The position numbers and the translations under genes were made by a program. A DNA stretch of 64,000 nt from Dendrobates tinctorius (Eukaryota): NCBI RefSeq assembly GCF_039654945.1, contig NW_027361738.1, positions 32,984,001 to 33,048,000 on the forward strand, read 5' to 3'. Shown here piece after piece: positions 1 through 64,000 of the stretch. How positions within the stretch are numbered: position 1 is the first letter of the stretch; each line of letters opens with the position of its first letter. The notes below the pieces were generated by a model. That model was given only the letters and a program-made list of their open reading frames with translations, ran no database searches and had not been told where the DNA came from.

Positions 1-13157: not shown

Positions 13158-13250
13158 TCAGTTCATCCATTTCCGGCAGTTTACGGCACCACAGTGGCAG
13201 GGGATCTTGTGCTGGTCGTCTTCAAAATCAAACTTATAGTCATAACAAAG
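13158..13250 (-). CDS. KMT2C: KMT2C last coding exon (SET end and post-SET)
   Basis: LCYDYKFDFEDDQHKIPCHCGAVNCRKWMN*; ttccag acceptor; phase 0. Confidence 0.98.
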   Translation of the reverse strand, partial: LCYDYKFDFEDDQHKIPCHCGAVNCRKWMN

Positions 13251-13279
13251 CTGGAAAGACAGACATGTTATGTCACAGG

Positions 13280-14088
13280 TTACTTTTTTGTGGGACAGGT
13301 TATTTTGCTTGGTGCCATTTTGAGGAAAAAGAGAAATATATATTGCACCATTTTTTTGAGACCTGTAGCGCGTCTCCATTTTTTGGGATCTGGAGCTAGG
13401 TCAGGGCTTATCTTTGTGAGCCGAGCTGAAGTTTTTATTAATACCATGTTGGGGTAGATATGACGTTTTGAATGCCCATTATTGCATTTTATTGCAATGT
13501 TGCAGCAAACAAATATAATTATTGCATGTTAATTATTTTTCTCGTTATGCCGCTTACCGATTGGATGAATTTTTTTTATATTTTGAAAGATTGGCCATTT
13601 CTGAACGAAGCGATACCAAATATGTGTATTTTTTATTTGAACTATTTTTTTTCTATCTTTCAAAACACTTTTTTCCCCCTTCACACTTTTTAATGGCTTT
13701 AATAGTCTCCTTAATAGACTTTCAGCTGCAATCTTCTGATCTATGTGTAGCAGAAATGCTTATCTGCAATGAACGCTGGCAACGGGGCTCACAGCAGATT
13801 GGCAATGACAACCACAGTTGTCATGGCAACCCATCAGCACCCCGCGATCATGTGACAAGTGCGTCAATGGACGGGGTTAGTGATGCGCTTCTGGCACGAG
13901 TATGTTAAATGCCGCTGTCAGAGACTGACATTAGCATTTAACATGTTAACATCTGCGGGTGGATCATTATTCCACCAATGGCTGTTAGGGGCACACGAAC
14001 GCTGATCAGATCAGCTATTATGTGCCTGAGCCCGCATTAATGGGGGGAGACACGACATATGATGAACATTTGTCATTAAGGGGGTTAA
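13280..14088. mobile_element. Non-autonomous TTAA-ended (piggyBac-like) repeat fragment
   Basis: Ends AAGGGGGTTAA and shares the TTAAATGCCGCTGTCA hairpin motif with 16242-17329. Confidence 0.5.
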
Positions 14089-14490
14089 GCCTATGAGTTA
14101 AATCATTTCCTTTTTTTAATATCTTGGCTTTTTATGGGTATGGTAAATTTTGAATTGGAAAAACAGGTGTGTTGCACATAAAATGTATGCTTATGCACTC
14201 CCACTCCATCTGCACACAGGACACCGGATCCAGTCTGTGGTTCGGCGGCCGGACACCTACAGATCGTACAATTATTATCCATCCTGTGGATAGCTGGATA
14301 AACATTGTGATTGGAGCAACTGCTTTAAACTTATTTGCGAATTACATTTTCTGGGTTATAAATACACATTCCTTGTACATTATATCTCTCTCAAAAAAAT
14401 TATAATTAAATTGTAATATTACTTATATATATGAACACACAACTCTACACAAATAAAAAGATTACAAATAGAATAGAACCTTGAAATTAC

Positions 14491-14599
14491 CTCTTCACCC
14501 TTTTGTATCCTCCGGTTGGAGCTGATTATTATCTTATGCCCCTTCTCAAATGTCACTACCTCAGCCACACAGTTAGGAGCACATGAATGGTTGATATAC
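14491..14599 (-). CDS. KMT2C: KMT2C exon (SET: RYINHSCAPNC)
   Basis: YINHSCAPNCVAEVVTFEKGHKIIISSNRRIQKGEE; tttcag / gtaatt; phase 2 to 0. Confidence 0.97.
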
Positions 14600-15150
14600 C
14601 TGAAAAAGAAAAAAAAAGCCACAATTGCACTACTACGGTAACAGAGAGAGCACAATATCTTCCCGATGACGTAAGGCCTTAGGGTAGCCCAAGAATGCCA
14701 TTCCCTATGGAGCTGCTGCCATAAAAAGGCGCTGCTATCCTTCCATCATAAGTTTGGCAATTAATTATAGCAGTTATCTAATCAAGATGATGACAGCAGA
14801 GAAACACTACAGGACTCAACCCAATAATAAATATAGGAATGCAGTCCTTTGGTACAAGACTGTGTATTTCAATGTGCAAACCAATCCTGTGCACATAACC
14901 AGCGCTATTATAGTAAGCCAGGGCTATATTTCTTGATTAAGTCCACAATGCACCCATAAAATCTTGCTCTGCATCCTCAGATGTTTTGGTAGTGAACTAG
15001 GCACTTGCAGTACGGTGTTTCAGAAAGAAGAATGCAAGATAATGGAGTATATTATAAAAACTGATAACTTTTCGGTGGTGGTAGTATTCTTGATCAGCCT
15101 TTCCAAAGTTTTTTTTTTTTAAACAAATTTGGAACAAGTTAAATGGCCAA

Positions 15151-15642
15151 GGCCTGTTTCACACATCCGTTTGTCAGCATCAGTCAAGATCCGCCGATTT
15201 GGAAAAAAAACGGATCCGCCATTTTTCTTGGCGGATCCGTTTTGTCCCCCATAGATTTGCATTATCGCCGGATCTTGACGGATGTTCATCCGTTGGATCC
15301 GATATTTTGTGGATCCGCCAAAATGTTGGCGTCCGCTGACAAAACTGGACGGACAATGCAACGTCGGATCCACATTTTTGCTACTCCGGGAGATTTAACC
15401 CTAAATACCGGCCGCAGGAAAAAAAAACCCTCATTTTACCGCGAGATGCCGATCCTCCCCGGATCCCGCTCCCGGATTATTATGTTTTTTTTCAGCACGG
15501 TTCCTTTAAAATTCACATATCGGCGGATCCCCGCGCACCAGCGGTCCGGTAGCGCACGTTGGTGTATTGTCGCCCGCGGATCTGTTCGCCGCCTTTTTGG
15601 CGGCTACCAAATGACAAGGAAAACATAAGTGTGAAACAGGCC
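15151..15642. mobile_element. Harbinger/Tourist-like MITE
   Basis: TIRs GGCCTGTTTCACAC / GTGTGAAACAGGCC, 3-bp flanks CAA/TAA, internal CGGATCCG repeats. Confidence 0.8.
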
Positions 15643-15713
15643 TAAGCAGAGTTGATATAGCGGCCCCTGTTTCCCTTATGAATCTGAGGACTGAAGGCAC
15701 ATTTTGTACCCAC

Positions 15714-15787
15714 CTTGCAGGTCCTCCAGTCAAAGTTGCATCAATCACATGTTCATTATCAATACGAAACATATATACACCACGATT
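15714..15787 (-). CDS. KMT2C: KMT2C exon (SET)
   Basis: NRGVYMFRIDNEHVIDATLTGGPAR; ttccag / gtgggt. Confidence 0.97.
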
Positions 15788-15892
15788 CTGGAATAAAAGT
15801 ATATGAGAAGGACGCACTGTTAGAAGTAGCAAGATGGAAAATACTTTCCATCAGTAACTGAAACAATAGTTAAGTAATCCAGCAGATGGTAC

Positions 15893-16009
15893 CTGTGACT
15901 CGTACAACTTCTCTTTTCTATTGGCTACTTCATTGCGAATTATGGTTCCAATGTATTCAATCACCATAGTGTGCTTTTCAATGTCTCTAGCAGCATATAA
16001 CCCCAGACC
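15893..16009 (-). CDS. KMT2C: KMT2C exon (SET); reading frame not in the ORF track
   Basis: GLGLYAARDIEKHTMVIEYIGTIIRNEVANRKEKLYESQ; ttttag / gtacca; 117 nt. Confidence 0.96.
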
Positions 16010-16241
16010 CTAAAAATGTAAAAAACACTCAGAATAAGATCATAGCACTTATGTACATCTATAACAATTGCGTAATGGGAGACGCCGACAGAAGCACAAA
16101 ACGACGCATCCCTCATACCAGTGTGCTGTACATGCTGCTGTTCGAGATTATAAATATCACAGCAATTGATTGTCAGGAAAGATGGGGGCTTGGCTTGTGA
16201 GCCAGCATCAAAATCAGGGGTGCTTGGAGGTCCACAAGCAT

Positions 16242-17329
16242 TTAAACCCCTTTCCAACTTTGGGCATAATACGCCGATGTTGGACACCCTCCCTTTGATG
16301 TAGGTGTTTTGAACAGCTGGCACGTGCCTCTAATAGCAGCGGGTGGAATTATGATCCACCCGTGGTTAACTCGTTAAATGCCGCTGTCAAACTGACAGCG
16401 GCATTTAACATGCGATTCCGGCAAATGCGCCCAAAATCCGCCCATCGGTGACCCCCATCATGTGATCACGTGTCTCCGATGGGTTGGCATGACAACCAGT
16501 GGTCTCCTGCAGATTGCTATCGCAAGTCTGCTAGATACAGGCAATCTGATCATCGTCTCTATAGCAGAACCGATCGGGTTATAGCAACTTCTAGGCTCTC
16601 ATGAAACATGCCAAAAGTGGAAAAAAAAAAAAAAAAAGTTTTAAAAAAAAATATAAAAGTTCAAATCACCACCCTTTCGCCCCATTCAAAATAAAACAAA
16701 GAAAAAAAAAAATCACACACACATATTTGGTATCACCTGATCTATCAATATAAAAAGAAAAATAACCTGACCGCTAAACGGAGTGACGAGGAAAAAAGTC
16801 AAAACGCCAGAATTACGTTTTTTTTTTTTAAGTCGCCGCAACATTGCATTAAAATGCAATAACAGGTGATCAAAAGACTGTATCTGGACCAAAATGGTAT
16901 CATTAAAAACGTCAGACTGGCACGCAAAGTAACATAGACCAAAGTAAGCCTTCACCCATCCCGAGATCACAAAAAATGGAGACACTACGGGCATCGGAAT
17001 ATGGCACTTTTTTTTTTGCAATTTTTTTTCACCACTTAGATAAAAAAAGAACCTAGACATGTTTCGTGTCTATGAACTCGTAATGACCTGGAGAATCATA
17101 ATGGCAGGTCAGTTTTAGCATTTAGTGAACATAGTAAAAAAGAACAAAAAACAAGTGTGGGATTGCACTTTTTTTTTTTTTACAATTTTACCGCACTTGG
17201 AATTTTTTTCCCGTTTTCTAGTACACGATATGTTAAAACCAATGGTGTCGGTCAAAAGTACAACTCGGCCCGCAAAAAACAAGCCCTCACATGGTCATAT
17301 TGACTGAAAAAATTTAAAATTATGGCTTA
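16242..17329. mobile_element. Non-autonomous piggyBac-like repeat, truncated by a Tc1 insertion
   Basis: Starts TTAAACCCCTTT; motifs shared with 13280-14088 and ~56990-57200. Confidence 0.5.
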
Positions 17330-18176
17330 CAGTTGTGGGAAAAAGTATTTGCCCCCTTCCTGATTTCCTATTCTTTTGCATGTTTGTCACACTTAAATGT
17401 TTCAGATCACCAAACAGATTTTCATATTAGACAAAGATAATATAAGTAAACACAAAATGCAGTTTTTAAATTAAGGTCTTTCTTATTAAGGGAAACAGAA
17501 ATCCAAACCTGTGAAAAAGTGATTGCCCCCAAACCTAACAACTGGTTGGGCCACCCTTCGCAGGAACAACTGCAATCATTAATTTGTGATGACTGGCAAT
17601 AAGTCTTTTACAACGCTCTGGAGGAATATTGGTCCACTCATCTTTGTAGAATTGTAATTCAGCCACAATGGAGGGTTTCCGATCATGAACTACCTTTCTA
17701 AAGGTCATGCCACAGCATCTTAATCTGATTAAGGTCAGGACTTTGACTAGGCCACTCCAAAGTCTTAATTTTGTTTTTTTTTTTTAAGCCATTCAGAGGT
17801 GGACTTGCTGGTGTTTTGGATCATTGTACTGCTGCATAACCCAAGTGTGCTTCCGCCTGAGGTCACAAACAGATGGCCAGAAATTATCCTGTAGGATACT
17901 TTGGTAGAGAGCAGAATTCATGGTTCCATTTAACACAGCAAGTCTTCCAGGCCCTGAAGCAGAAAAATAGTTCCAGACCATCACACAACCCCCACCCATA
18001 TTTTACTGTTGGTATGAATTTTTTTTTATGCAATGGGACAACCACCTTCGAAATCTTTTGTCTTATCAGTTCGTTTGTCTAATGTTAAAATTTGTTTGGT
18101 GATCTGAACACTTAACTGTAACAAACATGCAAAAGAATAGGAAATCAGAAAGGGGGCAAACACTTTCACACAACTG
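17330..18176 (-). mobile_element. Internally deleted Tc1-like transposon
   Basis: TA-CAGTTGTG...CACAACTG-TA with ~100+ bp TIRs; GGGCVMVW..MQQYNDPKH fragment. Confidence 0.85.
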
Positions 18177-18343
18177 TATATCTATGGGCTGTGTCTGGGG
18201 ACTGGTGATAGCTTCAGACCACATTCACCCAACTGTATTTATAAGACACAATCAGGAGAGGAAGAGTCAGAGACAAAGTACAACAGTAACACGAGCAGCA
18301 CTTCTGTACCATGACCCACTTTTGGCTTGTGAAATACACCAAC

Positions 18344-18512
18344 CTGAATTCGAGACCTGGCCAGGTAAACATTGGATTTCCATTCAGTCTTCATCTTCCG
18401 GTACTGAGAGGATTTGGAGTGGACGAACTGCTTGCTGTAGGGTGCGTTCAGTTCCCCAGTAACTGTGCTCTGGAAGGACTTTGAAGTGCTGGTGCTGTTT
18501 AATGTGTGAGGC
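18344..18512 (-). CDS. KMT2C: KMT2C exon (pre-SET and SET start)
   Basis: PHTLNSTSTSKSFQSTVTGELNAPYSKQFVHSKSSQYRKMKTEWKSNVYLARSRIQ; aacag / gttggt. Confidence 0.97.
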
Positions 18513-18755
18513 CTGTTCATGTTCACATCGCAAAAAAAATGAACAGAAAACTGAAGATTACTTGCACCCAAGAAGTTCTCTACAAATATACCCTGAACTA
18601 ATTTAAGCCAAGCTGGCACGGACAACACTGCAGTTGTTAAGGGTACAAACGTATACAGCCAAAGACAATTAGGTTCGTAAGCAACACACAGGAGCACAGA
18701 GCAGCACAGTTGCTGTAAACCCTCGGCTGTACAATGTGAATTGAAAGGAAAATAC

Positions 18756-18898
18756 CTTAACACAAACCTCTTGACATGATTGCTCATTTTGGGCTCAGAG
18801 CGGGCACAGCCTGAGGGATTGATGGCCAGAGGGAGCTGCATCAGAGGATTCCGGCCATAACGGAAAGTGTAACTCTCACAGGCTTCCACTCCAGGTAG
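18756..18898 (-). CDS. KMT2C: KMT2C exon (WIN motif GCARSE)
   Basis: LPGVEACESYTFRYGRNPLMQLPLAINPSGCARSEPKMSNHVKRFVLR; gctcag / gtattt. Confidence 0.97.
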
Positions 18899-19130
18899 CT
18901 GAGCAATGAATGGATAACAATAAGCCCACCACATAACATTAACATATACAACAATTAAAATGCCATTGTGAAAAATGTTAAAATGTTTATTACTCAAATA
19001 AATGCTGACAATGGCTATTTAATAATAAACACAAACAAAAAGCCTTTCTGCAGTTTCAGTCAGTGTTGGTTGTGTCTATATGACCCCATGAGTGCAATAT
19101 AACATAACGCCAAGTACTTTCTGCTCTTAC

Positions 19131-19267
19131 CGATTCTGCTATTCTTGAAACAGCTGAAACTGTTAAACCAAAAAGATCTTCCCCCTTCAGGTACACCGGG
19201 AAGAGCCTGAGAATTTCTGAACCCTTCCGACAGTTTGCAACAGGCTCCAAGATTTTGTCCCAAACAC
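19131..19267 (-). CDS. KMT2C: KMT2C exon (FYRC)
   Basis: GVWDKILEPV..LKGEDLFGLTVSAVSRIAES; cttag / gtaaga. Confidence 0.97.
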
Positions 19268-19401
19268 CTAAGAAAAACAACATATTGTCAACAATTAAGG
19301 CAAGGTTAAAAGATGTCTCCAAAATAATTGAGACAAGAACCCCCCCCCCTCCCCCACGACCCTACTCCATTTAGGAGACACCCGTTCAGCGACTTAACGT
19401 A

Positions 19402-20961
19402 TAGTCATGGCCAAAAGTTGAGAATGACACAAATATTATATTTTCTCATGATCTGCTGCCCTCTGGTTTTTATGTGTGTTTGTCAGATGTTTTCATCACA
19501 TACAGAAATATAATTGCAATCATATTATGAGTAACAAAAGGTTATATTGACAGTTAGAATGAGTTAATGCAGCAAGTCAATATTTGCAGTGTTGACCCTT
19601 CTTCTTCAGGACCTCAGCAATTCTCCCTGGCATGCTCTCAATCAACTTCTGGATCAAATCCTGACTGATAGGAGTCCATTCTTGCAAAATCAATGCTTTT
19701 ATTTTGTCTGAATTTGAAGGTTTTTGTTTGTCCACCCGTCTCTTGATGATTGACCACAAGTTCTCAATGGGATTAAGATCTGGGGAGTTTCCAGGTCATG
19801 GTCCCAAAATCTCTATGTTTTGTTCCCTGAGCCATTTAGTTATCACCTTTGCTTTATGGCAAGGTGCTCCATCATGTTGAAAAAGGCATTGTTGATCGCC
19901 AAACTGCTCTTGGACGGTTGGGAGAAGTTGCTCTTGGAGGACATTCTGGTACCATTCTTTATTCATGGCTGTGTTTTTAGGCAAGACTGAGAGAGAGCCC
20001 ATTCCCTTGGCTGAGAAGCAACCCCACACATGAATGGTTTCAGGATGCTTGACAGTTGGCATGAGACAAGACTGGTGGTAGCGCTCACCTGGTCTTCTCC
20101 GAATAAGCCGTTTTCCAGATGTCCCAAATAATCGAAAAGGGGATTCATCAGAGAAAATGACTTTACCCCAGTCCTCAGCAGTCCACTCCCTGTACCTCTT
20201 GCAGAATATCAGTCTGTCCATGATGTTTTTTCTGGAGAGAAGTGGCTTCTTTGCTACCCTCCTTGAGACCAGGCCTTGCTCCAAGAGTCTCCGCCTCTCA
20301 GTGCGTGCAGATGCACTCACACCTGCCTGCTGCCATTCCTGAGCAAGCTCTGCACTGCTGGTAGCCCGATCCGCAGCTGAAATACTTTTAAGAGACGGTC
20401 CTGGCGCTTGCTGGTCTTTCTTGGTCGCCCTGGAGCCTTTTTGGCAACAAGGGAACCTCTCTCCTTGAAGTTCTTGATGATGCGATAGATTGTTGACTGA
20501 GGTGCAATCTTTCTAGCTGCGATACTCTTCCCTGTTAGGCCATTTTTGTGCAGTGCAATGATGACTGCACGTGTTTCTTTAGAGATAACCATGGTTAACA
20601 GAAGAGAAACAATGATGCCAAGCACCAGCCTCCTTTTAAAGTGTCCAGTGGTGTCATTCTTGCTTAATCATGACAGATTGATCTCCAGCCCTGTCCTCAT
20701 CAACACCCACACCTGTGTTAATGGAGCAATCACTGAAACGATGTTAGCTGGTCCTTTTAAGGCAGGGCTGCAATGATGTTGAAATGTGTTTTGGGGGATA
20801 AAGTTAATTTTCTAGGCAAATATTGACTTTGCAAGTAATTGCTGTTAAGCTGATCACTCTTTATAACATTCTGGAGTATATGCAAATTGCCATTAGAAAA
20901 AATGAAGCAGTAGACTTTGCAAAAATATTTGTGTCATTCTCAAAACTTTTGGCCATGACTG
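19402..20961 (-). mobile_element. Full-length Tc1 transposon; transposase broken by two frameshifts
   Basis: TIRs (C/T)AGTCATGGCCAAAAG with TA flanks. ORFs 20317..20625 (HTH, GRPRK), 19796..20320 (FSDES, FQHDGAPCH) and 19577..19759. Confidence 0.95.
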
Positions 20962-21002
20962 TATTCAGCACCATGAGAGGAAGAAAGAAAATGACAATCC
21001 AA

Positions 21003-21646
21003 AGCTGGAGTCACACATAGCGACTTACCAGCGATTCTGACACCGATATCAAGGTGTAAGGATCGCTGGTAAGTTATGTGATTGCTGGTGAGCTGTCACA
21101 CAGACAGCTTCACCAGCGATTAGCACAGCGATGCCGAGCGCCCGGCATCGCTTGCCATCCCTGTAAAAAATAGAATTAAAATAAAAAAATATTGTTATTC
21201 TTACCTTCCGACGTCCCGCGCAGCCATCCTGCCTCTCTCCACGCTCCGGTCCCAGTAATCCTTTGCGAGAATGACCACGAGACATCACGGTCTCGCGGGA
21301 GCGCCAAGTCTCGCGGTCATTCGTGCAAAGGATCACTGGGACCGGAGCGTGGAGAGAGGAATGTTGCGCGGGACGTCTGAAGGTGAGAATAACAATATTT
21401 TTTATTTTAATTCTATTTTTTACAGCTGATCGCTTGTCTCCCGCAGCGATGCGTGCTGGCCAGCGGGAGACCAGCGACCAAAAAAATGTCCAGAGGTTTC
21501 TTACAGCGATCAGCGATACCGGCAGGGGGGCCACTCGCTGATCACCGTCACACACAGCGATCTCGCTGGGGAGATCGCTGTTACGTCACAAAAGTTGTGA
21601 CTCGGCAGCGATATCGCTAGCGAGATTGCTATGTGTGACTCTCGCT
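21003..21646. mobile_element. Harbinger-like palindromic MITE
   Basis: GAGTCACACATAGC ... GCTATGTGTGACTC termini; CAGCGATC-rich inverted internal arms. Confidence 0.7.
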
Positions 21647-21900
21647 TAAGTTTTCAACCCAAGTTTTTTTTTTTTATGACTAAAGCAATCCTCCACCTGG
21701 GACTGAAAATTGACCATTAATTTTATACATAATGACTCTCCAGGGTGCCAGTGTCACTTTTCAGTGGCTTTAATACCATTGGTGTTTTTATAATACTTTA
21801 GCTATGAGGCCATTAATTAGGTCTAGTGGCTTCTGCTCGACCCTGCAGCTCATCACCAAGTGAGCTGGCCTGCTCCCGGTTACCCCATCAAACCACTTAA

Positions 21901-22410
21901 AGGGAATTTGTCAATAGGATCAACCCTCCTAAGCAGTCTATGTGGGCATGTAGGTAATAGGAAGCTGAATAAAATGATACCTTGATATCTGTGATCCGAC
22001 GTTTTTTTTCAGAGAGATCTACATTTTTCACAATATGTTAATGAACTGTTAAAATCTATGGGCTGGACACGGATCTCACCGAGAATGGCTCCTGAACTTA
22101 TTTTAAATGACAGGTGGCATTACCAGTGTGAGGCAGTAGATCAGAAGAGCAGACTGTCAGTCATTACATACCACAATGGTAATGTCCCCTTTAATTTAAA
22201 ATAAGCTCTGGAGGCAGATTCTCAGGGAGATCTGTGTCCGGCCCATAGATCTTAACAGTTCATTAACATATTAAAAAAAAAAAATGTGGATATCATCACT
22301 GGAATAAGATATCAGATCACATATATAAAGGTATAATTTTATTCAGCTTCCTATGACCTATATGCCCATGCAGACCACTTAGGAGGGTTGATACTAGTGA
22401 CAGATTCCCT
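21901..22410. mobile_element. T2/Kolobok-type MITE
   Basis: TTAA-AGGGAATTTGTCA ... TGACAGATTCCCT-TTAA; long imperfect palindrome. Confidence 0.85.
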
Positions 22411-22571
22411 TTAAGTACTGCAATCCCTACTGACACACAGAGAAAAATAACTAAGGCGGCTAAAAAGGCAATAAATTTATGAAAAGTAACTGACAAAGTG
22501 GCAGAAAAAAAGCAAATTTACACAAGGAAGTTGGAACATTAGATTTGTTAAATTCTCCCTATTGTGCCCAC

Positions 22572-23694
22572 CTTTTGGTGTATTATCTGTCAGGACCTGG
22601 TCTTCGTATCCTTGTTCATGGACTCTGATGACAAATAAGGGCAATCCATCTTGCTCCTCGATGGAGCAGAGGTACCGGCAGCGCCTGTTGGGGTACCGCA
22701 TACTCCAGTATAACCTGCTGGCTTCAAAGCCTACCGGGAAAAGAGCCGTCGCAGAGTGAAAGTCCTGCATTTGCTGTGGTAGCAACTGACCAATTGCATG
22801 GAAGATCAAGCTGCCAACACGGAAAGTGTGGTCGCGTTCCCCACGTTGCACTATGCTGGCTATCTGCCGCACCTCATCACGCTGAACGTAAACTCTACGA
22901 AAGACTGCAAAGTAAGTCAGTTCTTGCTCATGAGCTCCCTTTGGCTTGTGCATGGGGCAAAGCATAGTTTTGTCTTTAAAAAACATGCATTGTGCTTTTA
23001 TTGCACAGGTGAAGTGATAGATATTGGTGCACCGTAACCTGTGGCAGCCACTTGTGGCTCCCGTTTTATGACAAAAGACACACTTCATCTGCAGTCCGCG
23101 TCTCAAAGCAAGTTCAACATTAATTAAGGCACCAGCCTGTGTCTCATAGACTTCGGTAGACCAAAGTGCACAGTTTAAATGGACCCAGAGGTCAAGGTCA
23201 AGGTTGAGCAGCCTTGCAGGCCCATCCGTCATTCCATCACCTTCTTCATGGCAGAAACAACATTTTCTAAAATCTTTGGGCAGAGGATCTGGCTTTAGAG
23301 ACGTTCCCAGTCTTTTCAAAAATTCATCTATGTCATCCTCGCATTGAGGTTTAAAAGGCATCTTGGGAATAACAATTTGAATATTCCATTTCTTCCACTT
23401 CATCCCTTTCCACCGCTTGCCGAAAGGCCGAGAATCATCCAGACCACAATGCAACATTCTCGGCCGAGGTTTTAACTTCACCGTGACTTTCAGCTCATCA
23501 GGCTTTGCCTCAACCTTAGCAGTTTCAAAAGCAGCGGGTGGAAATGAAATCGGAGGAGACGACGGTGGTGAAAACTTGTCCTGCAGCAACGGAAGGCAAT
23601 GAACGTCCAGGGTAGAAGTGTTGTTACTGTACTGATGACATGACTTTGGTTGCGTTTCCTTTACAGATGGAGATGTTAAGGAACAATCCGGGGG
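22572..23694 (-). CDS. KMT2C: KMT2C large exon (extended PHD, FYRN, start of FYRC)
   Basis: RKCCFCHEEGDG..WVHLNCALWSTEVYE..FRVGSLIFH..GFEASRLYWS; ttttag / gtgggc; 1123 nt, phase 0 to 1. Confidence 0.98.
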
Positions 23695-23997
23695 CTAAAA
23701 AATAAATCAAATTAATCCAATAAAGACATTGCTAAATCTTCATTCACAAAGTCAGCAGAAATCTACAACGACCCACAAAACTGTCTGCACCAACAATGCT
23801 CAATATTCGCCTTATTGTATCTGCTCCTGCAAAAATATTATATATATATATATACACAACGACAAAGCAAAGTCCAGCAATAACGTGAGCAATCCAGGAT
23901 GCTGTTAAATTTTTTTTTCTTTTTATTCATAAATCCATTAAAATGCAATGGTCCAAGCAGTTCAAAACAGCAATAACGCAGGAAAGCCATGCAGATA

Positions 23998-24040
23998 GGA
24001 CTACGCGTTTCAGCGGTAGAGCCCGCCTTCTTCACGGTCC
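23998..24040 (-). ncRNA. Minimal type-I hammerhead ribozyme-like motif in the Penelope 3' repeat (variant core)
   Basis: GGAC-C-GTGAAGA-AGGCGG-gctcta-CCGCT-GAAA-CGCG-TA-GTCC. Confidence 0.6.
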
Positions 24041-24271
24041 AGAATCTAATCTGCTTTCCAAACATGGAACCTTATATACATCCCACTCCCATCAGGGTAA
24101 TTATAAACATACGTGAGAGACTTAAAAACATGTGCTTTAAAAGCAGATCAAACATATAAACTATCCACATATTGATCAGTATACAACATGCATAAAGATT
24201 ATAAGGAAAGAATTCAACATATTGGAGAAAAGTACATTGGGAATGTCCAATAACCTGACCATAAGATTTAA

Positions 24272-24665
24272 GGCCCTGTGCACACAGTGCAGACTCCGTG
24301 CAGTTCCGCAGCAGATTTGGCCCTGCAGAACCGCAGCAGAAAAGCAACAGAACAGCACGTGATGCACAGTACCATTTAAGGCTATGTAAAACAAAAAAGG
24401 CTGTGCACATGCTGCAGATTTTTCCGCGCAGATCTGGTGCAGAATAAAAGCAGCAGCATATCGCTTCTCCTGTGCGGCTCTGCTGCAGCTCTCCACCTGC
24501 TCCATTATAGAAATCTGCAGGCGGAAACTGCAAGGGGAATCCGCACAAAAACTGCACCAAATCTGCGACAAATCTGCAGGCAAAACGCAGATCATCTTAC
24601 CTAAAGATTTAGCAAAATCTACGCGGAAAATTCCACAGCAGAATCCGCACCGTGTGCACATAGCC
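24272..24665. mobile_element. Harbinger-like MITE inside the Penelope 3' region
   Basis: GGCCCTGTGCACAC ... GTGTGCACATAGCC. Confidence 0.75.
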
Positions 24666-26629
24666 CCAGTGGTACAAAAACATAGAATAATAATATTAAC
24701 CAGCATTATATAATACAAATATATCAATAGTGCATAATGATATCCAGGCGGTTATTAAAGCCCTGTGGCATGCGAGTCTCCAACTCAAATATCCACCTAC
24801 TCTCTCTTGCAAGCACTTTATGAAAATCTCCCCCTCTCAATGTTTTTTTTACATGCTCTATGCCCATAAAGGAGAAACCGCGTAAATCCCCATTATGTTT
24901 TTTTGAAAAATGTCGGGATACTACTGATGCACCAACCATAGGCAAATTACTAGCGTCTGATAGGTGTTTGCGGATTCTAGTTTTAAGGGGGTTCATCGTG
25001 AAACCTACATATTGCATACGGCATATATTGCAATTAATTAGATACACTACATTCTCCGTATTACAGTTTATAAAAGAACAAACATTAAACTGTTTTTTAT
25101 TGGAGATAGATGTAAATGTTTTAGATTTATTAGCAAAACCGCAGCACTTACAGATATTGGCACCGCATTTAAAAAATCCTGTTGTTTTTAACCAATTGCT
25201 AGGGGAAATTTTATCCAGATCTTTGAACATGCTGGGTGATAATAGTGTAGCTAAAGTCGGGGCTCTTCTTGCCACAAAGGCAATATCATTATTTTCCACA
25301 ATATTTTTCAAAATATCATTCTGAGATAACAAGGGAAGATATTTTTTGATGATTTTAACAATAGAATTAAACTGAGGACTATAATTGGTACTGAAAACCA
25401 CCCTAGATTTTTTAGAGTCAAACTGTCTTTTTTTCTCAGTAGATTCCAACAGCTTAACCCTATCCATGCCTGCTACCATTTTCCTGGCTCTGTCCAAGGA
25501 CCAATTAGGATACCCCCTTTTTTTAAATTATTACAGGTCATTTCAATTCCTTCCTCCAATTTGTCACTAGATGTAGTATTCCTTTTTAGTCTAATAAGCT
25601 CCCCCACAGGAATATTCTAAATGACATGTTTGGGGTGATTAGAGGAAGCCATTAAAATACTATTGCATGCAATGGATTTTTTATAGGGAGATATCAGAAC
25701 CCCATCATTGTCCAGATCTGCGGTCAGTTTCAAATCCAAGAAGTTAATTGATACCTCATGACCACTACTAGTAAATTTTAGATTGAAATCATTCAAATCC
25801 AAATAAGAAAAGAAACTTTTTGCAGGCGAGAGACTACCCCTCCAGAGAAATATCAGATCATCAATAAATCTCCCCAGCCAAACAATATTATCCTTGTATG
25901 GGTTATCAATGTTAAAGATATAATTTTCTTCCCACAGACATAACCAGGTTAGCTAGGGAGGGTGAAAACTTGGCACCCATGCTCACACCCTGTGTCTGGA
26001 GGAAATATCTCTCATCAAACACAAAATAGTTGTGGCTTAAAAGAAATTGAATTGAGGAGACAATAAACCTCTGAATGGAATCCTCATAATTACTGTATCT
26101 GGACAAATAATATGTGATGCATCGTAACGCGACGTGATGGGGGATAGAAGGATATAACCCCACCACATCGCAAGATAACCACACATAATCAGATTGCCAA
26201 TGAAATTTTTCCATAATCTGTATTATACTTTTGGAATCTTTAAGATGACTTGGTGATAATGGCACTAAAGGTTGAAGATAAAAATCAACCCACTCCCCTA
26301 GTTTCTCACTAAATGATCCGATCCCAGACACTATAGGTCTGAGATGGGGAGGAAAAACCTCTTTATGAACTTTAGGGAGTGAGTGGTATATTGGGACAAT
26401 CGGTGTTTCACAAAAAATAAATTTTTTAATTCTGTCTGAAATAGCACCCATACTAATTCCCACCTGTAATAGATGTAATAATTCAGAGTTAAATGAATCA
26501 GTTGGATTAGATGGCAATTCAATATAGGTGCTACTGTTTTCTAAATCCAGCAAGTTCATTTTCTTATATAAACCAGCATTGAGAGCCACAATAGCGCCCC
26601 CCTTGTCTGCCTGGACACCAAGGAGATCG

Positions 26630-26630
<1 letters not shown>

Positions 26631-26679
<49 letters not shown>
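26631..26679. repeat. (TA)n microsatellite
   Basis: Pure TA run of ~24 units. Confidence 0.98.
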
Positions 26680-26682
<3 letters not shown>

Positions 26683-27555
26683 ACAAGTCAGTGGAAGTCG
26701 CATGCCGGGCGATGGGGTGTGGACCAGGCTCAGCTCCCGCTATGCAGCCTGTAGCTGTAGCCGTTCTTATTTTTCAGACACTTCTTGTTTCATTTAATGT
26801 TGTGGGGGAGTCAATCATAAAGTTTGTATGTACCCTAAAATAGTGCGAGGTAAAAAAAAAAAAAAAGCTATAGTTCGCCCAGCAAAATGGTGAGCACTTT
26901 TACAGCTCTACTGATGAAAGAATATAATTAAAATATAATGTAGGGGATAAGATTTTTGGGACACAGATGTCCCCCCCCCCCCATCACACGTAAAACAAAA
27001 ATAAAAAAATTTACACACACTTTAAGCCTCTGTATTTGTTAACTTAGGACGGCTACTTCATTACCAATGGCCTTAATCTACTGTATAAAGGATATAAAAA
27101 AAAGAGAACCGGTCAGTAAAGATGGATTTTTGGTTCTTACCGTAAAATCTCTTTCTTGGAGCCTTCATTGGGGGACACAGAATACCATGGGTGTATGCTG
27201 CTGCTGCTAGGAGGCTGACACTATGCAAAACAAGAAAATTAGCTCCTCCCCGGCAGTATACACCCACCGACAGGCACTAGGCACCTGAGTTGGTGAGAAA
27301 GCAGTAGGAGAAGCAACAGAAACTCTCTAAACATATGTACCAACCCAACAGGGGACTCAAAGACCCAACACAGTACAATTTAAACAGGGAGGGTGCTGTG
27401 TCCCCCAATGAAGGCTCCAAGAAAGAGATTTTACGGTAAGAACCAAAAATCCATCTTTCTTTATCGCCTTATTGGGGGACACAGAATACCATGGGACGTT
27501 CCAAAGCAGTCCCAAGGGCGGGAACAGCAATAAGGAACGAAAGAACAGGAAAGGC

Positions 27556-28600
27556 TTAGGTCGGCCGGTGCGCCACCGCCGCCTGCAGAACCTTCCTACC
27601 AACAACTGCATCAGACGAGGCCTGGGTATGAACCCTGTAGAACCTCGCAAATGTGTGCAAGGATGACCAGGTCGCGGCCCTGCAAAGTTGCAGAGCCGAA
27701 GCCTGGTGTCGAACGGCCCACAAAGCTGCCACAGCCCGGGTGGAGTGAGCCCTCACTCCCGGAGGGGGCCGTCTTTCCTGAAGTCTGTATGCTTCCTGAA
27801 TGGTAGAACAAATCCAGCGAGCGATCGTGGATTTGGATGCCGGAAGCCCTTTCCTGTGACCTTCAGAGATGACCAGCAATGAATCGGATTGACGAAGTGA
27901 AGCGGTCCTAGCGAGGTAGACACGCAAGGCTCTAACAACATCCAGCTTGTGGAGTGACCTCTCAAGAGGGTGAGAAGGAGCTGGACAAAACGATGGAAGA
28001 ACGATATCCTCGTTGATGTGAAAGGAGGAAACCACCTTTGGCAGGAAGGAAGGAACGGGCCTGAGGACGACTTTATCCTGATGGAGCACCAGATAAGGAG
28101 AACGACATGACAAGGCCGCTAACTCAAACTCTTCTGATGGATGTAATGGCGATCAAAAAGGTCACCTTCCATGACAGAAGTGACAAAGGAATGTCCTGGA
28201 TGGGTTCAAACGGCGCCTTTTGGAGAGCGCCAAGAACGAGATTGAGATCCCACGGTTCTATTGGTGAATGATTAGGAGGAGCCACATGAGCGACTCCTTG
28301 GAGGAACGTCTTAACCTGCGGTAAGGAAGCGAGCTCTCTTTGAAAGAGGATAGACAAGGCAGAAACCTGGCCCTTCAGGGTGCTGAGAGACAGACCCGAA
28401 TCTAAGCCAGACTGGAGAAAACCCAGTATGGACGGAATGGAAAAGGCCATTGGAAAAACTTTATCGTCGCACCAACGGAAAAAAGCCTTCCAACACCTGT
28501 GGTAAATGCGGGAAGAGGCTGGCTTCCTGGCTTTGATCATCGTCTGAATCACCTGGTTGGAAAAACCTGATTCTCTTAGGATTGCGGCCTCAACGGCCAT
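27556..28600 (-). pseudogene. DIRS-B tyrosine recombinase domain (ORF3), frameshift at ~28120
   Basis: AITSIRRV (R), RAHSTRA (HxxR), ATWSS (W), FARFY (Y). Confidence 0.9.
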
Positions 28601-30478
28601 GCCGTTAAATTCAGAGACCGAGAATTCTCGTGGTAAAGGGGGCCTTGCGAGAGAAGATCCGGACGGACTGGAAGTCTCCAGGGAACGTCCGCGAGCATGT
28701 TCACCAGTTCCGCATACCAAGGCCGTCTCGGCCAGTCTGGAGCCACAAGAATTACTGGAACGCCTTCCGATTTTATCTTCTTGACCACTCTTGGGATCAA
28801 GGCAAGAGGTGGAAAAAGATAAGGGAGTTGGAACTGGGACCACGGAATTACTAGGGCGTCGCAAGCGACGGCTAGAGGGTCCCTGGACCTGGCTACGAAG
28901 CGCGGAACTTTGTGGTTCATCCGAGATGCCATGAGGTCGACGTCCGGAGAACCCCAGCGCTTGCATATCTGATCGAAGACTGAGGGATGGAGAGACCATT
29001 CGCCTGACGCTAGGCCTTGACGACTCAAAGTCGGCTGCCCAGTTTTCCACCCCTGGAATGTGAACGGCGGAGATTGCTGGGACGTAACGTTCCGCCCAGC
29101 GCAGAATCCTGGCCACTTCTGACATGACTTGGTGGCTGCGCGTGCCGCCCTGATGGTTTATGTACGCCACAGCCGTGGCGTTGTCCGACTGAATGCGGAT
29201 CGGCTTGCCGACGAGAAGGGGTTGCCAGCGAAGAAGGGCCAGAAAGATTGCTCTGATCTCGAGCAGATTGATAGGAAGAAGAGCTTCCTGAGGGTTCCAG
29301 TGTCCTTGAGCCGTCCTCTGATGAAAAACCGCTCCCCAACCCAGGAGGCTGGCATCGGTGGTGATGACTTGCCACCGAAGCGGGAGGAAGGACCTCCCAT
29401 GGAGGACTGATGAAGACATCGTCCACCAAGTGAGGGATTGCCTCACTTTGAGAGGGAGAAGAATTGGCCGGTCTAAGGACCTCGTCGTCTTGTCCCAGGC
29501 TGAAAGGAGGGACAGCTGAAGAGGACGAAGGTGAAACTGTGCAAAGGGCACTGCTTCCAAGGAAGCTACCATCTTCCCCAGAACTTTCATGCAGAATCGA
29601 AGGGGAATGGGCGTCGGCCGTTTGAGGGCTCGAATCCCTTTGAACAGAGCCGCAAATTTTTCCCTCGGAAGAAACACCCTGGCCAGGTTCGTGTCGAACT
29701 CCATGCCTAAAAAGGTCAGACGCTGAGTGGGGCTGAGGACGGACTTTTCTTTGTTGACTAACCATCCGAGACGGTCGAGAGTATCCAGGGTTATCTGAAC
29801 ACTTAGGAGACAGTCTTGACGGGACGAGCCCTTGATTAAGAGATCGTCCAGATAAGGAATGATGAGAATCCCTCTGGATCGAAGGATGGCCATGACCGTC
29901 GCCATCACTTTCGTGAAAACACGGGGAGCGGAGGCTAGGCCGAAAGGGAGAGCCGTGAACTGGTAATGATCGTCCTGAATCGCAAACCTGAGATATTTCT
30001 GATGCTGCAAGCAAACAGGGATGTGAAGATAGGCATCCCGTATGTCCACAGAACAGAGAAATTCTCCAGGCTTCATTGAGGCTATCACCGATCGAAGAGA
30101 CTCCATTTTGAAGTGAAGAATCTTCACGTGGCGATTGAGCAACTTGAGGTCCAGGATTGGCCGCAGGGAACCGTCTTTCTTCGGGACTACGAAGAGATTT
30201 GAGTAGAACCCTGAAAACTGTTCGTCTGAGGGAACGGGAACAATCACTCCGGCGGAAAGAAGGGAGGAGACGGCCTGAAAGAATCCTGGAATGTGGGACC
30301 GTTGTCTTGGAGGACGAGACAGGAGAAAACGCCTGTCTGGCGGGAAGAAAATTCGATCTTGTAACCGGATGCGATTAGTTCCCTGACCCAAGCGTCGTCG
30401 ACAACCGACAGCCAAGCGTCCACGAAAAAGGAAAGTCTGCCTCCCACCCTGGAAAAACTTCCAGGTGGGGGTGCCCCG
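28576..30478 (-). pseudogene. DIRS-B ORF2: reverse transcriptase, RNase H and methyltransferase-like domain; frameshift at ~29025
   Basis: FYSNLFVVPKKDG..RPILDL..LPFGL..YLDD; TTDASLLGWG..INLLE..SDN; DLMAS..YLFPP..APDWPRRPWY. Start approximate. Confidence 0.9.
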
Positions 30479-31960
30479 TCACTTGGAGGCAAACCTACCG
30501 GAACGGGCACCTGAGGACCTGGAGTATTGTCCTCTAGATCTCCAGCGGGGAGCGGGCTTGTAAGAAGGTTTCTTCTGCTCTCGCTCCCTAGATGCGGAAG
30601 GACGCTCTTGCTGGACAGATCTCTCTGTGGACGAGAACGGACGAAAAGGCCTAAAGGGCCGAAAACCCTTTCTATTAAAAATACGTCTTGGTCGAGACTG
30701 GGGGAGAGAAGTACTTTTGCCCCCAGTGGCGTCAGAAATTATTTGATCCAGCTTGGCCCCAAAGAGCCTAGAACCATGGAAGGGCAGATTGGTGAGCGAC
30801 TTTTTTGAGGTGGTATCCGCATTCCATGACTTTAACAAAAGAACTCGGCGGACAGCTACTATATTGCTGTTAGCCCTAGCAACGCAACCGGCCGCATCTA
30901 AGGAGGCGGCTAAAAGGTATTTACCCACGTGATTAATTTGATCTGCTAGATCTGCCAGCTCGTCCTGGGGAGCTGCCGCTAAGATGCCCCTGCGAAGAAT
31001 TTTTGCCCAAGCCAAAATGACTTTAGCTACCCAGGAGGAGGCGAAAATAGGGCAGAGGGAGGCACCGGAGGCCTCAAAGATAGATTTCGCCAAAGATTCT
31101 AACTGCCTGTCTGTCGGATCCTTAAGCGATGCACCGTCTGGAAGGGACAGAACTGTCTTAGAGGCTATGCGAGAAACGGGAGGGTCCACTTCAGGGGCTT
31201 TGGTCCATTTAGAAAGCAAATCAGCCTCAAATGGGTACAGAACATCCAAATACCTGCGGCCCGAAAAGCGTTGCTCAGGGTGCTCCCAATGTTTGGCTAG
31301 AGTAGTATCAAACTCGTTGTGGTTTGGAAAAGTTTTAGATGGAGGTCTTGAACGTTTAAATGGAACAGAACATTCCTGAGGAAGGGGCTTGTCCTGCTTA
31401 ATCTCCAGGGTTTGGAAAATAGCTGAAAGAAGACTATCGACCATACTTCGTGTTTTAGACATGTCATCTGCTTCTGAACTAGATCCTGATTGTGGATCGT
31501 CGTCTGACCTAAGGTCGTCCACTGAAGGAGACGGACACCTGGGTGACGCAGACGGGCCTAGCGAACTGGAAGACGAGCCCGATAGGAGACGCTTCCTGGA
31601 CATCCTATTCGGCCTGTCCCTCTGAAGGTCGCGGTCAGGAGCGGACGACTCACCCTGAGAGGCGGTCGGAGCAGCGGTGGCTGAAGATAGCTGAGGCAAA
31701 CGTTCTAGGACCTGGACCAGGGACTGAGAGACTTTGGTCAGATCGGATACCGACTGAGACATAGCTACGGCCCATTCTGGGAGAGGAGAAGTGCCCCCAT
31801 CACGGGAATCTGTGTGCTCCTGAGAGGCCGACATAGCTGAAGGACTGCAGGACGGGCAGAAAGGAGATGGCTGACCCGAAGCCCACTTCCTTTTACAGCG
31901 CGCACAGGCGTAATGAGTAGCGGTGGGCCTGAAACAGAGCTCCCCTGCAGGGTTGGGCAT
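30479..31960 (-). CDS. DIRS-B ORF1 (gag-like; N-terminal CxxC..CxxC, LAP2alpha-like C-terminal domain), intact
   Basis: 493-aa open frame: CARC..CPSC, PEVDPPVSR, LKDPTDRQLE, Arg-rich tail. Confidence 0.88.
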   Translation of the reverse strand: MPNPAGELCFRPTATHYACARCKRKWASGQPSPFCPSCSPSAMSASQEHTDSRDGGTSPLPEWAVAMSQSVSDLTKVSQSLVQVLERLPQLSSATAAPTASQGESSAPDRDLQRDRPNRMSRKRLLSGSSSSSLGPSASPRCPSPSVDDLRSDDDPQSGSSSEADDMSKTRSMVDSLLSAIFQTLEIKQDKPLPQECSVPFKRSRPPSKTFPNHNEFDTTLAKHWEHPEQRFSGRRYLDVLYPFEADLLSKWTKAPEVDPPVSRIASKTVLSLPDGASLKDPTDRQLESLAKSIFEASGASLCPIFASSWVAKVILAWAKILRRGILAAAPQDELADLADQINHVGKYLLAASLDAAGCVARANSNIVAVRRVLLLKSWNADTTSKKSLTNLPFHGSRLFGAKLDQIISDATGGKSTSLPQSRPRRIFNRKGFRPFRPFRPFSSTERSVQQERPSASREREQKKPSYKPAPRWRSRGQYSRSSGARSGRFASK

Positions 31961-32907
31961 AAGGAAAACTGCGCTGAATGGCCGCGGAAATTGGGGAAAG
32001 AACTGCGGAGGAGGGCTAATGTCTCTGCATAGAGCAGAGCCTACCTAGTTCCGGCGAGCAGCAGAAACGCTGAAGTGTCCCCCAAGCAGCGCAGAAAGGC
32101 AGGACCGAAGAAACAGGAAATGCCTGATGAGGTGAGCGGTGGGCGGAGCTTAGCGGCTGAGCCGCAATTGGAGCTGGCATGAAGGAAGGGAACGAGGAGC
32201 CCTGTGATGGGCTATTCAAATAGCCTGGTGATGTCCAGTTACCCACCAATGTGCCTCTTGGGGATGCTGCGGGCTGGAGGGATCGTTCAGGCACCTACCT
32301 GACGTCCCTGAAGAGGATGACCACAGGGACCTCTCACAAGGGTAGTGGCAAGTCGCTGGCCTCTGTACCCGCGTTCTGCAGAAGACGGCATTAACCTCTT
32401 GATGGCGAGGGGAATCTTGCGATCGCCGTCTTCCTCTCAGCCCTGTCCCGAGAGAGGGGTGAGGAGGGGGATTTTGGCAAGGACCAGCCACCTGTCCACA
32501 TCCCATAGCACCCAGAGGTGATATGGGAAAAAGTCCTGCCAGCGCACTGAGAGTTGCGATGTGGGATCACCACACTGCTCGCTCAGCCGCCTGATATGGG
32601 AAAGCAGAGTGAACTTTCACCCTGTTTCCCGACTTGAATCTGCAAAACAAAAGACAAGAGAATTAAAAAGTTCCACTAGAACACCTAAGGAAAGAAAAGG
32701 TTAATTGCGGATCTGGGAAGATCCCGGTCCACCTCCTACAGACACTAAGCACAAACTGAGGTGCCTAGTGCCTGTCGGTGGGTGTATACTGCCGGGGAGG
32801 AGCTAATTTTCTTGTTTTGCATAGTGTCAGCCTCCTAGCAGCAGCAGCATACACCCATGGTATTCTGTGTCCCCCAATAAGGCGATAAAGAAAATCAGCT
32901 GCCTAAA

Positions 32908-33285
32908 GGCCCCTTTACATTTAGCGATGCACCAGCGATCCGACCACGATACGACCTGGTCAGGATCGCTGGTGCATCGTTAAATGGTCGCTAGTGAGCT
33001 GCCTAACAGGCAGATCTCACAGCGATGTAGCGACGCAGCAGCGGTCGTTACTTACCTTTCAGACGCAGTGATGACTTCCTCCCGCCCGTGTCCACACGTC
33101 GGCGCCAGCAGGAAGCGCCCGACGAGAAATGGAGCCGGCTGATCTCGCGCGATCAGCGACAGACAGTGTGGGAGCCGGTCGGAGGTATCACACATAGCGA
33201 TATCGCTAGCAATATCGCTGCTGCGTCACAAAATCGGTGACACTTTAGCGATATTGCTAGCGATATCGCTATGTGTAAAGGCCCC
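32908..33285. mobile_element. Harbinger-like MITE
   Basis: GGCCCCTTTACAT ... GTGTAAAGGCCCC; same CAGCGATC family as 21003. Confidence 0.7.
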
Positions 33286-36064
33286 TTTACTGTCTGCAGA
33301 TGGTTTACAGCAATTAGTAAGGTTGACAGGCACTGCTCCTGGTAGGAGGCAGACATGTTTTTTAAATTACATAGAACTTCATTAGAAATTAATTCTGACA
33401 ATTTATAGTGCCAGAACCACTGACAGCCTGAATCAAACACTAGCTCTATTATTCCAGAAATGTATGATTTTACTCTGAAATGCTGCAGTGTTTCAGAGAA
33501 AACACACTTTTGAAAAGCTGGCCGGGGTCTGTGTCCCCAATTCCCCATGGCTTTCTCTCCTCGACTCAGAACTGACAGATTTCTCTTATACACACATAGC
33601 TGTCAATCTAAGGCCTCCACGCATCCTGGTGATTTTGGCACTGGAAAAACCAGTAGAGGTGAGATCCGTGGCTCGGGTCCGTGTTTTATGTGTGTGCTAT
33701 TCGTATGGAATGAAATGCAGTATAGAAATAAACATTATTGTATGTGTTTTTTTCTGCACTTTTTTTTAAATTATAGTATGTATTACATTTGAATATGGAA
33801 TTAGTAATGAAGAGGTCTTCTAGATGCCTCTTGTCACGAGAATGTAAATATGAATGTATGGTTTTCTTTATCAACACACCCTTCTAGAATCTTCCATTCA
33901 CACACTGAGCTCTGCACATCCATAGCTGCACAAAGACCAACCAGCTTCCCTCCCCCCCCCTTACTCCTTCCTCCCCCCCTCGCTAAGGAATGTGGTAATT
34001 AGCAGAATACGACCCTTTGTCTCCCAACATGTGCCTGTGGCTAAAATAGATGGGATTTAGAATCTGACCATTAGGCCATAACTCGACACCAGTTAATGTT
34101 ATGAATGTGAAAATTACATATTTAGGACTTGCAATTTTTAAGCTACACTCCAGCGCCTTTTTCTAAGGTCTAGCCCCAGCAGAATCCGAAAAATGGATTT
34201 CTCCTGAACCAAGTTGAATAGCCCCTCCATGTTTAGAGTTGATAGGAAATTAATTCGAAAACAAGATGAGTGATGCTTCTGCCATTATTCGGCTAGGTTT
34301 TATATCCGAGTTATGGAGCTAAGAAGTTTTCTTAGCAAGTTTCCATCCTGCCAGATAGAGGTGGGCTTCCATAACTCAGCCCCTTTAGTGATGTCACGAC
34401 CCAGAGGTATAAGTTAGCCCCAGCTCAGTCTGGATGTAGTCTTGCCTGGGAAAGCGGAGATAAAGAACCAACTCTGTGATGCATTGCGGTGTATCGCCCC
34501 TCCCACCAGCATGGTCTGCCTGAGATGATCTAAGCAATTGTAAGCATTTTTCTTCTATAATGTCCTTGCTGCAGCATGCCTGAGCCCGTACACATCCAAG
34601 CAGGCCCGTCCGGTGACTAATTATCCTAGGTGCAGTTTCCTGACTAACCTGAGGGTAAGGGGGGCGCCGGAGAGCTGCGAGTTCCAAAGCAGAACTGTAA
34701 AGTGGGATATACATAAATCCCTGCAGTTCTTGACATATTGGTGGCAGAGGTGGAATAACTAAAATAAGCCCCCCTGCGGTAAATTGATAGGTCAATAGAC
34801 GAGCTTGCTGTTCTTTTATCACATTGGAGGCAGCGGTGGGATAACTAACACAAGCCCCCTGCAAATGTGATATCCATGCTGTGTATGCAGAGATTTTCCT
34901 GACACCTCTCCATTACTAACCCCTGAGCTTGATGTCAGCAGACATAAAACAGCTAACATCAACCCCAACTTTATTACCCCACTTTGCCAACGTACCAGGT
35001 TAAGTGGGAAGAGCAGAGGCCAAGCACCAGACTTTGTGCATCTTATGGAAGCTCCATTTCTGGGGTGGCTAAGGGCTGATGTTGGTAGCCTGGAAGGGGG
35101 GGCCAATATCCACGGCCCCTTCCCAGGCTATTATCGGCCCACAGCTGTCTGTTTAGCCTTTGCTGGTTATAATTTATAGGGGAACTCTGTCTTTTTCTCG
35201 TTTCCCCCTTAAACTAACTAATAAAGGCTAAGCAAACATCTGTGAGATGTTAATAGCCTGGGAACCTTTCGGGATATTGGCCCCTCCCCCAGATTAACAT
35301 CAGCCCCGAGCAGTCAGCTATCCGTCTCATGTGTATCAAAATTATATGGGAGCCCATGTCATTTAAAAAACAAAACAAAAAATGAGCGCTAAATACAACT
35401 ATCATTGTCGCCTGGTCGAGTTGATCTCAGGAAAACCAGGCGACAATGCTGAGTGCTGCCTTCAGCACCAGGCGCCTTGGACCAGCGCACACTGTACCAT
35501 TTTTCTCAGGCGTTGGAACGTGTCACACCGACGACACTCGGATGTCATCCGTGTGCAGCATGCACCACCTTTGAATACAATGGGTGTGTGTGTGTCAGTA
35601 TTTGCAGTCCTTAAAAAACACACCGTATATGGACAAAAAAAAAAAAAAAAAACCATGTGAAGGGGCCTAAATGAACATGACCGGTAGAATCTGTTAGGAC
35701 CTGCCTTGGAAGAGTCATCCGAGACAATCTCTTACCAGCTTTGCAAAGTATGATTGATTCTGCAGCGTTTCATAGAACACACACAGCTGCAATAATGAAG
35801 AACGTGTCCGATTTAGGCTGTTATTCGGGCAGCATGAATCTACTGCCAGGATCTCTTTAGGAATGGGTTGTATGTGATTAGAAAACCATGTCTGCCTTCT
35901 CCCAGGAGCAGCACCTACAGTTGTGCATGTCATGTGTTATTGGTGATCAACTTCATTGAATACTGTAAACTATCTACAGACAAGAATGCAGCTCTAAGAA
36001 TGCAGACCAGGTTTTGTCATTTTAGACTGAGCCAATGCAATATTAAGTAAGCTGCAGACATTAC

Positions 36065-36169
36065 CTTCTTCCCGTTGCTCTTTGCCAGTGCGGCAGAATG
36101 CAGCATAAAGCAGTTGTTGCTGCAGAAAACAAGTTCACCATCCATGCGTCCAGGGCTGGTGAGGAGCTC
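36065..36169 (-). CDS. KMT2C: KMT2C exon (not in the ORF track)
   Basis: ELLTSPGRMDGELVFCSNNCFMLHSAALAKSNGKK; aacag / gtaatg; 105 nt, phase 0. Confidence 0.92.
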
Positions 36170-36400
36170 CTGTTAATTAGAAATATCTTTAGTCAGTGTC
36201 TAGACAAGTCATCTTTATTGCCCAGACTTCCAAACAATAACCAACAGTGGTTTAAGGAAAGACGCATGTCTTCAAAAATGCTTTTGTATTATCATGTTCT
36301 TGCAGCTAATTTTAGTGATGGCTCCGTCATTTGCCTCTTGTAACTTTCTGCCACTCTCTGAACAGTTAACAAGTATTAGTATAGGAAGAATATTAGATAC

Positions 36401-36540
36401 CTGTTTGGGAAAGCTTAAATCTTTCATCGTTTTTCGCACCCCATTTCCAAACACCACAACCTTGCAATGGCAGCACCATGATTGCCTAAGAGATGGAGGA
36501 TTCCCCATAGTTGGGTGGTGAGGTCTGTACGCTGGCATAC
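36401..36540 (-). CDS. KMT2C: KMT2C exon
   Basis: GMPAYRP..QSWCCHCKVVVFGNGVRKTMKDLSFPKQ; ccctag / gtatct. Confidence 0.93.
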
Positions 36541-36668
36541 CTAGGGAGGGAGAAACCAATAGAAATCACACAATCCTGCTATATACAGTATAGATTATTC
36601 ACTGTCGAACTTACATAGACATCAGTTATATCTGTGTGTACACAGTACCCAGAAGACACAGTATTAAA

Positions 36669-37043
36669 TGGAATCTGCCAGCCGGATTTCATACCCCAAA
36701 CTATTTATACACACATGTAGCTCTTTTAAAGACAAGTCCAGCAATAGTTTTACTTGGTAATCCTGTTCCTCTGTTACTGAGAAATTGGGAGATTGAATAG
36801 AAATGTAAATGAGGCTGGAGATCTATTTGTAGATCTGAAGCTTCTGTCACTCCAGCTCTATTTCCTGCCAAGTGCCGCCACCTCCTGCCACATGCAGGAA
36901 GATGTACAGCCTCATTTGTATATTAATACATACACATACTGATTTCTCAGTAACAGAGGAAAAAGACAAGCTATGTATTGCTGGATTTGTCTATAAAATA
37001 AGATAAATAGTTTAAAGTGTTAAATCCTGTTGATAGATTCCCT
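36669..37043. mobile_element. Degenerate T2/Kolobok-type MITE
   Basis: TTAAATGGAATCTGCCA ... TGATAGATTCCCTTTAA. Confidence 0.65.
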
Positions 37044-37189
37044 TTAAAGAGTTATTCCCAACACTGCCTTTCATGGCAGAGACTGAATAACTGCTTCGAT
37101 GTGCCAGCCACCGGATGTGGGGCTACAAAAACAGCAGAGTGCAGCCGCGCTACACTGTTTGCGTAACTCTCAAACAAATGAGACTTACA

Positions 37190-37601
37190 GAAAGAACCCA
37201 ACAGAAAATCTTTGGGGGGAGCTGAAACTCAATGTTGCCGAGCGATAGCCCCAAAACCTGAAAGAGCTGGAGAAGATCTGTATGGAGGAGTGGGCCAAAA
37301 TCCCTAATGCAATGTGTGGAAACTTGGTCAAGAACTACAGGAAACACCTGACCTCTAATTGCAAACAAAGGTTTCTGTGCGAACTATTAAATTCTGTTTT
37401 TGTATTGTATCAAATACTTAATGCAAAAAGATGCAAATTATGTAGAAATCATACAATGTGATGTTCTGGAATTTTTTCTATTAAGATTTTGTCTCTCACG
37501 GTTGATGTGTACATGTGATAAAAATTACAGACCTTTGCATACTTTGTGGGTGGGAAAACTTGCAAAATCTACCATGTATGAAATACTTATATTCCCTTCT
37601 G
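37190..37601 (+). mobile_element. Tc1-like 3' fragment
   Basis: C-terminal transposase remnant ([22 protein letters not shown]) followed by TIR-like sequence ending before TA. Confidence 0.7.
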
Positions 37602-37629
37602 TATATATGGAAGGTTGTCAGAGACTCAC

Positions 37630-37879
37630 CAGTACTGTTAGGCATGAATGGCATGGCGTGCGGTTTCATGCTGTATGATCCTATGAGTCTGGTCGGGGGT
37701 ATAAACCCTGGTCTGGGGCGCTGACGTAATAGCTGTTGCCTGTACTCCATGTTTGGGTTCATCCTGTGCCCATTCATTAGGAAAATGGGAGCAGAGTCTG
37801 GAGCACTGCTCACTTCATAGCTGGTGGGAATGTGAACTTGCAGCAAATCAGCAAAGGCAGCCACTACTCCACTGATGTT
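37630..37879 (-). CDS. KMT2C: KMT2C exon
   Basis: NISGVVAAFADLLQVHIPTSYEVSSAPD..; ttctag / gtgagt; 250 nt. Confidence 0.95.
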
Positions 37880-38754
37880 CTAGAAAAGAAACACATAGAG
37901 ACATTAATCCCTTCACCCCGAGCCTGTTTTCACCTTCCTGACCAAACAAATCTTTACAATTCTGACCAGTGTCACTTTGAGGTAAGAACTCTGGAACGCT
38001 TCAACGCATTTCAGTGATCCGGAGACTGTTTTTTTGTGACACATTGTACTTTATATTAGTGGTAAATTTAGATAAACTATTTTGCGTTTGTGAAAATATT
38101 GGCTTTTTGACTTTTTTTTGCAATTTTCAAACTTTCAATTTTGATATTCTTAAACCAGTTAGCCATGCTGTACAAAATAATTAGTAACTAACATTTCCCA
38201 CATGTCTACTTTACATCTGCATAATTTTTTAAACCATTTTTTATAGGAATTTAGAAGGGTTAAAATTTTATCAGCAATTTCTCATTATTCCAACAAAATT
38301 TATGAACATCACATTTGAATTGACGGGGGGGGGGGGGGGGCTATATGAAAGAAAATACTTTTTACCTTTTCCTGCAAAAACGTTGCTTTAGCCCAAAATT
38401 TCTTTATTTTCACAAGGGTAGAGGGAGAAAATGGAAAATAAAATTTATTGTGCAATTTCTTTTGAGTACGCCGATACCCATCATGTGAAGGAAAACTACT
38501 GGACAGAAGGCAAGGCCCAGAAGGGAAGACGTGCTATTTGCCTTGTGGAGCGCAAAAATGGTTGGAATACGGTAGATAGCGGATGCCATGTCGCATTTAC
38601 AATGCCATTGACGTGATTAAACAATGGACCCCCCCCTCCCCCCAAAAAAAAAAAAATGACCTGATTTTGGAAACTACACCCATCAAGGAATGTATCTAAA
38701 AGTGTTGTGAGCACCTTGACCTCTAAGGTGTGTCCCTCAATTTTATAACGTTCG

Positions 38755-41700
38755 GCTGTTTTCACACTAGGCGTTTTATCATGCAAATTTTCAGCAGCAT
38801 TTTACGTACTGTAAAACACAGCTTAAAATTTGCATTATAAAAACACTGAAAAAAAAAGCAAAGTCTGAGATTTCTGGTTTTTTTTTTGCGCGTTGCATGT
38901 TTTTTTAGCACAACAGAGCTTGTCACTTTCAGCATTTTTCACTCCCAAATAATAATAATGGGTGGTGAAAAACGCTGAAAATTCACACCAAAAAATGCAG
39001 GTATCAGGAAAAAATGCAGCAACAAAAGCACCAAACATGCAGCAAATTTTTTGCTGCAGCTTCTTTCCTGCAGAAAAAATTTTTTTTGTGTACTCACCGT
39101 AAAATCTCTCTCTTAGCCGTTGGGGGACACAGAACCGTGGGTGTTATGCTGCTGTCCACTAGGAGGCGACACTATGCATAATCTGAAAAAGATTAACTAT
39201 GGCTCCTCCTCTGCAGTATACTCCCCTGGACTGCGTCAGCCTTCTCCAGTTTTGTGCAAAAGCATTAGGAGGAACGTAACAGAGAATAACATAACCATGC
39301 CTGTAAGAAGGCTACTATGCACGAGCTCAAAAAACAATATGAGAACTCAACCGTAAACAACGGCCCGTAAGGGCAACAGGGTGGGAGCTGTGTCCCCCAA
39401 TTAGAGGCTAAGAGAAAGAGATTTTAGGGTGAGTACACAAAAATCTCCTTTACTCTGTCGCCTCATTGGGGGACACAGAACCTTGGGACGTCCTAAAGCA
39501 GTCCATGGGTGGGAAGCAATGGACGAATATTGTGCTAGCGGTAATCCTAAACATGGGGCACTGCCGCCTGCAGAACCCGTCTACCCAGGCTCGCATCCGC
39601 TGAGGACTGAGTATGAACACTGTAGTGTTTCGCAAACGTGTGTAGGCTAGTCCAAGTGGCCGCTTTGCACACTTGTTGTGCTGAAGCCTGGTGCCAAATG
39701 GCCCAGGAGGTCCCTACTGCCCGTGTAGAATGTGCCGTGATACCTGCCGGAAGAGGAGACTTGTTAAGGCAGTAAGCCTCATGTATGGTGGACTTGATCC
39801 ACCTGGCAAGGGTAGCCTTGGAAGCCGGCAGGCCATTGTGACCGCCTTCCGGAAGAAAGAAGAGGGAATCAGACTTCCGGAAGGGTGCAGTCCTGGACAA
39901 GTAAATCCGCAATGCTCTGACGAGGTCAAGCGTATGCAGAGCCTTCTCCACTCTATGAACCAGAACCGGACAAAGGGATGGCAGTGAGATTTCCTCATTG
40001 AGGTGAAAGGTGGACACAACCTTCGGAAGGAAGGATGGTACAGTACGGAGAACCACCTTGTCCTGGTGAAAAACTAGGAAAGGCCGTCTGCAGGAAAGTG
40101 CTGACAATTCAGACACTCTGCGTAGCGAGGTGATTGCCACTAGAAAAACCACTTTCTGTGACAGAATGCAGAGTGGGACTTCTTTAAGGGGTTCGAAGGG
40201 TGGTGCCTGCAATGCTGTCAGGACCAGGTTGAGGTCCCACGTTTCCAGTGGACGTTTGTAGGGGGGAACCAATCGGGAAACTCCATGGAGGAAAGTCCTT
40301 AGTTGCGGTTTGGTAGCAATGCGCCTTTGAAAAAGGACTGAAAGCGCTGACACCTGACTCTTAAGCGAGCCTAGGGATAGCTTGGCGTCTAGGCCCGATT
40401 GAAGGAAACCTAGTACCTTCGGGAGGGAATAAGGGAGTGGGACTTGTCCGTGAGATTCACACCAGGAAAAGAAAGCTCTCCAGGTACAATAATAAATCTT
40501 GGCGGAGGCTGGCTTCCTTGCCCTGATCATGGTCGCAATGACATCTGGTGAAAACCCTGCCTGGTTAGAATCCAGGTTTCAAGGGCCATGCCGTCAAATT
40601 GAGAGCCCCTGAATTCTAATGGTAGAACGGACCTTGAGACAGAAGGTCGTGACGGTCAGGGAGACGCCAGGGGTGTCTGCTGTAAGTTGAACGATGTCGG
40701 CGTACCATGTACGTCTGGGCCAATCTGGCGCGATGAGGATGGTTGGAACTCCCTCTTGTTTGATCTTCCTCACGACCCTGGGGATCAGGGGGAGGGGTGG
40801 AAAAATGTACAGTAGTTGGAACTGGGACCAGTCCATCCGCTCCGAGCGACCGCGGGTCGTGTGTCCTGGCCATGAAATTGGAGACCTTGGCATTGATATG
40901 GGATGCCATTAGGTCCACATCCGGGGATCCCCAGCATTGACAGATCTGGTAAAAAAATCTCGGGATAGAGAGACCACTCCCCCGAGTCCATTCCTTGCCT
41001 GCTGAGGAAGTCGGCTTCCCAGTTTTCTACACCCGGAATGTGGACCGCAGAGAGTACCGACCTCGTGTCTTCCGCCCAGTGGAGGATATGTGCCACTTCT
41101 CTCATCGCCTGGGCGCTGCAGGTCCCGCCTTGGTGATTCACATATGCCACAGCCGTGGCATTGTCCGACTGTATCCGTATGTGCGAGGCTGCAAGCAAGT
41201 GATGAAAGGCTCTCAGTGCCAGGAAGATGGCCCGGATTTCCAGGATATTGATGGGCAAGGTCGCTTCCCTTGGTGACCACTTGCCTTGTGCCCTGTGATG
41301 TCGGTGCACCGCCCCCCAACCTGTCAGGCTTGCATCGGTGGTCAGGACCTTCCATTGACCTGAGAGAAAAAGGGTTTTCCTCGTGCAAGCGAAGTTGGCT
41401 TGAGCCACCAATGCAGGGACCTCCTGGTTGACGAAGTCAACCGGAACTCCCTGTCGAGGGAGAACGGATTCCTGTCTCAAGATCTGAGGATGGCTAGTTG
41501 AAGAGGCCTGAGGTGAAACTGGGCAAATGGCACTGCCTCTATTGCTTCTGCCATCCTGCCGAGGACTCTCATGGCAAACCGGAGAGATCGGGGAGGACTG
41601 CGGAGGAGTGTGCGAACTCCCAGACGGATGGCTAGTGTCTTGTCCTTGGGAAGGAACACCAGACCTCTGGAGGTGTCGAATAACATTCCCAGGAAGGTTA

Positions 41701-44700
41701 GAGTGACTCGGGGTAGTCGACGATTTCTGTAGGTTGACTAACCATCCCAGACGACTCAGTGTGTCTATTGTGATTGAGACACTGACCTCGCAGTCCTTGA
41801 AGGTGGAAGACTTGATGAGAAGGTCGTCCAGGTACGGAACGACTAGAATGCCTCGAGTGTAGAACGTCCATGGTGGCTGCCATGACCTTGGTAAACGTTC
41901 TTGGAGCCGTGGCGAGTCCGAACGGAAGGGCGACAAACTGGTAGTGGTTTTGGTTGACCGCGAACCTGAGAAACCTTTGATGGGCGGGAGCAATTGGTAT
42001 GTGCAGATATGCGTCTTGTACGTCTATGGAGGCAAGGTATTCTTCCTGCTCCATGGATGCTATGATGGACCGGAGGGACTCCATGCAGAAATGACGGACC
42101 CGTACATATTTGTTGAGCTGTTTTAGGTCTAGTATGGGCCGGACGCTGCCTCCTTTCTTGGGAACTACGAATAGATTGGAGTAGAACCCTCGGAATTTTT
42201 CGTTCGCGGGAACCGGCACCACGACTCCTGCTTGAAGGAGAGAGGAGACCGCTTGGTGGAAGGCATGAGCCTTGTCTGATGGTGTTGGAGGGATAGAAAG
42301 GAAGAACCGGTTCAGTGGAGTGGAAGTGAACTCTATCTTGTATCCGGAAGACACTATTTCACTGACCCACCTGTCTTCTGTAATAGGCAGCCAGACTTGC
42401 TGAAAGAGTAAAAGTCGCCCGCCTACTGGTGGGGTGTCCTCCAGAGTTCGTGAGTCATGATGAAGCGAAGTTCTCAGGTTTTCCTCCCTTGGGTTTCGCT
42501 TGGCCTGCTTTCGACTGCCAAGTTCTGTCCGGTCTCTGCGCCGTCCGTGGGTTGGACCTGCGTGGAGAGCGGTTACGATGTTGCGCTGGGCGCGAGACGG
42601 ACCAGCCCGAGGAATTCCGAAAGGATCGGAATCGTGTCTGGTTTCTCCGTTTAAACGTGCGTTTCGGTTTCAGTTGAGGGAGAGAGGTACTCTTACCCCC
42701 AGTGGCATTGGCTATCATTGTGTCCATCTTTTCGCCGAAAAGCCTTCCAGTAAGGTACGGAAGATGCGTGAGGGACTTCTTTGAGGCCACAGCCGCTTTC
42801 CATTCTCGCAGCCAGAGGATACGCCGAATCGTAATGGCGTTTGCCGCTACCCCCGCTAGACCTCTTGCTGAGTCTAGGGCTGCATGAAGCATGTAGTCTG
42901 CTACCACTGCTATCTGGACCGCTTGGTCCGAGAGCCCGGCATTTGAAGCTTGAAGACCCTCCTGCAGTTTTTTGGCCCAAGCCAGGATGGCCTTGGCTGC
43001 CCAAACTGAAGCAAACGCAGGGGCCAGGGAGGCCCCTGCTGCTTCGAAAATGGAACGAGCCATGCGTTCTACTTGCCGGTCTGCTGCGTCCCTGAGGGTT
43101 GAGCTATCTGGCAGAGAGAGTAGGGTCTGCGCTGCTAGTCTAGATACCGGGGGGTCCACTTCGGGTGTATCTGTCTACTGTTTGGTGTCTTTCTGTGAGA
43201 AGGGGTACTTCGCTTCCAAATATTTGCGATTGGCAAATTTTTTCTCAGGCTGCGAAAACTGTTTACCAAGTATCTTCTGAAACTCATGGTGATTAAGGAA
43301 GACCTTAGGTTGTTTTAGAACACTTTCTAAGCAAATCTTATGTTCTGGGGCTGGCTCTGAAATTTCCAGCACCCGATGGATGGCAGAGATTATGTCCTCA
43401 ACTAGCGCTGTATTGCTAGGTGGAGAAGGTACCACGGACCTTTCCGTTTCGTTGTCTGAGTCACAGATGCCTTCTGAATTCTGTGTATCGCTAAGGTGTT
43501 CCCTGATGGGCGATCTGGGGCAGGGGTTTTCTGTGGTGGGGGATCTCTGTGGTGAACTGCATTGTCTGTCTTTGACAGGGGACTGCCTAGGAGACCTGGA
43601 ATGACGGTGTCTCCCCCTGGGGGGATGACCTTGTGCTATAGGATGACTCAGGTGATCGTGACCTGTGGGTCCGCTTACGTCTGTGAGAGTCGGAAGCAGC
43701 ATGTTCCTGAGACAAGCTGTCCGTTTGCTGGGCAACGTTCATAGCCGGGACACGACCCTGCAGAGCTTACAGCAATGTGGCGGTTAAGTTATCTATGGAC
43801 TGTGTCATAGACTGTGACATCTGAGTAGCCCATTCAGGCGTGGTATCAGACACTGAAGCGTTGGTAGGGACTCCCTGGGGTTCTGACCCAGAGTTCTGGA
43901 TGCAATACCGGCAGTGCAGATACGTGCTGCAACTGGGGAGCGTGGCTTTGCAGGCTGTGCAGAATGCATAGAAACATTCCTGCCTGGTTCTCTTTCTTGA
44001 GCCCAGCATAGTGCACAGAGGCTGGCTATCCGGGATCCTACAGGGGTGGCTACGCAGAGGGAACCCACAGAGAGCCTGGCAGTATGGATCACAGCTGAGT
44101 AAAGAGAACCCAGCTGTGAGCTTACCCCACCAGTGTGCCCCTAGGTCCAGCGCCGACAGATCCCAGTTCTGTGCCCCCCGGAGACTGCTGTGGCTCTCCC
44201 TTGCTGGAGGCGTCCGTTGTCAGGATGTCTGCAGCCAAAAAAAATGGCCACCGGGACGCTGAGGAGAGGAAGGAGGGGGCGGAGAGCTGAAAAGGGCGCG
44301 CTGAGCTGAGTAGAAACGCGCCCTTTCTGCCTCGATCCGCCCTTCCTATGACACCATAGTGTGTCATTTTAGTCATCCGGGGGGCGGGGAAAAGGCGGCG
44401 GCTTCAGCTAGGCCGAAGCCGCGGTCTCAAGTAGAGGCCTGATGCCCAGGAGGGCTCCAGAGCGGCGCGGTAGTCCGGGAGGGGGTTGCATCTGTACCAG
44501 ACCCCCCCAGAATGGGCAACTGGCTAGCGGTGGGGGCAGCGGTTCATGTTTGGGGGGTCCCTCTGGAGCGCCATGGAGCCGCTGCTGCTGCAGAGACAGG
44601 GGCGCAGAAAGCCCTGTCTCTGCTGTGCCATGTCTGCCTGCACCCTCCCCCGGCCCCAGCAGGATCCCACAGCTGGTCTGTTCTCCGACCCTACCTGAGG

Positions 44701-45187
44701 CGTCTCAACCTAATGCCCCGAGGGTGCGTCTGTTACCGTCAGGGGGTCTTCATCCTCGCCTCAACCTCAACCCAGACCCCAAAGGGGTTGTGGAAGGAGG
44801 GGGGTCTCAACTTCGGACCAGTACCCGAGGGACTGGGGAAGGAGCGACATGGGGAATAGCCATCTCCACTTCAACTGGGCACCCCTAAAAAAAGGGGGCC
44901 AAGGAAGGAGCCATGCCGGGAGTCTCGCTGGAGACCCACTTTTCTTCATCTGTATTCCGGACAAAAAAACGGACGAAAAAAAGGTGTGCCTCCTTGCGAC
45001 ACTAAGCAAAAACTGGAGAAGGCTGACGCCGTTCCAGGGGTGTATACTGCAGAGGAGGAGCCATAGTTAATCTTTTTCAGATTATGCATAGTGTCGCCTC
45101 CTAGTGGACAGCAGCATAACACCCACGGTTCTGTGTCCCCCAATGAGGCGACAGAGTAAAAAGCAGCACTATCGCCTAGTGTGAAAA
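38755..45187. mobile_element. Harbinger-like MITE split by the DIRS at 39081-45160
   Basis: Left end GGCTGTTTTCACACTAGGCG (38755); matching CGCCTAGTGTGAAAA at ~45173-45187. Confidence 0.75.
39081..45160 (-). mobile_element. Full-length DIRS retrotransposon, family A, with several frameshifts and stops
   Basis: ITRs ~39120-39260 and ~45005-45143; ICR ~39389-39488. gag fragments 42455-44009, RT/RH/MT 40594-42354, intact YR domain 39547..40530 (RRVSEL, AHSTR, W, HY). Confidence 0.96.
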
Positions 45188-48100
45188 TAAAAGTATATTT
45201 TTCCCACAAAAGTGTTGCTTCAGCCCCAAATTTTTCATTTTTCAGAAGGGTGACAGGAGAAAATGGACCATACAATTGGTCGTGCAATTTGTCCTGAGTA
45301 CAGTTACCCAATATGTGGAGAAAAACTACTGTTTGAGCGCATGGCAGGGCTTGGAAGAGAAGTAGCCTCAATTGAATTCTGGAGCGCAATTTATGCTGGA
45401 GTAGATTGCGGATAACATATCACATTTAAAGAGCTCCTGACACGCCATAACAGAAGAAACCTCCACAGGTGACGTTTTGGAAACTATCCCTCTTGAGCAA
45501 TTCATCTAGCGGTGTAGTGAGTAGTTTTAACCATCAGGCGATCCACAGAATTGTATAACATTGCGCTGAATCAGTAGGAAATTACAGTTTTTTCCATTAA
45601 AATTATACTTTGGCCTTAAGTTTTCAATTGGGATAATAGGAGAAAATGGATTGTACAACGTGTTACGCAATTATTTCTGTGCACGTCAATACCCCATTTG
45701 TGGTTGAAAACTAATTTTGAGGCACAGTGTAAAGCTCAGAAAGGGAGGAGTGCCATATTTTAGTGCACATTTTGCTGTTATGGTTTGCGGGTGCCATGTG
45801 ACATTGTCAGAGCCCCTGAGGTGTCAGAACAGCAGAGCCCCACTTTCACCTAGGGGTGCAGTGATTATATTGACAACACAAGTGTGTCACAGAATTTGAT
45901 ACCATTGAGTGTTGAACAAAAAATAATTAAATTTTTAAAACCAAAATGTTGTTTCGGCCCCAGATTTTACACTTTCACACGGCTAAATGGGTAAAAATGG
46001 CACCAAAATTTGATCCACGATTTAAGCGGAAATTAGAAATACCCCATATGTAGTTGCACAGTATTGCTTAGCCACACGGCGAGCCTCTGGATGGAAGGAG
46101 CGCCATTTGACTCTTGGAGAACAAATGATAGAATAGCGTGCGGGCTTCATATACAGTGTCAGAAGAGCAGAATCCCCCTCAAGTGACCCCATTTTGGAAA
46201 TGTATCTAAAGGTGCAATGACAATTTTGACTCCATGGGTGTTTTGCTAGAAACAAGCAGCAGAGAATGTTGCTGAGTGAAAACTGCAAATCTGCCACTAT
46301 GGTGCCCATACAGTGTAGTGCCCAGTTCATGCTTCTAGAGACATGAAACCCTGTAAAGTAGGCGGGCTCTCATCGCTACAATGCCAAACGTGGAGGCTAA
46401 CTACGGTTTATGCACACTGGGGCTCAGAAGGGAGGGGGGCATTTGTATTTGGGAGAGCAGAATTCTCTGGATTCCTTTTGGGGTGCAAGGAGCTAAAGAG
46501 CTTTTCCAGAACCTTTGTATTTCCAGGAACATGGAAGCCCCCTAAATTTCCATTGACAGGTGACAGACCTGAGTGGGGATTTGCTTTTTTGTTGTTGATT
46601 GAAGCTTTTATTGGGAATATTTTACATAACATTTGGGATCACATTTATCTGACGCCCCACATTGACTACTTATATTGGGTTTCCATCTAAATCTCTGAAT
46701 GACATGTTTCAGATGAAACCCCTGAGGGATCCATTCACTATAATGAGGCAGCAGAGTTACTCTGGACTCTGATCAGCGGTGTCCTTTACATAGGTGCACA
46801 ACACTGTGGTCAACGGCACTTTTATGCACGCTTAAAAAAACAGACACCATTGGATCACAGGTCCTATGGTGTTCACAGTGTTTCCATCTGTCTCATTATA
46901 GGGACTCTTCCGCCGGGGGTTCCGTATGAATCACGTATTTCAGAAATTTAGACAGAAATCCTAGTGTAAGCGCCCAGTGTAGAGCACAGGATGAATGTGC
47001 GCAGAGCCTTACCGTGATCTTTGGGAGTCAGAATCATCAAATCAACAGCAGGTCAAAGTTTTTTTGTTTTTTTTTACGTCGTTCCTCGTGCAGTATAAGT
47101 GATTAGACGACTATTCTTTGGGTCGATGCGATTTCAGCGATACCAGATTTATATCAGTTTGTTTGGTGTTGCTTAACAGTTTTTGTTTAGCCATATTTTG
47201 AGAGCTAGAATTATTCTATATTTCTGCTGAGAGTCATGTGAGGGCTCGTTTTTTGCAAGATTAGTTGACGTTTTAATTGGTACATTTTTGGACTGCTTTT
47301 TGTTCACATTTTTTTTTATGCTGTTCACCATGTGGTAAAATTGATAAGGCAGCTTTGTTCTTCTGGTCAGTGCTAGTACAGCGATAGCACATTTATATAA
47401 TTTTTTGTTTTGGTGCCATTAAACTATATTATAGAAAAAAATTATTTTTGCATCCCTTTATTCTGAGCGCTATAGCCATTTTAATTTTTATGCTTATGGA
47501 GCAATATGGCAGCTTTTTTTGCAGGACAAGATGACTTACAGCAATACTTTTTTTCATTTACATTGAGACTTTTTGATTGTATTTTATTTCAATTTTTGTT
47601 CAGCGGTTTGATAAAAAGCATATTTTTGCAACGGTTTTCACTTAAGGGGTTAACTAGAGGGACAATTTTATAGGTTAGGTTGTTCTGGATGCAGGATACC
47701 AAATATATGATTTTTTTTATTTTTACAGGGCCTTTGCAGACAGGCAGGGAGGAGGTGTGTTAGATTCTGCTCTGAGCAGACGCTTACAGGCTATGCTATA
47801 AGGGTTTAAAATAGTAAGAGTTTTAAGTTATAGCTTCTTCCAAATCTTGCACATAAAACTGCAGCTAATTTGGAGCCAACAACGGTTATGAGCAAAATCT
47901 TTTCACACAACAGATACACTTTAAACGACTCCGCACAGCAATGTGACTGTCACTTTAGAAAACTTGTCCTACATTAACAGGTGCTGCATAGTGTTGCTGA
48001 TCAGTGGGGGTCCGGGTCCTGAGCCCCCACCAATCAGTTGAAAACCGCTCTGAAATCTAAAGCTCCTGTGCAGTGCACGGACTCAATAACAAGTTTATGG

Positions 48101-48416
48101 GTCTGCACATACGTTCTCTCACAGAGTGGTATACAGACCCACAGACATCCTATTGAGCTCACACATGGACATTGATGACCTGTGCATGTATATAGTAGGC
48201 AGCCCCTGCGCCCCTCCACTTTTCCAGATGAGCACACACAAACAGTCATGTCTGCAAACTGCGGACACAACTTGTCCACACGGTTCAGAATCTGAATTTA
48301 GCGCGAGAATAAAACAAACAGGCACAAATGTTCTGTAAGTGCTGGATAATCCAGAACATACACAGAAGGTAAAAGACAGATCTGTATACTTAACTATGGA
48401 TCTACAGATAGATTAC

Positions 48417-48559
48417 CTCCGCAGCTGTAGGGTGCAGGGTGATGGACACAGAGATAAATCCAGATTTGGGTCCATTTGGTGCTTGTGCAAACTGTGATCC
48501 AAAAAGCAGGGTACCTGCTCCTGGCTCTCTCTTCAATCCACAATCTCTGGCATCAGATC
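48417..48559 (-). CDS. KMT2C: KMT2C exon (alternative in-frame acceptor possible at 48568)
   Basis: SDARDCGLKREP..PNGPKSGFISVSITLHPTAAE; ttccag / gtaatc. Confidence 0.9.
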
Positions 48560-48659
48560 CTGGAAAGACTAAAAGAAGAGGAATCACATATTTGGGATCC
48601 TCATGGCCAATTTATCATCGTAACTATGGATCAAACTTATTTGGTTTCTCTCAAAATAC

Positions 48660-48838
48660 CTTTTCCTGTGCTGCTCGGTAGCATTGGAATGATGGGGGAA
48701 GGTGCGGGATCTGGAGGCTCCTCTTTCACTAGCGACAAGTCTGGGTATCTGCTAATTTCCATCCCAACCACACTTTCAGGAGATGAGGAGGGCACAAAAC
48801 TGTCAGGACTATCCCTGGCATCACAGTGATCCTGAACC
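48660..48838 (-). CDS. KMT2C: KMT2C exon
   Basis: VQDHCDARDSPDSFVPSSSPESVVG..VKEEPP; accag / gtattt. Confidence 0.95.
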
Positions 48839-48923
48839 CTGGTAAAAAGAACATACAAATTGTTAACACTAACAATGCATTGTACCATGTAACGGAACAA
48901 ACGCTGAAAGTTTTACTTCTCAC

Positions 48924-49071
48924 CTCAACTCCTCCTGATTATTGTGGGGTGGAGTTGGCAAAGAAGCAGGGACATCCACGGATTTCGGTCCCTGAGTCAT
49001 GGCTCTAGCCAACAAATCATCCTGGGACCTGAATGGCAGCTGAAATTGTTTGGGTCCCAGAGCTTTGGTAA
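48924..49071 (-). CDS. KMT2C: KMT2C exon
   Basis: VTKALGPKQFQLPFRSQDDLLARA..LPTPPHNNQEELR; tttcag / gtgaga. Confidence 0.95.
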
Positions 49072-49139
49072 CTGAAATACAAAACAGATATAAGCACAAA
49101 TATACAGGATAATTTCTTAATAAGAGAATTAAACACTTA

Positions 49140-49586
49140 GGGGCCCGATTCATCATTTGCCGCTTTTTTTTTTTTTTTTTTTTACATCTCCTTTTTTGTC
49201 TTTTGGTATTAATGATGTCTTTGTGAAATGAGGCATGGAGATAATTAATTTTGCAGATAAAAAATCCCTATGGTTTTTAACCATTTTGGGATTTTCTTTT
49301 CTAGCAAACAAAATTGCTGTTTCAGCTAAAATATTGCAAAATTTAAGCAAGTTTTTTAACTGAACATAATTTGCACAAACATTTAAAAAGCTGTAATTGA
49401 TGAATCTGACGAAATCAGCCAAAAATTTCAAACTCTGTCCACAATGACGAGCATAAAGAGAAAGAACACAAAAAAACTGCAGAACATACAAAATAGACTT
49501 TAAAAAAAGGCACACATTTTAAAAATAATGTGAAAATTTAACACATGAAATAAAAAAAGGCAAAAAATGCAATAATGAATTGAGCC
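49140..49586. mobile_element. Degenerate Harbinger-like MITE
   Basis: GGGGCCCGATTCATCA ... TAATGAATTGAGCC termini. Confidence 0.55.
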
Positions 49587-49618
49587 TTTAGTTCAGAAAA
49601 AGATAAACTCATTTATAC

Positions 49619-49757
49619 CATGGCCCCCAAGAATGGCAGCCTTTCCTGCCAGCTCTTCAGTGGTGGCAAAACCATTCACCATCTTCTGGCAGGTCACCGG
49701 TGGTGGAGTGGGAGGCAGAGAAGCCGGAGGCGTGGGAGGATTGCTGAGATTATTTTG
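49619..49757 (-). CDS. KMT2C: KMT2C exon
   Basis: QNNLSNPPTPPASLPPTPPP..QKMVNGFATTEELAGK; ttacag / gtataa. Confidence 0.96.
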
Positions 49758-50688
49758 CTGTAAAACAAAAAATGAACACTCATTAGTTATGAGCAAACAT
49801 GGTCGGATAAGGTGTTATCTTGTGCTTTTTCTTTTTTCAAATTTTTAAACACTTTTACTGTATTTTATTGTCCCCCTTGGGGGACTTGAAGCTGTGATCG
49901 CCCGATAGTGATTTTCTCTGTACATAGATTGTGCTATCAGAACTGCTTTCTCCTATGAAGGATGGCCACAGGCTGGCTTTTCACAGGAGAATCGTAATGA
50001 CCGACACGGTGGTCATCAGCAGACCCCTAGGTGACAAAGCAACCCATCGACAACCCGCAATCACGTCATGGGCACACATAGGATGATGGGCTCACTGTCA
50101 GCGTGTGTTAAATGCTGCTGTCAGAGATGGACAGTGGGATTTAACAGCAACGGATTAAATCAACCATCATGTGCAGGGAAAGTTTCTGTCTAGGAGCACG
50201 AGCCCGCATCGAAGCCATGGACATTCACTTTTGACATACATGTACGTGAAAAGAGGTTGACCACTAGTTCTTTATTGATGGTCTAATCCTTGGGATAAAC
50301 TGTTAACATCTGATTAGTGGAGGGGCAACTCCGGCACCCTTGCTGATCAGTAACAGCTGAATGGAAGTGTGTACCACTGCCAAAGATCAGATATTGATGG
50401 CCCATCCTAAGGATAATCCACTAGTTAAAAAGAGGCAGCCAAACCCTTAAATTATAACTTACCTAAAAGGAAGTTAAATTTGCAAAAAAATTATACTTTT
50501 ATTAGGATTATAAAGAATTTGCCAATATAGTACAAAATATATATATATATTTTTTTAAAGGTGCCCTGGACCTTTAGCTGTAAGCCTTAGCCCAGGATTA
50601 AGTAGTTCTACTTCTGCGCCAGTTATTGGCAAATATGAGTTAGGTTGGAAGGGGGTTGGCCTGTAGCAAACCAGTAACTTCTCTTTAA

Positions 50689-53414
50689 GGCTGTGTTCAC
50701 ACACAGCTTTTTTTTGCGGATTTACATCAAAAATGGCTTAAAAGAAGCTTCCTATTCATTTTAACGCATTTTCCACCTTTTGTGCATATTGATGCATTTT
50801 TTACCGCGAAAAAAGGAGATTTTTGTGTTCTCACCGTAAAATCTCTTTCTCTTAGCCTCTAATTGGGGGACACAGAACCATGGGTGTTATGCTGCTGTCC
50901 ACTAGGAGGCGACACTATGCATAATCTGAAAAAGATTAACTTTGGCTCCTCCTCTGCAGTATACACCCCTGGACGGCGTCAGACTTCTCCAGTTTTGTGC
51001 AAAAGCATTAGGAGGAACGTAACCATATAACATAACCATGCCTGTAAGAAGGCTACTATGTACGAGCTCAAAGAAAAATATGAGAACTCAACCGTAAACA
51101 ACGGCCCATAAGGGCAACAGGGTGGGAGCTGTGTCCCCCAATTAGAGGCTAAGAGAAAGATTTTACGGTGAGTACACAAAAATCTCCTTTACTCTGTCGC
51201 CTCATTGGGGGACACAGAACCATGTGACGCCCCAAAGCAGTCCCTGGGTGGGAAGCAATGGACGAATAATGTGCTAGCAGGTCCCTAAATTTGGGGCACT
51301 GCCGCCTGCAGAACCAGTCTACCCAGGCTCGCATCCGCTGAGGACTGGGTATGTGCCGAAGCCTGATGTCGAATGGCCCAGGAGGCCCCTACTGCCCGTG
51401 TAGAGTGTGCCGTGATACCGGCCGGAAGAGGGGAACTGTTAATTCGGTAGGCCTCATGTATGGTGGACTTGATCCACCTGGCAAGGGTAGCCTTGGAAGC
51501 CGGCAGTCCCTTGCGACTACCTTCTGGAAGAATGAAGAGGGAATCAGACTTCTGGAAAGGTGCAGTCCTGGACACGTAAATCCGCAATGCTCTGACGAGG
51601 TCAAGCGTATGCAGAGCCTTCTCCACTCTATGAACCGGAACCGGGCAAAGGGATGGCAGTGAAATCTCCTCATTGAGGTGAAAGTTGGACACAACCATCG
51701 GAAGGAAGGATGGTACCGTGCGGAGAACCACCTTGTCCTGGTGAAAGGCTAGGAAAGGCCGTCTGCAGGAAAGTGCTGACAATTCCGACACTCTGCGTAA
51801 CGAGGTGATCGCCACTAGAAAAACCACTTTCTGAGACAGAATGGAGAGTGGAACTCCTCTAAGAGGTTCGAAGGGTGGAGCTTGCATTGCTGTCAGGACC
51901 AGATTGAGGTCCCACGTATCCAGCGGACGTTTGTAGGGAGGAACCAATCGGGAAACTCCCTGGATGAAAGTCCTTACTTGCGGTTTAATAGCAATGCGCT
52001 TTTGAAAAAGGACTGAAAGCGCCGACACCTGACTCTTAAGCGAGCCTAAGGATAGCTTGGCGTCTAGGCCCGATTGAAGAAAACCTAGTACCTTCGGGAG
52101 GGAATAAGGGAGTGAGACTTGTCCATGAGATTCGCACCAATTAAAGAAAGCTCTCCAGGTACGATAATAGATCTTGGCGGAGGCAGGCTTCCTTGCCCTG
52201 ATCATGGTGGCAATGACTGCCGGTGAAAAACCTGCCTGGGTTAGAATCCAGGTTTCAAGGGCCATGCCGTCAAATTGAGAGCCCCTGAATTCTGATGGAA
52301 GAACGGACCTTGAGACAGAAGGTCGTGACGGTCGGGTAGACGCCAGGGAACGTCTGCTGTAAATTGAACGATGTCGGCGTACCGTGTACGTCTGGGCCAG
52401 TCTGGCGTGATGAGGATGGTTGGAACTCCCTCTTGCTTGATCTTCCTCACGACCCTGGAGATTAGGGGGAGGGGTGGAAAAATGTACAGGAGTCGGAACT
52501 GGGACCAGTCCTGGACCAGGGCATCCGCTCCGAGCGACCGCGGGTCGTGTGTCCTGGCCATGAAATTGGGGACCTTGGTATTGAGATGGGATGCCATTAG
52601 GTCCACCTCCAGGGTTCCCCAGCATTGACAGATGTGGTAAAAAATCTCGGGATGGAGAGACCACTCCCCCGAGTCCATTCCTTGCCTGCTGAGGAAGTCT
52701 GCTTCCCAGTTTTCTACACCCGGAATGTGGACCGCAGAAAGTACCGACCTCGTGTCTTCCGCCCAGCGGAGGATATGCGCCACTTCTCTCATCGCCTGGG
52801 CGCTGCGGGTCCAGACTTGGTGGTTCACGTATGCCACAGCCGTGGCATTGTCCGACTGTATCCGCATGTGCGAGGCTGCAAGCAAGTGATGAAAGGCTCT
52901 CAGTGCCAAGAGGATGGCCCTGATTTCCAGAATATTGATGGGCAATGTCACTTCCCTCGGTGACCACTTGCCTTGTGCCCTGTGATGTAGGTGCAGATTT
53001 GAGTAGAACCCTCGGAATCTCTCGTTCGCGGGAACCGGCACCACAACTCCTTGCGACACTAAGCAAAAACTGGAGAAGGCTGACGCCGTCCACGGGTGTA
53101 TACTGCAGAGGAGGAGCCAAAGTTAATCTTTTTCAGATTATGCATAGTGTCGCCTCCTAGTGGACAGCAGCATAACACCCATGGTTCTGTGTCCCCCAAT
53201 GAGGCGACAGAGTAAAACGCTTTGAGGTAAAAACGCAGCACGCTCATTAATTTTGCGGAAAATTCCGCATTTCTGGCTATTTTGTGTGTGTCTGGGGACG
53301 CGCGGGAAAAAAACGCATAAAAAACGCGCAGAAAACGCACGAAAAAAAAGCGTGTTTTCTGGGAAGGAGTCCAGTTTTTATGCAGAAATTTTCTGCATAC
53401 GTGTGCACATAGCC
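50689..53414. mobile_element. Harbinger-like MITE split by the deleted DIRS
   Basis: TAA-GGCTGTGTTCACAC ... GTGTGCACATAGCC-TAA. Confidence 0.8.
50812..53215 (-). mobile_element. Internally deleted DIRS (family A) retaining both ITRs and the ICR
   Basis: Termini and ICR (~51130-51223) complete. Leader, gag and most of RT lost at junctions ~53050 and ~52995; a further deletion at ~51353 removes the YR catalytic Tyr region. Confidence 0.93.
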
Positions 53415-53848
53415 TAAAGGTCGATGTATAAACAGAGAAGAGAGCCAGCTTAGTAATTGAAATGAGCAGTCAGCCTTCACATGTAGCTCTAATATCGGAT
53501 GACGTGCTGACAAAGTGCACGTGCATGCAGTTGCGCTTCCAAACTTGTCAAGTGCTGACAGCTGAAGATCAGCCGTCCGAAAAAATATAACAATTAGGAT
53601 TTTTTTTCCCAGAATTTTATTCTGAAAATATCTGGAAATTGTATGAAAGTGGATGGCCAGTGACTATTACTCAGCCCTGACATCTACAGGATCGCTGTAA
53701 AGCTTATTGACCACGATGAATGTTGAACACTTCCGATAATGGATTTCCTACAGTGGTGTTATGGTAGCGGTAAGCTTAGGTGTTTGATCTATTGTTCTGA
53801 TGCCTGTAATTACAGTGTAAGGAGGCAAGTAGCAGATTCTACAAATTA

Positions 53849-56037
53849 CCGTATATACTCGTGTATGAGCCGAAATTTTCAGCACCTTTTTTTGTGCTGA
53901 AAATGCCCCCTCGGCTTAAGCCCCCGTTACATGTACCGATGTCCCAGCGATCCCACCAACGGTTCGACATGATGGGATCACTGGGACATTGTTAGACAGC
54001 CCCACCAGCGATCAGGATCAGCGACACTGGTTTCCAAGGAAAAATCGGTTATCTAAGAGCCACGCGACTCCGGGATAACCGCTGTTTACCTTGGAAACCA
54101 GCGTGTACGCCGCGCTCCTGGTTACCCAATGTTTACATTAGAAACCAGTGTCCAGCGTTGCTGATCGCTGGTCTCTGGCTGCCACATGCAGTGATGAGCG
54201 CTGGCCAGCAATAACCGGAAGGGGGGCCGGTCGCTGATCCCCATCACACACAGCGATCTCGCTGGCGAAATCACTGTAGCGTCACAAAATCAGCGATCTC
54301 GTGTGTGACGGGCCTTTATACACGAGTAATTGTGCAGAAACCAGCGGGGGAGGGGGAGCGGCGGCAGGAGCCGGTGGCTGGGACATCATACTCCTCTCCT
54401 GTGCCATCACTGAACGTCCCCTGCATCCTCTGTTGTCCAGTGGTAGCTTCTTCCTGTGTTGAGCGGTCCCATGGTACCGCTTGTTAAGGACATGAATATG
54501 GACACAACTCCACTCCCATAGGCGTGGGGTCCATATTAATGACCTTAATGAGCGGTACCATGTGACCGCTCAACACAGGAAGAAGCTGCCAGCCCTGGGA
54601 CAACGGAGGATGCAGGGGACGTTCAGCGATTGCACAGGAGGGTGAGTATGATGGAGCAGGATGGGGGGGGACACAGAGCAGGATGGGGGGGGACACAGAG
54701 CAGGATGGGGGGGGGGACACAGAGCAGGACGGGGGGGGGACACAGAGCAGGACGGGGGGGGGGACACAGAGCAGGATGGGGGGGGGACACAGAGCAGGAT
54801 GGGGGGGGGACACAGAGCAGGATGGGGGGGGACACAGAGCAGGATGGGGGGGGACACAGAGCAGGATGGGGGGGGACACAGAGCAGGATGGGGGGGACAC
54901 AGAGCAGGACGGGGGGGACACAGAGCAGGACGGGGGGGCACAGAGCAGGACGGGGGGGCACAGAGCAGGACGGGGGGCACAGAGCAGGACGGGGGGGGCA
55001 CAGAGCAGGACGGGGGGGCACAGAGCAGGACGGGGGGGCACAGAGCAGGACGGGGGGGGCAAAGAGCAGGACGAGGGGGCACAGAGCAGAACGGGGGGGC
55101 ACAGAGCAGGACGGGGGGGCACAGAGCAGAACGGGGGGCACAGAGCAGAACGGGGGGCACAGAGCAGAACGGGGGGGCACAGAGCAGAACGGGGGGGCAC
55201 AGAGCAGAACGGGGGGGCACAGAGCAGAACGGGGGGGCACAGAGCAGAACGGGGGGGCACAGAGCAGAACGGGGGGGCACAGAGCAGAACGGGGGGGCAC
55301 AGAGCAGAACGGGGGGGCACAGAGCAGAACGGGGGGCACAGAGCAGAACGGGGGGCACAGAGCAGAACGGGGGGCACAGAGCAGAACGGGGGGCACAGAG
55401 CAGAACGGGGGGCACAGAGCAGAACGGGGGGCACAGAGCAGAACGGGGGGCACAGAGCAGAATGGGGGGCACAGAGCAGAATGGGGGGCACAGAGCAGAA
55501 TGGGGGGCACAGAGCAGAACGGGGGGCACAGAGCAGAACGGGGGGCACAGAGCAGAACGGGGGGCACAGAGCAGAATGGGGGGCACAGAGCAGAATGGGG
55601 GGCACAGAGCAGAATGGGGGGCACAGAGCAGAATGGGGGGCACAGAGCAGGATGGGAGGCACAGAGCAGGATGGGAGGCACAGAGCAGGATGGGAGGCAC
55701 AGAGCAGGATGGGAGGCACAGAGCAGGATGGGAGGCACAGAGCAGGATGGGAGGCACAGAGCGGCACACAGGACGGGGGAAGCACACAGCAGGACGGGGG
55801 GAGCACACAGCAGGACAGGGGGAGCACAGAGGAGCATGGGGGAGGACAGGGAGCAGAGCCATACATAGAAGGATGGGATGGGGGAGCCAAGGCATGCATA
55901 CTGGGAGGGGGGAGAGCCACTCAGAGCAGGACAGGGATGAGGGAACAATAAATACCCGGCTCATACTCGAGTCAATAAGCTTACCCAGTTTTCCGTGGCA
56001 AAATTAGGGGCTTCGGCTTATACTCGAATATATATGG
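53849..56037. mobile_element. Tc2/pogo-like non-autonomous DNA transposon carrying a nested MITE (~53919-54314) and a minisatellite
   Basis: TA-CCGTATATACTCGTGTATGAGCCGA ... TCGGCTTATACTCGAATATATATGG-TA. Confidence 0.78.
54653..55850. repeat. G-rich minisatellite, ~19-23 bp unit CACAGAGCAG(G/A)A(C/T)G(n)
   Basis: Roughly 55-60 tandem units visible; source of the long low-complexity ORFs in all six frames. Confidence 0.97.
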
Positions 56038-56164
56038 TATTGATGTTCTTCATTCGGATAAAGGAGGTGGTCTGAGAAGCGAGCTTTTACCAATTAATTT
56101 TTCCAACCACCAATGTTTTAAATCCCCCCACTCCCTACAAATGTGTGAAAAAGTGTGTACAAAC

Positions 56165-56329
56165 CTTAAAGATAAGCTGAGAATAGTAATCAGATACGCC
56201 ATCAAGAGAAGCACAGCCGAAGGATCCCAGCAGCCGACTCCCAGCACTCATCGGGCCAGTTCCATAAGGGAGAAATTGTGCAAAATTGATTCCAACTATT
56301 GGCTCAATTAGTGGAAGCAGGGAAAGCTG
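56165..56329 (-). CDS. KMT2C: KMT2C cassette-type exon (not in the ORF track)
   Basis: QLSLLPLIEPIVGINFAQFLPYGTG..LLGSFGCASLDGVSDYYSQLIFK; 165 nt, phase 0/0; tagCAG acceptor, gtttgt donor. Confidence 0.92.
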
Positions 56330-56440
56330 CTAAAGAAATTAATAAAATGTTTATTGGTGAAGCAGTAATACTCAAGTCATCAAAAATAAAATTCATCATG
56401 TTTTTAGAACATTGTAAATGGCGTTGCTGGGATTAGTTAC

Positions 56441-56653
56441 CTGCTTTATTTGGCTGAAGGTCTCGGAGTTAGAAAATATGGCTGTCTTCGGCTCTTCCTC
56501 CTTCTTCCTTTTCTTAGAACGAGGAGCTGGCTTCTCTGCCGTCCTCTGTACCCGCTTGTTTCTTGGTTTCTTCTTCTCAATTTCAAAATCCGGTCTTGGA
56601 AGCAAGTTCTGGTTGACATTAAAGCTGACCAGCTCTTTGTTGTCTGGGAAATG
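56441..56653 (-). CDS. KMT2C: KMT2C exon
   Basis: HFPDNKE..KKKPRNKRVQRTAEKPAPRSKKRKKEEE..FSQIKQ; ttgtag / gtaact; 213 nt. Confidence 0.94.
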
Positions 56654-57204
56654 CTACAAAACACAAAGCGGGGCATTTAGTATAGAGGTCTTGTGCGGAA
56701 AACTAGACCTGGCAGAAGAGGAGCTCCATTATTCAGGTTTGTGCCAGCGGTATGATAAAACTGGTGCATCTCGCTACACATAGGACACGTCCTTACTTAA
56801 CCCCTTGGTTGGCTTACTCTACACTTGGCCCCTTCACACACACATTAGCTGAGCATTACGCCAGATTCTACAGTCTAGCGAATCACAGTAAATCCATACA
56901 AGGCATGTACTCCGGCAAACTGAACCACAATTCGAACCCATTTCGGCCTTCTTCACATTATGTTTCACCCCACAACTGGGGTTGTCAGGGTTTCTGTCTG
57001 AAATAAATTTGCGGAATTGAATTTATTTTTTTTTAGCAATTTCACTGCACTTGGAATTTTTTTCCTTATTTCCAGTACTTTAATGAAATGAATGAGGTAA
57101 TTCAAAAGTACAACTTGTTCAGCAAAAAACAAGCCCTCAATGAAGTTATAGCTTTTGTATGAAGGGGAAGAAAAAAAAAAAGCTCGAGAACGCAAAATTG
57201 CTAA

Positions 57205-57668
57205 GGCCGGTTTCACACTAGCGCTTTTTCAGCGCGCGCACGGCCGGGGGTAGCTCCGCCCCCGAGCCGGCTCTCTGCCCGGCGTGCCCGCCCCTTCCTT
57301 GTAGCGCCGCCTCCTAGCGGACAGCGGCGCCTGCGATCGGCGCACCCTATCTTTAGCATAGGGTGCGCCGATCGTGCGCAGGCCGTGCGCTAGTTGCGCT
57401 TTGACCTGCGCTGTGCACTTTTGACGGTGCGCCGTGCGCGCCAAAATCCGAAAAGTTTGATTTTGGCGCGCACGGCGCACCGTCAAAAGTGCGCAGCGCA
57501 GGTCAAAGCGCAACTAGCGCACGGCCTGCGCACGATCGGCGCACCCTATGCTAAAGATAGGGTGCGCCGATCGCAGGCGCCGCTGTCCGCTAGGAGGCGG
57601 CGCTACAAGGAAGGGGCAGGCACGCCGGGCAGAGAGCCGGCTCGGGGGCGGAGCTACCCCCGGCCGTG
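57205..57668. mobile_element. Harbinger-like MITE consisting of a near-perfect ~430-bp GC-rich palindrome
   Basis: Left TIR TAA-GGCCGGTTTCACACTAGCG; 57239-57668 is self-complementary around ~57453; right TIR missing. Confidence 0.8.
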
Positions 57669-58137
57669 GTCTGACACGGGGTAACGATCAAGCTCAACCT
57701 TCGATAAGCCATCTGCCTGATCAAACAGTACTGCACTTCTGTCCAATGGTGCAAAAATAGCAAAAAAATCACTGAATCTTGGGGGAGGTGAGTAAGCCAG
57801 CTGGAACAGACCCTCTTTTTACACAGGACCACAATATTACTCACTTTTCTATTTTAGCTTACATAATGACCTATTAGCCAATTTTTAATTAATAAAAAAA
57901 GCTAGAGGGGATTTTGCTTCAAATCTGCACAGCAGTCATGGATATTGCTCCAGATTTCGTGCTATGTAAGGCTGTTGGAGTTTCATGCAAAGTTAGTAAG
58001 TGGACGACATTTGGTCAAATAATTTTTGCATTGCTGGCACACCAGAAATCTGCGAGCGTTCTGCCCAGAAAACAGGAGCATGTCCCACCTCATGAGGAAA
58101 CATCCTTACACTAGGTTGATACCACAGCTCAACTCAC

Positions 58138-59673
58138 CAGTGCATTATCCTGTCTTCCTGTGGACTTCAAATCGAAGGGACCATCTTCAATTGACTGTAA
58201 ACGTTCCTCAGAGTTTTGAGGCAACAGGACCGGTTGTTTCTTGTTTTTGAGCAAGTGTTTTAGTAACTCATTTCCAGATTCCAGTTTTCCTGAGGGGCCG
58301 GAGGCAGTGAGAGAGGTTATTTCTGTGGAAAGTGCAATGTGCGATGTGGCTTTATCATCTTCATCAGTCTTAAGCCCGACTGATGGTTGCTTTACTTTAG
58401 AGTCAGATTCCTCTGGAGATTGATCTCCTTCCACCTGCTCCAGTTTAATTTCCTGAATAGTAAGGTTGTCCTTGGTGTGCGGATGACTGTCCTCTTGGTC
58501 TAGTCTGGGTTCCTGAAGTATCTGATTCACATCTTTAGGGAGAAGCGGCCCTTCAGTATTTACAGAGCTACTGTTTGCTGTGTTGGGTGTTGAGGAACGT
58601 ACTAAGTCAGCCACATGTTCTCCTTGAAGATCATTCATGACACTGACTGTTGGGGTTGATGCTTCTGAGATACTTGGCGTTAGTGGAGCAGTAGAATCAG
58701 ATCGTGGCGTTGATGGAGGTGATTTTAAAGAATCGGAGTCTTCCTCCTTTTTCTTCTTTCGCTGTCTTTTCTTTTTTCCTTTTTCTTCTGGAATGATATC
58801 AGAATATACCTGTATGAGGGACTGGCTCGGACTCTGGAAGTTTGTGGAACTTGCAGGCCTGTCCAGTCCACAAGGGTTTCCATTGTTAGCAACAGGTGAC
58901 GAGTTGGAGACATTTGGCATTAAGGGGGTATGTGGAAATCCAGTCTGATTTTCTTGTCCATATGGGGAAAGTTCTAAAGATCTTTTATCAGGGTTTTGCA
59001 CAAAAGGTGCAGCAGGGGGAGAATTACCTACATTTGGATGGGTCACTCCATGTACCATTTGAGATTGCTCTTGAGTAGACTGTTCAAGAAAGTCATTGGG
59101 CAAGTCAGAACTGAAGAAAGTCATTTGTGACAAAGGTCTATTATTGGTGTCCGGACCAACTACGCCATGTTGCTCCATTTCTAGCCTTTGCTGCAATGCT
59201 CTCTGACGATCCACCTCCTGCATGAGTTGAATTCTTTGCCGTTCCTGTTGTTCCCGCAATCGTTCTTTCCTTTCCCTCTCTTGGAACGTTTCGCTGAAGG
59301 GGTTGTTGTCATGAAACTCAACCCTAGGTGGGGCATTGGGGTTTACCACAGCAGCAGCACTGGTTACTTCAGTACTGACAGGACGTGGCATCTTAGGTGG
59401 ATTTACTGGTGTGGCACCTCTAGGCGGGGGCTGCCACCCTTGCATGTTTGGCATCCTCGGCTGATTGGGTTGGCCTGATGTCATAGGCCCTGGAGGGTGC
59501 AGTGCTTGTGGAACAGGAAAGCCAGGTGCATTCATTGGTGGCGGTCCTCCCCCTGTCATCATCGCTTGCGGTGGCAGGACTCCAGGCATTAAAGGTGCTA
59601 CTGAAAACTGCTGCTGCTGCTTATTTCGGTATTCTTCAATAAGCTCTGTATGTTCTTTCTGCTGTTTTCGTAT
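58138..59673 (-). CDS. KMT2C: KMT2C large exon (Q/P-rich, coiled coil, LxxLL)
   Basis: IRKQQKEHTELIEEYR..NNPFSETFQERERKERLREQQERQRIQLMQEVDRQRALQQR..GNELLKHLLKNKK; gatag / gtgagt; 1536 nt. Confidence 0.96.
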
Positions 59674-60070
59674 CTATCAGAGAGTAAATAAATTATATTG
59701 TCAAAGCAAATAAGAGTCACATTAAAATAAGTCACCACTAGCTACTTAAAAGCAAAAGTGTGTTACATGGGTTTGTACAGGTCTGTTCACATAATATTCA
59801 TTTATGTGTAGGATGTGTGCTAGGAAAGTGAGATACATGACAAATGTGTCAATATGGCACCTTTTTCAAATGGAGGATAAAAATGTGTGCAAAATCTTGG
59901 CATCTGTGTCATAATGTGTCAGAAAAAAAGCATGGAACAACATAAGACTATGCTATGTTCATTCAGTGAAGGCCAGTAAAAAAATGTGAGCCTGCTGGTG
60001 ACTTATGCAACTACACGGTATCTGATAAAAGTATATGTAACCAGCTCTTCAATAAATTTTTCATGACTTA

Positions 60071-60252
60071 GGCTGGTTTCACACTAGCGTTTTTTAGCGC
60101 AGCGCATAGTGCGCGTACATGCACATGCGTCCTGAGCCCCTATCTTTAACATGGGTGTGCATGGTCTAGCGTTTGCGTTGTGTTTTTTTTGTAGTGTGCG
60201 CCTAGGCGCTCCGGACGCACCCTGTTGCATTTTTTGTGCGTCAAACCTGTCA
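60071..60252. mobile_element. Left half of a Harbinger-like MITE interrupted by DIRS
   Basis: TTA-GGCTGGTTTCACACTAGCG, same TIR family as 57205 and 38755. Confidence 0.7.
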
Positions 60253-60253
60253 A

Positions 60254-63200
60254 AAAGGAGATTTTTGTGTACTCACTGTAAAATCTCTTTCTCTTAGCCT
60301 TTAATTGGGGACACAGAACCGTGGGTGTCATGCTGCTGTCCACTAGGAGGCAACACTATGCATAATCTGAAAAAGATTAACTTTGGCTCCTCCTCTGCAG
60401 TATACACCCCTGGACGGCGTCAGCCTTCTCCAGTTTTGTGCAAAAGCATTAGGAGGAATATACCAGAAACATAACCATGCCTGTAAAAAAAGGCTACTAT
60501 AAACAGGCTCAAACAACAATATGAGAACCCAACCGTAACAACGGCCCGCAAGGGCTACAGGGTGGGAGCTGTGTCCCCCAATTAAAGGCTAAGAGAAAGA
60601 GATTATACGGTGAGTACACAAAAATCTCCTTTACTCTGTCGCCTTATTGGGGGACACAGAACCGTGGGACGTCCTAAAGCAGTCCCTGGGTGGGAAGCAG
60701 TGGACGAATATTGTGCTGACAGTCCCCTAGACTTGGGGTACTGCCGCCTGCAGGACCCGTCTACCCAGGCTCGCATCCGCTGAGGACTGGGTATGCACTC
60801 TGTAGTGTTTTGTAAATGTGTGCAGGCTAGTCCAAGAGGCTGCCTTACACACTTGATGTGCTGAGGCTTGATGCCGAATGGCACAAGAGGCCCCTACCGC
60901 CTGCGTAGAGTGTGCCGTGATACCGGCCGGAAGGGGAGAATTGTTGAGGCGGTAAGCCTCTTGAATGGTGGACTTGATCCACCTAGCAAGGGTGGCTTTG
61001 GAAGCCGGTAGGCCCTTGCGAACGCCTTCTGGAAGAAGGAAAAGTGAATCAGACTTCCGGAAGGGAGCAGTCAGACACGTAAATACGCAATGCCCTGACA
61101 AGGTCAAGCGTATGCAGAGGCTTCTCTACCCTATGAACGGGAGCCGGGCAAAGAGACGGCAGTGATATTTCCTCATTAAGGTGGAAGCTGGACACGACCT
61201 TCGGAAGGAAGGATGGTATTGTACGGAGAACCACCTTGTCCTGATGAAAAACCAGGAAGGGTTGTCTGCAGGAAAGAGCTGAAAGTTCAGACACCCTGCG
61301 TAGCGAGGTGATTGCCACCAGGAAAACCACTTTCTGTGATAGAAAGCGGAGTGAGACCACCCTAAGGGGTTCAAAAGGAGGTGACTGTAGTGCTGTCAAG
61401 ACCAGGTTGAGGTCCCACGTCTCCAACGGACGTTTGTAGGGGGGAACCAATTGGGAAACCCCTTGGAGAAAAGTCTTCACTTGCGGCTTGTTAGCAATAC
61501 GCCTCTGAAAAAGCACTGAAAGCGCTGACACCTGGCTCTTCAGCGAGCCCAGGGATAGCCCGGCGTCCAGGCCTGACTGAAGGAACCCGAGGACCTTTGG
61601 AAGAGAATAGGGAAGTGGAATCTGCCCACGAGAGTCGCACCATGTGAAGAAAACCTTCCAGGTACGATAAATCCTGGCTGAAGTTGGCTTTCGAGCCCTG
61701 ATCATGGTTTTAACAACGTCCGGTGAAAAAAACCTGCTTGGGTCAAAACCCAGGTCTCAATGGCCACGCCGTCAAATTGAGAGCCCCTGAGCTCTGGTGG
61801 AAGAACGGGCCTTGTGACAGGAGGTCGGGACGTGTGGGGAGACGCCAGGGAGCGTCTGCTGTGAGTTGCACGACGTCGGCGTACCATGTACGCCTGGGCC
61901 AGTCTGGAGCGATCACAATGGTGGGAACACCCTCTTGTTTGATCTTCCTCAGGGCTCTGGAGATCAGGGGGAGGGGTGGAAAAATGTACAGAAGCTGGAA
62001 CTGGGTCCAGTCCTGAACCAGGGCATCTGCTCCAAGCGATCGCGAATCGCGCGTCCTGGCCATGAAATTGGGAACCTTGGCATTGAGATGGGATGCCATC
62101 AGATCCACGTCCGGGGTCCCCCAACGATGACAGATCTGACCGAAGACTTCAGGATGGAGAGACCATTCCCCCGAGTCCATTCCTTGTCGGCTGAGATAGT
62201 CGGCTTCCCAGTTGTCCACACCCGGAATGTGGACCGCGGAGAGTACCGACCTTGCATCCTCTGCCCATTGTAGGATACGCGTTACTTCGGTCATCTCCTG
62301 GATGCTGCAGGTGCCGCCTTGATGGTTCACGTATGCCACTGCCGTGGCATTGTCCGACTGTACTCTGATATGAGAGTCTGCCAGCAAGTGATGGAAGGCT
62401 TGCAACGCCAGGAAGATGGCCCGAATTTCCAGGATGTTGATGGGCATGGTCGATTCCCTTGGTGACCACCTGCCTTGCGCTCTGTGATGTAGGTGCACCG
62501 CGCCCCAACCCATAAGGCTTGCGTCGGTGGTCAAAACCTTCCATTGACCGGAGAGAAAGGATTTTTCCCTTGCAAGCGAGGTTGGCTTGAGCCACCAGTG
62601 CAGGGACCTCCTGGTGTGTGCTGATAACCGGAACTCCCTGTCGAGGGAGAACGGATTCCTGTCTCAGGACTGGAGGATGGCCAGTTGAAGGGGTCTGAGG
62701 TGAAACTGGGCAAATGGTACCGCCTCCATTGCTGCTGCCATCCTGCCAAGTACTCTCATGGCATACCGGAGAGATCTGGGGGACTTGCGGAGGAGTGTGT
62801 GAACTCCCAGACGGAGAGCCAGTGCCTTGTCCCTGGGGAGGATCACCAGACCCTTGGAGGTGTCGAATAGCATCCCCAGGAAGGTCAGAGACTGACTCGG
62901 GGTAGTCGAGGACTTCCGTAAATTGACTAACCATCCCAGGCGCGTCAGAGTGTCGATCGTGATTGTGACGTTGACCTCGCAGTCCTTGAGGGTGGGGGCC
63001 TTGATGAGAAGGTCGTCCAGGTATGGAACGACTACTATGCCTCTGGAGTGCAGAACATCCATGGTAGCTGCCATGACCTTTGTAAATGTTCTGGGGGCCG
63101 TGGCCAGACCGAACGGGAGGGCCACAAACTGGTAATGGTCTTGGTTGATTGCGAATCTGAGAAACCTCTGATGGGCGGGAGCAATCGGTATATGCAGGTA

Positions 63201-64000
63201 TGCGTCCTGTATGTCTATGGAGGCAAGATATTCTCCCTTTTCCATAGACGCAACGATTGACCGGAGGGATTCCATGCGGAAGTGACGAACTCGAACGTAC
63301 TTGTTGAGTTGCTTGAGGTCTAGTATGGGTCGGACGCTGCCTCCCTTCTTGGGCACCACGAACAGGTTGGAATATAACCCTCGGAAGCGCTCTTCTGCTG
63401 GGACAGGCACTATGACTCCTGCTCGCAGGAGGGAAGAAACCGCTTGACGGAAGGCCTGAGCTTTGAGCGGGGATTTTGGAGGGACAGAGGGAAAAAACCT
63501 GTGCGGTGGGCTGGTAGTAAACTCGATTTTGTATCCTGAAGACACTATTTCCTTGACCCACTTGTCTTCTGTAATAGGCAGCCAGACCTGCTGAAAGAGT
63601 AGCAGTCGTCCGCCTACAAGTGGGGTGTCTTCCAGAGGGCATGAGTCAGGACGAGGGAAAAGTCTGAGGTTTTCCTCCTTTAGGTTTTGCCTGGCTTGCC
63701 TTTGATTGCCAGTTCCTGTCCGGCCTCTGTGCCGCACGTGTGTTGTCCCTGCGGGGGGCACGATTACGGTTTTGTGCTGGGCGTGAGACGGACCAGCCCG
63801 AAGAATTCCGAAAGGATCGGAAACGAGATTGATTACGCCTTTTAAACGTGCGTTTTGGTCTTAGTTGAGGGAGGGAAGTACTTTTGCCCCCGGTGGCATT
63901 GGAAATCATTGTATCCAGCTTTTCACCGAAAAGACGGCCACTGAAGTACGGGAGATTTGTTAGGGACTTTTTTGAGGCCGCATCTGCTTTCCATTCTCTT
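60254..64000 (-). mobile_element. DIRS retrotransposon, family A (diverged subfamily), 3' portion: gag end, RT/RH/MT, YR, ICR, ITR
   Basis: 62664..63761 RT (YLDD), 61743..62534 RH and MT, 61049..61705 and 60727..61107 YR, ICR ~60570-60668, terminus at ~60254. Confidence 0.95.

What the first reader, a model, noticed from the sequence alone, without database searches (positions are those of the whole stretch)
27118..27150. DIRS elements are built like giant exons: conserved U1 donor at the 3' end, candidate AG acceptor at the 5' end, both ends stored in the ICR
Seen: on the element strand every visible 3' terminus has a 5' splice-site consensus ~20 nt before the terminal TTT. Family B has TTTTACG|GTAAGA (27135-27147). 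Family A has TTTTACG|GTGAGT (~39092), ACG|GTGAGA (~50829) and ACA|GTGAGT (~60271). The families differ at +3 (A vs G), exactly the degeneracy U1 tolerates (GTRAG). The 5' termini start with a pyrimidine tract and reach CAG after 29-30 nt (TTTACTCTGTCGCCTCATTGGGGGACACAG|; TTTCTTTATCGCCTTATTGGGGGACACAG|). Both outer segments are copied in the ICR. Established: DIRS RNAs lack their termini and rebuild them from the ICR. Inference: sense-oriented copies may be cut or back-spliced out of host pre-mRNA (linear or circular RNA intermediate), or the U1 site may control 3' end formation. The acceptor is weak (G5 run before the AG), so that half is more speculative.
Basis: partly seen in the sequence, partly recalled or inferred. 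Interest (0 to 1): 0.85.

Follow-up and report, generated by a model that had tools for sequence, protein, structure and literature searches.

The report
Conserved splice-donor motif ending DIRS retrotransposons
The flagged 33 bases are the right-end extension of a DIRS-type retrotransposon in a frog KMT2C intron; they carry a near-consensus splice-donor (U1-binding) motif that recurs near the 3' end of DIRS elements from frogs, a caecilian, a turtle, a lizard, an oyster and many metagenome copies but not fish, which hints that these elements use the host splicing machinery there, although no RNA evidence could be obtained.

Summary

- **What the region is.** Window 27118-27150 (- strand) is the "right extension" (rE) of a 5,776-bp DIRS1-like element. 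The element has ITRs, an ICR and TTT termini.
- **Donor in this window.** ACG|GTRAGW lies 23 nt before the end in all four visible 3' termini. It is mirrored in all four ICRs.
- **Donor in other species.** I fetched DIRS elements from other species. A donor-like site, among the best in the whole element, lies 15-28 nt from the 3' end in all nine tetrapod copies.
- **Donor in metagenome copies.** A perfect CAG|GTAAGT lies 24-27 nt from the end in seven copies of a separate metagenome clade. Related sites lie 32-53 nt from the end, inside the ITR, in an oyster-type clade.
- **Fish.** The fish-type clade (0 of 6) has palindromes instead.
- **Acceptor.** The 5'-end "acceptor" scores at chance.
- **RNA evidence.** No splice or back-splice joints were seen, but the runs were contigs of unproven RNA origin.

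Best reading (about 0.5): a conserved U1-type "exit donor" on an element with no poly(A) signal near its 3' end. Main rival (about 0.3): a terminal hairpin or palindrome signal read by the element's own machinery.

Another first-reader note (s1-376919) made the same observation elsewhere in this genome.

The parts
27118..32893 (-). DIRS1-like retrotransposon copy B (5,776 bp). It lies in the sense orientation inside a KMT2C intron.
   Evidence: Self-comparison. Termini and ICR. Pfam gives RVT_1 and RT_RNaseH on ORF 28124-30415, and LAP2alpha (gag-like) on ORF 30479-31960. The YR part with an HSTR motif is at 27556-28113. The pol-YR frame is interrupted near 28113-28126 in this copy.
27118..27150 (-). 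Right extension (rE). This is the 3'-terminal segment beyond the ITR, complementary only to the right half of the ICR, and it ends in TTT. It is the finding itself.
   Evidence: The term and definition come from PMC3266345.
27135..27143 (-). Donor-like 9-mer ACG|GTAAGA. The putative cut lies between 27141 and 27140.
   Evidence: Weight-matrix score 8.7, rank 4/320. U1 duplex energy -8.2 kcal/mol.
27167..27291 (-). Conserved part of the 3' ITR of copy B. It is the inverted copy of 32754-32878.
   Evidence: 125 bp, 99.2% identical.
27396..27495 (-). ICR of copy B. The right half is about 27396-27458 and is complementary to 27118-27180. The left half is 27456-27495 and is complementary to the 5' terminus 32854-32893. 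The mirrored donor reads on the + strand at 27429-27441.
   Evidence: The RNA fold pairs the ICR with the 3' terminus over about 62 bp.
32865..32893 (-). 5'-terminal 29 nt of copy B, ending in CACAG.
   Evidence: Sequence confirmed. The 3'ss score ranks 278/377 with P about 0.95, so it is not supported as an acceptor.
39092..39104 (-). Family A copy A1: donor motif in the rE. Its ICR mirror is at 39422-39434 (+).
50829..50841 (-). Family A copy A2 (internally deleted; 3' end at 50812): donor motif. Its ICR mirror is at 51161-51173 (+).
60271..60283 (-). Family A copy A3 (3' end at 60254; the copy runs off the window): donor motif with A at -1. Its ICR mirror is at 60603-60615 (+).
22477..23580 (-). 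Next downstream KMT2C exon (ePHD + FYRN), with acceptor ...TTGCTGCAG|GAC. It is the natural partner if the copy B donor were used in a read-through transcript.
   Evidence: Pfam FYRN and zf-HC5HC2H on ORF 22477-23589. Acceptor read.

Best explanation
**What it is.** The 33 nt are the right extension (rE) of a DIRS1-like tyrosine-recombinase retrotransposon. Embedded in it is a real, selectively maintained U1-type 5' splice-site signal (MAG|GTRAGT). This signal is an old feature of animal DIRS1-like elements.

**Proposed working.**
- Sense transcripts of the element have no AATAAA/ATTAAA near their 3' end, so they run towards the flank.
- U1 snRNP recognises the "exit donor" 15-28 nt before the element's end.
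- The element RNA is then either spliced onto a downstream acceptor (for copy B, the KMT2C exon that starts at 23580), or cut there, or has its 3' processing controlled there.
- The roughly 20-nt tail beyond the donor is therefore dispensable in the RNA. It is rebuilt from the ICR, which holds a copy of the tail plus about 40 nt upstream of the cut.

**Shown:** the motif, its rank within the element, its conservation pattern, its recurrence in separate clades and positions, the lack of a poly(A) hexamer nearby, and the ICR coverage.

**Inferred:** U1 binding, any cleavage or splicing, and the link to ICR repair.
For: - **This window.** The motif is in 4/4 3' ends and 4/4 ICRs.
- **New tetrapod data.** It is present in Dendropsophus, X. 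laevis, a further frog contig, Rhinatrema, Macrochelys and Hemicordylus. A weaker CAG|GTAACT is present in Hyperolius.
- **Rank.** It is the top or near-top donor-like site of the whole element, with P 0.002-0.074 each.
- **Conservation pattern.** Information content peaks at -1 to +7 while the flanks are near random.
- **Metagenome clade I.** Seven copies carry a perfect CAG|GTAAGT 24-27 nt from the end. It ranks 1st of about 225-250 GT sites in six of them and 2nd of 227 in L095.
- **Oyster-type clade.** Strong donors lie 32-53 nt from the end, but inside the ITR. A different structural position suggests more than simple inheritance.
- **Depth of divergence.** RT paths between these lineages exceed 2 changes per site.
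- **Variation fits U1 tolerance.** +3 is R. Where nucleotides were gained upstream they read AA or CA. The one +5 mismatch (Hyperolius) has a full CAG on the exon side.
- **No poly(A) hexamer.** None occurs in the last 700 nt in 9 of 12 elements.
- **Other spliceosome contact.** A plausible in-frame intron exists in the gag 5' part of copy B.
Against: - **No RNA evidence.** No joint at 27141, no back-splice, and only subfamily-variant loose ends appeared in four runs. These were contigs, and "RNA" was only a guess.
- **Absent in fish.** The motif is missing from all six elements of the fish-type clade, which carry palindromes at the same place. It is therefore not essential to DIRS replication.
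- **Buried donor.** The predicted RNA fold buries the donor in a roughly 62-bp helix with the ICR.
- **Overlapping structure.** The motif overlaps a terminal hairpin or palindrome in many lineages, which offers another reason for constraint.
- **Unclear benefit.** A chimeric spliced RNA would be exposed to nonsense-mediated decay. Five sense-oriented copies tolerated in one gene argue against efficient use.
- **Scoring caveat.** The U1 duplex energies are computed.
Confidence: 0.5

Rival explanations
1. The motif is the apical loop or 3' arm of a small terminal hairpin or palindrome. That structure lies at the centre of the palindromic circle junction. It is read by the element's own machinery, for example in priming of reverse transcription or by the tyrosine recombinase acting on folded single-stranded cDNA. 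The likeness to a splice donor is coincidental.
For: - The terminal 45 nt fold into hairpins more than shuffles do (Fisher 3e-6 over 21 elements, not independent).
- Outer stems differ in sequence between lineages but keep pairing.
- Fish, goby and oyster have clean palindromes at the same place, such as GGTTAC-N4/5-GTAACC.
- Turtle, lizard and Hyperolius keep a GTAAC(C) arm overlapping the motif.
- In copy B the motif sits at the midpoint of the ICR palindrome.
- A 3' hairpin as possible primer has been proposed for Dictyostelium DIRS-1 (PMC7192593).
Against: - It does not explain why the conserved letters are the optimal U1 complement, a 9/9 CAG|GTAAGT in clade I, including CAG whose structural role differs between families.
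- It does not explain why the motif sits in the rE in some clades and in the ITR in another.
- Spacing to the upstream arm and to the terminus varies (15-28 nt), which is unlike a rigid protein site.
- Dyad symmetry is poor in most frog and caecilian families.
Confidence: 0.3
2. The element is built as a giant exon, with an acceptor about 30 nt inside the 5' end and a donor about 20 nt inside the 3' end. Sense copies are spliced or back-spliced out of host pre-mRNA as a linear or circular RNA intermediate.
For: - The donor is real (see above).
- All five copies are in the sense orientation to KMT2C.
- The ITRs would bring the two ends together.
- A few families (Hyperolius, X. laevis, L040/L064) have good Py-tract-CAG sites near the 5' end.
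Against: - The 5' AG is at chance level in most families, including both families in the window.
- It would need a branch point in the host flank.
- No "goes back" joints were seen.
- A back-spliced circle would give a cDNA without free ends, which the ICR splint model needs (inference from the Cappello model as described in PMC7192593).
Confidence: 0.07
3. The copy that matters is the one in the ICR, read on the antisense strand. The inverted 3' ITR acts as an inward-facing promoter, and the ICR places a strong donor within about 100-250 nt of that start. This gives a promoter-proximal U1 site for an antisense RNA. The rE copy exists only because the rE is templated from the ICR.
For: - Each element has the donor twice, once per strand.
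- It is the best or second-best antisense donor-like site in most tetrapod elements.
- Antisense transcription from the right repeat is known for Dictyostelium DIRS-1 (own knowledge).
Against: - There is no evidence for an antisense promoter here.
- In the oyster-type clade the motif lies in the ITR itself, so sense-oriented donor copies occur in the 3' ITR and also in the left half of the ICR.
- This reading does not explain CAG conservation any better than the sense reading does.
Confidence: 0.08

Closest known systems
Right extension (rE) and ICR of DIRS1-like retrotransposons (Piednoel et al. 2011, PMC3266345; Cappello model as described in PMC7192593)
   Same: The anatomy matches exactly. 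There are ITRs, an ICR whose two halves overlap on a trinucleotide, a 26-48-nt rE complementary only to the right ICR, NTT termini (TTT in Xenopus; PMC9210276) and no target-site duplication.
   Different: None of the papers I could search or read mentions a splice-donor or U1 motif in the rE.
HIV-1 major splice donor in the SL2 hairpin, and U1-dependent silencing of the 5' LTR poly(A) site (own knowledge)
   Same: A donor (CUG|GUGAGUAC) is displayed in a small hairpin of a retroelement RNA. U1 binding there controls 3'-end processing nearby as well as splicing.
   Different: The HIV donor is in the 5' leader and has proven acceptors. The DIRS motif is at the extreme 3' end, has no acceptor inside the element, and nothing has been shown at the RNA level.
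Spliceosomal cleavage that makes the 3' end of fission-yeast telomerase RNA TER1 (own knowledge)
   Same: A 5' splice site is used to define the 3' end of an RNA that serves a reverse transcriptase. Only the first step is needed.
   Different: This is an analogy only. TER1 has its own branch point and 3'ss downstream, whereas a DIRS copy would depend on the host flank.
Poly(A)-trap gene-trap vectors, and the U1 site in the papillomavirus late 3' UTR (own knowledge)
   Same: In both, a transcription unit without its own poly(A) signal ends in a donor, or has a U1 site in its terminal region that governs polyadenylation.
   Different: These are engineered or viral cases with experimental proof. 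Here the role is inferred from sequence alone.
Maize Ds/Mu-type transposons spliced out of host transcripts through splice sites in their termini (own knowledge)
   Same: Transposon ends carry functional splice signals.
   Different: There the element behaves as an intron, with the donor at its upstream end. Here the donor is at the downstream end, the opposite polarity.

Membership tests
DIRS1-like retrotransposon (order DIRS) | Reverse transcriptase plus RNase H pol, and a gag-like ORF | tested here: met
   Pfam RVT_1 (1e-21) and RT_RNaseH on ORF 28124-30415. LAP2alpha (DIRS gag-like) on ORF 30479-31960. 1,596 relatives at E<=1e-20, mostly anuran.
DIRS1-like retrotransposon (order DIRS) | Tyrosine recombinase | tested here: met
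   ORF 27556-28113 carries the HSTR motif and a C-terminal Tyr region. Pfam Phage_integrase reaches only E 0.038, below cut-off. Relatives carry PF00589 (P0065). The frame is interrupted in this copy.
DIRS1-like retrotransposon (order DIRS) | Inverted terminal repeats, an ICR complementary to both termini with a 3-nt overlap, and a right extension | tested here: met
   ITR of 125 bp at 99.2%. Left ICR 40/40 to the 5' terminus. Right ICR about 63 nt to the 3' terminus. TTT junction.
Spliceosomal (U2-type) 5' splice site | Match to MAG|GTRAGT and complementarity to the U1 5' end | tested here: met
   ACG|GTAAGA in copy B. U1 duplex energies range from -8 to -12 kcal/mol in tetrapod elements and from -11 to -14 in metagenome clades. 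The site is top-ranked within its element.
Spliceosomal (U2-type) 5' splice site | Use in RNA: reads joining the -1 G to a downstream acceptor | tested here: inconclusive
   No such joint appeared among the listed joints or loose ends in four runs. The runs were contigs, RNA status was only guessed, and 460 loose ends were not shown.
Spliceosomal (U2-type) 5' splice site | U1 snRNP binding, with rescue by a compensatory U1 | not testable with these tools
   This needs wet-lab work.
   The window's families rank 278/377 and 289/439 with P about 0.95. Only 2 of 9 tetrapod copies, and none of the 15 metagenome elements, reach P<0.08 (L040 is at 0.08).
Back-spliced circular RNA | Reads joining the donor to the upstream acceptor | tested here: inconclusive
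   No "goes back" joints were seen, but the data were not suited to the question.

The most novel reading that the evidence does not exclude
Animal DIRS1-like retrotransposons use the host spliceosome to define the 3' end of their genomic RNA at a terminal exit donor. This would work by splicing onto host exons or by first-step cleavage, as in fission-yeast telomerase RNA. On this reading the ICR exists, at least in part, to rebuild the tail that the spliceosome removes.
Probability: 0.2. Interest if true: 0.9.

Novelty: new variant of a known kind. Interest (0 to 1): 0.7.

Why it matters
**Open questions it touches.** How DIRS RNAs get their 3' end is unsettled. So is what primes their reverse transcription, and why they need an ICR. 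PMC7192593 states that no primer is known.

**What the motif offers.**
- It is a consensus U1 site kept for hundreds of millions of years just inside the 3' end, in tetrapod and invertebrate-type lineages.
- It gives a concrete, mutable handle on these questions.
- It would link a whole order of retrotransposons to the splicing machinery.

**For genome annotation.** Sense-oriented DIRS copies in introns carry one of the strongest donor-like sites in the region, so they are candidates for chimeric or exonised transcripts.

**If the rival is right.** The motif still marks the functional centre of the circle junction.

Tried and rejected
- **RNA test.** Laying X1, X2, X15 and X16 on 27000-32999 gave short repeat-family contigs. 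Their depth profiles were similar and there was no joint at the donor. Loose ends at 27136 and 27440 are subfamily variants of the rE tail, not splice junctions.
- **Logan contigs carrying frog DIRS ORFs (L007-L011).** They break at the ITR/ICR repeats, so they say nothing about transcript 3' ends.
- **RefSeq "isoforms" of host genes that contain DIRS RT (P0003, P0015, P0104, P0112).** They hold no host domains in the coding part, so they cannot show which donor is used.
- **Rfam on the window.** No ribozyme or other RNA family was found.
- **Poly(A) hexamers.** They are absent near the 3' end, but equally absent in fish elements that lack the donor. There is no complementary pattern.
- **A strong 3'ss 100-320 nt upstream of the donor, which would define a mini-exon.** This is only marginal. 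My Fisher combination of the values gives about 0.05 with a crude matrix.
- **U1 snRNA capture.** Rejected, because the ICR resembles U1 only over the donor complement.
- **tRNA-type primer site.** Not examined further.

Full report
**What is there**

The window is from an anuran genome. The best protein relatives are Dendropsophus, Dendrobates and Ranitomeya. KMT2C runs on the - strand: ORF 22477-23589 carries the ePHD and FYRN domains.

A self-comparison shows five DIRS-type copies, all on the - strand and therefore sense to KMT2C:
- A0: 1-2907, the 5' part only.
- B: 27118-32893.
- A1: about 39075-45167.
- A2: 50812-53220, internally deleted.
- A3: 60254 to beyond the window end.

Copy B has these features:
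- gag-like and RT/RNase H ORFs.
- A tyrosine-recombinase part with the HSTR motif.
- ITRs of 125 bp at 99.2% identity.
- An ICR at 27396-27495 whose two halves match the 5' terminus (40/40) and the 3' terminus.

Read on the opposite strand, the ICR is the 3' end joined to the 5' end over a shared TTT. The finding's coordinates, 27118-27150, are therefore the "right extension" (rE) of the DIRS literature (PMC3266345).

**The observation**
- All the quoted strings are present at the quoted places.
- The donor-like 9-mer ACG|GTAAGA occupies 27135-27143 (-), and the GT lies 23 nt from the terminal TTT.
- Each element holds the motif twice: sense in the rE and antisense in the ICR.

**Is the donor more than chance, and is it conserved?**

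I fetched DIRS1-like loci from other species through their RT proteins. I defined their termini from the ITR/ICR inverted repeats.

The rE carries:
- ACG|GTGAGT in Dendropsophus, X. laevis and the lizard Hemicordylus.
- ACG|GTAAGT in a further frog contig.
- AAG|GTAAGA in the caecilian Rhinatrema.
- AAG|GTGAGT in the turtle Macrochelys, whose ICR copy reads GTAAGT.
- CAG|GTAACT in Hyperolius.

By a 5'ss weight matrix and by computed U1 duplex energy, the site ranks 1st to 9th among 130-390 GT sites of the sense strand in all nine tetrapod copies. P is 0.002-0.074 for a 45-50-nt window.

Anchored on the GT, G-1, G+1, T+2 and A+4 are invariant. +3 is A or G, and +5 is G in 7 of 8. The flanks are near random apart from a purine tract upstream.

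Three teleost elements (Labeo, Cirrhinus, Mugilogobius) have no donor. They have palindromes of the type GGTTAC-N4/5-GTAACC at the same place.

**A wider sample**

A scan of metagenome contigs with an RT alignment gave 80 loci, of which 15 hold an ICR and a 3' terminus.
- Seven copies in one well-supported RT clade with ATT termini carry a perfect CAG|GTAAGT 24-27 nt from the end. It is the single best site of the element in six of them and second of 227 in L095.
- One member of that clade lacks it.
- A second clade, which includes the oyster Pinctada, has CAG|GTAAGT/C, TTG|GTAAGT or TGG|GTAAGT 32-53 nt from the end. These lie inside the block shared by the ITRs and the ICR.
- The fish-type clade, including three metagenome copies, has none (0 of 6).

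On the RT tree the motif-bearing lineages are separated by more than two changes per site. The motif is therefore old and kept by selection. It occurs in two different structural positions.

**The acceptor half**

The 5'-terminal Py-tract...CAG is present as letters but scores at chance. Ranks are 278/377 and 289/439 in the window's two families, and P runs from 0.08 to 0.95 elsewhere. Only Hyperolius and X. laevis look good. In the window's own families the AG follows a G5 run. A branch point would have to lie in the first few bases or in the host flank.

**RNA evidence**

Four runs laid on 27000-32999 gave only short contigs, with no joint at 27141, no back-splice, and loose ends that are subfamily variants. 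This neither supports nor refutes use of the donor.

**Context that bears on mechanism**
- There is no AATAAA/ATTAAA in the last 700 nt in 9 of 12 elements. The fish elements lack it too.
- The predicted fold of the 3' 400 nt pairs the 3' terminus with the ICR over about 62 bp, burying the donor (-184.5 kcal/mol, z -13). A local alternative exists, because the terminal 45 nt tend to form a small hairpin with the donor in the loop or 3' arm.
- In copy B the motif lies at the midpoint of the ICR palindrome.
- Poulter and Goodwin's suggestion of a 3' hairpin as primer for DIRS-1 is cited in PMC7192593.
- Copy B also has a plausible 354-nt intron in the 5' part of gag that joins an upstream ATG in frame. 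This agrees with another first-reader note.

**Weighing**

For a U1-related role:
- The conserved letters are exactly the optimal U1 complement, including CAG whose structural role varies.
- The tolerated variation follows 5'ss degeneracy.
- Spacing to the end varies.
- The motif recurs in different positions.

Against:
- There are no RNA data.
- It was lost in fish.
- The ICR may mask it.
- It overlaps a hairpin or palindrome.
- The benefit to the element is unclear.

My odds:
- About 0.5 that it is a U1-type exit donor.
- About 0.3 that it is a hairpin or palindrome signal for the element's own machinery.
- Under 0.1 each for the giant-exon/back-splice model and for an antisense role of the ICR copy.

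**Novelty**

The element and its rE are known. In the papers I could search or read, no one describes a splice-donor motif in the rE. The scan had noted the same idea on another piece of this genome (s1-376919).

Noticed in passing
window 1-2907, 27118-32893, 39075-45167, 50812-53220, 60254-64000: All five DIRS copies lie in the same orientation as KMT2C (sense). Three of four intragenic copies fetched from other genomes are also sense (L001, L002, L006; L004 is antisense), though those were found through gene calls, which may bias the sample. A sense bias is unusual for retroelements in introns.
   Followed up: partly
window 31945-32298 (-): Candidate 354-nt intron in the 5' part of gag of copy B. 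The donor is CAG|GTAGGT and the acceptor is ...CCCTGCAG|G. It joins an upstream ATG (element position 388) in frame to gag. Strong donor-like sites also occur 220-700 nt from the 5' end in most other families.
   Followed up: partly
window 28113-28126 (-): The pol-recombinase reading frame of copy B is interrupted here. Other copies of the family differ at this place (table 4). No repair is described.
   Followed up: no
window 24072-26703 (-): A Penelope-like element (GIY-YIG plus RT ORFs) lies directly downstream of copy B, in the same orientation, between the DIRS 3' end and the next KMT2C exon.
   Followed up: no
window 32900-32999: The flank just upstream of copy B is a highly repeated, self-complementary sequence. 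Its contig depth is 4,000-23,000, against 10-700 inside the element.
   Followed up: no
window 54384-55878: A GC-rich block (63% GC, strong GC and AT skew) with tandem and inverted repeats and long ORFs on both strands.
   Followed up: no
L003 about 9845-9873; L015 about 12650-12680; L014 about 9390-9419; L013 about 9505-9539: Fish and oyster DIRS elements carry a clean palindrome in the rE where tetrapods have the donor. Examples are GGTTAC-GTAC-GTAACC and GGTTAA-TTTC-TTAACC. Turtle and lizard keep the GTAACC arm right after GTGA.
   Followed up: partly
L013, L024, L049, L057 (ITR block 32-53 nt from the 3' end): In the oyster-type clade the donor-like motif sits in the ITR. The same motif therefore faces outward on the antisense strand at the 5' end too, giving symmetric exit donors.
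   Followed up: no
window 27221-27224 (- strand; about 103 nt from the 3' end of copy B) and equivalent places in A1/A2, L001, L002, L006, L012: A good Py-tract-AG lies 100-320 nt upstream of the terminal donor in several tetrapod families. It ranks 1st to 8th in five of them. Together with the donor it could define a small exon from the 3' ITR. The enrichment is marginal.
   Followed up: partly
window 58129-59589 (-): A 486-aa ORF with no Pfam hit. Its nearest atlas clusters are Q/P-rich coactivators (BCL9, NCOA6, MAML) at weak scores. It is probably a disordered KMT2C exon, which would place copies B, A1 and A2 inside one intron.
   Followed up: partly
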